A DNA stretch of 64,000 nt from Syntrophomonadaceae bacterium (GCA_003560915.1 PWJM01000053.1:891-64890), one strand, 5' to 3'; shown: positions 1 through 64,000, counted from the first letter of the stretch. Notes: a model not told the origin generated them from the letters alone. A program made the numbers and translations.

Positions 1-644
1 TCTATGATACTTATACCGGAACTGGCCCCCAGCCTGGAGGCGCCGGATTCTAACAAATTTCTCGCAAAAGACAGGGTTCGAATCCCTCCTGAGGCTTTAA
101 TTTTTATTCTGTCTTTCACTATGCTTTTAAAGAGTAAAATATCCTCTATTACGGCTCCACCGCCGGGTACAAAGCCAGTTGAAGTTTTTATATAAGCGGC
201 TCCACTGTCCAATACAATCCGGCAAATCTTTTCCTTTTCTTTATCACTTAACAGCGCTGTTTCTACAATTACCTTGACCTCTGCCGGATACGCTGCCCTG
301 ACGGTTTCCTTTATATCCTTTTCTACCCGGATAAAATTCCCCTCTTTTAAGGCTCCAATGTTTGCCACCATATCGATTTCACGGGCTCCCTTTTCTACTG
401 CCATTTTGGCCTCAAGGGCTTTAACTTCAGAAAAATTTGCCCCCAGGGGAAACCCCACTACCACAGCCAGACGTACCGGCGTATCTTTGATTCTTTCTAA
501 TGTCGTATCCACGTAAACAGAATTTACACAAACCGCGGCAAAACCATAGGCTATCGCCTCATCACAAAGTCGAAGAATGTCCTCCGTTGTGGCCTCAGGT
601 TTCAGTAATGTGTGGTCAATGAAAGGGGCTATACTATGCATCAT
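1..644 (-). CDS. deoC: Deoxyribose-phosphate aldolase (3' end runs off the window)
   Basis: Not in the ORF track. Read by hand from ATG at 644: MMHSIAPFIDHTLLKPEATTEDILRLCDEAIAYGFAAVCVNS...VVGFPLG, later CKVIVET and FIKTSTGF, typical of DeoC. Starts 2 nt after the rtcB stop. Confidence 0.93.
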   Translation of the reverse strand, partial: MMHSIAPFIDHTLLKPEATTEDILRLCDEAIAYGFAAVCVNSVYVDTTLERIKDTPVRLAVVVGFPLGANFSEVKALEAKMAVEKGAREIDMVANIGALKEGNFIRVEKDIKETVRAAYPAEVKVIVETALLSDKEKEKICRIVLDSGAAYIKTSTGFVPGGGAVIEDILLFKSIVKDRIKIKASGGIRTLSFARNLLESGASRLGASSGISII

Positions 645-645
645 T

Positions 646-2070
646 TTAATCTCCCTCCCCTTTAATCACGGCCAGGGGTTTCAGCATGGCTATCATACGG
701 GTCATATTGATATCGGTCAGGGATAAAACTACTTCATGAATATTTTTATAGGCCCCGGGAGCCTCGTCCAGTATACGTTTCAGATTGCGGGTATTGATTA
801 AGATATTTTTCATCCTGTTTTCCAATTCACTGCGGCACAAGGTTTTTCTGGCAGCCTTTCGAGACATTACCCTGCCGGCACCGTGATTGGTGGAATAAAA
901 GGTATCTTTATTCTTTTCCGTCCCTGTTACCACATAGGAGGCCGTCCCCATGGTGCCCGGGATCAATACAGGATGACCGGTATGCATGTATTTTTCAGGA
1001 TTAGAGGGATGATTGGGAGGCAGAGCCCGGGTGGCACCTTTTCTATGGACCAGGAGCCTTCTCCCAAAATGCTCTTCAAATTTGGCAATATTATGGGCCA
1101 GGTCATATACCAGGTGCAGGCCCAGCTTTTCAGGGCTGCATTGAAACACTTCTCCAAAGGCGTTTCTGACTTCATGGGTGATTAACTGCCGGTTTCCAAA
1201 GGCAAAATTGACCGCACAGGCCATGGCCGAAAGATAATCCCTGCCCTCCGTTGAATGAATAGGGACACACGCCAATCCCCTGGAAGGGAGGTCAATCCCA
1301 TACTTTTTAACAGATTTCAGCATGATATTGGTGTAATCATTGCAAATTTGATGGCCCAGGCCTCGACTCCCGGTATGAATCATCACCGTCAAGTTATCTT
1401 TTTGCAGGCCGAAATATTCAGCGGTTTCCGGTAGGAATACTTCTGATACATAACCGATTTCTATGAAGTGATTCCCGCCTCCTATGGTTGCCAGCTGGTT
1501 GCTTCTGGAAACCGCTTTACTGCTCAGTTTTTCAGGGTCAGCTCCCCTCAGGCAGCCGTATTCCTCTATGGCCTTCAGGTCCTCTGGCCTTCCCAGCCCT
1601 TTTTCTACCAGTGCCGGAGCTCCCTCCACCATAACCTTCTCCACCAGGGAACTGCTCCCTGTGTGCCTGCTTTTTTTGCCGATGCCCGTGGGAACTTTTT
1701 CCTCTATAGAATCCATTATTTTTCTCAGAAGAGGTTTGTCCACCTTTTCCCTAGAAATATTGGTTCCCAAAAGCCTTACTCCACAGTTAATGTCCATTCC
1801 CACTGCCCCTGCGGAGACAATCCCGTTTCGGGCATCGGTGGCCATAATCCCGCCTATGGGAAGGCCAAATCCCTCATGAATATCCGGCATCCCCACCACG
1901 TGTTTAAAAACCCCGGGAAGGCAGGCGGCATCGGTCAGCTGTTTAACCGCATCATCCTCCAGGATATCCTGGCACAGCTTCTCGTTGAGGAAAAGAACGG
2001 CATCAACCTTCATCTTCCCCTGTTTAGGAATCAAATAAGTGTTATCATGAATTTTCTTAATCCGGAACAT
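646..2070 (-). CDS. rtcB: RtcB-family RNA 3'-phosphate/5'-OH ligase (long type)
   Basis: Motifs MPDIHEGFGLPIGG, DINCG, GGGNHFIE, HTGSRG, DLAHN, HRKGAT, HGAGR, EAPGAYK. Confidence 0.93.
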   Translation of the reverse strand: MFRIKKIHDNTYLIPKQGKMKVDAVLFLNEKLCQDILEDDAVKQLTDAACLPGVFKHVVGMPDIHEGFGLPIGGIMATDARNGIVSAGAVGMDINCGVRLLGTNISREKVDKPLLRKIMDSIEEKVPTGIGKKSRHTGSSSLVEKVMVEGAPALVEKGLGRPEDLKAIEEYGCLRGADPEKLSSKAVSRSNQLATIGGGNHFIEIGYVSEVFLPETAEYFGLQKDNLTVMIHTGSRGLGHQICNDYTNIMLKSVKKYGIDLPSRGLACVPIHSTEGRDYLSAMACAVNFAFGNRQLITHEVRNAFGEVFQCSPEKLGLHLVYDLAHNIAKFEEHFGRRLLVHRKGATRALPPNHPSNPEKYMHTGHPVLIPGTMGTASYVVTGTEKNKDTFYSTNHGAGRVMSRKAARKTLCRSELENRMKNILINTRNLKRILDEAPGAYKNIHEVVLSLTDINMTRMIAMLKPLAVIKGEGD

Positions 2071-2175
2071 AAAATAAACCTCACTTTTTCATAAATAAAG
2101 CCTCTTCGGTTATGGTCATTTCAACTAAACTATATACTTTCAGCGAAAAACACTGCACCATCAGAGGAAGAAAAT

Positions 2176-2202
2176 AAGACAAAAGAACCGTCCCCTTGTT
2201 TT
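2176..2202. repeat. REP-like hairpin with AACCGTCCCC loop, copy 1
   Basis: AAGACAA-AAGAACCGTCCCC-TTGTTTT, just past the surE stop. The same core occurs at 35382 and 44328. Confidence 0.65.
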
Positions 2203-2205
2203 GTT

Positions 2206-2970
2206 TTACATATCAAAATTCCATTCTTTTAAACTATCCATAGCTTGATAATTGGTAAAATCAAAATGAATGGGTGAAACAGATATTTTGTTGCACCGGA
2301 TAGCTGACAGGTCAGTATCACTGCAGTTGGTGATCTCTACCACTTCTCCCACCATCCAATAGTAGGAACGTCCCCTGGGATCCACCCTCTGTTCAAACTC
2401 ATTATTGTACCGGGTCATCCCTAAACGGGTAACGGCCACACCTTCTATCTCATTCCTGGGAAGGCCAGGAACATTTACATTCAACAGGGTGCCCTGGGGC
2501 AGTCCGTTCTTAAGAACGGTTGCCGCCAGTTTTGCGGCAAACTCTGCCGCTGGGGAGAAGTCAGCATTTTCCCCCGCGGTTAAGGAAACAGCAATGGAAG
2601 GTACTCCACTTATAACCGCCTCTATAGCGGCGGAAACAGTCCCGGAATATAATACGTCTGTGCCCAGGTTGGAACCCCGGTTTACACCTGACACCACAAT
2701 ATCCGGCTTCTCCGGTAAAATCGCTTCCACCGCCAGCTTCACACAGTCTGAGGGAGTGCCGTTCACCGCCCAGGCCGGCAGATTCGGATTATGAAAGAGC
2801 TTCACCCGTTCTGCCCGCAGGGGATGATGCATGGTTATGGCATGCCCTACCGCACTTCTCTCCCTGTCCGGGGCAACAATGTATACAGAAGCAACCTTTT
2901 GCATGGCTTTGCTTAATTCCTGAATTCCATCGGCATAAATACCATCGTCATTAGTCAGCAGAACCCTCAT
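2206..2970 (-). CDS. surE: 5'/3'-nucleotidase SurE
   Basis: LLTNDDG, GTPSDCV, SGVNRGSNLG, YSGTVSAA motifs. Confidence 0.96.
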   Translation of the reverse strand: MRVLLTNDDGIYADGIQELSKAMQKVASVYIVAPDRERSAVGHAITMHHPLRAERVKLFHNPNLPAWAVNGTPSDCVKLAVEAILPEKPDIVVSGVNRGSNLGTDVLYSGTVSAAIEAVISGVPSIAVSLTAGENADFSPAAEFAAKLAATVLKNGLPQGTLLNVNVPGLPRNEIEGVAVTRLGMTRYNNEFEQRVDPRGRSYYWMVGEVVEITNCSDTDLSAIRCNKISVSPIHFDFTNYQAMDSLKEWNFDM

Positions 2971-4288
2971 CTACCATCCCTCCAGTCAACATAAAAGCCT
3001 GTTTTTGCGCATGATACATAATCTTTTCTTCATCCATATTTTTTATCTCCCGGTTTTCCATGACTATTTCACCGTTAATAATGACCGTTTCTATATCAGA
3101 GCTCTGCGCAGCGTATACAATATGGGCTGCCGGGTCATGGATAGGGCACAGATGAGGTTTTTCCATGTTCACCAGAATTAAATCCGCCTTGTAACCGGGT
3201 TTCAACATTCCAATCTCATCATCCCAATATAAGCTTTTCGCTCCTCCCCGGAAAGCCATCTCCAGGGCTGTGTAAGCAGGCACCACCAGAGGGTCACCAG
3301 ATACCCCTTTGTGGATGAGCGACGCCAGTCTGATTTCCTCCAGCATATCCAGGTTATTATTACTGGCTGCGCTGTCGGTCCCCAGGGAAACCGTCACTCC
3401 CGCCTCCAGCAGCTGGGGAACGGGAGCCACGCCGCTGGCCAACTTCAGGTTGCTTCCCGGATTGTGGGCAACTGCCACCTTTCTCCTGGACAATATCTCT
3501 ATGTCATGGGGGCTGAGATGCACACAGTGGGCGGCTACCACCGGAAAATTAAAAAGCCCCAATGACTCCATATGTTCTATGGGGGTCATTTTATACAACT
3601 CTTTGGACTGCTCCACTTCAAACCTGGTTTCTGCCAGGTGGATATGTAGGGGTAGTCCATACTGCTGTGCTTTTCCCATAATTTTTTGAAGATAATCCGG
3701 CGGACAGGTATAGGGGGCATGGGGCCCGAACATAACTCTGATCCGTCCATCAGCAGATTTATGCCACCGGGAAATCAGCTCTTCCGTTTCTTCCAACCCC
3801 AAAGCGGCTTTTTTTTCATCTAATCCAATGAGACCCCGGGAAAGCACAGCCCGGATGCCGCTTTCTAAAACAGCTTTGGCCATATCATCCATGAAAAAAT
3901 ACATATCATTAAACGTTGTAGTTCCTGATTTAATCATCTCTAAGCAGGAAAGAAGGGTCCCCCAATAAACATCTTCCCCCTGCAGCCTATCCTCCGCAGG
4001 CCATATTTTCGTTTCCAGCCAGGTCATCAGGGGAAGGTCATCTGCAAAACCTCTAAACAGGGTCATGGGGGCATGGGTATGGGAATTAATAAGCCCGGGA
4101 AGACATACCTGCCCCCGGGCATCAATCACCCGGCTGTAACCCTCCTGAGCAGTTTCATCATTATATTCCCGGACTTTCCCTATATAAGAAATACTGTCCC
4201 CCTGGATTTCTATTTCTCCCCGGTGAAAGATTTCATTTTCTTCATTAAAGGTAAAAACCCGGCAGTTAATAATTTTAATTTTCCTCAA
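2951..4288 (-). CDS. mtaD: 5-methylthioadenosine/S-adenosylhomocysteine deaminase (amidohydrolase)
   Basis: HTHAPM, GPHAPYTC, HIHLAET, HNPGSNLKLASG and LGTDSAASNN motifs, in an MTA-salvage context. Confidence 0.85.
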   Translation of the reverse strand: MRKIKIINCRVFTFNEENEIFHRGEIEIQGDSISYIGKVREYNDETAQEGYSRVIDARGQVCLPGLINSHTHAPMTLFRGFADDLPLMTWLETKIWPAEDRLQGEDVYWGTLLSCLEMIKSGTTTFNDMYFFMDDMAKAVLESGIRAVLSRGLIGLDEKKAALGLEETEELISRWHKSADGRIRVMFGPHAPYTCPPDYLQKIMGKAQQYGLPLHIHLAETRFEVEQSKELYKMTPIEHMESLGLFNFPVVAAHCVHLSPHDIEILSRRKVAVAHNPGSNLKLASGVAPVPQLLEAGVTVSLGTDSAASNNNLDMLEEIRLASLIHKGVSGDPLVVPAYTALEMAFRGGAKSLYWDDEIGMLKPGYKADLILVNMEKPHLCPIHDPAAHIVYAAQSSDIETVIINGEIVMENREIKNMDEEKIMYHAQKQAFMLTGGMVDEGSAD

Positions 4289-4327
4289 CAGTCTCCCCCC
4301 TGAACCATAAATATCTATAAGAATCCC

Positions 4328-4987
4328 TTACTTATTCTCCTGCTTCCTTTGACCATATTGTTCCTTAAAATATTTGTGCAGTTTCTGAACATGCTTCTCA
4401 TCTATAACCACTGGACCCCCCAGCATGTTGGCATAAAGGGTGATCAAGGCAGTTTTTTCTATCACTTTACAGGTTAACAGCACGTCCTCCAGGGTTTTCC
4501 CCACGGCTACCAGTCCATGATTGGCTATTAACACAGCTGAATTGTCCTGCAAAGCCTCCACACAATTTACGGCCAGCTTATGGGAGCCGGGCATGGCATA
4601 ATCTGCCACTTTGACACTTCCCCCCACCACCTGTGAAAAATCTTCAACCACCGTGAGGATTTCTTTCCTGGCTACAGCAAAAGTAGTGGCATAAATACTG
4701 TGGGTGTGCATAACCGCATTTACATCTTTCCTCCGCTGATAAATTAGACGGTGCAGAGGATGTTCCGAGGAGGGTTTCCACTTCCCCTCCAACACATTGC
4801 CATGGAGGTCCATTACCACCATGTCCGTAAAATTTAGCTTTTTATAGTCCAGGCCGCTGGGTGCAATGACCATGTTCTCTTCGGCCCGGGCGCTGACATT
4901 GCCCCAGGTTTCTACCACCAGGCCTTCATCAAGCATATTTTTTGCGCTCAGGGCAACACGTTCTTTCGTTTTCTCCGTTTCCAACAT
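4328..4987 (-). CDS. Class II (Zn) aldolase, FucA-like; probable 5-deoxy/5-methylthio-ribulose-1-phosphate aldolase
   Basis: GNVSAR, KPSSE, HTHS and NHG motifs; directly downstream of mtnA. Confidence 0.8.
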   Translation of the reverse strand: MLETEKTKERVALSAKNMLDEGLVVETWGNVSARAEENMVIAPSGLDYKKLNFTDMVVMDLHGNVLEGKWKPSSEHPLHRLIYQRRKDVNAVMHTHSIYATTFAVARKEILTVVEDFSQVVGGSVKVADYAMPGSHKLAVNCVEALQDNSAVLIANHGLVAVGKTLEDVLLTCKVIEKTALITLYANMLGGPVVIDEKHVQKLHKYFKEQYGQRKQENK

Positions 4988-5031
4988 GAGAATTAACCTT
5001 CTCCCTAATTTTTATTTGAATACTCATCGGA

Positions 5032-6072
5032 TTAATTTATCTGCATTACAGAAAGTATGTTTTCCTTCTGGGGATTTTCAATAATTCCTTTTTCTGTTAT
5101 AATGGCGCTGATCAACCCCGCCGGCGTTACATCAAAGGAAGGATTAAAGACACTACAGCCCTCCGGGGTAATCCTTTGCTCAAAAACATGGGTAACCTCC
5201 CGGGGGTCCCTCTCCTCTATGGGAATCTCCTCGCCGGATGTAAGGGTTAAGTCAAAGGTGGAGGAGGGTGCCGCCACGTAAAAGGGGATGTCATGGTATT
5301 TGGCCAGCACCGCCAGGCTGTAGGTGCCAATTTTATTGGCGGTGTCTCCGTTCTGAGCAATTCTGTCAGCCCCTACTATCACCAGGTCAATTTTACCCTT
5401 CTGCATGAGCATGCCGGCCATATTATCCGTGATCAAGGTATAAGGAATTTCCTCCTGCTTCATTTCCCAGGCAGTCAAGCGGGCTCCCTGTAAAACAGGC
5501 CGGGTTTCATCCACATAAACATGAATCTCCTTCCCCTGCCCCACAGCCCAACGGACAACTCCCAGGGCTGTACCATATCCCGCAGTGGCCAGGGCTCCAG
5601 CATTGCAGTGTGTTAATATTTGGGCCCCTTCCGGTATTAAAGAGGACCCTATTTGTCCAATTTTTTTATTCCCCACAATGTCTTCTTTATATATGGTGAG
5701 AGCTTCTTCCTCCAGGCCCCCTGTAAGCTCCCCCAGATCTTTTTCTTTTATGCTTTCGTATTTCCGAAGCATCCTCTCGACCGCCCAGGATAAATTCACC
5801 GCTGTGGGTCTCGCCTGCAGCATATTAGAAGCTTTTTCTCGGAATGCATGGTTAAATCCTTCTTTAGGAAACCCCTTCAATTCCTGTGCCCCCAAAACCA
5901 GTCCAAAAGCCGCCGCCGACCCAATGGCCGGAGCTCCCCTGACAGACAGATTCCCGATGCACTCTGCCACTTCCCGGCAGGTGGAACATATTATATAATC
6001 GACGGCCAGAGGAATCCTCCTCTGGTCTAATATCTTTAATTTAGTCTTCTGCCAAATGATTGGTTTTATCAT
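5032..6072 (-). CDS. mtnA: S-methyl-5-thioribose-1-phosphate isomerase
   Basis: LDQR, VRGAPAIG, RPTAVNL, THCNAGALATAGYGTALG, ETRPVLQGARLT, NKIGTY. Confidence 0.95.
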   Translation of the reverse strand: MIKPIIWQKTKLKILDQRRIPLAVDYIICSTCREVAECIGNLSVRGAPAIGSAAAFGLVLGAQELKGFPKEGFNHAFREKASNMLQARPTAVNLSWAVERMLRKYESIKEKDLGELTGGLEEEALTIYKEDIVGNKKIGQIGSSLIPEGAQILTHCNAGALATAGYGTALGVVRWAVGQGKEIHVYVDETRPVLQGARLTAWEMKQEEIPYTLITDNMAGMLMQKGKIDLVIVGADRIAQNGDTANKIGTYSLAVLAKYHDIPFYVAAPSSTFDLTLTSGEEIPIEERDPREVTHVFEQRITPEGCSVFNPSFDVTPAGLISAIITEKGIIENPQKENILSVMQIN

Positions 6073-6106
6073 ATGCTCTGTTTCCCTTTACTGGTTATGG
6101 TTTTTT

Positions 6107-6898
6107 TTACTCCACTTCCATTTTACCCGGAATCTGCCCACAGCTGCAGCGGGTTTCTTGAGATATCGCACCGATGGTATTCATTATTAGATCCCTTATC
6201 TTTTCAATATTCTCTGCCATCATTTCCAGTACTTCCTCGTGGGATAAAAGAGTACTGGATATCCCGGCGGCGTAGTTGGTAACCAGGGTCACTGTAGCGT
6301 AACACAGTCCGGCTTCCCGGGCTAATACTACCTCCGGAACATTAGTCATTCCTACTACATCGCCGCCCCAGGCCTTAAACATCTTAATTTCCGCCGGAGT
6401 TTCAAAACGAGGCCCTTCGGTGCACACATAAGTACCATAATTAATCACCTTGAGCCCTGCAGCAGCCGTATTCTCTTGTAAAGACGCTCGAATATCCGGA
6501 CAGTAGGGTTCCGTAAAGTCTGTGTGGACTACCCCTTCTCTTCCATCTTCAAAAAATGTTAAAGGCCTCTGCCGGGTAAAGTCAATGAACTGGTCTAGTA
6601 AAACCGCTGCACCGGGAGGCATTGCCTCATTCAGTGACCCAACGGCAGCCGTGGAAATAATCCGGCTTACTCCCTCTTTTTTTAGCGCCCAAATGTTTGC
6701 CCGGTAATTTATTTTGTGGGGTGGAACCCCGTGAGTTCTTCCGTGGCGGGGCAGAAAACAAACTTCTGTATCCTGGAACCTCCCCGTATAAAGCAAGGCA
6801 TTTCCGTAAGGAGTCTTCACATCTACTTCTTTTAAATCTTCCAGTATTTCTGGATCGTATACCCCGGTTCCTCCAATTACACCTATCCTGCTTTTCAT
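6107..6898 (-). CDS. mtnP: S-methyl-5'-thioadenosine (or thioinosine) phosphorylase
   Basis: IGVIGGTG, RHG..H, NYRANIWAL, EGPRFETPAEI, VGMTNVPE. Confidence 0.9.
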   Translation of the reverse strand: MKSRIGVIGGTGVYDPEILEDLKEVDVKTPYGNALLYTGRFQDTEVCFLPRHGRTHGVPPHKINYRANIWALKKEGVSRIISTAAVGSLNEAMPPGAAVLLDQFIDFTRQRPLTFFEDGREGVVHTDFTEPYCPDIRASLQENTAAAGLKVINYGTYVCTEGPRFETPAEIKMFKAWGGDVVGMTNVPEVVLAREAGLCYATVTLVTNYAAGISSTLLSHEEVLEMMAENIEKIRDLIMNTIGAISQETRCSCGQIPGKMEVE

Positions 6899-7011
6899 GA
6901 ATCAGCCTCCCAAAACATTAAAATCTATATTGCGACCGTCATAGATAATTATAACTAAAAAAAACCATTTAGGGCACTAAAATTCACATTTTTTTTTGTG
7001 AAATCTGTTTT

Positions 7012-8013
7012 TTACTGGCCTTTTACCTTGGCATAATGCTTTTTGGCTTTATTCTTTTCCCCCATCAATTCATACAGCACACCCAGTTCCAGATGGATAG
7101 CAGTTAACCCTCCATTTAACCGGACAGCTTTTTCTACGTAATGAATAGCCTCCTTTAAGCAGCCCAGGTTCCCAAAGGATTTCCCCAGGTAATACAATAT
7201 CTCCCAGTCATTATCAAAATATTTCAGGGCTTCTTTAAAATATTCAATACTTTCTTCAAACTTATTCATATTGTAACAAGTGGCTCCCAGGTTAAAATAT
7301 ACATCATAAAACTCATTATCCAGCTCCAGGGCTTTTTTAAATTCTTTTAATGCTTCTTCATATCTCTCTTGTTCTGCAAATACATTCCCCCGGCAGTTGT
7401 GAACCACTGCCCTGAATTTTTGATTATGGTTTATAGCTAAAATCAGGTTAAATTCCTTCAAGGCTTTTTCATACCTGCCCATTTCTCCATACGCCAACCC
7501 CAGGTAAAAGTGGCCCGCCATAAAATCTGGTTCTCTTTCAATTACCTTGTTAAATTCTTCTACCGCCTCTTTCATCATGGACAAATCAAAATAGCCGATT
7601 CCCCTTCTAAAAGACCGTGTGGTTTCCAGGTTATCTAAGGTCATAAAAATATGCTCATCCATATTTTGCAGGGTATTTCTGGTTATAGTATTAGTATTAG
7701 CAGGGGGAGAAGTTTGCATTTTTTCTTCTTTCTCCATTCCAAAATCTTCGTCACAAAGGTCTAACTTTTCTAAAAGTCCCTCCGGTATCATATCAAAGAG
7801 TTCCTCTGGAATATTTAGATTATAATTTAACTGCAGGGTGTTCACTTTTTCTTCGAATTTAAGCCAGTAATTAACCAGATGATCCATCTGCCTGCGAAGT
7901 CTTAAAAGCTCCTCCGTTAACTGTTCAATCTCCTGTTGACTGGAACCTGAAGATAAGCGTTTCTCGATCTCTTCCAGATCTGAAAATATTTTTTCAAAAT
8001 ACTGGTTTATCAT
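7012..8013 (-). CDS. Tetratricopeptide-repeat protein with N-terminal coiled coil
   Basis: About five TPR-like repeats (e.g. GHFYLGLAYGEMGRYEKALKEF, VYFNLGATCYNMNKFEESIEYF). Confidence 0.85.
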   Translation of the reverse strand: MINQYFEKIFSDLEEIEKRLSSGSSQQEIEQLTEELLRLRRQMDHLVNYWLKFEEKVNTLQLNYNLNIPEELFDMIPEGLLEKLDLCDEDFGMEKEEKMQTSPPANTNTITRNTLQNMDEHIFMTLDNLETTRSFRRGIGYFDLSMMKEAVEEFNKVIEREPDFMAGHFYLGLAYGEMGRYEKALKEFNLILAINHNQKFRAVVHNCRGNVFAEQERYEEALKEFKKALELDNEFYDVYFNLGATCYNMNKFEESIEYFKEALKYFDNDWEILYYLGKSFGNLGCLKEAIHYVEKAVRLNGGLTAIHLELGVLYELMGEKNKAKKHYAKVKGQ

Positions 8014-8166
8014 ATTTAAACCTCCATTGATAAAAAGATTCTTTGTACTGTTATTTGCTAAAAATAAAGAATGTATACCTTAACATAAATAAGAGAAAAT
8101 TATAAAATAAATTAGTTCAATTGTGCATTTTTACTTCTATTTCAACATAAAATATTCTTTGTAATG

Positions 8167-8195
8167 TTGACGACTGCAAAAAAATAAGTTATACT
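8167..8195 (+). promoter_or_regulatory. Sigma-A promoter of the tRNA cluster
   Basis: TTGACG-17 nt-TATACT, 25 nt upstream of tRNA-Gln. Confidence 0.75.
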
Positions 8196-8219
8196 TTAAA
8201 TTGTGTTTTTAAAGCATTT

Positions 8220-8294
8220 TGGGGTGTAGCCAAGCGGTAAGGCACGGGACTTTGGATCCTGCACGCGGAGGTTCGAATCCTCCCACCCCAGCCA
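8220..8294 (+). tRNA. tRNA-Gln(TTG)
   Basis: Cloverleaf TGGGGTGTAGCCAAGCGGTAAGG...GGTTCGAATCC...GCCA; anticodon loop CT-TTG-GA. Confidence 0.95.
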
Positions 8295-8322
8295 TTGAAT
8301 TTTTAAATAAATGTGTTATAAT
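8295..8322 (+). promoter_or_regulatory. Internal sigma-A promoter for tRNA-Lys/Leu
   Basis: TTGAAT-16 nt-TATAAT with an extended TG, in the Gln-Lys spacer. Confidence 0.5.
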
Positions 8323-8331
8323 ATTGTAGGA

Positions 8332-8407
8332 GAGCCATTAGCTCAGTTGGAAGAGCACCTGACTTTTAATCAGGGTGTCCCAGGTTCGAGCCCTGGATGG
8401 CTCACCA
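8332..8407 (+). tRNA. tRNA-Lys(TTT)
   Basis: GAGCCATTAGCTCAGTTGG...CCTGA CT-TTT-AA TCAGG...GGTTCGAG...CACCA. Confidence 0.95.
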
Positions 8408-8413
8408 TTTTAT

Positions 8414-8499
8414 GCGAGAGTGGCGGAACGGCAGACGCGCTAGGTTCAGGACCTAGTGTCCTTACGGGTGTGAGGGTTCAAATCCCTCCTCTCGCACCA
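8414..8499 (+). tRNA. tRNA-Leu(CAG)
   Basis: 86 nt with long variable arm; CTAGG TT-CAG-GA CCTAG; ends in CCA. Confidence 0.95.
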
Positions 8500-8524
8500 T
8501 TTGAAAATTAGGTTTCATATAAAA

Positions 8525-8554
8525 AATAACTGGAGGCCCCCACCTCCAGTTATT
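8525..8554. terminator. Bidirectional intrinsic terminator (tRNAs / usp)
   Basis: AATAACTGGAGG-6 nt-CCTCCAGTTATT between convergent units. Confidence 0.7.
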
Positions 8555-8619
8555 ACATTAAAAGATGTTTTTTTCAATTTTATTCCTTCCTTATAAGAAG
8601 GAATATTTTCTTTTATCTT

Positions 8620-9057
8620 TTACTTAATAATCATTACCGGTTTTGAGGAATGTTGAAGAACTTTATTGGAAACGCTTCCCATTAAAAACCTTCGGATGCC
8701 AGACAAACCGTGACTACCCATAATCACCATATCAACATCCTCTTTGTCGATTAAGTAAAGAATTTGTTCAGCAGGCTCCCCTGCAATGATTTCAGTTTTC
8801 AGTTCTGGTTTAATCGATACAGGGCTTCCTTTAAGAATCTCTAGCCCCTGATTAATAATTATTTTTGCCCTTTCCTGAATAGTTTCCGAGCCATTTTCCG
8901 AACCTACAGGTTCTGGTTCCAGAGATTCATAAAAAATAGGTTTTTGAATATTTACTAATATTATTTCAGAGCCAAATTTCTCAGCCATATTTCTGGCATG
9001 CTTTAAAGCTTTAAAAGAGTTCTGGGAACCATCAATAGGAACCAATATTTTTTTCAT
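8620..9057 (-). CDS. Universal stress protein (UspA family)
   Basis: KKILVPIDGS...GEPAEQI...VIMGSHGLSGIRRFLMGSVS. Confidence 0.93.
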   Translation of the reverse strand: MKKILVPIDGSQNSFKALKHARNMAEKFGSEIILVNIQKPIFYESLEPEPVGSENGSETIQERAKIIINQGLEILKGSPVSIKPELKTEIIAGEPAEQILYLIDKEDVDMVIMGSHGLSGIRRFLMGSVSNKVLQHSSKPVMIIK

Positions 9058-9225
9058 AGGAAAATCCCTCCTCCTGGTTTCACTTATAATTATAACATAC
9101 CGAAGCTTTCATTTTAACCCTGGGTAAAAGAAACATTGAATATCTGGTGCTAAAAAACTATTATATATGTTAAGGGTTGCCTTTAATCTTGGCCCGGTTA
9201 GAGAGCCCTGGAAAGGAGATAAAAA

Positions 9226-9573
9226 ATGAAGAAATACACAATAAAACGTACTGGAGATAGTGATTTAATTTTTACGGGTGAACTTCTGGGCAGCGCTACC
9301 GGCAAACCAATGGGCTGCCAGGAAAGATTAAAGTGGATTGAGGTTGATATATATAAGACTGAAGGCGGTACATATGTTGTATCCGTTTTAAACCAGGCCC
9401 TCTGGCAGGATGAAGGTAAAGTATTTGTTTGTGAGGAACCGAAGGACATTCTGGAGGCTTTGGATATTTACAACGAGAGTGCAGGAAAAGAAAATCTGGT
9501 AAGAGCGGCAAAGCAAGCTCTGGAGGAAGCAGCAGGTAAGGACGAAGGCTTAAAGAGGGTCTTTACTAACTAA
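9226..9573 (+). CDS. Hypothetical protein, possibly EXLDI-family-like
   Basis: Good SD (AAGGAG) and ATG; contains FTGELL, IYKTEGGTYVV and EALDI. Family resemblance is from memory only. Confidence 0.6.
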   Translation: MKKYTIKRTGDSDLIFTGELLGSATGKPMGCQERLKWIEVDIYKTEGGTYVVSVLNQALWQDEGKVFVCEEPKDILEALDIYNESAGKENLVRAAKQALEEAAGKDEGLKRVFTN

Positions 9574-9610
9574 TAGCTTGAGCATCTTATATTCACACTC
9601 GTACCAAAAA

Positions 9611-9654
9611 CAAGAACAAGACAGTGTCGAATCACCGGTACTGTCTTGTTCTTG
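9611..9654. terminator. 15-bp perfect inverted repeat between convergent genes
   Basis: CAAGAACAAGACAGT-14 nt-ACTGTCTTGTTCTTG. Confidence 0.55.
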
Positions 9655-9721
9655 CTTAATATATACTTTCATGGAATTTATGACTGGCCTCAGCAAGTAG
9701 AATAAAAGATAATTCTTCTTC

Positions 9722-10552
9722 TTAAGTACTCCGCCGGGTAAAAGTTCGATAGAATAGAAACATAAACAGAGTAATGGAAGCCGTCAGGGTAATAAGAATG
9801 CTGTAATAAATTTGGGGTGCAGCAATCCTCTTGGCAGCAATGCCGATGAAAGCCCATATGAATACCAACAGATAGGCAGAATCCTTTCGTATCAAAGTGT
9901 TCATGGCAGCCACAAAGGTTCCCACCAATATCACCAGCACCGTCCAAAAAGCATCCGGTAGGCCCCACCCCTGCCAACCTATGCTGACCAGGTAAGCAGT
10001 TACATTGGCTATGGTGGCAACAGAAATCCACCCAAAATAAACGCTGAAGGGTACATGGACAAAAAGGAACTCTTCTCGAGAAAGATTCTTCTTCCTACCC
10101 AAACGCACATAGATAACTGCCAGGGATGCAAAGATGAGGAGCATGATGATGAGGGAAAGCCCTATCTGCCTGTAATGCCAGGCAAAGATCCAAACCATGT
10201 TGAAAATAGAAGATGCAGCAAAAAAGATAGATACTTTTTTTAATATACCTTCTGGCACCTGACTTCTACTCAATAGGCCCCTTGCCTGATAAACCACAAA
10301 CGCTCCAAGGAGTAAGTAAATAACAGCCCAAATCGAAAATGTGAATCCCGCAGGGGCAAAAAGATCCGGGTAGGAATCTGATACCTCTCCCGTAGTAATA
10401 CCATTAATAGGCAGGATATTTGCCAGGGCATTTACGGTAACCATACCGATAAAGGTGGCAATGTTGGCTATCTGTAATGATTTTAGATCAATTTTCAGAA
10501 TGAACACCTCCAGCAATTTTTTTGTGAGACACTTTTTCACACTCCTTCTCAA
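9722..10552 (-). CDS. TspO/MBR-related multi-pass membrane protein
   Basis: About 7-8 hydrophobic segments, FAPAGFTFSIWAVIY motif, Trp-rich. True start is probably near 10501 (see findings). Confidence 0.7.
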   Translation of the reverse strand: MRRSVKKCLTKKLLEVFILKIDLKSLQIANIATFIGMVTVNALANILPINGITTGEVSDSYPDLFAPAGFTFSIWAVIYLLLGAFVVYQARGLLSRSQVPEGILKKVSIFFAASSIFNMVWIFAWHYRQIGLSLIIMLLIFASLAVIYVRLGRKKNLSREEFLFVHVPFSVYFGWISVATIANVTAYLVSIGWQGWGLPDAFWTVLVILVGTFVAAMNTLIRKDSAYLLVFIWAFIGIAAKRIAAPQIYYSILITLTASITLFMFLFYRTFTRRST

Positions 10553-10874
10553 CTATATATTGACCAAAATCTTCTTATCCCCAACCAAAATAGAATTTTG
10601 TAAAGTGTGATATTCTTATTTCGGTATAGAGTAATTATTTTCCTGTTATTTTTTGTATAATTTTTGTTTACAAAAAACTTATGAAAAAAATTTCCTCTGA
10701 AGGACCTACAGTAAAAGGGGCCACCACTTTAGAAGATTTTCATTCTACCTTTTCTAACGTTTATTTTTTAACGATAATTAGTATTAAGTTAAATTAAATA
10801 TTATTATCTGAATTAGTAAATACTGGTATACTATTATCAGAATTTGTAATAATTTGAAAGGGGAGGGAAAACAA

Positions 10875-11114
10875 ATGAAGTCTACAGGAATCGTAAGAAA
10901 AGTTGATGATCTTGGAAGGGTTGTTATCCCTATTGAATTAAGAAGAACCCTGGGGATTCAAGAAAAAGATGCTCTGGAGATATTCGTGGATTCAGAAAGA
11001 ATTGTTTTTAAGAAATATGAACCGGCCTGTATCTTTTGTGGAAGCGCTGATGAAATAGTGGATTATAAAAACAAGCGGATCTGCAGACAGTGCTTAAAAG
11101 ATTTAAAAAATTAG
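10875..11114 (+). CDS. abrB: AbrB/MazE/SpoVT-family regulator with C-terminal CxxC pairs
   Basis: MKSTGIVRKVDDLGRVVIPIELRR...CIFC...CRQC; ATG at 10875 after GGGAGGG. Confidence 0.9.
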   Translation: MKSTGIVRKVDDLGRVVIPIELRRTLGIQEKDALEIFVDSERIVFKKYEPACIFCGSADEIVDYKNKRICRQCLKDLKN

Positions 11115-11138
11115 AGGGGCTCCCTCTAATTTTTTTTT
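11105..11138 (+). terminator. Intrinsic terminator of abrB
   Basis: AAAAAATTAGAGGG/CCCTCTAATTTTTT hairpin followed by a U-tract. Confidence 0.7.
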
Positions 11139-11282
11139 AATAAATCTATTCCTTTGCAGGGTTTTTTTTAGTAAATCTAGAAATAAGTTCTCCTTAATTA
11201 ACGAACCTTATACATTTCATGATATCTGAACCTAAACACCGGCAGTATAAAGTTAAAAAATGATAGGAGGTAAGATGCAACC

Positions 11283-11579
11283 ATGTACGAAGAAGAAAAC
11301 AAAGTGTATCGGGAAAGGCAGATGTTAAGGTATAAACTGCTGAAGGATATTTATGAAATCTACTTTTCAACCAATGGCAATGGGAAAAAGGTCACACAAG
11401 ACCAGTTAAAGGCAGAGGAAAACCTGGCTTATAAGTATCTAAGTGATCTGGGGTTCATTGAATTTGAGCAGATTATTGACATGGAGGGGTCTGACCGCAA
11501 ATATACTATTACAGCCCACGGAATTAACTTTGTGGAAGAAGGCAAGGGCAGAAGAAAAGGAGACTTCAAGAAACCTTAA
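11283..11579 (+). CDS. Hypothetical protein, winged-helix-like
   Basis: SD AGGAGGT; pattern LAYKYLSDLGFIE...YTITAHGINFVE resembles a winged-helix wing. Confidence 0.6.
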   Translation: MYEEENKVYRERQMLRYKLLKDIYEIYFSTNGNGKKVTQDQLKAEENLAYKYLSDLGFIEFEQIIDMEGSDRKYTITAHGINFVEEGKGRRKGDFKKP

Positions 11580-11639
11580 CCTTGAAAATAAACTAGAGGA
11601 TCTGAATAATAGTCGTCTGTACGGGAAGGATTATCCATT

Positions 11640-12440
11640 ATGGAAAGAAAATGTAATACTTCACCAAAACCCGGTAAACGATGCAACCATTTGGATGGAA
11701 AAACATGGATTCGCTACAGTATTAGCGTTTGGGATGATGTCAGTAAAACGAAAGAAGAAGTAAGGTTAAAGCACCCGGCCATGTTTCCTACAGCCCTGGT
11801 GGAACGGCTTTTGATGACTTTCTCCCGGGAAGAAGGTACGATTATTGACCCGTTTATGGGTAGCGGCAGCACTCTGGTGGCTTCGGTAAAGAATAATAGA
11901 ATAGCTATTGGATTAGACATATCCGAAGGGTATATCCAAATTGCAAAGAGCAGACTTAAGAATTTTGATTCTCCCAACTATCGTATTATCCAGGAGGATG
12001 CCAGAAATATTATCAACCACCTGGAACCGGAATCGGTAGACCTTTGCATTACTTCTCCCCCTTACTGGAATGTGTTAAAGGAAAAAAGAAGCGCCGATAA
12101 AAAAAATATCAGAAATTATGGGGAACAAGAACAGGATCTGGGAAATATCAAGGATTACCTGAATTATTTAGATGACCTGACCTCTATCTTCTCCAATGTT
12201 AGAACCATACTAAAACCCGGTTCTCACTGCATTGTAATAGTCATGGACATCCGTAAAAGAAGTAATTTTTATCCTCTACACATGGACTTTTCCCAAAAAA
12301 TGAAAAGCCTGGGCTTCCATTTAGAAGATATTATCATTTGGGACCGGAAAAAAGAATACAATAATTTGCGTCCTTTAGGCTTCCCTTATGTTTTCAGAAT
12401 TAATAAAGTACATGAATACATTCTTATATTTAAAAAATAA
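11640..12440 (+). CDS. Amino (N4C/N6A) DNA methyltransferase, orphan
   Basis: HPAMFP, IIDPFMGSGST (motif I), ITSPPY (motif IV), HEYILIFKK. Confidence 0.85.
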   Translation: MERKCNTSPKPGKRCNHLDGKTWIRYSISVWDDVSKTKEEVRLKHPAMFPTALVERLLMTFSREEGTIIDPFMGSGSTLVASVKNNRIAIGLDISEGYIQIAKSRLKNFDSPNYRIIQEDARNIINHLEPESVDLCITSPPYWNVLKEKRSADKKNIRNYGEQEQDLGNIKDYLNYLDDLTSIFSNVRTILKPGSHCIVIVMDIRKRSNFYPLHMDFSQKMKSLGFHLEDIIIWDRKKEYNNLRPLGFPYVFRINKVHEYILIFKK

Positions 12441-12473
12441 AACCCCCCAAGGCTGAATACAAAATCAAGAAAA

Positions 12474-12504
12474 AAAATAAGCGGCAGAATCTGCCGCTTA
12501 TTTT
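12474..12504. terminator. Bidirectional intrinsic terminator (MTase / ndk)
   Basis: AAAATAAGCGGCAG-AAT-CTGCCGCTTATTTT, perfect 14-bp stem. Confidence 0.8.
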
Positions 12505-12545
12505 ATGTAATAAATTGACTATTTTCCGTTGTTGAATTTACAAAG

Positions 12546-12998
12546 CTACTCTCCGTACACCCAGTGGTTTTGGTCTTTTTTATAATTTATCAGCTCTTCG
12601 GTTTTAAAAAAGATATTAATTTCCCTTTCCGCACTCTGGGGTGAATCAGAGCCATGAATCACATTGTTACCGGTAAAAATAGCGTAATCACCTCTAATGG
12701 TGCCGGGAGCCGCCACCGATGGATTAGTTTTACCCATCATTTCTCTTGCCAGGGGAATTACCTCCAGGCCCTCCCACACCATAGCCACCACAGGACCCGA
12801 GGTAATAAATGAAACCAGCTCTTCAAAAAAAGATTTTCCTACATGCTCCTGATAATGCTCTTCTGCCATAGACCTGGATATGTAAAGCATTTTCATGGCC
12901 ACAAGTTTCAGCCCTTTTTTCTCAAATCTGCTTATTATTTCACCAACCAGGTTCCGCTGAACACCATCTGGCTTAATCATAATAAAAGTTTTTTCCAT
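12546..12998 (-). CDS. ndk: Nucleoside diphosphate kinase
   Basis: [29 protein letters not shown]; SD AAGGAGG favours the ATG at 12998. Confidence 0.97.
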
Positions 12999-13022
12999 CA
13001 TCATACCTCCTTGGTTGTACAA

Positions 13023-13937
13023 TTAATATGTAAACAGAGGATTGTCGTCCTCAATAATTCGATTCTCTTTCTCTTTTGCCATCCTGATATCTTTGGTTAT
13101 GGAAAACAGGTGCCGGTGGGTTTCCCCGTCATAATACTTTAACCCTTTTATCTTTCTCTGTTCAAGAATATTATTTACACCGTTCTCCGTCAATTCATCG
13201 GGGTCTTTCTTTTTAGAGGCCAGGGTAAAACCCCACTGGGCGTCATAAGAAGGAATAAAGGCTGCGTAAGAACTTACATAAGGAAACACCTGGGACATGG
13301 TATTACAAATTGCCGTATGGCAGTCAATAAGGTTAATATTAAAGGACCCGGACTGCAGGGCCATGATTCCCTCAGACCTGAGTTTTTTTAAAACAATCTC
13401 ATAAAACTGCCGGGTAAACAGCAGATACGAAGGCCCATCATCCAAGGGCTCTGTTAAGTCACAAAAAATAACATCAAATATTTCCTCAGTCTCCTCAAGA
13501 TACTTCCGGGCATCCATAAAAAAAAGGTTTACACTGGGGTCTTGAAAAGCACCATCATTCCATTCCGGCAGATACTTATCGCAGAGCACTACTACGTCTC
13601 TGTCTATATCCACCATAATCACCTTTTTTACCGAGGGATGTTTTAATATTTCCCTGATCACTGCCCCCTCTCCCCCACCCACAATCATCACTCTTTCGGG
13701 GTTAGGATGCAGGACCATGGCTGGATGAATTAAGGTTTCATGATAAATATATTCATCCTTTTCGGCAGATTGAATTTTACCATCCAGTATTAAACAGCGG
13801 CCAAAAAAATCGGTTTCAACAATTTCTACCGTCTGAAACCGAGTTTTTCCGCTATAAATATATCTTGATATTCCATGCATATGAGCCTGGGTTTCAGTGG
13901 TATACTCAATAAACCATTTCCAGGTTGGTACAGACAA
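13023..13937 (-). CDS. speE: Polyamine aminopropyltransferase
   Basis: LILDGKIQSAEKDEYIYHE, IVGGGEG, VDID motifs. Confidence 0.93.
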   Translation of the reverse strand: MSVPTWKWFIEYTTETQAHMHGISRYIYSGKTRFQTVEIVETDFFGRCLILDGKIQSAEKDEYIYHETLIHPAMVLHPNPERVMIVGGGEGAVIREILKHPSVKKVIMVDIDRDVVVLCDKYLPEWNDGAFQDPSVNLFFMDARKYLEETEEIFDVIFCDLTEPLDDGPSYLLFTRQFYEIVLKKLRSEGIMALQSGSFNINLIDCHTAICNTMSQVFPYVSSYAAFIPSYDAQWGFTLASKKKDPDELTENGVNNILEQRKIKGLKYYDGETHRHLFSITKDIRMAKEKENRIIEDDNPLFTY

Positions 13938-13952
13938 AAGGATCCCCTCCCT

Positions 13953-14336
13953 TTACTGGTTAACCACCTGCTTGTGAGACACTTCAAAATCAAAAATTCC
14001 ACGCTTAACTTCATTAGCAGCCATATTTTGAGCACTAAATTTATCCTTAATATAATCACATGATACCCACGGGTCAACAGTATCCCCGCAGGTAAAGATA
14101 TCCAAAGCTGCGTAACCTAGTTCCGGCCATGTATGAATTGCCAGATGGGACTCTGATATAACCACAACCCCGCTTACCCCTTGAGGGCTAAATTTATGAA
14201 ATGCAACTTCCCGAATTTCTGCTCCAGCTTCTAAGGCAGCAGCTACCATAATGTCTTCAATTTTTTGTAGGTCGTTTAACACCTCTGGGGTACAACCATA
14301 CAATTCCGCTAAAATATGACGGCCTAAAGCGTTCAT
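13953..14336 (-). CDS. speD: S-adenosylmethionine decarboxylase proenzyme
   Basis: [31 protein letters not shown] (pyruvoyl cleavage site). Confidence 0.95.
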
Positions 14337-14657
14337 TTTCGTGCCTCCTTTATGTTTATTTTATAAGCCTTTTGAACGTCAAATTAAATTTTAACAGATG
14401 TACATGAAAAGTCAATGATTTTACCAAATATTTTATAGCAAAATAAAAGGAGCTCTTATTTAAAGAGCTTATGCGAAGATAGCATTGATTTTCTCTTATT
14501 ATCTCTCATTCTTTATGAACTTATGCTTATTTTTGCATAATTCATTCTAAAGATTTAATCCCTAAATCATTTAGCACCAAAATCAATCTCCCAGGTAGGC
14601 CTTCTTAACTCCCTCATCCTGCAAGAGGTTTTCTGCCGTTTTTTTACAACGATCTCC

Positions 14658-14978
14658 TTAAAAAATGTTCTTAATAAAAATAGATACTATAATGATCAAA
14701 ATTAATGCTATACCCATAATTATAATGGTATAAGTGGTGTTCCGATTTTTTCTGTAATCGGGTAATACTTCTGCATCCCTTCCGTACATTTCCTTCTCTT
14801 TGTATGGGAAAAGCCCTGATATTTGATCCGCTCTATCCCGCAGGTTATCTTCCTTATTCCAGAGTATATCCCCGGGAAGAATTTCTCCCTGTTGGGCAAG
14901 CTGCTTCACCTGATCCCAGCTGTAAGGCCCCAGATACTTTCCATCCCTGTCTATATACCACTTTGCCGCTGGATCCAT
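14658..14978 (-). CDS. GYF_2 (DUF4339) domain membrane protein
   Basis: WYIDRDGKYLGPYSWDQVKQLAQQGEILPGDILW plus a C-terminal transmembrane helix. Confidence 0.8.
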   Translation of the reverse strand: MDPAAKWYIDRDGKYLGPYSWDQVKQLAQQGEILPGDILWNKEDNLRDRADQISGLFPYKEKEMYGRDAEVLPDYRKNRNTTYTIIIMGIALILIIIVSIFIKNIF

Positions 14979-15240
14979 GAAAGCCCTCCTTTCTTTTTTA
15001 TACAGGGTAATTTTTACTCACTCACCATTTTTCGTTCCTACGCCTACAAATTATTATAAACTTTAATCCAACCTAATTGTACTAAATATACTTAACGTAT
15101 GACTGATTTGCTTAGATTATAGTCGAAAAATAGTAAATTGGGATTCTAATTTGTAAAGGGATTCTTAGGCAAGATGTAGAATAAGCCATAAATCAATCAT
15201 CATAATTCTTAATCATAATTCTAGATTTGGAGGGATTCTT

Positions 15241-16569
15241 ATTTGTGACACTATGGTAGCTCTGGGCAATTCTACAAAAGATGGTTCAGTCATCTTTGCA
15301 AAAAACAGTGACCGCCAGCCTAACGAACCTTTAATTATGATTAGAATTCCGCGGAAACAGCATGGTGAGGGTGCAAAAGTACGATGCACTTACATTGAAG
15401 TGGACCAGGTAAAAGAAACCTATGAGGTCCTGCTGCTGAAGCCCTCCTGGATGTGGGGCTGTGAGATGGGATTTAATGAGTTTGGCCTCAATATGGGTAA
15501 CGAAGCGGTATTCACCAAAGAGAAGTATGGCAAAGACAGCCTGTTAGGCATGGATATGATTCGTATCGCCCTGGAAAGATGCAGGACCAGTAATGAAGCT
15601 TTGGATCTTTTAATAGAACTTTTAGGTACTTACGGCCAGGGTGGAGACTGTGGATATGAAAAGAAATTTACCTACCATAACTCTTTTCTTATTGCCGATA
15701 AAAATTCGGCCTGGGTCCTGGAAACTGCAGGGGAATTCTGGGCCGCAGAAAAAGTCAAAGATGTCAGGAGCATTTCTAACTGCCTGACCATCGGCAGGAA
15801 CTATGATAAATGCCATCCGGAACTGGTCAGGCACGCGGTCAAAAAAAAGTGGTGTAAAAGTGAAAAGGATTTTCACTTTGCTAAATGTTATAGTAATCCT
15901 TTAGTTACTCGATTCAGCGGTTCCAAACAGAGGTTGAATGCAAGCAGAAACATCCTTGAAAAAGAAAAAGGGCAGATTACGGTTGATACCATGAAAAGAA
16001 TACTCAGATTTCACGGAGATAAAGTTAAGGGAAAACAGTTTACTAAACATTCTTTAAAAAGCGTCTGCATGCATGCAGGCTCAATTATAGGCGACCACAC
16101 TACAGGCAGTTATATCGCGATTTTGAATGAAAAACTGTGCACCTACCTAATTACAGGCAGTTCTACCCCCTGCCTTTCCATCTTTAAACCCTTCTGGCTG
16201 ACGAAGGAAGAAATCTTCTCTTTTCGAGAAGATGAAGAAGATGCTGCCATTGACTACTGGAGAAAAAGGGAACTTCTTCACAGGTATATCCTGGAAAATA
16301 AAGTTCCTAACCTGCATTCTTACTACACTGAAAGAGACCTTTTGGAAAACAGAGTTGATGAAATGTTAGCCTCCCTGGACATTGAAAGCGTGTCCGAAGG
16401 CAGGCTGCTGGAAATAATGGATTTTACATTAACCAGAGAAGAAGAACTTATCGATAAGACTATAGCTGCCGGGATAAATAGAAAAGGGAAAGTAAAAGGA
16501 AGCCCATACTTCCGGCATTACTGGAAAAAGCAGACGAAAAACTTATACAGGCCCAGGGCAAAATTCTAA
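15241..16569 (+). CDS. C69-family (secernin/dipeptidase A) Ntn cysteine peptidase
   Basis: FAKNSDRQPNEP, WMWGCEMGFNEFGL, NEAVFT. The N-terminal CDT lies upstream of the track ATG, so the start is placed at ATT 15241. Confidence 0.88.
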   Translation: MCDTMVALGNSTKDGSVIFAKNSDRQPNEPLIMIRIPRKQHGEGAKVRCTYIEVDQVKETYEVLLLKPSWMWGCEMGFNEFGLNMGNEAVFTKEKYGKDSLLGMDMIRIALERCRTSNEALDLLIELLGTYGQGGDCGYEKKFTYHNSFLIADKNSAWVLETAGEFWAAEKVKDVRSISNCLTIGRNYDKCHPELVRHAVKKKWCKSEKDFHFAKCYSNPLVTRFSGSKQRLNASRNILEKEKGQITVDTMKRILRFHGDKVKGKQFTKHSLKSVCMHAGSIIGDHTTGSYIAILNEKLCTYLITGSSTPCLSIFKPFWLTKEEIFSFREDEEDAAIDYWRKRELLHRYILENKVPNLHSYYTERDLLENRVDEMLASLDIESVSEGRLLEIMDFTLTREEELIDKTIAAGINRKGKVKGSPYFRHYWKKQTKNLYRPRAKF

Positions 16570-16686
16570 ACCCTTACTTTGAGATAGATTTAATAACATT
16601 TCTGTCTAATGACTTAACCCATAAGTTTGTTGTTGCAAGCTTATGCTTATGTGATAAAAGTCATGGAATATTAACAAATCCCACAA

Positions 16687-16719
16687 ATAAAGCCACCATT
16701 AAAAATCTGGTGGCTTTAT
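16687..16719. terminator. Intrinsic terminator between convergent peptidase and fasciclin genes
   Basis: ATAAAGCCACCA-9 nt-TGGTGGCTTTAT. Confidence 0.7.
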
Positions 16720-16872
16720 ACTCCATATTTCTTTTCAAAAAGCTACTTCCAAAAACTTCCTTGCATTACATTTGATTCTAACAATTTAGGCTATATTTCA
16801 AAGGTTGAAAACCGCTTCATTTAATAATTTATTGGTCATTAGCATAAAAAACTCAAGTTATTTCTTATAACG

Positions 16873-17907
16873 TTACTTGCGACGCTTTAAAATTGATAAT
16901 CCAGCTCCTGCAAGTATAAGGCCCATCAAAATTGAATTTGAATGGACACCGGTTTGAGGAAGATCATCCTCATCCTCTTCAGTTTCCTCTTCATCAACAA
17001 CTTCCTCTTCCAGATCCGGAACCAATACTGCATTTAAAACATGAATTACTCCGTTGGTGCATTCAATATCGGTTACAATTACTTCTGCATCATTGATGAA
17101 TACTTTTCCATCGTCCACCGTTACAGTAACATCCTGCCCCAGGAGGGTCTCTACTTCTTCTCCATCAAGACCAACAACATCAGCGGCCATAACCTTACCT
17201 GCAACCACATGATAGAGCAGGACCTTTGACAATGCATCTGTATCATCTAACAAGCCTTCAAGAACACCATTTGGCAGGGCGTCAAAAGCATCATCAGTAG
17301 GCGCAAACACGGTAAGTGGGTCATCACCTTTTAACGCATCTACCAAACCTGCTGCCTCAATAGCCGCTACCAACGTGTTGAAATCCTCATTCATAATGGC
17401 AGTTTCAAGGATATCCCATTCGGGGACTAAGACCTTGTCGATTACGTGGATTACACCGTTGGTACATTCAATATCGGTTACAATTACTTCTGCATCATTG
17501 ATGAATACTTTTCCATCGCCCACCGTTACGGTAACTTCCTGCCCCAGGAGAGTGGGGACTTCTTCTCCATCAAGGTCAACAACATCAGCGGCCATAACTT
17601 CACCTTCAACCACATGATAGAGCAGGACCTTGGCTAAGATATCCGGGTTATCCAACAGCTTCTCGAGAATGCCTTCTGGCAGAGCAGCAAAAGCTTCATC
17701 TGTGGGAGCAAAGACAGTAAAAGGGCCGTCTTCTCTTAATGCGCCTTCCAACCCGGCCGCTACAACCGCTGCTACAAGAGTATCAAAATCATCTGCGGCA
17801 ATCGCTGTGTCCACAATATCTTCTTTGTCGGGTACATCAGCAAAAACATTTATGCTCATTCCAAAAAGCATCATTAAAGCAAGACTAACTATAAGCAATT
17901 TTTTCAT
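16873..17907 (-). CDS. Secreted two-FAS1 (fasciclin) protein with LPXTG sorting signal
   Basis: Signal peptide; two FAS1 domains (TVFAPTD..F, YHVV, NGVIHV); acidic spacer; LPQTG, hydrophobic stretch and KRRK tail. Confidence 0.92.
17022..17660 (-). repeat. Intragenic tandem duplication, 405-bp period
   Basis: 17060-17113 is identical to 17465-17518 and the flanks are highly similar. Confidence 0.85.
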
Positions 17908-18188
17908 TTATAAAACTCCTCCCAAAATTATGTATTCATTGTCGAATACTGATAAATGATGTATGGTATCTTTTATCGCAATCCCACCCCCTTTTTTCTA
18001 AAATTACCATCAAACCCCAACCTTGTTAAATATCTTACATTTTATTATACAGTAAATATTCTTTTATAAATGTTAACATTTAATAATATTTATTATTTAA
18101 AGTATACTATCTTTTATCCGAACATTCTTTGTGAAAGAGGTTCTTCTAACCAGTAACCGACTCAGGCATATCATTAGTCTTTCTCCTG

Positions 18189-18232
18189 GAAGCCCTCACC
18201 TTTAAACTGAAAGTGTCGGTTGCGAGGTTCAC
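18189..18232 (+). mobile_element. Possible degenerate IS200/IS605- or IS607-type right end
   Basis: GAAGCCCTCACC...GGTTGCGAGGTTCAC resembles the GAAGCCC...GGT...GTTCAC subterminal hairpins that follow tnpB genes in Bacillota. Recognised from memory; no transposase is present. Confidence 0.4.
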
Positions 18233-18361
18233 AGTCACGTTACAGAAAATATGAAGAATGAAGCTGCTAAAAAAATTGGTTTCATAAAATTAAAAACAAG
18301 AACACTGAAGATGATAAAAATAGCAGCTCAATCTATTGCAGTACTATTGCAGTACATTTAA
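18233..18361 (+). pseudogene. C-terminal relic of a tyrosine integrase
   Basis: Reads (H)SHVTENMKNEAAKKI, like the Y-x-HV...MK-EAA-KI catalytic tail of phage integrases; points at the tRNA-Pro 3' end. Confidence 0.55.
18333..18354. repeat. 11-bp perfect tandem repeat CTATTGCAGTA x2 (possible integrase arm-type sites)
   Basis: Directly visible, about 70 nt from the tRNA-Pro 3' end. The function is inferred. Confidence 0.6.
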
Positions 18362-18366
18362 TGAAA

Positions 18367-18406
18367 AAAGGGTTTCCGTTTCACTCAGTGTGAATAGGAA
18401 CCCTTT
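18367..18406 (-). terminator. Hairpin terminator downstream of tRNA-Pro
   Basis: On the minus strand AAAGGGTTCC...GGAAACCCTTTTTT with a U-tract. Confidence 0.6.
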
Positions 18407-18423
18407 ATTTATAGATATTATAA

Positions 18424-18500
18424 TGGTCGGAGCGAGAGGATTTGAACCTCCGACCTCTTGACCCCCAGTCAAGCGCGCTACCAAGCTGCGCCACGCCCCG
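18424..18500 (-). tRNA. tRNA-Pro(GGG)
   Basis: Reverse complement CGGGGCGTGGCGCAGCTTGGTAGCGCG CTTGA CT-GGG-GG TCAAG...GGTTCAAATCC...GACCA. Confidence 0.95.
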
Positions 18501-18520
18501 ACAAACTAACTACAATAGGT

Positions 18521-18549
18521 AATATAACATATTTAGCTTATGAAATCAA
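18521..18549 (-). promoter_or_regulatory. Sigma-A promoter of tRNA-Pro
   Basis: TTGATT-17 nt-TATATT with an extended TG, about 20 nt upstream of the tRNA. Confidence 0.6.
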
Positions 18550-18621
18550 CCTCTTTCAATCAGGTTTTAATGCAGTTTTGTCTCTTAATATAATTTTTTA
18601 CTCTTCTGCTCAGCTGCAGCA

Positions 18622-21600
18622 CTACCCCATGGATACCTGTCCCCTTGATTTCATGTTTTGTTTGGCTTGGAAAACAAGGCTGTAAATAAATTCGTCCCGG
18701 TTTGAGTTGTCCCTGCCGTCGTAGTAAACCGAGATGATAGGGATGCCGATTTCCCTGCTGAGAACACCCTGCTGCGCTTCCACCACCGAGGCGGGCATAC
18801 ATGTAAAAGGCCCCACAAATATAGCCCCGGCTATCCTTTCACGGCCTGCTAATGCCCCGGTGCGGCCAACCGTCATGGGAGGCTCTCCGGCAGTATGTTC
18901 CGGAATATACTTTATTGAGTGCTTCTTTATCTCAGGAGCGGTAGGCTCTTCCGAGCCGTGCAGCAGTCTTGCCGCAGATTTTTCGAGACGGTGTTCATGT
19001 TGATGTGCCAGCCAATTAACGGCGGCATAGCCCAACTTTTGAAAATAACTAGACGGGCTCCTTTTGAATGCGTAGTCTTTCTTTGCTCTTCGATAGTTTG
19101 CGTACGCTGTGTAGATGAAAAACTCTGTGGCCGGAGCAAGGGAAACCTCTCCCCCGGCTGCTTCTATCTGTTTGATAATATCTTGATTACAGCGGTCATC
19201 AAGACGGACGTAAAATTCTCCTGCCAACATTATCTTCGGACGTAATTGACCATTGCTGCGGGGAATAGAGGCAAATCGATCCGCCGCTTCCTTCAGCAAT
19301 ATCTCCAGTGGCTTCAGATGGCTTCCCGTAAAGAAACTGGACCATTTAAAGCGATGGTGGCGCAGGACAGCATAAACCTGCTCGCAGTATTCATCAAAAA
19401 GCGTTTCTGCTGCACCTTTATGCAGCTCATAGGGCCTTGTTTGATGCAGCATTTTATACAGCATATCTATGGCCAGCATACCGTCATAGACAGCGATAAA
19501 AAATCCATGGCCGAATCTTTTTGCGATATCTGAGCTCTTTAATGCATAAATTCTCTGGTCACCGTAGCCGGCACGGTTAATAATCATGGACTGGGCTGGT
19601 GCGTATAGACCATAGCGGCATGGTCCGCAGGCCCACCCCTGAAAGAAAAGAGCCCTACCTTCTTTGATTTCTTGTGAATTGTTCTCGGCATATTCCAGGT
19701 AATCCTGTACGTTCTGAATAAATGGAAGACATTCCTCACCGTTAGTGTAACGGCGTGCCAGAGTCAGGTCCTTGTCGGTGCTCCGGGGAAGCAGCGCAGA
19801 CTCGATACCATAGTTTTCAAATAAAGACACAAAAACTGCAGGGTGTTTGGTTGAGTTGGGTATAAGAATTTTTTTCAATCCACTGTCAACAGCTGATTTA
19901 GTCTTTGCCGTGAAAAATGGCTTAACGACACTGCTCTTTCGTGAGCGGCAGGTGTTTTTAAACGCTTCCAGCCTGGTAATCATACCAGCGGCCGCGGTAT
20001 GTTCGTCCAGGGTAAGCCGTAAGTACCCGGACACATTGTCCAGAAAATGGCGCAGCATAGAGTTAGGTCCACATCTGAAGGGATCCTGAAGTACCAGGTG
20101 CAGCTGCGGAAGACTGCTTTCCTCTGCCCTTTCGTTAAAAAACTGTGCCGCCAGCGCCGCCGAAAGCATGTGCTGTAATTGAGCGGGGTAAATGTTATCC
20201 ATATGTTCCATCTTCTGTTTCATATACCGTTCAAAATCCACACGAAGGGGATCCAGAAATGTTGATTTATACCTTCCTTCATACCATCCCCGCAGATATT
20301 CCAGGAGAAAATCCTGGGAAAGAGCAACCAGGCCCAGTTTTAGGGCATATGACATCAAGTCCTTGGACACAAAAGAATCATATAAGGTATAGGAGCGTCC
20401 TAAAATGAGGGTAACAATTGCATCGGGATAAGCTCCGAGACCTTCGATAATCCGGCGGCCTTCCTCCTGTATGGCCAGTTGAAATTTTTCCTGGGCACCA
20501 TACCCCTCATCCAGTGCACGCTGGTACGCAGCGTGCGAAAAGTTTTCACCCAGTAGTTTTTTGGCTGCCGGCAGAAGTTGTTCTTTGATACGTGCGGGCC
20601 CCTCACGATAATTCAGCTGTGCATGAAGTACTTTGTCTTCTGGAATATTTAGCGAGTGAACGACAACCCCCCTGATCATCATCAGCAGGGGACAGCTCAA
20701 GGAGCGGGGCCAATCTTCAGCCCAGGGGAGAGGTTCCAGGTCGATAACTTCGGGGATGAATATGTAGTCAGGTTTCTTATTCATCAGCTCCCGGTAGTGT
20801 CCTACTAATACCTCTATGGGATAGCACATCTCGGCAGCAAGATGCATCTTACCCTGTTCCAATATCTCTTCACTGGACTTACCACTAAGTACAACTTTGG
20901 CCCCAAGGGACCTGAAGAAAGCTGCCCAAAACGGGAATAGTTCGTGGTACAGGCCGCTGCAGGCTATCCCTACCTGAATTCCATCGGACAGTGGTTCACC
21001 GGCAGCCTCCCTAAAAATGTCTTCCCTTATTTTCTGGTAATCGGGCAGGTCTCCGGTTTGGTTTTTCTTTTCCAGTCCTGAAAAGCGGCCACAGCGGTCC
21101 CCGTAAATAAACTTTGAACCGTCGATAAATCGAATCATGTCAAGCTGGCAGTTATGCTCGTGGCGGCATTGCGCCCGGCAGGCTTTCTTTTCAATTGTAT
21201 ATTCGTTCAGATGATCCAAACCTCGTAACGTTTTTGTAGGCTGTCCCTCTTCAATGTGAAATGTCCTTGCCATCAGTGCGGCTCCCAGGGCTCCTGTGAG
21301 CTCAGGGTGTGCCGGGATAAATACTTCTCTGCCGCACTCGGCAGCAAAAGCAGCGGCAAGGGCATGATTTTTGGCGGTTGCGCCGGTAAAGACCAGCTTG
21401 CCCTCGAGAGGCCTGTTTTCTACAGTTTTACTCAAATAATTACGGGCAGAAGAGTATGCTAAACTGGCTAGCTGCGCTTCCAGGGGCAGGCCACGGGAAG
21501 CAGCGGAAACCAGGGTTGACTGTGAAAGCAGGGTACAGGTATTCCCCAGGTCGATAGCATAGTCCGCCCGGAAAGCTTTTTCTGAAAATTCATCTTTTAT

Positions 21601-22983
21601 TTTAACGCATTGAAGCTCAGCCAGATTTTCAAGGAATGTCCCGGTTCCGGCAGCGCAGACTGGGTTCATATTGTAGTCAAAGAGGACGCCATTTTTAATC
21701 TGGACAAATTTTGAATCCTCCCCGCCGATCTCAATAATTGAAAGAGTCTCGTCCCCGTACAGCGTCTTCACTCCTTCAGCCTGGCAGGTAATCTCATCAA
21801 CGGCGTACTCCCCGTTAAGAATCTTTTGGGCCAAAAAGCGACCCGATCCGGTGGTACATACTACTATGGGAGGCTTCTCCCGAAGAAAGTTCCCGTACTG
21901 CTCTTCCACCTGCTTAATCAACTCCAGCACCTGAAGTGCAGGGCGCCCGGAGGTTGGCAGGTAAACTCCGCCAATAAAACGGCCTCTGCCATCCAAAAGG
22001 GCACACTTCGTGGATACCGAGCCGCAGTCCACTCCCAGATAAACGGTGGAAAGATCATAAGATATTTCCGAATCTAAGTCATTGCTGTAAAAGACCTTGT
22101 CCGGGTTAAGAGGTGGCAGCGGGTTTTCTGGAACGTATTTTTCTAAAACCAACCTCTCCAGGTTAAGAGCGGATAACGGTATTTCTACTCCGTATTGCGC
22201 TGCCCCCAGCGCATTAATATATTCATGATCAGGAGGAACAACTATTTCTATGGCGTGCTCCCGGCAGTATGCCTTAAGATACTTGAAAATTGCTTTGTTG
22301 TTGGCTACGCCGCCAACCATAACCAGGTCGCCAGGTCCGTTGATCCTGCTTTGAGCAACCCCCGTCACCACCAGATCAACAAGGGCTTTGGCCATACCTG
22401 CGGCAACAGCCATTTGTGAAGCCCCTCCATTAATAGCATGGGTCATATCAGACTTTGCAAAAACAGCACACCGTCCTGATATCTTTACTGATGAGCTGGA
22501 TTCGGCAGCAACTTCCGCCAACTCCCGGTCATTATAGCCCATCCGGGTAGCCTGCTGGTACCAAAAAGAGCCGCTGCCCGCAGCACACTGACCGTTATGG
22601 TTAAAAAAAGTGACAGCTCCTTTGTTGTCAAGCTCCAGATAATACATGTTTTCATGTCCCAGAGATAGCACTGTTTCCGCTTTAATTAAACGAAAAGCCA
22701 ATCCGGCCTGCAGCGATTCAATTTCGAGAATCGGACTAATACCGATTTTCCCGGCCACCAGCCTGGCGTTGTTACCAGTAAGAGCAAAACGCACAGTGGG
22801 AGTAATAACCTTCTTTAATAAAAGATTTAGACATTCTCTGGAAGCTGCGGCAGGATTCCCGGCGGTAAGGCGGTAAACCTTTTCTGTCCGGTCACCGTCT
22901 ATCAGAACACCCTTTACAGCATAAACACCAATATCAAGCCCAATACGGGGTGTAGTTTTCGTTTGTTTTGACAGAGAGTTTAT
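18622..22983 (-). CDS. Large 2-hydroxyacyl-CoA dehydratase activator-like protein (two BadF/BadG/BcrA/BcrD ATPase modules plus DUF2229-like/dehydratase-like regions)
   Basis: IGLDIG...CAAGSG...RCAVFAKSD and LGVDCGSVSTK...DEITCQ...IGGEDSK...CAAGTG; later CYP, CGP and PFTCMP. The frame is open 63 codons upstream of the track GTG. Confidence 0.85.
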   Translation of the reverse strand: MNSLSKQTKTTPRIGLDIGVYAVKGVLIDGDRTEKVYRLTAGNPAAASRECLNLLLKKVITPTVRFALTGNNARLVAGKIGISPILEIESLQAGLAFRLIKAETVLSLGHENMYYLELDNKGAVTFFNHNGQCAAGSGSFWYQQATRMGYNDRELAEVAAESSSSVKISGRCAVFAKSDMTHAINGGASQMAVAAGMAKALVDLVVTGVAQSRINGPGDLVMVGGVANNKAIFKYLKAYCREHAIEIVVPPDHEYINALGAAQYGVEIPLSALNLERLVLEKYVPENPLPPLNPDKVFYSNDLDSEISYDLSTVYLGVDCGSVSTKCALLDGRGRFIGGVYLPTSGRPALQVLELIKQVEEQYGNFLREKPPIVVCTTGSGRFLAQKILNGEYAVDEITCQAEGVKTLYGDETLSIIEIGGEDSKFVQIKNGVLFDYNMNPVCAAGTGTFLENLAELQCVKIKDEFSEKAFRADYAIDLGNTCTLLSQSTLVSAASRGLPLEAQLASLAYSSARNYLSKTVENRPLEGKLVFTGATAKNHALAAAFAAECGREVFIPAHPELTGALGAALMARTFHIEEGQPTKTLRGLDHLNEYTIEKKACRAQCRHEHNCQLDMIRFIDGSKFIYGDRCGRFSGLEKKNQTGDLPDYQKIREDIFREAAGEPLSDGIQVGIACSGLYHELFPFWAAFFRSLGAKVVLSGKSSEEILEQGKMHLAAEMCYPIEVLVGHYRELMNKKPDYIFIPEVIDLEPLPWAEDWPRSLSCPLLMMIRGVVVHSLNIPEDKVLHAQLNYREGPARIKEQLLPAAKKLLGENFSHAAYQRALDEGYGAQEKFQLAIQEEGRRIIEGLGAYPDAIVTLILGRSYTLYDSFVSKDLMSYALKLGLVALSQDFLLEYLRGWYEGRYKSTFLDPLRVDFERYMKQKMEHMDNIYPAQLQHMLSAALAAQFFNERAEESSLPQLHLVLQDPFRCGPNSMLRHFLDNVSGYLRLTLDEHTAAAGMITRLEAFKNTCRSRKSSVVKPFFTAKTKSAVDSGLKKILIPNSTKHPAVFVSLFENYGIESALLPRSTDKDLTLARRYTNGEECLPFIQNVQDYLEYAENNSQEIKEGRALFFQGWACGPCRYGLYAPAQSMIINRAGYGDQRIYALKSSDIAKRFGHGFFIAVYDGMLAIDMLYKMLHQTRPYELHKGAAETLFDEYCEQVYAVLRHHRFKWSSFFTGSHLKPLEILLKEAADRFASIPRSNGQLRPKIMLAGEFYVRLDDRCNQDIIKQIEAAGGEVSLAPATEFFIYTAYANYRRAKKDYAFKRSPSSYFQKLGYAAVNWLAHQHEHRLEKSAARLLHGSEEPTAPEIKKHSIKYIPEHTAGEPPMTVGRTGALAGRERIAGAIFVGPFTCMPASVVEAQQGVLSREIGIPIISVYYDGRDNSNRDEFIYSLVFQAKQNMKSRGQVSMG

Positions 22984-23173
22984 GAGAGTTCACCTCTTAA
23001 AAATTTTTTTATATGTATTAAAGTATTACCAGTACTCCACTTCAAGTTAATTCACCTTCATTTCGGATTAACTTAAGAAGAATCAAGTAATATCTTATGT
23101 ATTATACCATTTCCTTCATCACCTTGCCATAAATTAGAACATTATTTTTATGGATTTTTTGTTAGTTAAAATC

Positions 23174-23203
23174 TAAAACAGCCCGTAAATACGGACTGTT
23201 TTA
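23174..23203 (-). terminator. Intrinsic terminator after the hypothetical gene
   Basis: TAAAACAGCCCGT-AAAT-ACGGACTGTTTTA. Confidence 0.6.
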
Positions 23204-23270
23204 AATTAACTTCAATATGATTAAAAATATAACGAAAAGCGGGCTCAAGTTTCTCTCTTTTTCCGTACCT

Positions 23271-23684
23271 TTAACTAACAATCAGATATTCAAAAATAGA
23301 TTCCATCAAGGGACAGTTAATTTCAGTAAATTCGTCTTTTTTAACTGGTTCAATTAACTTTGAATTACGATATCTAACCATATAAAAACCTGCACTCACA
23401 AATACTTTTACAGATTTATTGGTTTTACTAAGATATCCGTCTATGCACATCTGCTTTTCAAATATTACTTCTCTCTCTTTTTCATTAAAATAAACTTTAA
23501 TATATAAGTTGCTTGGAAACTTTATCAAATCCCCTGGTGTATATTTAATTTCCGACTCTACCCCGACTTTTCTTAATATATCATTCATCTCTTCGATGAC
23601 TCTAAATATAATCTCTTTTACTTTTTTTGTATCAATTTCTGCCTGAATTAAGGTAAGCGCATACCTTTTCTTCCAGTCTACCAT
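23271..23684 (-). CDS. Hypothetical protein (AT-rich)
   Basis: 137-aa ORF with SD GAAGGGGG; no family recognised. Confidence 0.65.
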   Translation of the reverse strand: MVDWKKRYALTLIQAEIDTKKVKEIIFRVIEEMNDILRKVGVESEIKYTPGDLIKFPSNLYIKVYFNEKEREVIFEKQMCIDGYLSKTNKSVKVFVSAGFYMVRYRNSKLIEPVKKDEFTEINCPLMESIFEYLIVS

Positions 23685-23857
23685 TTATTATACCCCCTTC
23701 ATTCTTGGCTGCCGCGAGCAAAGTTGTTAGCTGCTCAACCAAATAAATTTATTCGACATTTAGGGTTCCATTCCCTTTTTTGGGTTTAATTTTTATTTTG
23801 AAAAATAAAACACTTTTTTGGTATAAGAGTGGATTAATTAGTTATATTAATATTTTT

Positions 23858-24973
23858 TTACAGAGTGGAACGATATAGTTCTTCATACTGAGGTATAATT
23901 ATGGAAGTATCAAACTTTTTTAGTGCCCTTTCTCGGGAGTAATGAGAAAAACGGTGACAAACTTCAGGCCGTGTTAATATCTCCAGACACCCCTGCGCCA
24001 TTCCCTCCACATCCCCTACCGGGTAAAGAAGGCCCGTATCACCGTGTTTCACCAATTCAGGTATTCCACCGGTTCGGGAAGCTACCACAGGAACCCCGCA
24101 GGACATAGCCTCCAGGGCTGCCAATCCGAAACTCTCTTTTTCTGAGGGCATTAAAAATATGTCCGCACCCTGGAGAACCTCCAGGATATCGTCATGATTC
24201 CCTAAGAAGTGAACCCGATTCTTTATACCCAGTTTTTCGGTCAGGAGGGAAGCTTCGTGCCGGTCCGGACCGTCTCCTACCAGCACTAATCGGGAAGGCA
24301 CGTTTTGTTGAACTCGGTGGAATATATTGATGACATCAAATATTCTTTTTACAGGACGAAAATTAGAAATATGGAGAAGTATTTTCTCCTCCCCTTTTCT
24401 ATAGTGAAGAAGACAGCGATTCTTTTCCCCCGGTATATATAGGGCAGTATCCACAAAATTATAAATAACCTGGGGTTCACTGCACTCGGGGAAAAACTCG
24501 ACGGTTTGCTCCTTTAAGCTGTGGGATACCGCCGTTACCGTATCGCTTTGATTAATGCTGAAGGCGGTAATCTCCCTAAAAGAGGGGTCGCTGCCTACAA
24601 GGGTAATGTCTGTACCATGAAGGGTAGTCACTACCTTTAGACTTTCTCCCCCCACAATTTGCCGGGCCAGGTAGGCGCAAAGAGAATGGGGAATGGCATA
24701 ATGAGCATGGAGAATATTCAGGCCAACTTCACGGCTTATAGAAACAATTTTGTTGACCAGGGCCAGAACATAAGGGTTGTGTTGAAAAAGAGGATAATCC
24801 AGGGCACCTACTTCATGGAAAAAAATATTATGGTGATATGCCTGAAGGCGAAAGGGTTTCTGGTAACTAATAAAATGTATTTCATACCCTTTGTTCGCCA
24901 GGTATTTCCCTAATTCTGTGGCCACCACACCGCTGCCACCATGGGTAGGGTAACAGAGCATTCCTATTTTCAC
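23858..24973 (-). CDS. bshA: N-acetyl-alpha-D-glucosaminyl L-malate synthase
   Basis: [55 protein letters not shown]. Confidence 0.96.
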
Positions 24974-24974
24974 C

Positions 24975-25679
24975 TTATTCCCCTCCCAGTGAAAACAAAT
25001 TATTCAAAAAAAGTTTTCCTTCGGGAACCAAACCTTCAGCATAAGGTACCCTGATTAAGGAACCAAAAAACTGATCACGACTCTTTAAATACTGTATAAA
25101 TACAGGAGAATTGACCATGGTTTCCACTCTAACCTCCGAAGGAAGTGAAAACTGGCTTTTGTGACAGGCAATGGCTTTCCATTTTATATCCACCTGGCTG
25201 CTGATATCGATCAGCAGAGTAGGATCGGCGGTTTTACCCAAAAAATAATAAAATAGTTGGGTAGGGCGATAGGGCTTTCCTTCTATAGGATATTTCAATA
25301 AACCTGAAAGATGGCAGGCTTCCTTGACCAGCAGAGAAGCATTTATGTGATCGGGATGGTTGTCATCAAAATATGGGCACAGAACGATTTTTGGCCTGTA
25401 TTTCCTAATTAATTGAATTACCTTTTCCCGGGAATCTCCATCATTTTTTATAAAAGCATCAGGTAGATTGGCGCATTCCCTTACCTCTGCCCCCAACACT
25501 CTGGCTGCTTTTTCCCCCTCCAACATTCTCTCCTCAGGATTGCCGTGACTGGCCTTTTCCCCTTTTGAAAGGTCAACAATTCCACAGCGGTACCCCTTTG
25601 CGGTATGAACAGCAATGGTTCCCCCAATTCCGATTTCTACATCATCAGGATGAGCTCCGAAAGCTAATATATCCAGCAT
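24975..25679 (-). CDS. bshB1: GlcNAc-malate deacetylase
   Basis: AFGAHPDDVEIG, DNHPDH, AEG motifs; lies between bshC and bshA. Confidence 0.93.
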   Translation of the reverse strand: MLDILAFGAHPDDVEIGIGGTIAVHTAKGYRCGIVDLSKGEKASHGNPEERMLEGEKAARVLGAEVRECANLPDAFIKNDGDSREKVIQLIRKYRPKIVLCPYFDDNHPDHINASLLVKEACHLSGLLKYPIEGKPYRPTQLFYYFLGKTADPTLLIDISSQVDIKWKAIACHKSQFSLPSEVRVETMVNSPVFIQYLKSRDQFFGSLIRVPYAEGLVPEGKLFLNNLFSLGGE

Positions 25680-25702
25680 ATTTTCACCCCATTAATATTC
25701 AT

Positions 25703-27319
25703 TTACCTCCAACGATGGAAATGGTGGCCCTCTTCCAAGGGGAATCCTTCAAAAAGTCTTTCCCAAAAAGTGGGCCCATATTTAATTAAATATGGAAAAA
25801 TATTATAAACTCTTTCTTGAAGCTGATTTACCGGATGACAGGAACTCTCCAGCTTATAAAAATGCCCCAGGGCAACTTTATGTTTTTCCTGTAAAACCTC
25901 TTCCGCTTTTTCCCGGAGATAAGCTATATCTTTCAGGACAATTTTTCGGTTAGTATCCGTCAGGTCTCCCAGCTGACTGCTTATATGGTTTAGTTCTGCC
26001 TTGATTTTACCATATTCCTTCTCCACTGTTTTCTCCAAAGATTCAAACAACCTGGAAACACTTGTCTCCTCTTTTTCTTCCAAGTAATGTAACCGGGCAC
26101 CATTGATATTAAATAATTCTTTCTCCGTTAAAGAATATTTTCTCATGTAACGATCCATTCTGGGCTCTAACAGGGTAACCGAGGGCCGAGGATAAAGAAT
26201 CGGGGGTTTTAAATCAAAAAATCTGTAAAGCGGTATCAGCTGGCCAAAATAAGAGACTTCACCGGGGCCACAAACCTGCATTAGTGTAGGTAGAAGTATT
26301 TCCTGCATCAGCGGCCTGGTAATTACATTAGGGCTGAACAGTTCCGGGTGCGTTTTTATTTCCTCCGCAATGTCCTGAATCGTGCCCAGGTCCTCTCCCT
26401 GCCGGGTGACCACACGGCCGTTTTTCTCAAAAAGAGCTGCCCTTCCTTTTTGCCGTAGGGCAAACAGGTAGAGATGCCCATCCTCTCTCTTAACCTGAAG
26501 GTGATAACCCAATGTTTGAATTACCTGTTCCCTCTCAACCAAAAGATCGTCCATAGACTCCCTATGTAAACAAAAAGAGGAAAGCAGGGAACCAGAGTTT
26601 TTTCTAATCCCCTTAAGAAGCGGATTAAAAAGAACCAGTCCCTGTTTCCGGAAAAGCCAGGCCATAAGCCGTCCAAACCATTTGGTGAGACTGTTGCTTT
26701 TCTCAGCACTCTCCCGAAACAACTGTAACAGTGGCTCTTTAAATTCTGTGGAAGGGGTGTGCCCCTCCAGCTGCTCTATAAACTGTAAAAAACTGGGCAA
26801 ATCTACCGGCACATATTCTATGGGAAAGTGCCCATTTTCACCGGACAGAGTTATTTCTTCCACCCCTCCGTCCATATCCTGAAGGTGAATATGATTCACC
26901 TCTCTAAAATCATGATCTTCCGAAGCAATCCAAAATACGGGTACCGCAGGAATCCCCTTGCTGCTGAGCTGCTCTGCCAGCTTCACCGCGGTGATTGCCT
27001 TGTAAATTGTATAGAGAGGACCGGTAAAAACACCAGCCTGCTGGCCTGCGGCTACTACAACCGTTTTAGAATCTCTCAACTTATCAATATTTTGTAAAGT
27101 TTCAGAAGAAGCCTCCAGTGACATATTGTAAGCCTTTAGTTCATGGACTAGAGATTCCCGATTTTCCCCAGGAAAGTGGTTCCCCAGCCATGAATACTTG
27201 TCCTGTATATCTTCGAAATTCTTATAATGTCCAAAATATAAATCTTTAATTCCTTCTACTCCGTCCCGATAATCTAAAAAGAGACGGGGATAGTAAAGTT
27301 CTTCCTGTTCTCGCTTCAT
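25703..27319 (-). CDS. bshC: Bacillithiol cysteine-adding enzyme
   Basis: GQQAGVFTGPLYTIYKA, WIASEDHDFRE, SPNVITRP, GPGEVSYF, LQER. Confidence 0.95.
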   Translation of the reverse strand: MKREQEELYYPRLFLDYRDGVEGIKDLYFGHYKNFEDIQDKYSWLGNHFPGENRESLVHELKAYNMSLEASSETLQNIDKLRDSKTVVVAAGQQAGVFTGPLYTIYKAITAVKLAEQLSSKGIPAVPVFWIASEDHDFREVNHIHLQDMDGGVEEITLSGENGHFPIEYVPVDLPSFLQFIEQLEGHTPSTEFKEPLLQLFRESAEKSNSLTKWFGRLMAWLFRKQGLVLFNPLLKGIRKNSGSLLSSFCLHRESMDDLLVEREQVIQTLGYHLQVKREDGHLYLFALRQKGRAALFEKNGRVVTRQGEDLGTIQDIAEEIKTHPELFSPNVITRPLMQEILLPTLMQVCGPGEVSYFGQLIPLYRFFDLKPPILYPRPSVTLLEPRMDRYMRKYSLTEKELFNINGARLHYLEEKEETSVSRLFESLEKTVEKEYGKIKAELNHISSQLGDLTDTNRKIVLKDIAYLREKAEEVLQEKHKVALGHFYKLESSCHPVNQLQERVYNIFPYLIKYGPTFWERLFEGFPLEEGHHFHRWR

Positions 27320-27516
27320 TTTATCCTACCCTTCGTCAAACTATCCGGAGCAATTTCATTAGCTTCCAGAGACATTGTCATCCTTCAATAATGGTGCAAA
27401 GTTATTTGTGTATGTATAGTTTAATTCTACCAGTAATGATATGAAAAATAAAGTACCCTAAAAATTCATCAAAAAAAGGGTTATAATAAGTTCAATAGTT
27501 AAAGGAGGAAGAAAAC

Positions 27517-28896
27517 TTGAGAAGAGAAGCTCCTGTTTCTATACATCAACAGTTAGAGATAGACATTACCGGTTTAAATCACTCGGGAGAAGGAGTAGGT
27601 CGCCACCAGGGCTTCACTTTATTTGTCCCGGGTGGGGTTCCGGAGGACCGCCTGCTGGTAAAAATAATTTCTGTGCAAAAAAATTATGCCCGAGGGCTTT
27701 TGCAGGCTATTGTTAAACCATCATCTTTACGGATAAAGCCTTCCTGCGAGTTTTTTCAAAATTGCGGAGGGTGTCAGCTTCAGCACATAAATTATCCTGC
27801 CCAACTGGAACTTAAAACTCAACTGGTGCGGGAAACACTATCTCGAATAGGCTCTATAGATCCTGAAGCAGTAAAGGATACAATGGGCATGAAAGACCCC
27901 TGGAACTACCGCAATAAGTCTCAGTATCCCGTAAGGTCTCGAAAGGGCCTGGCCGTTACTGGTTTTTTTGCCCCCAGGAGCCACAATTTAATAGAAATAG
28001 ACAGCTGCGGTATCCAGTCTGGATACGCTCAAACCGTGATAAATACAGTGATAGAGGTCATGAATCACCAGAAGATTTCCCCTTATAATGAAAAAACGGG
28101 GCGAGGACTTATCCGCCACGTACTGGTCAGGGAATCCTTCTACAATGGAGAAGTAATGGTTGTGCTGGTGACCAATGGGGAAACAATCCCCCGGAAAAAT
28201 CATCTTGTGGAAGCACTAAAGCATAGGGTCCCCAAACTAGTATCCATCGTACAAAATATTAATATCCGCAGAGATAATGTTATTTTGGGAAAGAAGGAAG
28301 CAGTGCTTTTTGGAAAGGACCATATCATTGAGGCAGTGGGGGATTTCAAATTTAAAATATCCCCAAGGTCCTTTTTTCAAGTAAATACAGAGCAGGCAAA
28401 AATATTGTATGATACAGTTCTGGAATACTCCGGCTTAACCGGTAAAGAAATCATATTTGATCTGTACTGCGGCACCGGTTCCATTGCCCTCTACCTTGCT
28501 CCCCATGCCACCTGGGTTTACGGGATTGAAGTGGTTTCCCAGGCGGTAAAAGATGCTCAAGAAAATGCCCTGCTGAATCATATTAAAAATTCCGATTTTT
28601 TTATGGGGAAAGCAGAGGAGGAAGTGCCAAAACTGTTGAAACAGGGAATCATCCCCGATGTCGTTGTGGTAGATCCCCCTAGAAAGGGATGTCACCGGGA
28701 TTTACTTCAGTCAATCCTGGAAACAGAGCCCGGTAAGATTATCTATGTCTCCTGCAACCCATCCACCCTGGCCCGGGATCTATACGTACTGACTGAAAGC
28801 AATAAGTACGAAGCAGCGGCAGTACAGCCTGTTGATATGTTTCCCCATACGGCCCACGTCGAGACGGTAGTCTTGATGTCAAGGGTTAAGAAATAG
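27517..28896 (+). CDS. rlmD: 23S rRNA m5U1939 methyltransferase
   Basis: TRAM domain, C-x5-CGGCQLQH, SFFQVN, DLYCGTG, DPPRKG, YVSCNPSTLARD, DMFPHT.HVE. Confidence 0.95.
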   Translation: MRREAPVSIHQQLEIDITGLNHSGEGVGRHQGFTLFVPGGVPEDRLLVKIISVQKNYARGLLQAIVKPSSLRIKPSCEFFQNCGGCQLQHINYPAQLELKTQLVRETLSRIGSIDPEAVKDTMGMKDPWNYRNKSQYPVRSRKGLAVTGFFAPRSHNLIEIDSCGIQSGYAQTVINTVIEVMNHQKISPYNEKTGRGLIRHVLVRESFYNGEVMVVLVTNGETIPRKNHLVEALKHRVPKLVSIVQNINIRRDNVILGKKEAVLFGKDHIIEAVGDFKFKISPRSFFQVNTEQAKILYDTVLEYSGLTGKEIIFDLYCGTGSIALYLAPHATWVYGIEVVSQAVKDAQENALLNHIKNSDFFMGKAEEEVPKLLKQGIIPDVVVVDPPRKGCHRDLLQSILETEPGKIIYVSCNPSTLARDLYVLTESNKYEAAAVQPVDMFPHTAHVETVVLMSRVKK

Positions 28897-28947
28897 TAGG
28901 GCTGGAAATATTTGTTTGTGTAAAAAAGAGTTAAGCAGAGTCAAATT

Positions 28948-31689
28948 TTATGCATTTTCTCTTTTGGAATGCAAAAACTTACTGATAACTTCTGCCAGCT
29001 CTTCGATTTTGTAGGGCTTGGATACAACTCCACTGAAACCGTATTCTCTGTAATAAGACATGACAGGATCATTCGAATAACCGCTGGAGACAATGGCCTT
29101 TACTTTAGGGTCAATTTTTAAGAGCCTTTTAATGGTTTCTTTTCCGCCCATTCCCCCTGGTATGGTCAGATCCATAATAACCAGGTCAAAGGGTTTCCCC
29201 TCCTCCAGGTTTTGTATATACATATCTAAAGCTTCTGCCCCATCTCTGGCGAAATCAGACTCATATCCTAAAACGGATAGCATTTCACCGGCAACGTCCC
29301 GTATTTTTTTTTCGTCATCCATGACCAGCACTTTCCCCTGACCGCCGTAATAAACATTCTTTTCCTTCTTTTCTTCTTTATTCTCCTGGAAAGAAGCTGG
29401 CAGGTAAATCCTGAACCGGGAACCCTCACCAGGGCAGGAATCCACACTAATATAACCCCCATGTTTTTTAACAATGGAATAAGAAATGGTCAATCCTAAT
29501 CCTGTTCCCGTTTCTTTTGTGGTAAAGAAAGGGTCAAATATTTTTTGCATATATCGTTCCTCTATCCCCACTCCCCGATCTTCCACAGTTATTTCAACAT
29601 AGTTTCCATAGGGAAGAGGTAAATAGTTCTCCAGGCCATCAGATCCCACTACTATATTGTTAGCTCTTACCTTAATGATTCCTCCGTCAGGCATAGCCTG
29701 TACTGCATTAAGAATAAGATTGTTAATAACCTGCCTGATTTGACCTTCGTCAACCTCAGCCTTTAAAATACTGTCTGTAAAATCAAATTCACTGCGCACA
29801 TTAGAACCACTCAGGGAAAAGGTCACGGCATCCCGAACCAGTTCTTTTAAAGACACCGTTTTCTTCATGGGTTCCCCACCCTTGGCAAAAGTATGAAGCT
29901 GCTGAGTTAATTCCTTTGCTTGCATAGAAGCTTTCTCAATTTCTAAAAGCTTTTTAAAAACCTTGTGGTCTTTTTTAATCAGAAATTTCGATAAGGAGAT
30001 GTTTCCCAAAATAATAGTTAATATATTATTAAAATCATGGGCAATCCCCCCGGCTAAAATACCGATTGATTCCAGCTTACCGGTCTTCTGCATTTCTGTT
30101 TCCATACGCTTTCGTTCGGTAATATCCCGGATCACTGACAGCACCTCTGGACGCCCCTGGTAAGTGATGGGTATAGAGGTTACCTCAATGTCAATAATTT
30201 CTTTTCCCGAGTGAATAATCTTTTGTTCCATGAGGGGCATCACACTCCCCTCCTCGGCTACCTTTTTATTTAAAGTTTTTACAATATCCCAGTAGTCCTC
30301 AGGTAAATATTTTAGAATTGACTGGTCGATGAGTTCATCGGGGCCTTCAACTCCCAGCAATTTTGCTGCCACCGTATTAGCAAAAACCACCTGGTGTTCA
30401 TGATGAATGATGATGGCATCCGGCAGCTGCTCCACCAGCTTTTGATACTGTTCCTTGGTTTTTCGCAGAACCTCTTCTGCCATTCTGCGGTCAGTAATAT
30501 CCCGGGTAATACTGAGAACAGTCTCAATGTTTCCATCAATAGTAAACTCCGGAACAATTCGAGTGTAAAAATACTTCTTCCCCTGGTTTGTTAAATAATA
30601 AGTGTAAATATTTTTTTCTTCCTGGCTGTCAAAAACCATTTTCAATACATCCTGCTGAAGCATTCTGGAGGCTTCTCCCTCGGGCATACCCAGAATATGC
30701 TTATTCTTTAGCACAAATTCTTCCCGGCATATTCCCAATTCCCTTTCTACGGCAGGGTTTACGTAAATGCAGTTGTAATCCTGATCAAAACGGGCAATGA
30801 TATCCGGGGCATTTTCCACCAGAGCTTTAAATTCCTGTTCTCTTTTCTGGAGTTCCTCTTCGAACTGCTTTCGTTCCGTGATATCCCGAACCACAGCCTG
30901 GAGGACATTTCTTCCCTTTAAATTAAAACGGCTCAGCAGAACCTCCGCCGGGAAAACCGAACCATCTTTTCTCCTGTGAATCCATTGATAAAACTTTGTG
31001 CCATCTCTAAAAGCCTCTTCTATATGTTTATTTGCAGCACTGAAAGAATCCTCTCCATCAGGCTGCTGTAGAGGTGATAAATCACAGGGGTGTTTATTGA
31101 TAAACTCTTTTTTTGAGGAATATCCAAATATTTTCAAAGTAGCCTGGTTGCAGTCAAAAAATTCCTTTCGGTCTAATATCATGATGGCATCTGAAGAGGA
31201 TTCAAAAAGGGTTCTAAATTTCATTTCAGAATCTTTTAAAGCCTGTTCAACCTGTTTGCGTTCAGCTATCTCCGTGGTTTGAGGATCCCGGTACTTCTGA
31301 GGGTTTCTAAGATATTCCAGGAAAGCCTTTCTTCTGTCAACAGCAGTTTTTAATTTAAATATTAATTCTTCCTCATTTATGGGAGTAGATAAAAATTGAA
31401 TTCTATCGCTCTTATATTTTTCCAGTATTTCGCCATTCGTCCAATCTGTGAAAATAATAAACTGGATTCCCTGGTCTATGGCTTCTGCTTCTCTTATAAT
31501 AGAGAGGCCCCGGTTTTTTCCCTCTTTACTGCCTACAATGATTATATCCTGGTCAGTTCTGGTCAATATATTTATGGCTTCATCAGCAGATGTACAGGGA
31601 TAAACCTGGCGGCAAAAGTTGTAATTGAGGAGCAAATTTTTTACTTGTTCCCGCATACTTTTATCTTCCTGGACAATTAAAAAATTCAT
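28948..31689 (-). CDS. Hybrid sensor histidine kinase (degenerate REC, three PAS, HisKA, HATPase, REC)
   Basis: Repeated DITERK linkers, H-box GIAHDFNNIL, NAVQA, FFTTKETGTGLGL, C-terminal MDDE...IMD...KP. Confidence 0.93.
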   Translation of the reverse strand: MNFLIVQEDKSMREQVKNLLLNYNFCRQVYPCTSADEAINILTRTDQDIIIVGSKEGKNRGLSIIREAEAIDQGIQFIIFTDWTNGEILEKYKSDRIQFLSTPINEEELIFKLKTAVDRRKAFLEYLRNPQKYRDPQTTEIAERKQVEQALKDSEMKFRTLFESSSDAIMILDRKEFFDCNQATLKIFGYSSKKEFINKHPCDLSPLQQPDGEDSFSAANKHIEEAFRDGTKFYQWIHRRKDGSVFPAEVLLSRFNLKGRNVLQAVVRDITERKQFEEELQKREQEFKALVENAPDIIARFDQDYNCIYVNPAVERELGICREEFVLKNKHILGMPEGEASRMLQQDVLKMVFDSQEEKNIYTYYLTNQGKKYFYTRIVPEFTIDGNIETVLSITRDITDRRMAEEVLRKTKEQYQKLVEQLPDAIIIHHEHQVVFANTVAAKLLGVEGPDELIDQSILKYLPEDYWDIVKTLNKKVAEEGSVMPLMEQKIIHSGKEIIDIEVTSIPITYQGRPEVLSVIRDITERKRMETEMQKTGKLESIGILAGGIAHDFNNILTIILGNISLSKFLIKKDHKVFKKLLEIEKASMQAKELTQQLHTFAKGGEPMKKTVSLKELVRDAVTFSLSGSNVRSEFDFTDSILKAEVDEGQIRQVINNLILNAVQAMPDGGIIKVRANNIVVGSDGLENYLPLPYGNYVEITVEDRGVGIEERYMQKIFDPFFTTKETGTGLGLTISYSIVKKHGGYISVDSCPGEGSRFRIYLPASFQENKEEKKEKNVYYGGQGKVLVMDDEKKIRDVAGEMLSVLGYESDFARDGAEALDMYIQNLEEGKPFDLVIMDLTIPGGMGGKETIKRLLKIDPKVKAIVSSGYSNDPVMSYYREYGFSGVVSKPYKIEELAEVISKFLHSKRENA

Positions 31690-31890
31690 AATCCTCCTCC
31701 TTAAATTCTTTATTAATTACGATTTAAAGATTTATGCCGACATTATCCTGATTGCTTTTTACAAGTTTCTACAAATTATGACAATTTCCTCTCTTGTTTT
31801 TGTTATTTTTCATTAATATTTTCATATAATATTTATGCTATAGTCGCAGAACCGTGGCAGACTTTTCATTCAAGGGTACATGCATAACCA

Positions 31891-31909
31891 ATTTGCCCCG
31901 TGGGCAAAT
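31891..31909 (-). terminator. Hairpin after modE
   Basis: ATTTGCCC-CGT-GGGCAAAT. Confidence 0.5.
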
Positions 31910-31928
31910 ATCTATCTTAGAAACTATA

Positions 31929-32267
31929 TCAGGACCCAGGAAAGTGTTTATTGAATAAAATTTCTAAATATCTGTCAATATCCCTGCGCAGTTCAGTGTA
32001 ATGCTTCAATAATTCTTCCCCTTCCGGAGATAATGTTGACCCTCCTCCATCGCTTCCTCCTACCTGCCGAATCAACAGGGGAAAACCCAAATTTTTTTCC
32101 AACATCCTGATAAGATTCCAGGCCTGGGCATAGGACATGTTCATCTCAGCGGCAGAACGACGCAGGGACCCGGTGTTTTTTATCCCTTGAAGCAGCCGGC
32201 AGGGGCCATCTCCAAATCCCTTACCTTGACCTTCCAGCCATATTTTTGAACAAATTTTGTAAGACAC
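31929..32267 (-). CDS. modE: ModE-family winged-helix regulator (N-terminal domain only)
   Basis: KIWLE...FGDGPCRLL..I..TGSL..SA..MNMSY..AW...GG..GGGSTL; 112 aa with no TOBE domain. Confidence 0.88.
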   Translation of the reverse strand: MSYKICSKIWLEGQGKGFGDGPCRLLQGIKNTGSLRRSAAEMNMSYAQAWNLIRMLEKNLGFPLLIRQVGGSDGGGSTLSPEGEELLKHYTELRRDIDRYLEILFNKHFPGS

Positions 32268-32298
32268 GGCAGCACCTCCTGATATACTGGCAAATATA

Positions 32299-32892
32299 TC
32301 ATTTCATTTTGCTCCTGATTTTTAGTAAATCTTCAGGAGTATCTATATCCCTCAGCACTCCTTCACAGTCCGTTTTCAGTATGCAGGCCCTTTTTCCTGA
32401 GTGTATGATGATGGACCTGCCCCCCTCATCCCCACTCAAATTTTCGAATAGAGGAAAAACTTCTTTACTAAACAATACCGGGTTTCCCCGGATACCCATG
32501 TATTCCGGGTAAACCACCGGACATTGCTGCTCTTGAAACAACTGAATCAATCCCCTGACTACCGCAGGGCTCACCAGTGGAAGGTCTCCCGGGCAGAAAA
32601 TGACAGCCTGGCAGTCAGAGTTAACTGCATCCAGCCCTTTGCGAACAGATGATGACAATCCCTGGTGGTAATCCTCGTTAATAACCGTCTTTAAATCTTC
32701 AAAATTATTCTTTACGTATTTTTCTTTTTCTGAAGCCCTGTGTCCCAATACTACAAATACTTCATCAATCTCGGAAATAAGGACGTTATTTATCGTATGC
32801 CCAAGAACTGTTCCGGAGTTCAGAGGGACTAACAATTTATCTTTTCCCATACGGCTGGAACAGCCCGCAGCTAAAACTACAGCACTAATCAT
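32299..32892 (-). CDS. mocA: Molybdenum cofactor cytidylyltransferase (MocA-like nucleotidyltransferase)
   Basis: VLAAGCSSRMGKDKLL, GLSSS, PGDLP, GNPVLF, GDEGGR, DIDTPED. Confidence 0.88.
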   Translation of the reverse strand: MISAVVLAAGCSSRMGKDKLLVPLNSGTVLGHTINNVLISEIDEVFVVLGHRASEKEKYVKNNFEDLKTVINEDYHQGLSSSVRKGLDAVNSDCQAVIFCPGDLPLVSPAVVRGLIQLFQEQQCPVVYPEYMGIRGNPVLFSKEVFPLFENLSGDEGGRSIIIHSGKRACILKTDCEGVLRDIDTPEDLLKIRSKMK

Positions 32893-33032
32893 AACCTGCA
32901 CTCCCTTTTCCTATACAGGCAGTATAATTTCCATCCAATCAGTTCTTCTTCTAAATATCAGTACCTTCACCCTTTAGAGATACCGGCGAGAATCCCTGGT
33001 TTTATTGTCCCGGTGCAGATTTCACCTGTTTC

Positions 33033-33818
33033 TCACTGGCAAAATATCTCCAGATTTAAATTCGGGTTTCTGCAGGACCCCACAATAACTCTATCAAAAA
33101 AATTATTCTTGAAAAGCCGGTGAATTAATGGTAATATTTTCTGCGCTTGCGATTTCTGGTCCACCTGGTTAATGAATGCGATAATACGGGCATTCCCTGC
33201 CTGAGCCCGGGCTTTTTCAGCCCCCTGTTCCATTAACCGGGCAAAATATTCTATGCCCACGGCACTGCCCGGGGGAGATTCCAGGTATTGAGCTGCCAGA
33301 AAGGCACGATGAATATGTTTTTCTGTTAAAGGTTTACCCAGGGCATTTGCCCCGGCCATCACCACCACCAGGTCGCTGCAGTCAGGTAAATTTGGCTCAT
33401 GGGATTCATAACTTTTGATTGGTTTCCTCCGGGAGCCGTCCGCTTCCACCAGAACCCTATGAAAGATATCTGCACCTTTTAATTTTTCAACCAGGTCAGG
33501 GGAAATCCCCTTTACTTTATTTTCCTTCAGGTGCCTGGAAGCCAGGAATACCAATTTTTCGTCTGTTTTTACCGGATAAGTTGTCAGGAATTTTTCCGAA
33601 GAACTTTCACCGTTATGTTCCCGGCTTAATATGATGCTTTTATCCACTTCAACTTCCCCGGGCATAAACATTTGGGTGGTAGTAGTTAGAAGGACATGAC
33701 TCCCCCCGTCCTTCAATTCTCTTCCCATCTGAAATAAAAAGGTAGTTTTCCCCCCCGCACCCATAACCGCTATTACCTTTTCCATGTCACTTAATCCGAC
33801 AGCTTCAATGAGCAGCAT
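33033..33818 (-). CDS. yqeC: Selenium-dependent hydroxylase accessory protein YqeC
   Basis: GAGGKTT, TTTTQM, VEADGSRRKPIK...HEP. Confidence 0.88.
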   Translation of the reverse strand: MLLIEAVGLSDMEKVIAVMGAGGKTTFLFQMGRELKDGGSHVLLTTTTQMFMPGEVEVDKSIILSREHNGESSSEKFLTTYPVKTDEKLVFLASRHLKENKVKGISPDLVEKLKGADIFHRVLVEADGSRRKPIKSYESHEPNLPDCSDLVVVMAGANALGKPLTEKHIHRAFLAAQYLESPPGSAVGIEYFARLMEQGAEKARAQAGNARIIAFINQVDQKSQAQKILPLIHRLFKNNFFDRVIVGSCRNPNLNLEIFCQ

Positions 33819-33873
33819 GGACAAACTTCCTTTCTGGTAGTCAGTGCCTGCCTAAAACACCTAGTTATAGACG

Positions 33874-34599
33874 TTATAATCCTCTTACCGCAAATACAAA
33901 AACAAAAGCAGACGTTAAAACAACCCCCATGACCAGGTAATCCGTTCTGGTCAGTACAATATCCCGGTAATATGTCCGCTCAGGAGAACTCCTGAAACCC
34001 CGCATTTCCAGCAGTATGGCAAGCTTTTCGGTTTTCTGCCAGACACTGTATATCAGTGGAGAAAATAGATTGGTATAAAAACGTAAGATTTTTCTCCTGT
34101 ACACTTTTCTCATGTCCACTCCCCGCAGCTGAATAGAGTTAATGATATTCTGCAGCTCTTCAAACATTACGGGCATAAAACGGATTCCCAATTGAATCAT
34201 AAATGCCACTTCATACGGAACTCGCATTTTTACCAGGGCCAGTACCAGTTCCTGGGGATCACATCCCGCCATCAAAAGGGCTGAACAGGCCAGCACCAAA
34301 AAGCGAAGAAGAATAGATATTCCATAATAAATGCCCCCGGTGGTCAGAAGCACTGCTTCCCCCACCTGCCACAGGGGTTCCCCCTCTCGAACGAAAAAAC
34401 TCTGCATAACAATCAAACCTGAAAACATGAAAACAAATCCCTTAAACCCCCGAAGCAGGAGAAAATTTACCCGAAACAATGCCAATACCAGCAGGTTTAA
34501 GGCCAATAAAATCCCCAGAATCCTTGGATTCTGATAGATCAGGGCCAGTAAGGAAAACACTACTACTACCAGCATTTTAGTTCTCACGTCTACCTTCAT
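33874..34599 (-). CDS. ecfT: ECF transporter T component (EcfT/CbiQ family)
   Basis: Multi-pass membrane protein with RFMP, QLRG and LEMRGF motifs. Confidence 0.9.
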   Translation of the reverse strand: MKVDVRTKMLVVVVFSLLALIYQNPRILGILLALNLLVLALFRVNFLLLRGFKGFVFMFSGLIVMQSFFVREGEPLWQVGEAVLLTTGGIYYGISILLRFLVLACSALLMAGCDPQELVLALVKMRVPYEVAFMIQLGIRFMPVMFEELQNIINSIQLRGVDMRKVYRRKILRFYTNLFSPLIYSVWQKTEKLAILLEMRGFRSSPERTYYRDIVLTRTDYLVMGVVLTSAFVFVFAVRGL

Positions 34600-35254
34600 T
34601 TTCCCTCACCTCACCTTCTATCATGTGAAGACTTCTTCGGTTCAACCCCTGAATAAATTCCCGGTCATGGCTGATAACAATAGTCCCGGTTCCCTGTCTC
34701 CATATATCCAGCAGTATTTCTTTAAGCTTTTTTTTCCCCTCAGTATCAATACTTTTGGTAGGCTCGTCCAAAATGAGAAAATCAGGCTTTAGTGCCAGTA
34801 TAGAAGCCAGCACCAGCATTTGTTTTTGGCCTTCGCTTAGATTGAACGGGAATTCTTCCCGCAGGTGCCACAGGTTGAAATATTGCAGAAGTTCCCGGCA
34901 TCGCGCCATAACCTCTTCTTTTTTAACTCCCCTCCACTTTAATCCAAAAGCTGCTTCATTAAATACCGTATTATTAAAAAGCATTTGGCTGGGATTTTGA
35001 TATACAAAACCAATCTTTCTTCCCCGTTCTGCCAGGGAGTACTGTTTCACAGGCTTTCCCTGTAAGTGAACAATGCCAGATTGGGCGGAAAGAAGCCCCA
35101 CCATCAGCCTTGCCAGGGTTGATTTGCCGCTGCCGTTTAAGCCGGTTATGGCCACCTGCTCCCCCGGATTAAAATGTTGGGATACATTTTTTACAGCCGG
35201 GACTGTTTTTCCCGGGTATGTAAAAGTAACATCTTTTAGGGTTATATAAGTCAT
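34577..35254 (-). CDS. ECF transporter ATPase
   Basis: GLNGSGKST, YQNPSQ, LSEGQ, LDEPT, ISHD. Confidence 0.9.
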   Translation of the reverse strand: MTYITLKDVTFTYPGKTVPAVKNVSQHFNPGEQVAITGLNGSGKSTLARLMVGLLSAQSGIVHLQGKPVKQYSLAERGRKIGFVYQNPSQMLFNNTVFNEAAFGLKWRGVKKEEVMARCRELLQYFNLWHLREEFPFNLSEGQKQMLVLASILALKPDFLILDEPTKSIDTEGKKKLKEILLDIWRQGTGTIVISHDREFIQGLNRRSLHMIEGEVRENEGRREN

Positions 35255-35323
35255 AACATCACCGCTTCTTCTGTTATTCTTAGGCGCGCTTCATGGGAAA
35301 GAAAACATCATTTTTGACCTGCT

Positions 35324-35400
35324 CTGCGACAATTGGAACCATCCCCCGCTGCAGCATAAACCTGTTTTGCGACAAAAAGAAAACCGTCCCCGGGTGTCGC
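35324..35400. repeat. Tandem pair of REP-like ACCGTCCCC hairpins
   Basis: GCGACAATTGGAACCATCCCCCGCTGCAG followed by GCGACA-AAAAGAAAACCGTCCCCGGG-TGTCGC. Confidence 0.65.
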
Positions 35401-35420
35401 AATTATTATATATTTGCTCA

Positions 35421-36134
35421 TTAACCTGGGGATAAAGTAATTTCATTTTCCTTCGTCATTTTGTTGGTGCCTGTTAGTTTGGCCCTGCCTAAAAGAAATA
35501 TCTTATCATAAAGCCCGCGGCCCCTGGAGGTGTGATCCACAATGACCAGGGTTTTTCCCCTGTCTTTCAGCTTCTTCATTACAAATAAAATTCTCTGGGA
35601 GGCCATCTCATCCAGCATAGAAAGGGATTCATCAAAAATTAATAGGGAAGGATTTAAAGCCAGAACTGAGGCCAGGGCTGCCAGCTGCTTCTGCCCCCCC
35701 GATAAATTGTTAGGATTTTCTCCTCTCAATGGAGTAATTCCCACTAAATCCAGGGTTTCATTAACAATTTCTTTCATTTTCTCCCGGGGAACTCTCTGGT
35801 TCTCCAGTCCAAAGGCGATTTCATCCTCAACGGTTGGCATTAAGATTTGAATCCCCGGGTCCTGAAGAACTATGCCAACATCAGAAGTCAGCTGGTGCAG
35901 AGAAACCTGACCGCTGTCTGTACCCTTGATAAACACCTTTCCATCCATTTTGCCGGAAAGACAGTGGGGGATGATTCCGCAGAGGCAGTAACACAGGGTA
36001 GTCTTTCCACTACCGTTAGAACCCGAGATTCCCAGGACCTCTCCCGCCTGCAGGCTGAAGCTGACCCCATTTAAAACTGGTTTTTCATAATTTTCATAAG
36101 TAAAACCTAGATTTTTTACCTCCAGTATCTTCAT
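35421..36134 (-). CDS. ECF transporter ATPase
   Basis: GSNGSGKTT, LQDP, EDEIAFGLEN, LSGGQKQ, FDES. Confidence 0.9.
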   Translation of the reverse strand: MKILEVKNLGFTYENYEKPVLNGVSFSLQAGEVLGISGSNGSGKTTLCYCLCGIIPHCLSGKMDGKVFIKGTDSGQVSLHQLTSDVGIVLQDPGIQILMPTVEDEIAFGLENQRVPREKMKEIVNETLDLVGITPLRGENPNNLSGGQKQLAALASVLALNPSLLIFDESLSMLDEMASQRILFVMKKLKDRGKTLVIVDHTSRGRGLYDKIFLLGRAKLTGTNKMTKENEITLSPG

Positions 36135-36185
36135 GAAAAAAACCCCCATACAAAAATATTTTATAACATTTTTCAATCCGCCGTT

Positions 36186-36758
36186 TTACCCGGAGGTACT
36201 TATTTCTTCAGGTTTTTTCCCACCTTTGAAAAGGTCCACCACTTTAGACAATCTGAAACCAATTACTCCCCCCATGCCGCCTGTTATCAGGGATACTCCT
36301 AATGATACCATAAGGGGAATATAAGGCACCCTCAGAAAAAGAGCATTTACAATCAAAGAACCTGTGGTGTTAGCAATGGCTCCTGCCAAAAAACCGCTGA
36401 ACAGCGAAGAGACATATCTAGGGAATAAAAGCATTCCCATCTCCAGGGTAATCGTTGGCACCACATAAACCAGCAGATTGGCAATCCCCCGATTGCCCAG
36501 CATATCAAATACCACTACCAGAATAGATTGAACAACTCCTACCATTACGGCCGTCCCTCTTTTTTTCACAATACTGCAGGCCAGTACAATCCACAGCATG
36601 TAAATAACGCCTCCCAGAGTACCTGCAGACATAAAGGAACCGGTAAAAACCTGCGCCAGAATTCGAACAAAAGGTTTGGAAGCAACTCCACAGGCTGAAA
36701 GCAGGGCAATTATAATTAAATCAAAGGTGGTAAACCGGCTTAATAATTTATTTAACAT
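36186..36758 (-). CDS. Probable ECF transporter S (substrate-binding) component
   Basis: 190 aa, about six hydrophobic segments, FTTFDLIIIALL N-terminus, directly upstream of ecfA/A'/T. Confidence 0.75.
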   Translation of the reverse strand: MLNKLLSRFTTFDLIIIALLSACGVASKPFVRILAQVFTGSFMSAGTLGGVIYMLWIVLACSIVKKRGTAVMVGVVQSILVVVFDMLGNRGIANLLVYVVPTITLEMGMLLFPRYVSSLFSGFLAGAIANTTGSLIVNALFLRVPYIPLMVSLGVSLITGGMGGVIGFRLSKVVDLFKGGKKPEEISTSG

Positions 36759-37512
36759 GTAAATCTCTCCTTTCCCAGGTAATTAAATTGCTTTTTCTGG
36801 GATTTGGAACCCAGAACATCCCGTTTTTTATGGTGAGATGATTAAGAATGTGATCTTTTACCAGCTTAACATCTGGAATACCCAGCTTATCGCTTAAAAA
36901 AACTGCGCAGTTATTTATTTCACTTTTCCCCCGCAGGGGCAGGCCAAAGTCATACTCCAGTAACTCTACCTCCACCTGCTGCCCCATATTTTCAAACAAA
37001 GGCAGCAGGTCCTGATTCTCAAAAACCGGAGGCTCTATGCCTGTAGTCTGGTACAAATCCCCGCTTAAAAAGTCTTTCTGCACCCTGTCCCAGGGAGCGA
37101 TAAAAAAAGCCATGCGGGTAGTATGCTGTAAAACTTTTTTAATTCCCTCCAGAGTACCAATGCTGCCGCAGAAACAATAAGCACAGATGGAAACTTCCGT
37201 GGGTATTACTTCTACCTCCAACCAGTCACCATAAATGGTTTTAATATTACTCAAATTCAGGGCTTTCTTCCGTTTTTCCAGGGCTTTTAGATTAGTATTA
37301 CTGATGTCCACAGCCTGTACATCATAGCCTCTACGGGCTGTATGTATGGTGAACGCCCCGGGGCCGCACCCTATATCAATCAATGTGGAACAATCCGATC
37401 CCCGAATTTTCTGTTTCATCCTTTCCCAGGGAACTGAAGGATATTCACTGTGCTCGATTCCCTGGTAATAGCTATCTATCTGCTCCTCTGACCATACTTT
37501 TTCCGCCGGCAT
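36748..37512 (-). CDS. Class I SAM-dependent methyltransferase
   Basis: LIDIGCGPG, AVDIS, YGDW motifs. Confidence 0.85.
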   Translation of the reverse strand: MPAEKVWSEEQIDSYYQGIEHSEYPSVPWERMKQKIRGSDCSTLIDIGCGPGAFTIHTARRGYDVQAVDISNTNLKALEKRKKALNLSNIKTIYGDWLEVEVIPTEVSICAYCFCGSIGTLEGIKKVLQHTTRMAFFIAPWDRVQKDFLSGDLYQTTGIEPPVFENQDLLPLFENMGQQVEVELLEYDFGLPLRGKSEINNCAVFLSDKLGIPDVKLVKDHILNHLTIKNGMFWVPNPRKSNLITWERRDLHVK

Positions 37513-38113
37513 TCATACACCCCCTTACAAAGGAATTCACCTTAAATAAAGTCTCCTGAAGATTTTCCTCCTTAACCAGGAGAAGTTCTACCTTTGGATG
37601 CTTTTTAATTTTTTCCAGCACTTCTTCCCTCTCAAAGCATCCTTTTTGATTACCCAGCTTTTGGTCCATTTTTCCTGCATTTCTAGAAGTTTTTAATACC
37701 CCCAGGCAGGAAATATATCCATCAAGAACCTTCATCAGTAAATTTGTAAATTCAGGAAATGCCAGCTCCACTCCCCCAATTTCATCCATTAAAATAATCT
37801 TTTTCCCTTCAGCTTTTGCCCTCTTCAGTGCACACAATCCTGTTTTAATAAAAATTTCTTTTTGGACTTTCCACCGGTTTCCCGTACAGTACAGAAAAGG
37901 CTCTACCTCAGAAATACTTTGGACATGTTTTTCCAGCACATACTTCTCCTTATCCTCAAGGCTGTTTAAAGTAAAGGCCTGGTACCGATCGCCCACATAT
38001 ATTCTTTGGACAAAGAAACCCCCGGACATTTCTCCATATGGCAGCAGGGCCTGTCGGATTATCTGGGATTTCCCCAGTCTCATGTCTCCTTCCAAAAACA
38101 GGTGTCTTTTCAT
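37472..38113 (-). CDS. NTPase_1/THEP1-like nucleoside triphosphatase
   Basis: P-loop variant GDMRLGKS, GGFF, LMDEIGGVE; ATG at 38113 after GAGGAGG. Confidence 0.75.
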   Translation of the reverse strand: MKRHLFLEGDMRLGKSQIIRQALLPYGEMSGGFFVQRIYVGDRYQAFTLNSLEDKEKYVLEKHVQSISEVEPFLYCTGNRWKVQKEIFIKTGLCALKRAKAEGKKIILMDEIGGVELAFPEFTNLLMKVLDGYISCLGVLKTSRNAGKMDQKLGNQKGCFEREEVLEKIKKHPKVELLLVKEENLQETLFKVNSFVRGCMNAGGKSMVRGADR

Positions 38114-38163
38114 TTCCAGCCTCCTCTTTGAAAAGAACCGTATATTATCCAACACAGGTACAT

Positions 38164-39000
38164 TTAATCCAATGCTTTAGCCGCATAAGCGTACCTGTTC
38201 TTCTGCACCCCACAGGTAAGACATAAAACTGCTTCCAAAACTCCCCCGGCTACCGACCTTGCCTTATCCGATATGGTGAAACAGTAATCCCTTTGGGCCC
38301 GGGGGTCGATATCTCCCACTTTCATCCCCGGAAAAACCGTCAGGCCTGGATACAGCAGCCCTCTTACTATACCGGAGATACCGGCTTTTATGGATATCCC
38401 ATCCACCCGGGCAACCTCGTCTCCCTCCTGGACATGGTCCCCAATACTGCAATTCGTTTCAAAAACACCCTCCGCAGGTGACCGCAAAAGTCTTTCCACT
38501 GTATAACCACCAATATTTCCCGGTATTCCAGTGTTAGGAATAGCTTCTCCCCGGTAAATCACTTTTCCCAGGTTGTGACCCCGGGAGGTCTCCACCACAG
38601 CATGAACATCTCTTCCGGCACAATATCCGGGGCCAAGGGCAACCACCACCGGGGCGCTTTTCATGGTCACTCCCGTATTTCGCTTTGAGACAGTACCCTC
38701 CACTAACACTTCAAAGGGAAGCCAGGAAAGATATTTCAGTTTCGGGTTAATCAACAGCGGGATTTCCCCCCTGTCAAGAAACTTCAAGGTTTCTTCCGGA
38801 CTATCCACCCTGCGGGCAGTAATTCCCTCCACCTGCATTTGACCATCTAAGGCTGCCTGGGCAAAGGAAACCGTTCGGCGAACCAGGGTAGGTTTTTCCT
38901 GTTCTATCATAACTACCTTCATCCCCGCCTGGTAAAGTCGATGGGCTGTTCCACTGGCCAGATCACCAGCCCCTTTAATCAGCACGATTTTAGAATACAT
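38164..39000 (-). CDS. yqeB: Selenium-dependent molybdenum hydroxylase system protein YqeB
   Basis: IKGAGDLASG, RRTVSF, ALGPG, ETSRGHNLG, PNTGIPG, KVGDIDPR, SDKARSVAGGVLE. Confidence 0.93.
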   Translation of the reverse strand: MYSKIVLIKGAGDLASGTAHRLYQAGMKVVMIEQEKPTLVRRTVSFAQAALDGQMQVEGITARRVDSPEETLKFLDRGEIPLLINPKLKYLSWLPFEVLVEGTVSKRNTGVTMKSAPVVVALGPGYCAGRDVHAVVETSRGHNLGKVIYRGEAIPNTGIPGNIGGYTVERLLRSPAEGVFETNCSIGDHVQEGDEVARVDGISIKAGISGIVRGLLYPGLTVFPGMKVGDIDPRAQRDYCFTISDKARSVAGGVLEAVLCLTCGVQKNRYAYAAKALD

Positions 39001-39811
39001 CCATGTTCCCCTCCATTTTTACCGGGCCCATATTTTTTACCCGCAGTACCTGTGCCATAATACTCAGGGCAATCTCTTCAGGGCTGTTTCCCCCCAGGTT
39101 CAATCCAATGGGAGCATAAACTCTTTGCATCAGTTCTTTAGAAACCCCTTTATTTACAAGGTTTTCAAATACCTTTCGGGTTTTCACCTTACTTCCAATC
39201 ATGCCTATATACCTGGCGTCGGAATCTACTACCTTTTCCAGGGCAGCCTCGTCGTGTGAATGACCCCGGGTAACAATTACGATGTAAGTATTCCCGGCAA
39301 TTGAAAAGCCTGCCAAACCTTCTTCTATATCCTGCACCAGGATTCTGTTTGCATCCGGAAACCTCTCACGGTTGGCAAATTCTTCCCTGTCATCTAATAC
39401 GGTCACCTTAAATTCCATCATTTTTGCCAGTCGGGCCAGGTATAAAGAAATATGTCCCGCTCCTATAATGAGCATGTGGGGAGGCTCAAGATACGGTTCA
39501 ATAAAAACGGTTACCTTTCCTCCGCAGACCATTCCCAGTTCTGCCGCATCCTTCCCGGTCAGATCATACTTAAAAAATCCTGCACAACTGTTATTGATGG
39601 CATCCACGGCATCCTTGATTACCTGCATTTCCAGGCTTCCTCCCCCCACGGTGCCCTGTGATTTCCCGTCTTCGTAGACGAGCATTTTTGCCCCCGCCTG
39701 GGCAGGTGTAGAACCCGAAGACTTTACCACAGTAGCCAGAGCCGTGGGAATGTTTTCCTCAATACACCGGGATAGTTCTTTAATGATTTCCTTATTTTCC
39801 ATGCCGTACAT
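38990..39811 (-). CDS. xdhC: XdhC/CoxI-family molybdenum-cofactor chaperone
   Basis: GSTP..GAKM, GTVGGG, CGG, GAGHIS, TRGH..DE, GMIGS, PIGL..GG.SPEEIALSI. Confidence 0.92.
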   Translation of the reverse strand: MYGMENKEIIKELSRCIEENIPTALATVVKSSGSTPAQAGAKMLVYEDGKSQGTVGGGSLEMQVIKDAVDAINNSCAGFFKYDLTGKDAAELGMVCGGKVTVFIEPYLEPPHMLIIGAGHISLYLARLAKMMEFKVTVLDDREEFANRERFPDANRILVQDIEEGLAGFSIAGNTYIVIVTRGHSHDEAALEKVVDSDARYIGMIGSKVKTRKVFENLVNKGVSKELMQRVYAPIGLNLGGNSPEEIALSIMAQVLRVKNMGPVKMEGNMDVF

Positions 39812-39890
39812 CCCTCCTTTGAGCTATTCTGCTTACGGAAACGCTTTACTGCATCCCGGGTTGTTATCCCTCTCAACCAAATATTTTGAC

Positions 39891-39914
39891 GGTTATACTG
39901 CACCGGGTATAACG
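39891..39914. promoter_or_regulatory. ModE-like operator palindrome
   Basis: GTTATAC-8 nt-GTATAAC perfect dyad, about 80 nt upstream of xdhC. Confidence 0.55.
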
Positions 39915-40087
39915 AGCAGAAAAATTGGGATATTCGCTCTTCTTTAGAAGTTTGAATATCGCAAGATTGCTGAAACTTATTATTCTAACCGTGTTTTCTG
40001 GCTTTATCTTCTATTATATAAATGCTGTCGCCGGGCTTGAATAATACCCTGGCCCCTTCTATTTAAACGCTATTTCCCGAAAAAGAT

Positions 40088-40137
40088 TGTGTCGGGACTA
40101 TTTCTCATGAATTTCCATGAGAAACAGTCCCGATACA
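40088..40137. repeat. 22-bp-stem hairpin after the Mo-subunit gene (terminator or stabiliser)
   Basis: TGTGTCGGGACTATTTCTCATG-6 nt-CATGAGAAACAGTCCCGATACA, 20 of 22 Watson-Crick pairs. Confidence 0.6.
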
Positions 40138-40176
40138 GAAAAGGAGGTTATATAAATCACAGTTTAAAACCTGCTT

Positions 40177-42492
40177 TTATTCACAGGATTTTAAACTCTC
40201 CTGTAAAGCCATATAGATTTTTTCTTCGGTCATTGGAATTTCAAAGAAACGGACTCCAATGGCATCGTATACTGCATTCATGATGGCTGCAGCCGTAGCG
40301 ATTAAACCCGTCTCACCGACGCCCTTAACATTAAAGGGATGGGTAGGTTCATCACTCTCCACAATGATTGCCTGCAGTTCGGGCAGGTCAACAGCGGTGG
40401 GCAGCATGTATTTGTGGAAACCTGTGTTTAACTGTCTGCCATTTTCATCATAAAGGATTTCTTCAGTTAATGCATATCCATATCCCTGGGCCAGGCCTCC
40501 TTCAATTTGGCCCTCCACAATAGTGGGGTTAATGGCTCTACCCACGTCATGGGCAGCCACCAGCTTATTAACGGTAACTTTTCCGGTCTCTGTGTCTACT
40601 GAAACATCCGCAAAGTGTGCCAGCCAGGGAGGTGCGTTTTGGGGCACCACTTTAGCCACTCCAATGAACTGCTCTCCCTTGAACTGTGCCTGTATGGTAA
40701 CTTCTCTAAGGGAAATTTTCTTATTAGGATTGCTTTTGGATACAATCATGTTGTCAACAATGTCCAGGTCCTGAACGTCCTGTGCACAGTAAATACAGCT
40801 TTCTCTTTCTGCCAGAAGCTTTGCAGCAAACTCCAGCGCTTCTTTCTTAACCTGCGCTGCCGCCTGGGTCACCGCCATGCCCACTACGTAACAAGTCCGA
40901 CTGGCATGAGCACCAATTTCAAAGGGTGAACTTTCGGTGTCAGCAATGGTAACTTCTATTTTGTCCATAGTTACACCCAGTGTTTCCGACACCATCTGGG
41001 ACAAGGTCGTCTGCACCCCGGTTCCCATTTCTGGGGAACCTACGGCAATCTGCACCGATCCATCCTGCTGTATATTAACATAAGCGTTGGAATAATCGCC
41101 GCAGAAGGGCCAGGCATTGGACACGTGGGTTCCGCAGGCCATTCCAATACCTCTTTTCACCGAACCGCTATTATCAAAAGTGCCTTTCTTATCCCAACCA
41201 ATGGCCGCTGCTCCCTGATCGATACATTCCTCCAGAGCAATACTCTGGCATTGGTAGGGGAGAACCCATTCTCCTCCAACCTTCATCATATTCTTCTTGC
41301 TGATTTCCCTGCGGTCAATTCCCAGCTCCTCGGCAATAATGTCCAGCTGTGCTTCAATAGCTGTGGAGGCCTGAGGGCTTCCAAACCCCCGCATAGCACC
41401 GGAAGGGGTGGTATTGGTATAAACAGCAATTCCGTCATAGTACTGGTTAGGACAGCTGTAAAGGGAAAGCCCCATACATCCCAATACCCCGTGGGTCTCC
41501 GTGCTGAAACTGCAGTAAGCACCGGCATTAAGAACGGCTTTCATCATTCTGGCTGTAAAAGTGCCATCTTTTTTAACACCGGTCTTTAAGTATACATATC
41601 CACTGTGTCTGGTATCCGATGACGTAAAATCTTCTTCCCGGTCATAAACAACTTTCACCGGTCTTTTTGCTTTCTGGGCCAAAGCTATAGCTATGGGTTC
41701 TGCTTTTGCAGATAGGCCGATTCTCACCCCAAAGCCGCCACCGATGAAGGGGGGGCTCAATACCCTTACTTTGCTGTAAGGAACATCAAACAGGTCGGCA
41801 AGTATAGCACGGCTGGGGTGAACCGTTTGCGTGCTGGAATACACGGTGATTTTCCCGTCAGCGTCAATGGTGGCTACAGCAGCCATGGTTTCCATCTGGC
41901 ACTGCTTTTGTACAGGCAGTTTAAACTCATGTTCAAAGATATAGTCTGCATCTTCAAAACCTTTTTGTATATCCCCCAGTTCCAGGTGAATTTTTTCCCC
42001 GGGAAGATTTTTACCATGTTCACGGGGGCCTTGAAGGTCAGGGGCCTCCTCCTTATTCGCTTCCTTAGGGTCAAATACGGAAGGAAGCTGTTCATATTCC
42101 ACTTCAATCAGCTTTAATGCCTCTTGGGCAATTTCCTCTGTTTCGGCAGCAACTGCTGCCACTTCATCACCCACATAACGCACCACATCATCAAAAATCC
42201 TTTGGTCTTTTACAGGTACCAGGGGCGGCAGGGTAAAGACTATGGTGGCAGAAGTATTAAATAATTTACTGGTGGTATTCTTATGGCAGATTACCGCCGC
42301 TACTCCCGGCAGCTGTTCAGCTTTCGTGGTATCAATATTTACTATACGAGCATGTGGATACGGACTGCGCAAAACTTTGGCGTACAACATTCCTGGCAGA
42401 CTTACGTCGGAAGTAAAACAAGGTGCGCCAACAGCCTTCTGTGTCCCGTCGTATCTAGGGAGCCTTTTACCAACAACAGAATAGTTTTTCAC
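40177..42492 (-). CDS. Xanthine dehydrogenase-family molybdopterin-binding subunit
   Basis: LRSPYPHARI, GGGFG, AMRGFGSPQ, GAHASR, INP..VEGQIEGG, KGVGE; GTG start after AGGAGG. Confidence 0.93.
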   Translation of the reverse strand: MKNYSVVGKRLPRYDGTQKAVGAPCFTSDVSLPGMLYAKVLRSPYPHARIVNIDTTKAEQLPGVAAVICHKNTTSKLFNTSATIVFTLPPLVPVKDQRIFDDVVRYVGDEVAAVAAETEEIAQEALKLIEVEYEQLPSVFDPKEANKEEAPDLQGPREHGKNLPGEKIHLELGDIQKGFEDADYIFEHEFKLPVQKQCQMETMAAVATIDADGKITVYSSTQTVHPSRAILADLFDVPYSKVRVLSPPFIGGGFGVRIGLSAKAEPIAIALAQKAKRPVKVVYDREEDFTSSDTRHSGYVYLKTGVKKDGTFTARMMKAVLNAGAYCSFSTETHGVLGCMGLSLYSCPNQYYDGIAVYTNTTPSGAMRGFGSPQASTAIEAQLDIIAEELGIDRREISKKNMMKVGGEWVLPYQCQSIALEECIDQGAAAIGWDKKGTFDNSGSVKRGIGMACGTHVSNAWPFCGDYSNAYVNIQQDGSVQIAVGSPEMGTGVQTTLSQMVSETLGVTMDKIEVTIADTESSPFEIGAHASRTCYVVGMAVTQAAAQVKKEALEFAAKLLAERESCIYCAQDVQDLDIVDNMIVSKSNPNKKISLREVTIQAQFKGEQFIGVAKVVPQNAPPWLAHFADVSVDTETGKVTVNKLVAAHDVGRAINPTIVEGQIEGGLAQGYGYALTEEILYDENGRQLNTGFHKYMLPTAVDLPELQAIIVESDEPTHPFNVKGVGETGLIATAAAIMNAVYDAIGVRFFEIPMTEEKIYMALQESLKSCE

Positions 42493-42502
42493 GTTATCCC
42501 TC

Positions 42503-42982
42503 CTACTTACCATTTTTTAATATTTCCGCTGCTTTTTCCACTGCTTCTTCTATCTTGACAAAGCCTGTACACCTGCAAACATTGCCGGCAAGAGCCTGTT
42601 TAATTTCTTCTTTGGTGGGTTTAAGATTTTTGTCTAAAAGCGCTTTACTGGACATAATCATTCCGGGAGTGCAGAATCCACATTGAATGGCTCCGCAGTC
42701 AATAAAAGTCTGCTGTAGCGGATGCAGCCCATTACCATTGGAAAGCCCTTCAATAGTTTGTATTTCTGCCCCCACAGCCTGCATGGCAGGAACAATACAT
42801 GAATTAACTGCTTTCCCGTTCATTATGATAGTACATGCACCACATTCACCTTTCCCACAGCCTTTTTTAACTCCTTTTAGTCCTAACTCTTCCCTAAGTA
42901 CATCCAACAAAGTATCTCCTGGCTCAACCATCTTCTCTACGGTCTTACCGTTAACCACCATGGTCAGTGTTTTCTTGTTCAA
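42503..42982 (-). CDS. Xanthine dehydrogenase-family [2Fe-2S] subunit
   Basis: KKGCGKGECGACT...NSC; QCGFCTPG...NVCRCTG. Confidence 0.95.
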   Translation of the reverse strand: MNKKTLTMVVNGKTVEKMVEPGDTLLDVLREELGLKGVKKGCGKGECGACTIIMNGKAVNSCIVPAMQAVGAEIQTIEGLSNGNGLHPLQQTFIDCGAIQCGFCTPGMIMSSKALLDKNLKPTKEEIKQALAGNVCRCTGFVKIEEAVEKAAEILKNGK

Positions 42983-43012
42983 ATCATGGTCCCTCCTTTT
43001 TTCTATTTGACA

Positions 43013-43873
43013 TTACTGCCTGGCATTTTTTATTGCTTCAGTAATGCCTCGTTTAACCAAATTCACCAGCACAGAAGAACGGTAAGCCCGGGAACCCCTG
43101 AGCTTACTGTCACGGGGATCAGCCATGGCTGCCGCCTTTTTCGATGCTTCCAGAATTACTTCTTCCGAAGGTTCTTTGTCCTTAAGAAGTTCTTCTGCTT
43201 CCAAGGCACGCAGAGGTTTTGTAGACACAGGCGCCATTACAATACGCACCCATTCAATTTTGCCATCCTTGAGGGAAGCCGCCACTGCGACACAAAGCAT
43301 GGGAAGTGCCAGGGCTCCTCTCTTAGCCAACCTTACATAAGCAGAGCCCTGGTTAGAGAACAGCGCAGGGAACCTTACCGCGGTAATTATCTGACAGGAG
43401 CTGTCCACCTTACATTTGGCTAATCCGGCGTAAAGATTTTCCACCGGCTGATATATTGTTCCTTCCTTATCAACGATCTCAGCTTCAGCCCCCAAAGCCA
43501 CCAGGGCTACGGCAGCATCAGCCGCCGGTTGAGCATTTACAATATTACCCACCACCGTGGCAGTATTTCGAATTTGCAGGGAACCTACAGAGCCAGAAGC
43601 CTTCGCTAAAACTACAGCTTTTTCTTGTATCAAGAAAGATTCAGCCACCTCTTGATGAGTGGTTCCGGCACCTATGATAATATTTCCATCGGATTCTTTA
43701 ATACCTTTCAATTCTTTAATTCCGTTAATATCTACCAAAGTATCAGCAGCAGCCTTACAGGACTTAAGGTCCAGCATCAGGTCGGTGCCGCCGGCAATCA
43801 GCTTTGCATTTCCCTGCTTTAATGCAGCCAAGGCATCTTCTACAGTCTTAGGCAAAACATAATCATTAATCAA
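43013..43873 (-). CDS. Xanthine dehydrogenase-family FAD-binding subunit
   Basis: LIAGGTDL, IGAGTT, QIRNTAT..GNIVNA.PAAD. Confidence 0.93.
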   Translation of the reverse strand: MINDYVLPKTVEDALAALKQGNAKLIAGGTDLMLDLKSCKAAADTLVDINGIKELKGIKESDGNIIIGAGTTHQEVAESFLIQEKAVVLAKASGSVGSLQIRNTATVVGNIVNAQPAADAAVALVALGAEAEIVDKEGTIYQPVENLYAGLAKCKVDSSCQIITAVRFPALFSNQGSAYVRLAKRGALALPMLCVAVAASLKDGKIEWVRIVMAPVSTKPLRALEAEELLKDKEPSEEVILEASKKAAAMADPRDSKLRGSRAYRSSVLVNLVKRGITEAIKNARQ

Positions 43874-44070
43874 TTCAGTTTCCCTCCTTCTTTTATTACC
43901 TTATTGAACGCAGCTTACCAAAAGCTTTTAAGTTCTTCTCACCTCCCCGTGAAATATTTTATTAATATTAAAGATAGGTAAATAGGTGAAAATTTCAGGC
44001 AAAAAACCGGATACATGGATTCGACATTATTCGACTTTTTATCTGGTTTTATGTAGTATTTAATTTCATA

Positions 44071-44095
44071 TTTCGACATATTTTTTAATATTCCT
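44071..44095 (-). promoter_or_regulatory. Sigma-H-like promoter upstream of the hydroxylase genes
   Basis: Minus strand AGGA-17 nt-GAAA (GTCGAAAT). Confidence 0.4.
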
Positions 44096-44315
44096 TCCCC
44101 TTTTGAAAAGTTTTTACCATGTAAGATGGATTTCTTCCATGTAAAATATCCTCTGTTTTCCCCTATTTTACTACCTTTATGACAGATACACTAAAACAAT
44201 ATTAATAATTTTTAACAAAAATAATAAACTCGCACATTACGAGCTCATTCGACAAATTATTCATTTTATCTCCTGGGAAATCAGGGAGTCAGGAGAAAGT
44301 GAGAGGTGAGTCAGA

Positions 44316-44344
44316 GTGAGTCAAAGTACCGTCCCCTGACTCAC
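44316..44344. repeat. REP-like ACCGTCCCC hairpin, copy downstream of spoIVA
   Basis: GTGAGTCA-AAGTACCGTCCCC-TGACTCAC with perfect 8-bp arms; extra GAGTCA units at 44286 and 44308. Confidence 0.7.
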
Positions 44345-44355
44345 CTAAAATAAAA

Positions 44356-44384
44356 AAAAATGCGTGTTTTCGGCACGCATTTTT
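44356..44384 (-). terminator. Intrinsic terminator of spoIVA
   Basis: AAAAATGCGTG-7 nt-CACGCATTTTT. Confidence 0.75.
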
Positions 44385-44421
44385 ACATTTTTAAGCCTTC
44401 ATGATTAAGTTTGATTAACTT

Positions 44422-45903
44422 TTAAAGTATTATGGCTATGAGTCCACCGCTGCCCTCGTTTATAATTTTTGAGAGGGTCTGCTGCAGCTTCTCCTGGGCA
44501 TTAGGCGGCATGTTGGAAAGTTTGGAACTGATGCCGTCCTTGACCAGGGCATGCAGGGATTTTCCAAATATGTTGGATTCCCATATTTTTTCCGGATTTT
44601 CTTCGTACTCCTCCATTAAGAAGTTTACCAGGTCTTCACTCTGCTTTTCGCTGCCCACAATGGGGGCAAATTCAGAAATAACATCCACTTTAATCATGTG
44701 TAAAGAGGGTGCGCTGGCCTTTAGCCTTACTCCAAAACGGTTGCCCTGCTTAAATATTTCCGGTTCTTCCAATACCATTTCTTCCAGGACAGGGGGTACG
44801 ATACCGTAACCAATATCCTTTACGTCCTCCAAAGCCTCCTCTAATTTGTCGTATTCTCTTTTTGCCTTGGAATACTCTCTCATAATCCGCAGCAGGTCAG
44901 CCTTATCCTTAATCTCTTCTCCGCAGGTTTCTGATAATATCAGGTCATAGAGGGACTCAGGAGACTCTATTTCCACAAAAGCCTGCCCGGTTCCCAGTTC
45001 CATATCAGTTAATTTTGCAGATTCTACAAAGTCATATTCTTTTAGCCTCTCCACCAGACCTTCCACTTCCCGGAGGCGTTTTATTTCCGCCACGTTTTCC
45101 CGGATTGCCTGGTTAAAACTATCCCTCAACCAGTGGTCGTCGTACAATACCTCTACCCACTTGGGCAGATTAATGCTTACCTGCCTGACGGGGAATTCAA
45201 GAAGGACTTCCTGCAGGATTTTGTCAATGTCCACTTCTTGCAGGTACAGACAGCTCAAAGTAATAACCGGCACATTATATTTTTCCTTAAGCTCTTCCTG
45301 AAGAGTGAGGGTTTCCTCTGCGTCAGGCTGTGTGGAATTTAAAATGATTACAAAGGGCTTATCAATGGCTTTGAGTTCTTCGATGACTCTTTCTTCGGCA
45401 TCAAGGTAGCTTTCCCTGGGTATGTCAGTGATGCTACCATCTGTAGTGACCACCAGGCCAATGGTAGAATGATCGCTGATTACCTTTCTTGTGCCTACTT
45501 CTGCCGCTTCTTCGAAGGGTATATCATAATCAAACCAGGGAGTAGTAACCATTCTAGGCCCATTTTCATCATCGTAACCAACAGCTCCTGGAACCATATA
45601 TCCAACACAGTCAACCAATCTTACCCGCATGCTGATATTTTCTCTGATAGTTACTTCTACAGCTTCTTCAGGAATAAATTTAGGCTCGGTAGTCATAATA
45701 GTCCTACCACCGCTGCTCTGGGGAAGCTCGTCTTTTGCCCGTTCCCGGTTTTTCTCACTGATATTGGGAAGGACTAAGATTTCCATAAATTTTTTAATGA
45801 ATGTCGATTTACCGGTCCTGACAGGTCCGACCACCCCAAGGTATATGTCTCCGCCAGTTCTTTCAATTATATCCTGAAAAATGTTTACTTTTTCTCTCTC
45901 CAA
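44422..45903 (-). CDS. spoIVA: Stage IV sporulation protein A (spore coat ATPase)
   Basis: DIIERTGGDIYLGVVGPVRTGKSTFIKKFM, MTTEPKF, C-terminal INEGSGGLIAIIL. Confidence 0.98.
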   Translation of the reverse strand: MEREKVNIFQDIIERTGGDIYLGVVGPVRTGKSTFIKKFMEILVLPNISEKNRERAKDELPQSSGGRTIMTTEPKFIPEEAVEVTIRENISMRVRLVDCVGYMVPGAVGYDDENGPRMVTTPWFDYDIPFEEAAEVGTRKVISDHSTIGLVVTTDGSITDIPRESYLDAEERVIEELKAIDKPFVIILNSTQPDAEETLTLQEELKEKYNVPVITLSCLYLQEVDIDKILQEVLLEFPVRQVSINLPKWVEVLYDDHWLRDSFNQAIRENVAEIKRLREVEGLVERLKEYDFVESAKLTDMELGTGQAFVEIESPESLYDLILSETCGEEIKDKADLLRIMREYSKAKREYDKLEEALEDVKDIGYGIVPPVLEEMVLEEPEIFKQGNRFGVRLKASAPSLHMIKVDVISEFAPIVGSEKQSEDLVNFLMEEYEENPEKIWESNIFGKSLHALVKDGISSKLSNMPPNAQEKLQQTLSKIINEGSGGLIAIIL

Positions 45904-45962
45904 TCTTCTTCCCTCCTTTAGGTTTTTTCGAGGAGATCAGGAGTTAGTTCTTTTAACGTTAT

Positions 45963-45992
45963 ATATATATGATAAAAATTGGTGAATATTAC
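45963..45992 (-). promoter_or_regulatory. Possible sigma-E promoter of spoIVA
   Basis: GTAATATT-13 nt-CATATATAT; spacing is marginal. spoIVA is sigma-E controlled in B. subtilis. Confidence 0.35.
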
Positions 45993-46078
45993 ATATGCAA
46001 TAAAAAAAATACACCACTTCCTTAATTAATTCATATACGGAAGCGGTGTAATTTATATACAAAAATTTATTTTAATTT

Positions 46079-47116
46079 TTACCAGTCGGCAACCATATGA
46101 TCGGCTATTTCTTCCATCTCGTGCTTTTTCCCCCTGAGCATCAGTTCTGAAACCCCCTGGTGAGGGCTTTTACCCTGAAACAGCACTTCAAAGACCTGTT
46201 TGGTAATGGGCATTTCTATCCCCTGCTTTTCTGCCAAGCTGCATGCTGCCCGGGTAGTCTTAACCCCCTCCACAGCCATCTGCATCTGATCCATCACCTG
46301 TTCCAGGCTGTTTCCTTCTCCCAGAAGCATTCCAGCTCTTCGGTTCCTGCTGTGCCTGCTGGTACAGGTCACAATCAGGTCACCCACTCCGGCCAGGCCG
46401 GCAAAGGTCAAAGGGGCAGCGCCCAGTTCTATTCCCAAACGGCTGATTTCCGTAAGCCCCCTTGTCATCAACGCAGCCTTAGTATTATCTCCAAAACCCA
46501 GGCCATCGGATACCCCGGCCGCCAGGGCAATAATATTTTTTAACGCTCCCCCCAATTCCACACCCACCATATCGGGGTTGGTGTAAACTCTAAAATAGGG
46601 GCACATAAAAACTTCTTGTATAAATTCTGCTATAGTTCGCTTTGGAGAGGCTACCACTGTAGCTGAAGGGATTTCCCTGCTTATCTCCTCTGCATGGTTA
46701 GGCCCCGATATTACCGCAATTTTAGAACCATGCTCCGGCCCTAATTCTTCTTTTAATACATCAGACATTCTGGAGAGCGTATCCGTCTCAATCCCTTTAA
46801 CAGCACTTACCATGATGCTTTCTTTAGAGATATATCTCTTTGCTTCGGACAGAACTGTCCTGAACGCATGGGAGGGTACAGCCATTACCACCAGGCTGCT
46901 GCCTTCCACAGCCTCCTGAAGGTCATTGGTAACTTTCAGTTCCGGAGGGATAAAAACCCCGGGTAAATATTTTTCATTCATCCCTGTTTCTTTCATCTGC
47001 CTGCATTGGCCTTCAGTCCTGGACCAAAGCTTAACCCGGTACCCCTTCCTTGCCATCACCAGGGCCAGGGTTGTCCCCCAACCTCCAGCTCCTATTACAG
47101 AAAATTGGTTATCCAT
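46079..47116 (-). CDS. gpsA: NAD(P)H-dependent glycerol-3-phosphate dehydrogenase
   Basis: GAGGWGT, SGPNHAEE, GGALKNI, GDLIVTCTSRHSRN. Confidence 0.97.
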   Translation of the reverse strand: MDNQFSVIGAGGWGTTLALVMARKGYRVKLWSRTEGQCRQMKETGMNEKYLPGVFIPPELKVTNDLQEAVEGSSLVVMAVPSHAFRTVLSEAKRYISKESIMVSAVKGIETDTLSRMSDVLKEELGPEHGSKIAVISGPNHAEEISREIPSATVVASPKRTIAEFIQEVFMCPYFRVYTNPDMVGVELGGALKNIIALAAGVSDGLGFGDNTKAALMTRGLTEISRLGIELGAAPLTFAGLAGVGDLIVTCTSRHSRNRRAGMLLGEGNSLEQVMDQMQMAVEGVKTTRAACSLAEKQGIEMPITKQVFEVLFQGKSPHQGVSELMLRGKKHEMEEIADHMVADW

Positions 47117-47259
47117 AAAAATCCCCTCCTACCCCCTTGTAAATCAATCATCAACTAATGCAACAGTTGGGGATGGTTCTCCTTTTGTCGCATTCCTGAG
47201 ATGCAGCAGGCCACAGGAACCTTTCATCAGCTATTAATCAAAAGATTCCTCAAGTTCAG

Positions 47260-47877
47260 TTAATTTTTCTTAGTAGAAGCAATTGTTACTTTCTGGCCGA
47301 TTTTGCTTTCCGTACCTTCTTTAATTCGTTTCAAATTAGGAATATGCCTGATAATGGCCAGCAGACTGAGAAAAGTGCCAAAAACTAAATAAGGAGTGTT
47401 ATTTCCTTCCAGTAGAAGCCAAATCAAAAAGGGCAGCGAAAAAGCACCCGCTACAGAACCCATGGATACATACTTGGTCAATCCCACCACTGAAAAACCA
47501 ATCACTGCAAGCCAAAATGTCACTGTAGGAAAAAGCCCGGCTAAAGCTCCCAGACTGGTGGCAATCCCCCGTCCCCCCTTAAAACCGAAAAATACAGGCC
47601 AATTGTGCCCTGCAACCACGGCTATCACCGAGGCAATTTCTATGTAAGGATTACCGGTCAGGTTTCTGGCCGCATACACTGAAAGGAAGCCCTTTAATGC
47701 ATCTAATAAAAAAACTGCCCCCGCCGGAACAGGCCCCAGGATTCGCATGATATTGGTGGCCCCGGTACTGCCGCTGCCGTATTCCCGAATGTCTACTCCC
47801 TTTAACAGCTTTACAAAGATAAACCCAAAGGAAACAGAACCCAGCAGGTAAGAAAATATAATAATAAATACTGCCAT
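47260..47877 (-). CDS. plsY: Glycerol-3-phosphate acyltransferase PlsY
   Basis: GSGSTGATN, DALKG, GHNWP, FKGGRGIAT, HIPNLKRI..GTE. Confidence 0.95.
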   Translation of the reverse strand: MAVFIIIFSYLLGSVSFGFIFVKLLKGVDIREYGSGSTGATNIMRILGPVPAGAVFLLDALKGFLSVYAARNLTGNPYIEIASVIAVVAGHNWPVFFGFKGGRGIATSLGALAGLFPTVTFWLAVIGFSVVGLTKYVSMGSVAGAFSLPFLIWLLLEGNNTPYLVFGTFLSLLAIIRHIPNLKRIKEGTESKIGQKVTIASTKKN

Positions 47878-48020
47878 TATACGTAACCCCTTCCCCAAAA
47901 ACCTCTAATTCAATAAACCTCTTAATATCTATATTATCCCTATACCCTGTAATACCTTTCAACTAAAACATTATATCATTTTTTGCCAGGTGCTTGAATA
48001 ATGAATTAAAAAATAATTTA

Positions 48021-49343
48021 TTAACTGCCTTTCCTTTCTCTAAAAAAGATTCTGATGGGTGTTCCGGTAAAGTCAAAGGCTTCCCTTAACTGGTTCTCCA
48101 GATACCTCTTATAGGAGAAGTGGACCAATTTAGGGTTATTGACAAACATTATAAATGTGGGAGGTTTATCTCCCACCTGAGTAGCATAATAAATTTTCAG
48201 CATTTTACCCTTGGATGATGGGGGCGGACTTACGGCCACGGCCTCTCTAATTAAGTTATTTAATATTCCCGTAGAAATCCTCGTCTTACGTTTTTCTGAA
48301 ACTTCTTTTACTAAGTCCAGTATGTTTTGCACTCTCTGCCCGGTTAAGGCAGATACAAATACTGCCGGAGCATAGCTTATAAAGACTAATTCCTTGCGGA
48401 TATTTTCTAAAAACTGTTTATGAGTTCGATTATCTTTATCAATCAAGTCCCATTTGTTCACTGCAATGACGATCCCTTTTCCCTTTTCATGGGCGTATCC
48501 AGCAATTCTTTTATCCTGCTCCGTTACCTCCTCCACAGAATCAATGACCATAACTACAATATCTGATTTTTCTATGGCCCGGAAAGCCCTTAAGACGCTG
48601 TAATATTCCACAGATTCGAACACCTTGCTTTTTCTTCTTATCCCGGCTGTATCGATGAAAATATATTTATCTTCGCCAACTACCTTAAAAGAATCCACTG
48701 CATCCCGGGTGGTGCCGGGAATATCGGTAACGATCATTCTCTCTTGACCTAACAGGAAATTCACCAGGGAAGATTTCCCCACATTCGGCCTGCCGGCAAA
48801 AGCTACTTTAATTATACTTTCATCATCCGGAAGTTCCGCCTCTTCCCTTTTCGGCATCCTTTCTACAATAGCGTCCAACAGGTCTCCCGTATTCAACCCA
48901 TGGGCTGCAGACACGGCAATGGGTTCTCCCAGGCCCAATTGATAAAATTCCCCTGCCTGGATATGCAAATCCATGGTTTCAGCCTTATTGGCTACCAAAA
49001 TCACCGGCTTTTTAGTTTTACGTAAAAGCTGGGCTATTTCGATATCCATACTGTTTGCCCCACTTCTGACGTCCACTACCAACAGAATTACATCAGATTC
49101 CTGGATAGCTGCCTCTGCCTGTATTTTAATGCTTTCTTCAATTTTATCTGTAGTGCCCGGCACAATCCCGCCGGTATCTATAAGCACAAATTCCCGGCCG
49201 TTCCAGTATGCCCTGCTGTATAATCTGTCCCGGGTCACACCGGATAGTTCTTCCACAATGGCCGAACGGGTCTGGGCCAAACGGTTAAATAAGGTAGACT
49301 TTCCTACATTAGGCCTTCCTACTATGGCTACCAAAGGGTCCAT
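48021..49343 (-). CDS. der: Ribosome biogenesis GTPase Der
   Basis: Two GRPNVGKS / DTxG / NKxD G-domains plus a KH-like tail. Confidence 0.98.
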   Translation of the reverse strand: MDPLVAIVGRPNVGKSTLFNRLAQTRSAIVEELSGVTRDRLYSRAYWNGREFVLIDTGGIVPGTTDKIEESIKIQAEAAIQESDVILLVVDVRSGANSMDIEIAQLLRKTKKPVILVANKAETMDLHIQAGEFYQLGLGEPIAVSAAHGLNTGDLLDAIVERMPKREEAELPDDESIIKVAFAGRPNVGKSSLVNFLLGQERMIVTDIPGTTRDAVDSFKVVGEDKYIFIDTAGIRRKSKVFESVEYYSVLRAFRAIEKSDIVVMVIDSVEEVTEQDKRIAGYAHEKGKGIVIAVNKWDLIDKDNRTHKQFLENIRKELVFISYAPAVFVSALTGQRVQNILDLVKEVSEKRKTRISTGILNNLIREAVAVSPPPSSKGKMLKIYYATQVGDKPPTFIMFVNNPKLVHFSYKRYLENQLREAFDFTGTPIRIFFRERKGS

Positions 49344-49359
49344 TTATTATTTATACCTC

Positions 49360-50679
49360 CTATACTGTAAACAGGTCACCGGGTTGGACATTATCCAGCA
49401 GGCTGTCAATTATCTTTGTTTTAACCTGCAGTATATCTTCTATTTCCTCCCGGGTAAAATCATCTAAAAAAATATCATTGCCATCTTTAACCATTACATC
49501 TGGAATCAACAGTAAATCCCCTAAATCTTTACCACATAGAGAATCAATAATGTCTTTCCCACAAATTAAGCCGGAAACAGTTACGTCCTTTCCGAAAAAA
49601 ATATTTTCAATTACCCATACCTTTACCCTCAGCCCTTCAACGGGCTCAAAAAATTGGGCCACTTTTTGAATATACGGCTTGGCCAATTTTCCAGTAACCA
49701 TAGATATAGTAAGGGGAGGAGATACCCTGGGGGGGAGGTCTTTTTCTTTCCAGCTTTCCAGGTTGTTCACAAGAAGCCTGATCAGGCCTACTCCATTTTC
49801 TGTCTGGGGATAATCTTCATAGTAGGAATCCGGTGGGATTTCCATCCCCGCCTGCAGGAAAAACTCGTCTGCCGGAAAAACAAAATGGGTGCCCCATTCT
49901 TTTAAAAATAGTTCCTGCCACCGCTTGATCTGCCCAATAATCTCCCGGGCTTCTCCGGGGGTTACAATATTTAAAGAATTCTCTTTTTCCCTGTACCGGG
50001 TAATACCAACCGGTACAATGGCCACAGATTTGAACGATGGCCAGAGCCCTGCTAAATCCTTAATGGTTTGGTCTAGAAATTTCCCATCGTTGATGCCGGG
50101 GCACAATACCACCTGTCCATGCATCTCTATTCCAGAGGCCGTCAGCCTGTTTAAAGTTTCCAATATGTTTCTGCCGTTTTTACATCTTATCATTTTTTCC
50201 CTCAGGCCCGGGTCTGTGGTATGTACAGAAATATACAGGGGGGAAAGATGCTGTTCTTTGATTCTCTTTATTTCCTTTTCTGAAAGATTGGTCAGGGTAA
50301 CAAAATTCCCATGGAGAAAAGAAAGGCGATAGTCATCATCTTTTAAATATAAGCTGCTGCGCATCCCTTTGGGCATCTGGTCAATAAAACAGAAAACACA
50401 GCGGTTGCTGCATCTTTTTACCGGACCGATAGTAGGGCTTTCAAAGATAATACCTAAATCTTCATCATAATCTTTTTCAATGTCAATAACCCATTCCTCA
50501 CCGTTTTTTTTACAGGCCTTCAGCTCCAGGCCCTCATCGGCACAAATATATCGATAGTCCAGGATATCCTTGAACTCCTGACAATTTACACAGATTACCC
50601 GATCCCCTCTTTCTAACCCGACCTCTTCCGCAATGGAATCCTTTTTTACCTCTTTAATCTCCCACCCCAGTTTTTGCAT
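49360..50679 (-). CDS. DUF512 / PDZ-containing putative radical-SAM-like Fe-S protein
   Basis: N-terminal PDZ-like region, CSNRCVFCFIDQ, KDDDYRLSFLHGNFVTLTN, ENGVG. Confidence 0.88.
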   Translation of the reverse strand: MQKLGWEIKEVKKDSIAEEVGLERGDRVICVNCQEFKDILDYRYICADEGLELKACKKNGEEWVIDIEKDYDEDLGIIFESPTIGPVKRCSNRCVFCFIDQMPKGMRSSLYLKDDDYRLSFLHGNFVTLTNLSEKEIKRIKEQHLSPLYISVHTTDPGLREKMIRCKNGRNILETLNRLTASGIEMHGQVVLCPGINDGKFLDQTIKDLAGLWPSFKSVAIVPVGITRYREKENSLNIVTPGEAREIIGQIKRWQELFLKEWGTHFVFPADEFFLQAGMEIPPDSYYEDYPQTENGVGLIRLLVNNLESWKEKDLPPRVSPPLTISMVTGKLAKPYIQKVAQFFEPVEGLRVKVWVIENIFFGKDVTVSGLICGKDIIDSLCGKDLGDLLLIPDVMVKDGNDIFLDDFTREEIEDILQVKTKIIDSLLDNVQPGDLFTV

Positions 50680-50763
50680 CTTGTATACACCTTTCTGGTA
50701 AATTTGGTAAAGAGAACATGTTTTATTCATTATCCTACAATGAACTCTCCTGTGTCAAGAAAA

Positions 50764-51255
50764 TTACTCAAAGGAATGGGAAGGATCCCCCATGCTGGAG
50801 TCCCGAACCTGATCCTTTACGGTCTCTACCAGATGAACAAACTGATAATACGCTTTCTGTACTCCTTTAATAGTTAAGGGCCTTCCAATCTTGATTAACC
50901 CCAGCCTCCTGGATAAAAATCCCCCGATTCGAGTAATGGTGTTAATCTGTGAAAGGCTGTCTACCAGGATCAGCTGATTTTCTTTAATATGGTAAATCTT
51001 CAATAGACTGTCCAGAGACTTAATCAGGACCTCTTTGTTATTGGCCATTCCTAAAATGTACACTTCTATCCCCAACTCATCCCTGCCAACATAGAAAGGG
51101 CTTCCTATTTCTTCTCTTCGGGTCTGGTCATAATAGGGCAGGGTAACAATCTCCTGGGTTTTTGGAATTCGATGGGTGGGCAGCATTCCCACGTGAATGG
51201 CGGAAGCAATGACTGAAGAATGAGCTGAACCGAAACAATGATATATTATATACAT
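50764..51255 (-). CDS. DUF3189-family protein
   Basis: IIYHCFGSAHSSVIASAIH, G.D..G.EVY, GGFLSRRLG. Confidence 0.8.
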   Translation of the reverse strand: MYIIYHCFGSAHSSVIASAIHVGMLPTHRIPKTQEIVTLPYYDQTRREEIGSPFYVGRDELGIEVYILGMANNKEVLIKSLDSLLKIYHIKENQLILVDSLSQINTITRIGGFLSRRLGLIKIGRPLTIKGVQKAYYQFVHLVETVKDQVRDSSMGDPSHSFE

Positions 51256-51720
51256 TTATCTCCCTTTTTCCAAATCGGATTGAACTTTATCAATAAGAGC
51301 AGTAAAATCAAAATAGGCTTTTTGGGAACCTTTTATTAGCAGGGCCAAGGCCGGCGGAGTTAGGATTTTACGGTGGTATAGGAATATTCCTACTCTCATT
51401 TCCATGTTGGTTATGGGAAAGGTATTTACAAAATAAAGCTTTCTGGGATCCTCCCTTACGATTTCTAAAACTCCCCTGAGAGCATTTTCTATAATATTAA
51501 AAGCCTTCCTGCTCCCCATAAAATATATTTCGTTTCCTTCTGCATCGGTCCCCGCATAATGAATAACTCCATGATTTTGGGGAGTCCCCCGGTGAAATAA
51601 GGAACAAGCCAAAATATCCTTTTTCTCTGGCGGACGCTGCCTGGAAAGCGCACCCGTATGAATTCCCGCTGCCAGGGCTGATGAAAAGCTTCCCCCATAG
51701 CTGTGATAAACCACCCGCAT
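51256..51720 (-). CDS. DUF3189-family protein (diverged paralog)
   Basis: VVYHSYGGSFSSALAAGIH, GTDAEGNEIY. Confidence 0.72.
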   Translation of the reverse strand: MRVVYHSYGGSFSSALAAGIHTGALSRQRPPEKKDILACSLFHRGTPQNHGVIHYAGTDAEGNEIYFMGSRKAFNIIENALRGVLEIVREDPRKLYFVNTFPITNMEMRVGIFLYHRKILTPPALALLIKGSQKAYFDFTALIDKVQSDLEKGR

Positions 51721-51732
51721 GAAGATCCTCCC

Positions 51733-51924
51733 CTAGTGTTTCACTATGATAAATACCCCGTTTTCCAGGTCATGAACGACTCCTTCCATAATTCTTCCTA
51801 GATACTGCGAAATTTTCTGCTGTTCCTCCGGTCCGCTGACTATAAAAGTAGGGATGCTTCCCGCAACCTTTTCCCGTTCCATGGTAACGGCCGCCAGAAT
51901 AAATTTTTCGATGGAAACCTGCAT
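51733..51924 (-). CDS. Small protein, capping complex subunit for YIEGIA
   Basis: ILAAVT...V.GS.PTF...VHDLENGVFIIVKH, directly after the YIEGIA gene. Confidence 0.75.
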   Translation of the reverse strand: MQVSIEKFILAAVTMEREKVAGSIPTFIVSGPEEQQKISQYLGRIMEGVVHDLENGVFIIVKH

Positions 51925-51942
51925 CTGTATTTCACCCTTCCT

Positions 51943-52842
51943 TTAATCTTCTGCCAGTTTTCCAGCTCTGGATTTAAGAGGTTTCCCCGTAGCACTTTCC
52001 AGCACAGGTACTCCTTTTACAGCGGTTAGTAAATACTCAGGATCCTTTTCTATGGGGACAATCAGCATAGCAATTCTACCGGTATCCAAATCTCTCCTAA
52101 CCAACGGATTAAACTCCGGGGTATCCACATCCTTATAGATCCCCAGCTGTGAAGCGGAATCATGGGCGATGGCCATGCGCTGGCCGTTATTGGCCAGGGT
52201 TTCCCGTTCATTATCGTTAATAGGTTCTATAATCACTCCAACTGCCCTTTTTCGAAGAATCTCTCGGGTTTCATCCCCGCCAATATTCATGATGTGAATA
52301 TCTTCAACAAAAATATTGGCACCTTTAAATTGAATGTCCCCTGTCCTGACCCGGGCAATCTCCCCTACTCTTCTTCCGGACATCAGCCGGTTGCTGGCCA
52401 AGACCGCCAGCGCACCGGCCGCTAATCCGAAAATCCAGTGGGTAAACAACGTTACGGAACTTACAATTAAAGAAGTAAGAATTACCAGGTAATTTCTGGA
52501 CTCAAAAACCCTGGCAATCCCCTCTATATAATCAGGCCCTCTCTTTACCAGTTCAGATTTATCTAAATTGAAAAGCATTTCTTTTTCTATGGTTCTTACC
52601 TCCCGAAACTGCTGTGCTGCCAGGGCTAAAAAACTTACTGCTGTAAATTCCTTGGCCATCAGCGCCGGAACAGCCACCGAACCCAGTACTGATGCGATAA
52701 ATCCCAAGGCAATGTGATTAATTACCCCGTGAGGATAGCTGGGATAATGGCGGTAGTCACTTTTTAACATCAGATATCGTGCCAGTGTGCCCAGCACAAC
52801 CCCAAAAACAATCGGGAATAAACTGAAGGGCATTCCGTTCAC
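51943..52842 (-). CDS. YIEGIA-family membrane protein
   Basis: DYRHYPSYPHG, QQFREVR, DYIEGIARVFESRNY. Confidence 0.92.
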   Translation of the reverse strand: MNGMPFSLFPIVFGVVLGTLARYLMLKSDYRHYPSYPHGVINHIALGFIASVLGSVAVPALMAKEFTAVSFLALAAQQFREVRTIEKEMLFNLDKSELVKRGPDYIEGIARVFESRNYLVILTSLIVSSVTLFTHWIFGLAAGALAVLASNRLMSGRRVGEIARVRTGDIQFKGANIFVEDIHIMNIGGDETREILRKRAVGVIIEPINDNERETLANNGQRMAIAHDSASQLGIYKDVDTPEFNPLVRRDLDTGRIAMLIVPIEKDPEYLLTAVKGVPVLESATGKPLKSRAGKLAED

Positions 52843-52870
52843 CTCTGGAATAATTATTTAATGCCGGGCT

Positions 52871-54244
52871 TTATTCATTAGATTCTTTTTCTTCCTGTGG
52901 CGAATTGTTCTCTGATGAGTTATCCGAATCAGCCTTATTTTCTTCTACATTGTTTACATCAGGGCTAATTTCTTCGGCAAATTCCGTATTATCTCCCCGG
53001 TCCATAATTTTATCTTCTTCTTTATTAAAACGGCCGGCTATATCCCTAAACTCCTTTGTGGTGAAGTCTTTAAGCTTTGCCTTTAACTCTTCAAGGTTTT
53101 CCGTACTGATGAAGAGATATGCAGCTGCTGCGGCAACCACCAGCAAGATCAGGCCAATCACCCGGGTCACTGCAGTGCCTCCAGGGCCTCCTCCGGTGTC
53201 AGGGGATAAACCGATTTGTTCTCTGCCCTGTTCGGTACCATATAAATAATTGTCAATCACATCGGCAAACAGCACTATGGATTCCTCGGCCCCTGCCTTT
53301 TCATTTTCGTGAGCCCCCACCTCCAAAAGCATGGCACTGGGACTCATATCCTGGTTATAGCTTCCCTGGGCCATTAATATCCCCTTGACCAGGTTAGGAT
53401 ATAATTCATCGGCTGAAGCTTTCAGACCCTCCGCAAACTGCTGGTTGCTGGAGGAATTTTGGTTCTGCCGGCCCACAATCAGCTGAATCTGCACCCTTTC
53501 TTCCCCTTCAACCTCCCCCAGATATTCGTCAGGAGGTACAGCATCCCGGTGAACATCAAACAGGGCATCGGGCCCCTCCTGGAGCAGCTCTTCTGCAGTT
53601 CTGCGGGACCTCATATAGGCTCCGGAGTCATGGGGGACATGGGTTTCTTCGGAATGAATAACGGTAATCCCCTTCTGTTCCAAGGCATCTGCCATTGACC
53701 TTCCTACATCAAGTATACCTCCACCTTCGTCTATACTTTCCGTTCCGTCGCCAGGCACATAGGATTCCGCCCCATGGCTGTGATAAATTCCCAGCACCCG
53801 GTTTTCCTGATCTTGTGCCCTCTGAAACAAGGTAGGGACATTAAAAACAAACAGCCTTTCCCCAATGCCACTTATTATTTCCCGGATAAAAGAACTTTCA
53901 GCCTGGGTTCTTTCAATTTCCCGGGCATGGGCGGTGTAGTCAATTACTGTGTGAACCTCGTACATTTTATTTTTCCCACAAATATATCGGTCCCCCACAT
54001 GGAGATGCCGGGCAGTCCTCATAATCCTGTTATCATCTTCATCCACCATGGTGTAATAGTTTCCCTCTGTGGCTTCATCCAGATTCAACATTTCAAAAAA
54101 AGTCTGGCTTTGAACCTTTTGGGTTTGAGAATAAACGATGTCCTCTTCTGATGCATTCTCCCAGGCCAGGAGCTGAAAAGCACTGACTGCAATGATAACC
54201 AGTACAACTGCAGCAAAAGTTATTCTTCTATATATTTTATACAT
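52871..54244 (-). CDS. spoIIP: Stage II sporulation protein P (autolysin)
   Basis: IYHSHGAESY, H.E.HVPHD, FDVHRDA, YNQD, EVGAHEN; start moved to ATG 54244 after AGGGGGGTG. Confidence 0.88.
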   Translation of the reverse strand: MYKIYRRITFAAVVLVIIAVSAFQLLAWENASEEDIVYSQTQKVQSQTFFEMLNLDEATEGNYYTMVDEDDNRIMRTARHLHVGDRYICGKNKMYEVHTVIDYTAHAREIERTQAESSFIREIISGIGERLFVFNVPTLFQRAQDQENRVLGIYHSHGAESYVPGDGTESIDEGGGILDVGRSMADALEQKGITVIHSEETHVPHDSGAYMRSRRTAEELLQEGPDALFDVHRDAVPPDEYLGEVEGEERVQIQLIVGRQNQNSSSNQQFAEGLKASADELYPNLVKGILMAQGSYNQDMSPSAMLLEVGAHENEKAGAEESIVLFADVIDNYLYGTEQGREQIGLSPDTGGGPGGTAVTRVIGLILLVVAAAAAYLFISTENLEELKAKLKDFTTKEFRDIAGRFNKEEDKIMDRGDNTEFAEEISPDVNNVEENKADSDNSSENNSPQEEKESNE

Positions 54245-54245
54245 A

Positions 54246-54956
54246 TTATTCACCCCCCTGATGTTCAGGATTGTGTTCTGGATTTTGGTGTTCTTCATGA
54301 TTCTCCTGGTTCTCAGGATTGTCATGGCCTTCATGCTCCCTGCTGAAGGAGGCAGGCCTTTGGATCCGCTCCCTGGTTTCCCCAACGATTTCCGCCAGAG
54401 AAACTGCAATTAAACCGGCAATAATAATTCCATCAAAAATTCCTGCGCCCCCAATAACTAAAGTGCCTGTACCCCCGATCAGGGCAACTTCAATTCGGGA
54501 GACCACGTCCGTTAAAATCATAGATCCTGTTCCAGCAATAAAAGCAGACCTTCGGGACCTTCCTGCCAGGTACCCTACAGTACCTGCCAGCAGCGCGAAG
54601 ATATACATGGGGTCCAAGACGAAATTATAGGTTGGTTCCGTAGGAATAATTTTCGTGGCTCCATACACCACAACGGTGGCAACGATAAGTGCGATAACTG
54701 CCCTTCTCTTTTCTTTGACCGTATCCGCCTTCACCAGCAGATAACCAATTAAAATAATAGGAAGGATGCCACCGCCAATATTAATGCCAACATTTTGGGT
54801 AATAGGGATATCCGGAATGAATGTCCCAACCAGGATCGCCCCAATAAATAGAAGTGCCTGTTTGTCTGTCAATCTCATTTTGTCTAGAATTCGCTGGGCA
54901 AATCCCAGGTATATTAAAATACCTATGACTACCAAAAGTACCATGCCAGCTGCCAT
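54246..54956 (-). CDS. DUF1614-like membrane protein
   Basis: LDKMRLTDKQA, INIGG, GRSRRSAFIAG, IGGAGIFD, in its usual spoIIP-linked position. Confidence 0.75.
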   Translation of the reverse strand: MAAGMVLLVVIGILIYLGFAQRILDKMRLTDKQALLFIGAILVGTFIPDIPITQNVGINIGGGILPIILIGYLLVKADTVKEKRRAVIALIVATVVVYGATKIIPTEPTYNFVLDPMYIFALLAGTVGYLAGRSRRSAFIAGTGSMILTDVVSRIEVALIGGTGTLVIGGAGIFDGIIIAGLIAVSLAEIVGETRERIQRPASFSREHEGHDNPENQENHEEHQNPEHNPEHQGGE

Positions 54957-55127
54957 TCATATCACATCCTTGTAATTTTCTTTAAACTATTTCTATAGTA
55001 ACCAAAATCATTGGTTTTATCCGTTTTAAAAGATCAAAAAAACTATCCGGATTTTTTAAAAATCAAAGATAGTTCTGAAGTTAAATATTATATTATTTTC
55101 ACAGCCACCACTAACAAACTATTTTAA

Positions 55128-56177
55128 TTATCTACGGGCCAGCCATTTTATGTCTATGCCCCGCCTGTCCATCCAGGCGGCGGTTTCTCCTTTAATCACC
55201 ACTGGCTTTTCTCTCAGCTGCTCAAGATTGGAAGCCCCAACCATGGCCATAATAATTTTTAAATTTTCCATGAGATTTTCCAGCCATTTTAAGAATTCCT
55301 TTTCCCCCTGCTGTACAATGATTTTAACCGGGAGGCCGGCAATCCCCACAGCCTTAGCCCCAAGGCAGAGGGACTTGGCCAAAGTCATGGCATCGTTAAT
55401 TCCTCCCGAGGCAATCACTTCTCCTTTATTTTTAACTACATCCAACACTTCCAACAAACTGGTCAGGGTGGGTATTCCCCAGTTCAGCAGTTCATAATCC
55501 AACTGCAGTTCCCTTCGCCGGGCTTCAATTTGCATGAAATTTGTACCGCCCCGGCCACCCACATCCAGTATTTTTATACCCATGCCTGAAAGCTTCAGGG
55601 CAGTCTCCCGGCTCATACCAAAACCTACTTCTTTTACAATCACAGGAACCTTTACCCTATCCCAAATTTTTTTTATATTATCCAAATGCCCCTTAAAATT
55701 TCGATCTCCCTCGGGCATGATTAACTCCTGGGGAGCATTTAAATGAAGCTGAAGAGCATTAGCTCCAAGCATTTCCACTGCTTCCTCTGCATCCTCCGGT
55801 TTAGCATAGGCCCCGATATTAGCAAAAAAGATACCCTCGGGATAAATTTCCCGAACCACTTTAAAGGTATCCTCCATGTCTTTGTTCTCTATAGCTGCCA
55901 TCTGTGAACCCAGAGCCATAGCCATTCCTGCTTTTCTGGCCGCTGAAGCCAGCTTTGAGTTTATTTCTTTACTCTGAAGGGAACCACCGGTAATGGCGTT
56001 AATAAAAACAGGCAGGCCTAAAGATAAGCCTGCAACAGAAGTTTTTATATCAATGCTGTCAAAGTCAACATCCGGTATACTTTGGTGGATCAACGCACAA
56101 TCCTTAAAGTCTGCCGAATGAATGGAAAATTCCAGACTAAAATATAAGTGGTCGTCTTTTCGGGAAATTCTAGACAT
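55128..56177 (-). CDS. fni: Type 2 isopentenyl-diphosphate delta-isomerase
   Basis: RKDDHL, INAITGG, LGSQ, HLNAPQE, VKEVGFG, GGTNF, SGGI. Confidence 0.95.
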   Translation of the reverse strand: MSRISRKDDHLYFSLEFSIHSADFKDCALIHQSIPDVDFDSIDIKTSVAGLSLGLPVFINAITGGSLQSKEINSKLASAARKAGMAMALGSQMAAIENKDMEDTFKVVREIYPEGIFFANIGAYAKPEDAEEAVEMLGANALQLHLNAPQELIMPEGDRNFKGHLDNIKKIWDRVKVPVIVKEVGFGMSRETALKLSGMGIKILDVGGRGGTNFMQIEARRRELQLDYELLNWGIPTLTSLLEVLDVVKNKGEVIASGGINDAMTLAKSLCLGAKAVGIAGLPVKIIVQQGEKEFLKWLENLMENLKIIMAMVGASNLEQLREKPVVIKGETAAWMDRRGIDIKWLARR

Positions 56178-56191
56178 CCTTTTCTCCCCGT

Positions 56192-58468
56192 TTATTCTTC
56201 TTTATCTTCGTCTTCATTGGTGTCTTCAAAAGAAAAGTTTCCTAAAACCTCTCCCATGGTAAACCCTGAGCCCCTGGTATCTTCATCCACCTTCTCATGG
56301 ACTACTTCTGGCTTTGTTTTTTCTTCTGAATCTTTATTTGCTTCCCTCAGGCTCAAACTAATCCTCTTATCGCTGGGGTTAATGTCTAATATTTTAACAG
56401 TAATTTCCTGTCCTTCACTAACCAGTTCACTGGGATGGGTTACATGTTCATCCGCCAGCTGTGAAATATGGACTAACCCCTCAACCCCGGGCATAATCTC
56501 TACAAAAACTCCAAAATCTACAACACATTTTATAGCTCCGGTAACCAGCTCGCCCTTATTAAAGTTCTTATTCACCACACTCCAAGGATCTGGCCTGGCC
56601 TGCTTTATGCTGAGTGAAATTCTTTCCTCTTCAGGATTAATGGAAAGAACTTTTACATCCACTGACTCTCCCACTTCTAGTTCAGCCGAGGGATGATCTA
56701 TTCTCTGCCAGGAAATCTCCGAGATATGGACCAACCCGTCAATACCGCCAATATCAACAAAGGCCCCAAAATCTGTTAATCTTCTTACTTCCCCTTGAAT
56801 TACTTCACCCTGGTCAATGTTGGCCAAAGTTTCTTTTTTTATCTCCTGCTGTTCTTCCTCCAGGACCTTTTTACGGGAAACAACCACTTTGTTCTTTGAA
56901 CGGTTAAGCTCAATAACATTGATCTTCATTTCTTCCCCTACAAACTGCTGAAGGTCGGGGACGTATCTTAAATCTACCAGTGAAGCCGGCAAAAATGCCC
57001 TTATGCCCAAATCCAGGATCAGGCCTCCCTTTACCACTTCAGAAACTACGGCCGTCATCTGCTCACCAGTTTCAAAGGCGTTCTCCAAATCATTCCACAG
57101 CTTTTCACGGTCGTATCGTTTTTTAGATAAAATTACCCGTTCTTCATCGGCAGAGGGCACTTTAAGTACATAAAGGTCCAGCTCATCTCCCACCTGAAAC
57201 TGGTCTTGTAAAGATTCCCCCTCCTTGAGGTTTACTTCAGTTCTAGGAACAACCCCGTCGTTTTTCAAATTCAGGTCAACATACATTTCACTTTCGGTTA
57301 CCTGAATTATTTTTCCTTTGATTACACTGCCCTTTTTGGGTATACTGCTGGTATATTCTTCGGAGGTAAGCATATCCTCAGACTTTTCTGTCTCCTGGGC
57401 TGCTATTTCCTGGGGCTCCTCCTGCGAATCCTCAACGGCCTCTTCCCCTTCCTCAGCTTCTTGTTGTACTTCAGGGGCTTCTTCCGTTTCAATCTTTTCT
57501 TCAGTTTCTTCCGGTTCTTCTTGGGTGCTGTTTATTTCCTGCTTTTCTTCACTCACTTCTTCCTCTGCCTCTCCTTCTATCTTATCTTCATTCAGGTTTT
57601 CTTCCTCAAGAACTTCTTTTTCTTCACTGTTGTCATTCATAAATTCTGACATTTTACTGTATACCTCCTTTAGACTCCAGATGGGTGTGGAAGCACCGGC
57701 AGTCACACCCACAACATTTATATTGTCCAACCATCCCTTTTTTAAATCCCCTGCTTTTTCAATATGGTAGGTTGGTGTACCGGTCTTTTCACATACGGCG
57801 GCCAGCTTCCTGGTGTTAGAGCTGTTGTACCCGCCAATTACAATGATAAGATTTACTTTTTTCGCCAGTTCCGCAGCCGCTTTTTGCCTTAAATCCGTTG
57901 CTTTACATATGGTCTTATGGATTTGTGCCCCGGGATGAAATTTTTTAATTTCTTTCACTACCCGGTCAAAATATTCTTCTGCCAGTGTAGTTTGAGAAAC
58001 TACCGCTATTTCTTTGTCCTGGCATTCTTTCTTTACTTTTTGGATATCATCTACCACCACTGCCTGTCCCCGGGACCAGCCAACCAGCCCTTTCACCTCC
58101 GGGTGTTCAGGGTCACCCACGATAATAATTTTATAACCCTCTTGAGTTAACCGGGATACTTTGTTTTGTACCTTTTTCACAAAGGGACAGGTAGCGTCAA
58201 TGATTTTTAATTTTTTCCTCTCCGCCTCCTCTACAATTTCAGGCGGAACTCCATGACTTCTAAAGATTACTACGCCCTCTTCAATTTCATCCAGCTCATT
58301 TACATATTTAATACCCCTCTTTTGGAGCTCATCCACCACCTGTTGGTTGTGGACCAGCGGTCCCAGAGTAAAAAGTTTATGACCCTGATCTGCTGTTTCA
58401 AAAGTTTTGTTAAGGGCTCTTTCTACCCCGGTACAAAAACCTGCGTGCTCGGCAAACCTGATTTTCAA
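56192..58468 (-). CDS. ispH: Bifunctional HMBPP reductase / 30S ribosomal protein S1 fusion
   Basis: GFC.GV.RA, HN, DATCPFV, HPEV, QTT, IC.AT..RQ, SSNT, TAGASTP, then an acidic linker and four S1 repeats (e.g. FGAFVDIGGIDGLVHISEISW). Confidence 0.95.
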   Translation of the reverse strand: MKIRFAEHAGFCTGVERALNKTFETADQGHKLFTLGPLVHNQQVVDELQKRGIKYVNELDEIEEGVVIFRSHGVPPEIVEEAERKKLKIIDATCPFVKKVQNKVSRLTQEGYKIIIVGDPEHPEVKGLVGWSRGQAVVVDDIQKVKKECQDKEIAVVSQTTLAEEYFDRVVKEIKKFHPGAQIHKTICKATDLRQKAAAELAKKVNLIIVIGGYNSSNTRKLAAVCEKTGTPTYHIEKAGDLKKGWLDNINVVGVTAGASTPIWSLKEVYSKMSEFMNDNSEEKEVLEEENLNEDKIEGEAEEEVSEEKQEINSTQEEPEETEEKIETEEAPEVQQEAEEGEEAVEDSQEEPQEIAAQETEKSEDMLTSEEYTSSIPKKGSVIKGKIIQVTESEMYVDLNLKNDGVVPRTEVNLKEGESLQDQFQVGDELDLYVLKVPSADEERVILSKKRYDREKLWNDLENAFETGEQMTAVVSEVVKGGLILDLGIRAFLPASLVDLRYVPDLQQFVGEEMKINVIELNRSKNKVVVSRKKVLEEEQQEIKKETLANIDQGEVIQGEVRRLTDFGAFVDIGGIDGLVHISEISWQRIDHPSAELEVGESVDVKVLSINPEEERISLSIKQARPDPWSVVNKNFNKGELVTGAIKCVVDFGVFVEIMPGVEGLVHISQLADEHVTHPSELVSEGQEITVKILDINPSDKRISLSLREANKDSEEKTKPEVVHEKVDEDTRGSGFTMGEVLGNFSFEDTNEDEDKEE

Positions 58469-58507
58469 ATGCCATCTCTCCTGGTAGGCCTGTTATTATA
58501 AATATCT

Positions 58508-59080
58508 CTACAGCATGTCAGCAATGGCCTGCATTATGCTGCTGCTTACCTGATCTATAGTTTTTCCTTTTTCATCGATTTTAATATCCTCTGCATAAAA
58601 AGGACGGCCAATTCTTACTGTTGTTTTCTTAAAGAGCTTAAATGACCCCTTAATGGCCACCGGGACAACGGGTGCCTTACTCTTTAAGGCGATATATCCT
58701 GCACCGGGAAGAGGTTTTAAGAGTTTACCGGTCTTACTGCGTGTCCCCTCCGGAAACAGTGTAAGGACTTTCCCCTGGTGAAGATTATTTAATGCCGTCT
58801 TAATCGCCTTTCTATCAGCTACTCCCCTTCTAACAGGGAACCCACCCAGGGCATACATAATTCTTTTAAAAATAAAATTTTCAAACAGCTCCTCTTTTGC
58901 CATATATGTACTGGGCCTGGGATTTATGACCGCCATCAAGGGCGGATCCCACCAGCTGATATGATTAGAACAAATAATTACAGGGCCTTTATCAGGAATG
59001 TTTTCAGCCCCGACTATCTGAATTCGAAAAAATATTTTTAATATTATGGTGAAACCAGATTTTACAAGAAAATATAACAT
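58508..59080 (-). CDS. plsC: 1-acyl-sn-glycerol-3-phosphate acyltransferase
   Basis: NHISWWD, AKEEL, FPVRRG, FPEGTRS. Confidence 0.93.
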   Translation of the reverse strand: MLYFLVKSGFTIILKIFFRIQIVGAENIPDKGPVIICSNHISWWDPPLMAVINPRPSTYMAKEELFENFIFKRIMYALGGFPVRRGVADRKAIKTALNNLHQGKVLTLFPEGTRSKTGKLLKPLPGAGYIALKSKAPVVPVAIKGSFKLFKKTTVRIGRPFYAEDIKIDEKGKTIDQVSSSIMQAIADML

Positions 59081-59096
59081 AACCCTACCTCGAAAT

Positions 59097-59783
59097 TTAA
59101 ATTGAACCAGCCTGGATACACGCTTTTACATGTTTTACCATTTTCCCTATAACTTCCTCCACACTGAGATGAGTTGTATCGATGAGAATTGCGTCTTCCG
59201 CCGCCACCAGTGGGGCTAATTCTCTTTCTGTGTCAATTTTATCCCTCAGGCTGATATCTTTTTGTACTTCTTCCAGATTTGTACTGTGACCCTGCTCCTT
59301 TAATTCGAGATAGCGCCTTTTGGCCCTTTCCTCCAGGGAAGCTGTAATAAAAAATTTAAAATCAGCCCCGGGTAAAACATTCGTGCCTATATCCCTTCCA
59401 TCCATGACTACCCCACCATTGGAAGCGATCTCCTGCTGCTGGGAAACCATCATATCCCTTACTCTTGAATTTTTAGCCACCAGGGACACTTTCCGATTCA
59501 CTGCCGGATCCCTGATTTCTGCGGTAACATCAATATCATCCAGATATAAAAGATTGCTGCCCCCTGCACCCTTTTCGACATTAATCACGGTATTTGAGGT
59601 AAGGGATTCTATCTCCCGGGATTGATCAAAGTTTATACCTTTTAATATTCCCTTCCAGGTTAATGCCCTGTACATGGCACCTGTATCTATATACTTCAAA
59701 CCCAGCCTGGAAGCAATTTCCTTGGCAGCGGTACTTTTTCCCGCTCCCGCCGGGCCATCAATAGCTATATTAATATTATACAA
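59097..59783 (-). CDS. cmk: Cytidylate kinase
   Basis: IAIDGPAGAGKST, IDTGAMYR, MDGRDIGT, RDKID..R; TTG start after GGAGGTG. Confidence 0.96.
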   Translation of the reverse strand: MYNINIAIDGPAGAGKSTAAKEIASRLGLKYIDTGAMYRALTWKGILKGINFDQSREIESLTSNTVINVEKGAGGSNLLYLDDIDVTAEIRDPAVNRKVSLVAKNSRVRDMMVSQQQEIASNGGVVMDGRDIGTNVLPGADFKFFITASLEERAKRRYLELKEQGHSTNLEEVQKDISLRDKIDTERELAPLVAAEDAILIDTTHLSVEEVIGKMVKHVKACIQAGSI

Positions 59784-59818
59784 TAAATGCACCTCCAAAC
59801 TCCCATGCCGTTAAATAA

Positions 59819-59843
59819 ATTCTCTAAAAAAAGGCTATTTCCT
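59819..59843 (-). promoter_or_regulatory. Sigma-H-like promoter upstream of cmk
   Basis: Minus strand AGGA-17 nt-GAAT. Confidence 0.4.
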
Positions 59844-59894
59844 CTAATTATTGAAAAAAACGCAAAAACAACACCATAAGTGTTGTTGATAAAA

Positions 59895-60266
59895 TTACAA
59901 GTCATCCCGCAATTTCTTTGCTTCTTTTAGATATACATGCTTAATTTGATCCTGTTTTAAGAAAGTGTTAACATGCATGAGTACCCTTACACAATTTTGC
60001 AAAGAATCCGGAACATCAATTTCTACAGAACACAGCATGGGCACATACTTCCAACCCAGTTCCCTGGCAGCCATTGCTGGGAAAGAAGCATTCAGTCCAG
60101 ATGTACTGGTAAATAAGATGCTGCAGATATCTTCTGCCTTGATCTGATTTTTTTCTACTATTTCTAATAGCAGCAGCTTTGTTTCCTTTATAATGCAATC
60201 TGCTTCATTTTTTTCGATGTATGTCGCTCCTCGAATGCCTCTAACCATAACGCTCACCAATGTCAT
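59895..60266 (-). CDS. aroH: Chorismate mutase (AroH class)
   Basis: VRGIRGAT, FPAMAAR, CVRVLMH, HVYL..A..LRDDL. Confidence 0.95.
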   Translation of the reverse strand: MTLVSVMVRGIRGATYIEKNEADCIIKETKLLLLEIVEKNQIKAEDICSILFTSTSGLNASFPAMAARELGWKYVPMLCSVEIDVPDSLQNCVRVLMHVNTFLKQDQIKHVYLKEAKKLRDDL

Positions 60267-60394
60267 CCCCTAATTGCTACAATCCCTTTAACAAATGATA
60301 CATTATTTTTGCAGCGTTGGCAAGTCCTTTATCATTTAAGCGAGAAGACCTCTTCCTCTAAGCAAAGCTAAGGTAGGGGAAGAATCTGAGTAGT

Positions 60395-60895
60395 TCAATC
60401 GGTAATTACCCAACCCAGCAGTTCTACAGTACCATAAGTAATTACCATCGCCTGGGACATGGCAGGGATTATGTCCTGTGAAGCCTCTCGAACCGTGACT
60501 CTGATGGGGAAATCATAACTGCTGCCATCGATTTCAACCATATTCCCTTTACGCACCCTTATTTCTACCTGGTTATCCTCAAAATTATATACTTTATCTT
60601 CGTCTACAATAACCTTTAACTCTGTTAACCCAACCTCAGCCTCAGCCTCCAGCAGCAAATAGTATTCTTCATCAGATATTGTTTGGTCTGTTGGGGAAAC
60701 CACCGGACGATCCAGTTCATAATCATCCAAAGAAGCCCCTTCCCTCTGGTCCACCACAGATAAAAAGTATCGAACGTTCTCATTGCTCATTACCACCTGG
60801 GTTACAATCAGGAGGACCAAAAGCCCCAGAACTGATCTAAATAAAAAGAAGTCAAACTTATCCGTAACCCTGGTAAACCATCGTTCAAATTTCAT
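60395..60895 (-). CDS. Hypothetical protein with N-terminal membrane anchor
   Basis: One hydrophobic helix followed by an acidic beta-rich region; no family recognised. Confidence 0.7.
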   Translation of the reverse strand: MKFERWFTRVTDKFDFFLFRSVLGLLVLLIVTQVVMSNENVRYFLSVVDQREGASLDDYELDRPVVSPTDQTISDEEYYLLLEAEAEVGLTELKVIVDEDKVYNFEDNQVEIRVRKGNMVEIDGSSYDFPIRVTVREASQDIIPAMSQAMVITYGTVELLGWVITD

Positions 60896-61021
60896 AATGA
60901 ATCCCCCACTTCTCCATATAAGGCCAAATTGTTTAATTTCTTACCTTATATTATGTCCATATGGGGAAAATCATTCTTGCCCCTGCACAAAAAAATAGGC
61001 GGTCCACTTTGGCCGCCATCC

Positions 61022-61480
61022 TCACTCTTTGTATTTCTTTACTTTCAAAAAAATCATATTTTTTATCTCTTCATTGAACTTAAAGAGAAGTCTTTCTACC
61101 TGATGTTTTTTCAATTCCACGCTGTCCGGTTCCAGGATCTCAATTTTTCTAAACTCATCCCTCACAATGAATCTAACTATATCCTCCACATTGTATGCGC
61201 TCACCTGGAGCTCCATGGGAGCGTAAGCAATTTCTTCATCCAGGTCCTCATCATAGACACTATATATTTCTCCCAGGTCAATATTTTCTACCTTTACTCC
61301 TTGAATGGGAATATTTCTCCACATGGCCATCTGCTGATCCCGAATATCTTCAGCAATATTTTCTGAGTTTTTTTTGCCAAAGAATAATTTGGCCGGCCTG
61401 GGCCTTCCCATATAATCAAAACGCACTCTAAATTTGATTGGTTTTTTTGGATACAGCTCTTCAACCTTTTCACAAACCAT
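61022..61480 (-). CDS. Conserved-looking hypothetical protein
   Basis: SD AAGGAGGG; motifs FRVRFDYMG, WRNIPIQG, EFRKIEILEP; function unknown. Confidence 0.75.
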   Translation of the reverse strand: MVCEKVEELYPKKPIKFRVRFDYMGRPRPAKLFFGKKNSENIAEDIRDQQMAMWRNIPIQGVKVENIDLGEIYSVYDEDLDEEIAYAPMELQVSAYNVEDIVRFIVRDEFRKIEILEPDSVELKKHQVERLLFKFNEEIKNMIFLKVKKYKE

Positions 61481-61536
61481 TGATGTCCCTCCTTTAAAGA
61501 GGCTGAAACCTATTATTTCCTTTTATTAATATGATA

Positions 61537-61563
61537 ATTCGTGAAAAAATTGAAAAATCCTGC
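61537..61563 (-). promoter_or_regulatory. Sigma-H-like promoter
   Basis: GCAGGATTT...ACGAAT with AGGA-17 nt-GAAT, upstream of the 61480 gene. Confidence 0.5.
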
Positions 61564-61583
61564 CATTATTCTGTCGAATCATT

Positions 61584-62282
61584 TTACTTTTTGTCCGCCA
61601 GGTGACACACGTCATTAAAGAGAACCAGGTAAGATTGATTTTCGTAATACTGAATCAAACTTAAAGAAGCGGGGGAGACAGCAAGGCAGGATAGATGGGA
61701 AAGGTTCATGCTCAGCACCTGGGAAATCATAATTTTGATAGGCCCACCGTGAGAAACCAACAAAATATTCTTTTCCTTCTTTTTCAGAACAGAGGCGATA
61801 AACTCCATCACCCTTTTCTTCACATCCTCCAGGGATTCCCCTCCCGGGATAAAACAGTTGACCGGATCCTGCAGCCAGCGTTGATAATACTCTTTCTCCT
61901 CCCTGGAGAATTCCTCGTATTTTTTACCTTCCCAATCTCCAAAACTGATTTCCCTAAGTTTTTCTGTTCTATAAACTTGAACTTGCCCCTTAAATTCCTG
62001 GGCAATAATTTCTGAAGTTTTAGCCGCTCGATTTAAATCACTGCAGTAAATGAAATCAATCCCCAGATTTTTCAAAATCTTTGCTGCTTTTTCAGCCTGC
62101 AGGATCCCTTTGGGGCTAAGGGGGGTATCCTTTTGCCCCTGTAAACGCCACTGGTCGTTCCACTCCGTTTCACCATGTCTTAGCAGATATAAGGTCTTTA
62201 ACAAATTCCCACAACCTTTCAGGAGGATTGTACCCCTCTCACCATCTTTTTCAGGTTCTTTTCTTCTCAGGAATTCACCCAT
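61584..62282 (-). CDS. cobC: Histidine phosphatase, probable alpha-ribazole phosphatase
   Basis: RHGET, SDLNRA, LREISFGDWEG, PGGES, VSHGG; follows cobS-cobD. The start may be TTG 62204. Confidence 0.8.
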   Translation of the reverse strand: MGEFLRRKEPEKDGERGTILLKGCGNLLKTLYLLRHGETEWNDQWRLQGQKDTPLSPKGILQAEKAAKILKNLGIDFIYCSDLNRAAKTSEIIAQEFKGQVQVYRTEKLREISFGDWEGKKYEEFSREEKEYYQRWLQDPVNCFIPGGESLEDVKKRVMEFIASVLKKKEKNILLVSHGGPIKIMISQVLSMNLSHLSCLAVSPASLSLIQYYENQSYLVLFNDVCHLADKK

Positions 62283-62309
62283 AAAATATGGTTAGTTTCC
62301 ATTTTAGTC

Positions 62310-63410
62310 TCAGGGGGACACACCTGTTACCCCAATTACTTCTTGTAATGCCTGGATTAGTTTTTGATTTTCTTCTCTTTTTCGAACTGCAATCCTTATA
62401 AAACGGGAATCCAAATTGGGATAATTAGAACAATCCCGGATTAAAAATCCTTTTCGGGAGAGAGCCTCCCTCAGCCCTCTGGAGGTAAGGTTATTGCCCG
62501 TCAACTGTACGAAAATATAATTGACCGACGGAAGATAAGGCTTCAACCCTTTAATAGTAGACAGTTTCTGATAAAAAACTGCCTTTTCTTTGTCTATGTA
62601 CTGTCGGGTTTTATCTATATAGTGTTCATCCAACAGGCTCTCTTTTCCTGCCACCTGTGCCAGGGTATTTACATTCCAGGGATCCTTGGCCAGATGCATT
62701 TTTCTTATTATTTCTGCCGGCCCTACCCCCCACCCCAGTCGAAGTCCGGGAATGGCAAAAAACTTGGTCATTGACCTTAAAACAAATACGTTATTTAAAG
62801 CCTCCTTTTCAAAAAGAAAGGAATACGCATTCTCCTGCATTAAGAAATCCATAAAAGCTTCATCCAGCACCATAAAAAGGTTTTTCTTTTCCGCAATTTC
62901 AACAATCCCTCTCACCTGTTCTCTGTTCAAAAGAGTCCCTGTAGGATTGTTGGGATTGCATAGAAACAGTACATCGTGCGATTCATCCATTTCTTCCAGA
63001 TCCTCTATTGGGAAAGAAAAATCCTCATGGATATTTAAGTTCAAAAAATGAACCTCACTACCTACACTCTGAGCCGCAAACTGGTATTCAATAAAAGTGG
63101 GCGCCGGGATTAATACTTTCCGGGGATGCAGCACTTTCATTAAAATAAAAATAAGCTCACTGGCTCCATTCCCAAAAATCAGGTTCTCGTCTTTTATAGG
63201 GTAAATATTTTTTAATGCTCCCCTTAATTCAGTACATTCCGGGTCAGGGTAATGAATTATCTCCCACAAATGTTCTTTTATCTTCTCCACAGCTTTAGAA
63301 GATGATCCCAGGGGGTTAATATTTGCGCTGAAATCAATCAAATCCCCTTCACTGAACCCCAGCTTTTTCCCTACTTTTACTGCATCTCCACCGTGAATTC
63401 TTTTGGTCAT
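62310..63410 (-). CDS. cobD: L-threonine-O-3-phosphate decarboxylase
   Basis: HGG, DFSANINPLG, YPDP, GNGASE, CNPNNPTG, DEAFMDF, RSMTKFFAIPGLRLG. Confidence 0.92.
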   Translation of the reverse strand: MTKRIHGGDAVKVGKKLGFSEGDLIDFSANINPLGSSSKAVEKIKEHLWEIIHYPDPECTELRGALKNIYPIKDENLIFGNGASELIFILMKVLHPRKVLIPAPTFIEYQFAAQSVGSEVHFLNLNIHEDFSFPIEDLEEMDESHDVLFLCNPNNPTGTLLNREQVRGIVEIAEKKNLFMVLDEAFMDFLMQENAYSFLFEKEALNNVFVLRSMTKFFAIPGLRLGWGVGPAEIIRKMHLAKDPWNVNTLAQVAGKESLLDEHYIDKTRQYIDKEKAVFYQKLSTIKGLKPYLPSVNYIFVQLTGNNLTSRGLREALSRKGFLIRDCSNYPNLDSRFIRIAVRKREENQKLIQALQEVIGVTGVSP

Positions 63411-63435
63411 AACCTTCATCCTTTGCTGTATTTTT

Positions 63436-64000
63436 TTACACAAGCATTACCGCTAATATTAGCACTTCTGCCATTTCAATGGCTGCTCCCAAAGTATCCC
63501 CGGTGATCCCCCCGATCTTTTTTTTCAGGTAACTGTTCCACAACCAGATGAAAATTATTAATACAAAATAAATACTGAATACTTTCACCCCGATGATAAA
63601 CAAACCGACAACCAGGCTGAAAACAGTGGTTACTAAGACTTCTTTCCACCCTACCCCATCCACCAGTACTTTACCCAGACCATACCCTTCCCGGGCATAA
63701 TCCGCCAGGGGCATGGAAATTACGGCGGCCAGTCGAGAAAAAACCGGCAATACCAGCAAAATTTCGGGGAAAATACCGGTACTAATATGCTGAAGGAAAC
63801 TAAGCTTTAACAACAGCAAAATAACTACCCCTATAACCCCAAAAGCACCTACCCTGCTGTCCCTCATAATTTCCAAGGCTCTCTCCTTTTCCGCACCACT
63901 TCCCAGGGCATCCATAGTATCCATAAAACCGTCCAGGTGAAGTCCACCAGATAGAATAACCAGCGAAGCCAGGATCACCACAGGCTTCACTCCGGTGGGC
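63436..64000 (-). CDS. cobS: Adenosylcobinamide-GDP ribazoletransferase (5' end off the window)
   Basis: GGLHLDGFMDTMD, LEIMRDSRVGAFG, GGITGDTLGA. Confidence 0.93.
   Translation of the reverse strand, partial: PTGVKPVVILASLVILSGGLHLDGFMDTMDALGSGAEKERALEIMRDSRVGAFGVIGVVILLLLKLSFLQHISTGIFPEILLVLPVFSRLAAVISMPLADYAREGYGLGKVLVDGVGWKEVLVTTVFSLVVGLFIIGVKVFSIYFVLIIFIWLWNSYLKKKIGGITGDTLGAAIEMAEVLILAVMLV

Follow-up and report, generated by a model that had tools for sequence, protein, structure and literature searches.

The window analyzed here, a 64,000-nucleotide stretch of DNA from a Syntrophomonadaceae bacterium, contains a six-gene unit that most likely represents an uptake route feeding molybdenum-cofactor assembly. 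The genes code for a P-loop NTPase, a methyltransferase and the S, A, A' and T components of an ECF importer. The reading that we favor, with a probability of roughly 0.6, is that of a ModE-repressed ECF importer for a compound related to the molybdenum cofactor, accompanied by two helper enzymes.

ORF calling combined with Pfam and NCBIfam searches of the window recovered all fourteen co-directional genes in the order listed by an earlier note on this sequence, every one of them on the minus strand. The first three code for an XDH-family Mo hydroxylase: its FAD-binding subunit (43013..43873; PF00941, PF03450), its 2Fe-2S subunit (42503..42982; PF01799, PF00111) and its molybdopterin-binding large (Mo) subunit (40177..42513; PF01315, PF02738, PF20256), the closest solved relative of which is 4-hydroxybenzoyl-CoA reductase alpha (PDB 1RM6, 393 bits). 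A spacer of 365 nt then precedes the gene for an XdhC-family Moco chaperone/insertase (38990..39811; PF02625, PF13478; NF045664, 300.8 bits). Just 3' of the Mo subunit gene this spacer holds a minus-strand stem-loop followed by a U-run (40088..40137), identified by its folding energy (-33.8 kcal/mol, z -7.67, equaled by 0 of 200 shuffles), which is probably a terminator or processing site. The spacer also holds a ModE-type dyad found by motif match, GTTATAC-N8-GTATAAC (39892..39913), and the transcription of the structural genes is thus probably separate from that of the maturation/ECF genes. The two small matching contigs of one metatranscriptome both fall within the Mo subunit gene.

The xdhC gene overlaps by 11 nt the gene for YqeB (38164..39000; TIGR03309, 345.6 bits, cut-off 220), a marker of selenium-dependent Mo hydroxylases. 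The six-gene unit follows, beginning with a THEP1-like NTPase of the NTPase_1 type (37472..38155; PF03266), the true start of which is most likely the ATG at 38113, behind AGAGGAGG. Next come a class I SAM methyltransferase specific to the module (36748..37512; recognized by its sequence family and AF2 model), the S component (36186..36758; PF09819, 36.3 bits, cut-off 25.2), ATPase A (35421..36176, with a likely start at ATG 36134; PF00005), ATPase A' (34577..35254; PF00005) and a CbiQ-type T component (33874..34599; PF02361, 115 bits). The other overlaps described earlier are likewise present, namely NTPase/methyltransferase (41 nt), methyltransferase/S (11 nt) and A'/T (23 nt). Beyond the unit lie YqeC, a selenium-cofactor accessory protein (33033..33824; TIGR03172, 153.9 bits, cut-off 73; PF19842), a MocA-type Moco cytidylyltransferase (32299..32901; PF12804; TIGR03310, 182.3 bits, cut-off 186.45) and a 112-residue protein with a ModE N-terminal HTH domain (31929..32267; PF00126, 37 bits). 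A PAS/histidine-kinase/receiver hybrid, assigned by domain matches, lies directly downstream on the same strand (28948..31689) and is part of the same accessory segment. In the complete genome of a sister species of the same genus the cluster is absent and a deletion scar is present, which joins the cluster promoter region, the 3' end of yqeB with the 5' half of the NTPase gene, and the kinase receiver domain. This scar suggests that the cluster is a unit of inheritance.

Several Bacillota lineages share the gene order NTPase-methyltransferase-S-A-A'-T, which is conserved colinearly in about 22 genomes counted at species level; the methyltransferase gene is missing from only one of these loci. 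The arrangement is therefore not due to chance, and the literature search found no paper describing it, in keeping with the earlier description of the route as new. In nine of the approximately 22 non-redundant loci, from at least seven genera, the unit stands directly behind xdhC and/or yqeB (the window, L001, L005, L011, L015, L016, L020, L025 and L028); ModABC-like genes adjoin it in L005 and L016. The common order among the relatives is [modE]-[yqeC]-yqeB-xdhC followed by the unit, so that the insertion between yqeB and yqeC, on which the earlier note had built, is seen in the window only. About half of the units have no Mo or Se gene beside them and lie isolated among housekeeping genes. 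This weighs against the explanation favored here, and homologous modules located mostly away from Mo/Se genes had been named as grounds for doubting the link. No cobalamin riboswitch, the example given with those grounds, was found in the window or in 10 related loci.

The stand-alone units nevertheless keep an operator of their own. In 20 of 23 loci the dyad CGTTATAC-N8-GTATAACG, with at most 2 mismatches in 16 positions, precedes the start of the NTPase gene by 10-130 nt, in most cases by 25-35 nt, and does so even where xdhC is directly upstream. The median for control windows is 6 mismatches. In the window the operator lies instead about 80 nt upstream of xdhC and is the sole good copy in the genome. 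In L016 the same box precedes a gene for a ModA-like binding protein, and in L024 it stands before modE itself. It matches both the ModE motif proven by EMSA in M. acetivorans, RTTATGT-N8-RCATAAY (PMC12327845), and the E. coli ModE consensus (PMC545781), sharing with these regulons the 7-N8-7 geometry, the half-site GTTAT..ATAAC and the position near the start of an uptake operon. These observations suggest that the primary tie of the unit is to molybdenum regulation rather than to selenium. Thus, the proposal that the six genes belong to a Mo/Se system holds as far as a real unit tied to molybdenum is concerned, with the tie to Mo regulation coming before that to selenium.

A gene for a ModE N-terminal domain adjoins the unit in six loci, homologues of the 112-residue protein of the window being located beside it in L001, L020, L024, L025 and L085. 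The protein of the window is the candidate regulator that may bind the dyad. It contains no Mop/TOBE domain, unlike the regulator of ModABC, and its score against TIGR00637 is 63 bits compared to a cut-off of 98.5. The absence of a molybdate-binding domain weighs against the favored explanation. ModE proteins with a single domain have been described from Desulfovibrio (PMC545781).

The parallel between this operator and the ModE control of modABC (PMC545781) speaks for a rival explanation, in which the metal itself is the cargo. The unit would then be a ModE-repressed ECF importer of molybdate, tungstate or, in sulfidic habitats, thiomolybdate/thiotungstate, with the NTPase acting as a metal-trafficking chaperone and the methyltransferase removing thio ligands or detoxifying co-imported oxyanions. 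The carriers do come from sulfidic anaerobic environments, namely soda-lake sediments and digesters. We consider this explanation unlikely. Mod/Tup-type ABC systems, which differ from an ECF importer in relying on a binding protein, are already present in L005, L016 and the genome of the window. The latter has a TupA-like ABC system on contig C44, outside the window, where a mod/tup transporter was rightly said to be missing. As the same genome also has MoaA, MoaC and three MoeA-like genes, neither cofactor salvage nor oxyanion uptake by the unit is obligatory in this organism, which is a point against the favored explanation as well.

With the T component and both ATPases encoded beside the S gene, the unit has the architecture of a dedicated (group I) ECF system, from which ATP-driven import is predicted. 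The two ATPases find their best NCBIfam match in ECF_ATPase_1 (TIGR04520), at 197 bits for A and 175 bits for A', below the equivalog cut-off of 315 bits, and are therefore divergent. The AF2 model of the S component has six long helices (pLDDT 82.3), and its top fold matches in the PDB are ECF S components (5EDL, RibU, ThiT and PanT), the best being YkoE (5EDL; TM 0.75, rmsd 2.9 Å, identity 16%). Known metal ECF systems use S components of the CbiM/NikM type, and the nearness of the fold to the vitamin-type YkoE speaks against the metal as cargo. The profile of the S family found no match in the PDB, 5EDL included, at E ≤ 1, and 235 representatives match it among 1.84 billion. The classification called for by the earlier note thus leads to a genuine ECF S fold in a small family distinct from YkoE. 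A YkoE-type thiamine/HMP S component was considered and rejected on this missing profile match and on the absence of the TPP riboswitch RF00059 from the window and 10 related loci, which were scanned for cobalamin riboswitches with the same outcome. As in YkoEDC, the group I thiamine/HMP system of Bacillus subtilis, one operon holds the S gene together with dedicated A, A' and T genes, and the PF09819 match above the cut-off is a further resemblance. Unlike YkoEDC, the unit is preceded by a ModE-type operator (or, in the sister clade described below, by a Moco riboswitch), includes two extra conserved enzymes, and has xdhC/yqeB rather than thiamine genes as partners.

The same evidence bears on the idea that the unit imports the heterocyclic or aromatic substrate of the hydroxylase, or an unrelated vitamin or metal (thiamine/HMP, cobalt), and is merely located in the cluster. 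Catabolic clusters often hold substrate transporters, Pfam places the S component in PF09819, and the T component and the ATPases bear 'cobalt' names. However, hydroxylase structural genes occur near the unit only in the window and one other locus, and neither the ModE operator nor the recurrent adjacency to xdhC/yqeB would be explained, which together with the stand-alone units and the riboswitch scan makes this idea very improbable.

The preference for a cofactor-related cargo rests on a sister clade of S proteins, 33-40% identical to the window clade. A Moco riboswitch (RF01055) is found upstream of the sister clade in 11 of the 14 loci scanned, as well as in L030, and in neither the window nor the window-clade loci scanned. 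The sister operons (L029-L049, L080-L083) add molybdopterin-fold lipoproteins (PF00174), a lipoprotein phosphodiesterase (PF01663), MobB, a kinase-like protein and MoeA. Seven carrier genomes of this clade, 90-99% complete, lack both MoaA and MoaC (odds ratio 8.1, p = 0.0009, a value that, like the one given below, ignores phylogeny and stems largely from incomplete MAGs). The riboswitch, the operon content and the loss of MoaA/MoaC favor a pterin as the cargo of the family. Mo/W transporters, too, are usually controlled by a Moco riboswitch, which would suit a metal cargo, but the molybdopterin-fold lipoproteins, the phosphodiesterase and the genomes without MoaA and MoaC would then be left unexplained. 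No publication on ECF operons under Moco riboswitches was found.

The two systems have homologous S, A, A' and T components and Mo-specific regulation in common, and an NTPase_1-methyltransferase pair stands beside several of the sister operons. The S component matches those of the riboswitch operons at 35-40% identity. In contrast to these operons, the window clade has no riboswitch, exported pterin-fold proteins, phosphodiesterase, MobB or kinase (homologues of the sister-type lipoprotein, phosphodiesterase and MobB are absent from the whole genome of the window). It has the ModE box, is overrepresented next to xdhC/yqeB and among genomes with YqeB, and occurs in genomes able to make the cofactor. 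The two S clades share D13, K28, Y53, W56, Q77, Y98 and N130 and differ at the pocket-candidate residues C61, R67, T69, D85, N89 and N94. These differences, together with the lack of exported molybdopterin-fold proteins and phosphodiesterase in the window clade, suggest that the cargo may differ between the clades. On balance, the cargo in the window is given somewhat less than even odds of being the cofactor in a pterin form, or in the form of a breakdown product or precursor; molybdate, tungstate or a thio-form would be a rather unlikely cargo.

The two helper enzymes accompany both S clades. The NTPase has a Walker A (GDMRLGKS) and a Walker B (ILMDEIGG) motif, matches PF03266 at 53.4 bits (cut-off 23.9) and resembles PDB 1YE8 (E = 7e-4). 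The second enzyme is by fold and motifs a class I SAM methyltransferase with predicted catalytic activity: its AF2 model (pLDDT 92.6) matches more than 1400 methyltransferase structures at E ≤ 0.001, and all of 29 aligned sequences retain DIGCGPGAF, D69 and GDW. The protein also has a conserved C-terminal substrate domain (DFGxP, H221, WVPNPRKS). The family is essentially restricted to the unit, a search of 5.8 billion clustered proteins giving 34 matches. Even homologues as distant as 24-29% identity adjoin NTPase_1 and lie next to S/lipoprotein/riboswitch operons, XdhC, or ModE and a MoCF_biosynth gene. The Foldseek search returned generic small-molecule methyltransferases and no specific substrate class; the structural neighbors include thiol S-methyltransferases, a point in favor of the metal as cargo. 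We know of no SAM-dependent step in Moco handling, which together with the generic Foldseek result weighs against the favored explanation.

The association with yqeB anticipated by the earlier note was found. Of 22 carrier genomes, 20 have YqeB; within the class it occurs in 15 of 17 carriers versus 62 of 132 (47%) non-carriers (odds ratio 8.5, Fisher p = 0.0014, again without regard to phylogeny). SelD is encoded in 21 of 23 carrier genomes; in that of the window, selD was located outside the window, on contig C166 (2845-3771, 393 bits, one in-frame TGA). With YqeB and YqeC above their curated cut-offs, a MocA-type protein, SelD in the genome and a hydroxylase likewise of the XDH family, the cluster corresponds to the YqeB/YqeC/YgfJ(MocA)/SelD set (Haft and Self 2008, PMC2276186), and labile selenium in the Mo center of the hydroxylase is predicted. 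The published set has no transporter, NTPase or methyltransferase (PMC2276186), and 62 of the 77 YqeB genomes in the class have no ECF unit, which is therefore an optional add-on and not a core part.

It could be argued from these numbers, and from the position between yqeB and yqeC, that the S component imports an organic or inorganic selenium compound and that the methyltransferase methylates selenium as TehB/TPMT-like enzymes do. The methyltransferase has a weak TehB-family match, but this is limited to the generic SAM-binding motif. The operator is of the Mo type with no Se signal, YqeB occurs in only 5 of 20 carrier genomes of the riboswitch-associated sister clade, and the NTPase-methyltransferase pair is found there too. 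A selenium route is thus improbable, and the unit is tied to molybdenum first and to selenium statistically. Among the three cargoes proposed earlier, the one related to the Mo/W cofactor is supported by the sister clade, the heterocyclic substrate is disfavored, and the selenium compound is disfavored less strongly.

By combining these observations, it is possible to describe how the importer of a cofactor-related compound might work. A ModE-type repressor would bind the dyad, and a shortage of molybdenum would induce the unit. The S component would capture the compound outside the cell, and A, A' and T would drive its import. The kinase-like, THEP1-like NTPase and the methyltransferase might then act in the cytoplasm on the imported compound or its remainder. 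The product would pass to the XdhC/MocA/YqeB/YqeC line, which would load the MCD cofactor and labile selenium into the hydroxylase. A more specific version, offered tentatively as a possibility, is a Mo-starvation pathway that takes up environmental Mo/W cofactor or pterin-dithiolene remains. The usable part would go to XdhC, MocA, YqeB and YqeC, and the remainder would be processed by the NTPase and a dedicated S- or N-methyltransferase. In human cofactor breakdown, S-methylation makes urothione, which offers a parallel for the methyltransferase.

The general view is that bacteria produce their own molybdenum cofactor and import only molybdate or tungstate, and our literature search found no description of a cofactor or pterin importer. 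In the window, a small and conserved ECF unit under Mo regulation is linked directly to xdhC, yqeB, yqeC and mocA, the genes for cofactor insertion, and the sister system is under riboswitch control in genomes unable to form the first intermediate of the cofactor. With few genes, and with the ModE box or the Moco riboswitch as a clear read-out, the two systems make the notion of the cofactor as a vitamin directly testable. If the uptake and recycling of the cofactor or its remains proves true, it would be the first bacterial route of this kind and would include the first SAM-dependent step in Moco handling, and the Moco-riboswitch operons would be a sister system serving auxotrophs. Two orphan families, the bacterial THEP1-like NTPases and a dedicated methyltransferase family, acquire through the unit their first functional context, and the maturation of selenium-dependent hydroxylases, which is poorly understood, gains an optional module.

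The following observations tie the putative ECF importer of the window to genes of molybdenum and selenium enzyme maturation. ORF calling combined with Pfam and NCBIfam finds all the genes listed in the earlier note, on the minus strand, and ORF calling also bears out the overlaps claimed between them. The FAD, 2Fe-2S and Mo subunits of an XDH-family hydroxylase, the closest solved relative of which is 4-hydroxybenzoyl-CoA reductase, occupy positions 43873-40177. They are followed by XdhC, YqeB (TIGR03309, 345.6 bits, cut-off 220), the NTPase (PF03266), a class I SAM methyltransferase, the ECF S component (PF09819), two ABC ATPases (A and A') with a CbiQ-type T component, YqeC (TIGR03172, 153.9 bits versus 73), a MocA-type cytidylyltransferase and a ModE N-domain protein of 112 residues. 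The Mo subunit gene is separated from xdhC by a spacer of 365 nt, which contains a highly stable hairpin (-33.8 kcal/mol, z -7.7) and, 80 nt 5' of xdhC, the perfect dyad GTTATAC-N8-GTATAAC (39892-39913). The hydroxylase genes and the maturation and ECF genes are probably two transcription units. On co-transcription the one metatranscriptome is uninformative, with just two short contigs, both inside the Mo subunit gene. The probable start of the NTPase is the ATG at 38113, which has a strong Shine-Dalgarno sequence upstream. The gap between the two ATPase genes, 166 nt in the window as against 50-90 nt in related loci, holds a hairpin GCGACA...TGTCGC with the loop GGGGACGGT (35345-35390).

The six genes from the NTPase to the T component are a single conserved unit. 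The S component of the window falls in a close-knit clade (56-86% identity) whose members come from Bacillota metagenome genomes only. Species-representative genomes, when scanned, yielded 25 loci; about 22 of them keep the exact order NTPase-methyltransferase-S-A-A'-T, and the methyltransferase is absent from just one lineage. The S family as a whole is small (235 representatives among 1.84 billion), and its sequence profile has no match in the PDB. The best fold match of the window S model is YkoE (5EDL, TM 0.75), from which the family is separate by sequence. Some S-family members among P0104, P0106, P0108, P0110 and P0114 are 300-690 residues long, a length that suggests additional domains fused to the S component.

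A search of 5.8 billion clustered proteins yields 34 members of the methyltransferase family, located on contigs that also carry S genes; the family is therefore dedicated to the unit. Intact SAM motifs are accompanied by a C-terminal domain with invariant DFGxP, His221 and WVPNPRKS. Other Bacillota families have full-length homologues with 24-29% identity, which likewise adjoin an NTPase_1 gene. The NTPase-methyltransferase pair is divergent from riboswitch-controlled lipoprotein-S-...-MobB operons in four loci (L080-L083), adjoins an S gene in L084 and L085, and adjoins xdhC in L086. Judged by gene neighborhood, the pair accompanies the S family rather than one clade. The NTPase is similar to Aquifex THEP1 (1YE8, a PDB deposit with the title 'kinase-like'). 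Fold matches of the methyltransferase model (pLDDT 92.6) are confined to generic small-molecule methyltransferases (TM 0.5-0.65), dithiol S-methyltransferases among them, so that no substrate class is assigned. Remoter methyltransferase homologues (26% identity; L087:5307-10707 and L088) adjoin a binding-protein ABC system, whose 802-residue binding protein includes a beta-propeller part; no NTPase or S gene is near them. A further locus (L089, G045:C30, 7017-9181) has, in this order, a methyltransferase homologue, a Moco riboswitch (8190-8307) and an ABC ATPase gene, an arrangement that may represent a third type of transporter partner.

The link of the unit to molybdenum and selenium genes recurs in relatives. 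The NTPase gene is directly preceded by xdhC and/or yqeB in the window and in L001, L005, L011, L015, L016, L020, L025 and L028, and these arrangements are spread over seven genera or more. The placement of the unit between yqeB and yqeC, described in the earlier note, is true of the window and is not the usual order of related loci. The commonest order is [modE]-[yqeC]-yqeB-xdhC-NTPase-..., and the placement seen in the window is therefore peculiar to it. Genes of Mod-type ABC transporters adjoin the unit in L005 and L016. The remaining units are embedded among housekeeping genes, and no hint of function came from the neighbors of these stand-alone units (dihydroorotate dehydrogenase, PriA, AlaRS, YceG, PBP, P-type ATPase, FGAM synthase, DnaX).

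YqeB is present in 20 of 22 carrier genomes, and SelD in 21 of 23. A co-occurrence test across the 149 genomes of the class shows enrichment of YqeB, in 15/17 carriers versus 62/132 non-carriers (odds ratio 8.5, p = 0.0014, uncorrected for phylogeny). Because of this enrichment a selenium compound is still conceivable as the cargo of the importer, if rather improbable. The window has neither selD nor mod/tup genes, as stated earlier; selD is found elsewhere in the same genome, on contig C166 (2845-3771), and a TupA-like ABC system on contig C44. This selD has one in-frame TGA, as has selD of 20 other carrier genomes; these are SelD proteins of the selenocysteine type.

The genome of the window has no other good copy of the dyad that lies upstream of xdhC. 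In 20 of 23 related loci a box with at most 2 mismatches in 16 is found 10-130 nt, mostly 25-35 nt, 5' of the NTPase start, the median for control windows of the same loci being 6 mismatches. Where xdhC adjoins the NTPase gene, the box falls between the two, at times as tandem copies (L011, L015, L016). Further boxes lie ahead of a ModA-like gene (L016), of modE (L024) and of a modE-MoCF_biosynth-NTPase-methyltransferase-S string (L085). Geometry and half-site agree with the EMSA-proven ModE motif of M. acetivorans, RTTATGT-N8-RCATAAY (PMC12327845), and with the E. coli consensus (PMC545781). The unit thus belongs to a predicted ModE-type regulon, and from the box position the unit would be repressed under Mo-replete conditions. 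Riboswitch control of this clade is rejected: neither the window nor ten loci of the clade contain cobalamin, TPP or Moco riboswitches, and the association with cobalamin riboswitches that would have spoken against the earlier proposal is not seen there.

A sister clade of S components (L029-L049, 33-40% identity to the window S) is regulated differently. The two clades have in common a polar core (D13, K28, Y53, W56, Q77, Y98, N130) and diverge at C61, R67, T69, D85, N89 and N94. L030 and 11 of 14 further sister loci have Moco riboswitch aptamers (RF01055) on the strand of the S gene, 0.1-2.2 kb 5' of it, and the ModE-type box is absent from all riboswitch-type loci examined. One RF01055-bearing locus, L032 (G169:C1:1527000-1544000), comes from a complete genome of the same genus as the window, where two serial riboswitches (9656-9776, 12764-12883) precede the sister operon; the genome of the window, in contrast, has the ModE-type unit only. 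The operon of L041 starts with the riboswitch, two lipoproteins with the PF00174 molybdopterin-binding fold and S, and continues with a PF01663-phosphodiesterase lipoprotein, a membrane-anchored PF00174-like protein, A, A', T, MobB and a kinase-like protein. MoeA is often downstream of the sister operon.

Seven genomes from four genera (G141, G142, G143, G155, G156, G162, G163; 90-99% complete) are without both MoaA and MoaC, yet all have the sister ECF operon as well as Moco riboswitches, and in four of the seven MoeA directly follows the operon. Sister-clade carriage is associated with the joint absence of MoaA and MoaC (OR 8.1, p = 0.0009), and these genomes are candidate natural cofactor auxotrophs. 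The PF02391 (MoaE) profile had almost no matches in 14 genomes, MoaA- and MoaC-bearing ones included. This negative is given no weight: MPT synthase may have a highly diverged large subunit in the class, or the search may have overlooked it. The sister-clade pattern is consistent with uptake of the cofactor in a pterin form and not with an importer of oxyanions.

Soda-lake and salt-lake metagenomes are the origin of the window, which belongs to the genus Candidatus Contubernalis. YqeB and the S clade of the window are both missing from the complete genome of Ca. C. alkaliaceticus. Window 28880-44415 (15.5 kb), with a hybrid kinase and the entire Mo/Se/ECF cluster, is an accessory segment. The genes that flank it (bshC with a tRNA methyltransferase at one end, spoIVA at the other) are syntenic in Ca. 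C. alkaliaceticus but enclose 12.3 kb of unrelated DNA there. A scar of the cluster is found in a different neighborhood of Ca. C. alkaliaceticus (L092; CP054699.1, 842164-860583; locus positions 8690-9764). It joins 66 nt of the cluster promoter region (window 44274-44209), the 3' end of yqeB plus NTPase codons 1-132 (38325-37762), and, from the hybrid kinase downstream, its receiver domain (29359-28948). This make-up indicates that the ancestor had the whole cluster in window order, and that the sister species lost it via two deletions.

By combining these observations, the best-supported reading is a ModE-repressed ECF importer with two helper enzymes. A ModE-type regulator would repress the unit, the importer would bring in its cargo, and the NTPase and methyltransferase would act on the cytoplasmic side, together supplying the XdhC/MocA/YqeB/YqeC line. 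As cargo, a compound related to the Mo cofactor is most likely. We give a pterin form a probability of about 45%; a Mo/W oxyanion or thio-anion is less likely, though more so than a selenium compound. Three points weaken this reading: the genome of the window can make the cofactor itself and has a Tup-like transporter, the S clade of the window is without exported pterin-fold proteins, and cofactor handling has no known SAM-dependent step. Cofactor auxotrophy as the purpose of the unit in this genome is ruled out by the presence of MoaA, MoaC and MoeA.

No paper in the literature searched ties this methyltransferase, a THEP1-like NTPase or an ECF transporter to Moco or its riboswitch, to XdhC or to YqeB/YqeC, and none of the three is in the set published by Haft and Self in 2008 (PMC2276186). 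The unit is thus an ECF importer of a type already known, whose regulation and partners are new and whose class of cargo is probably new as well.
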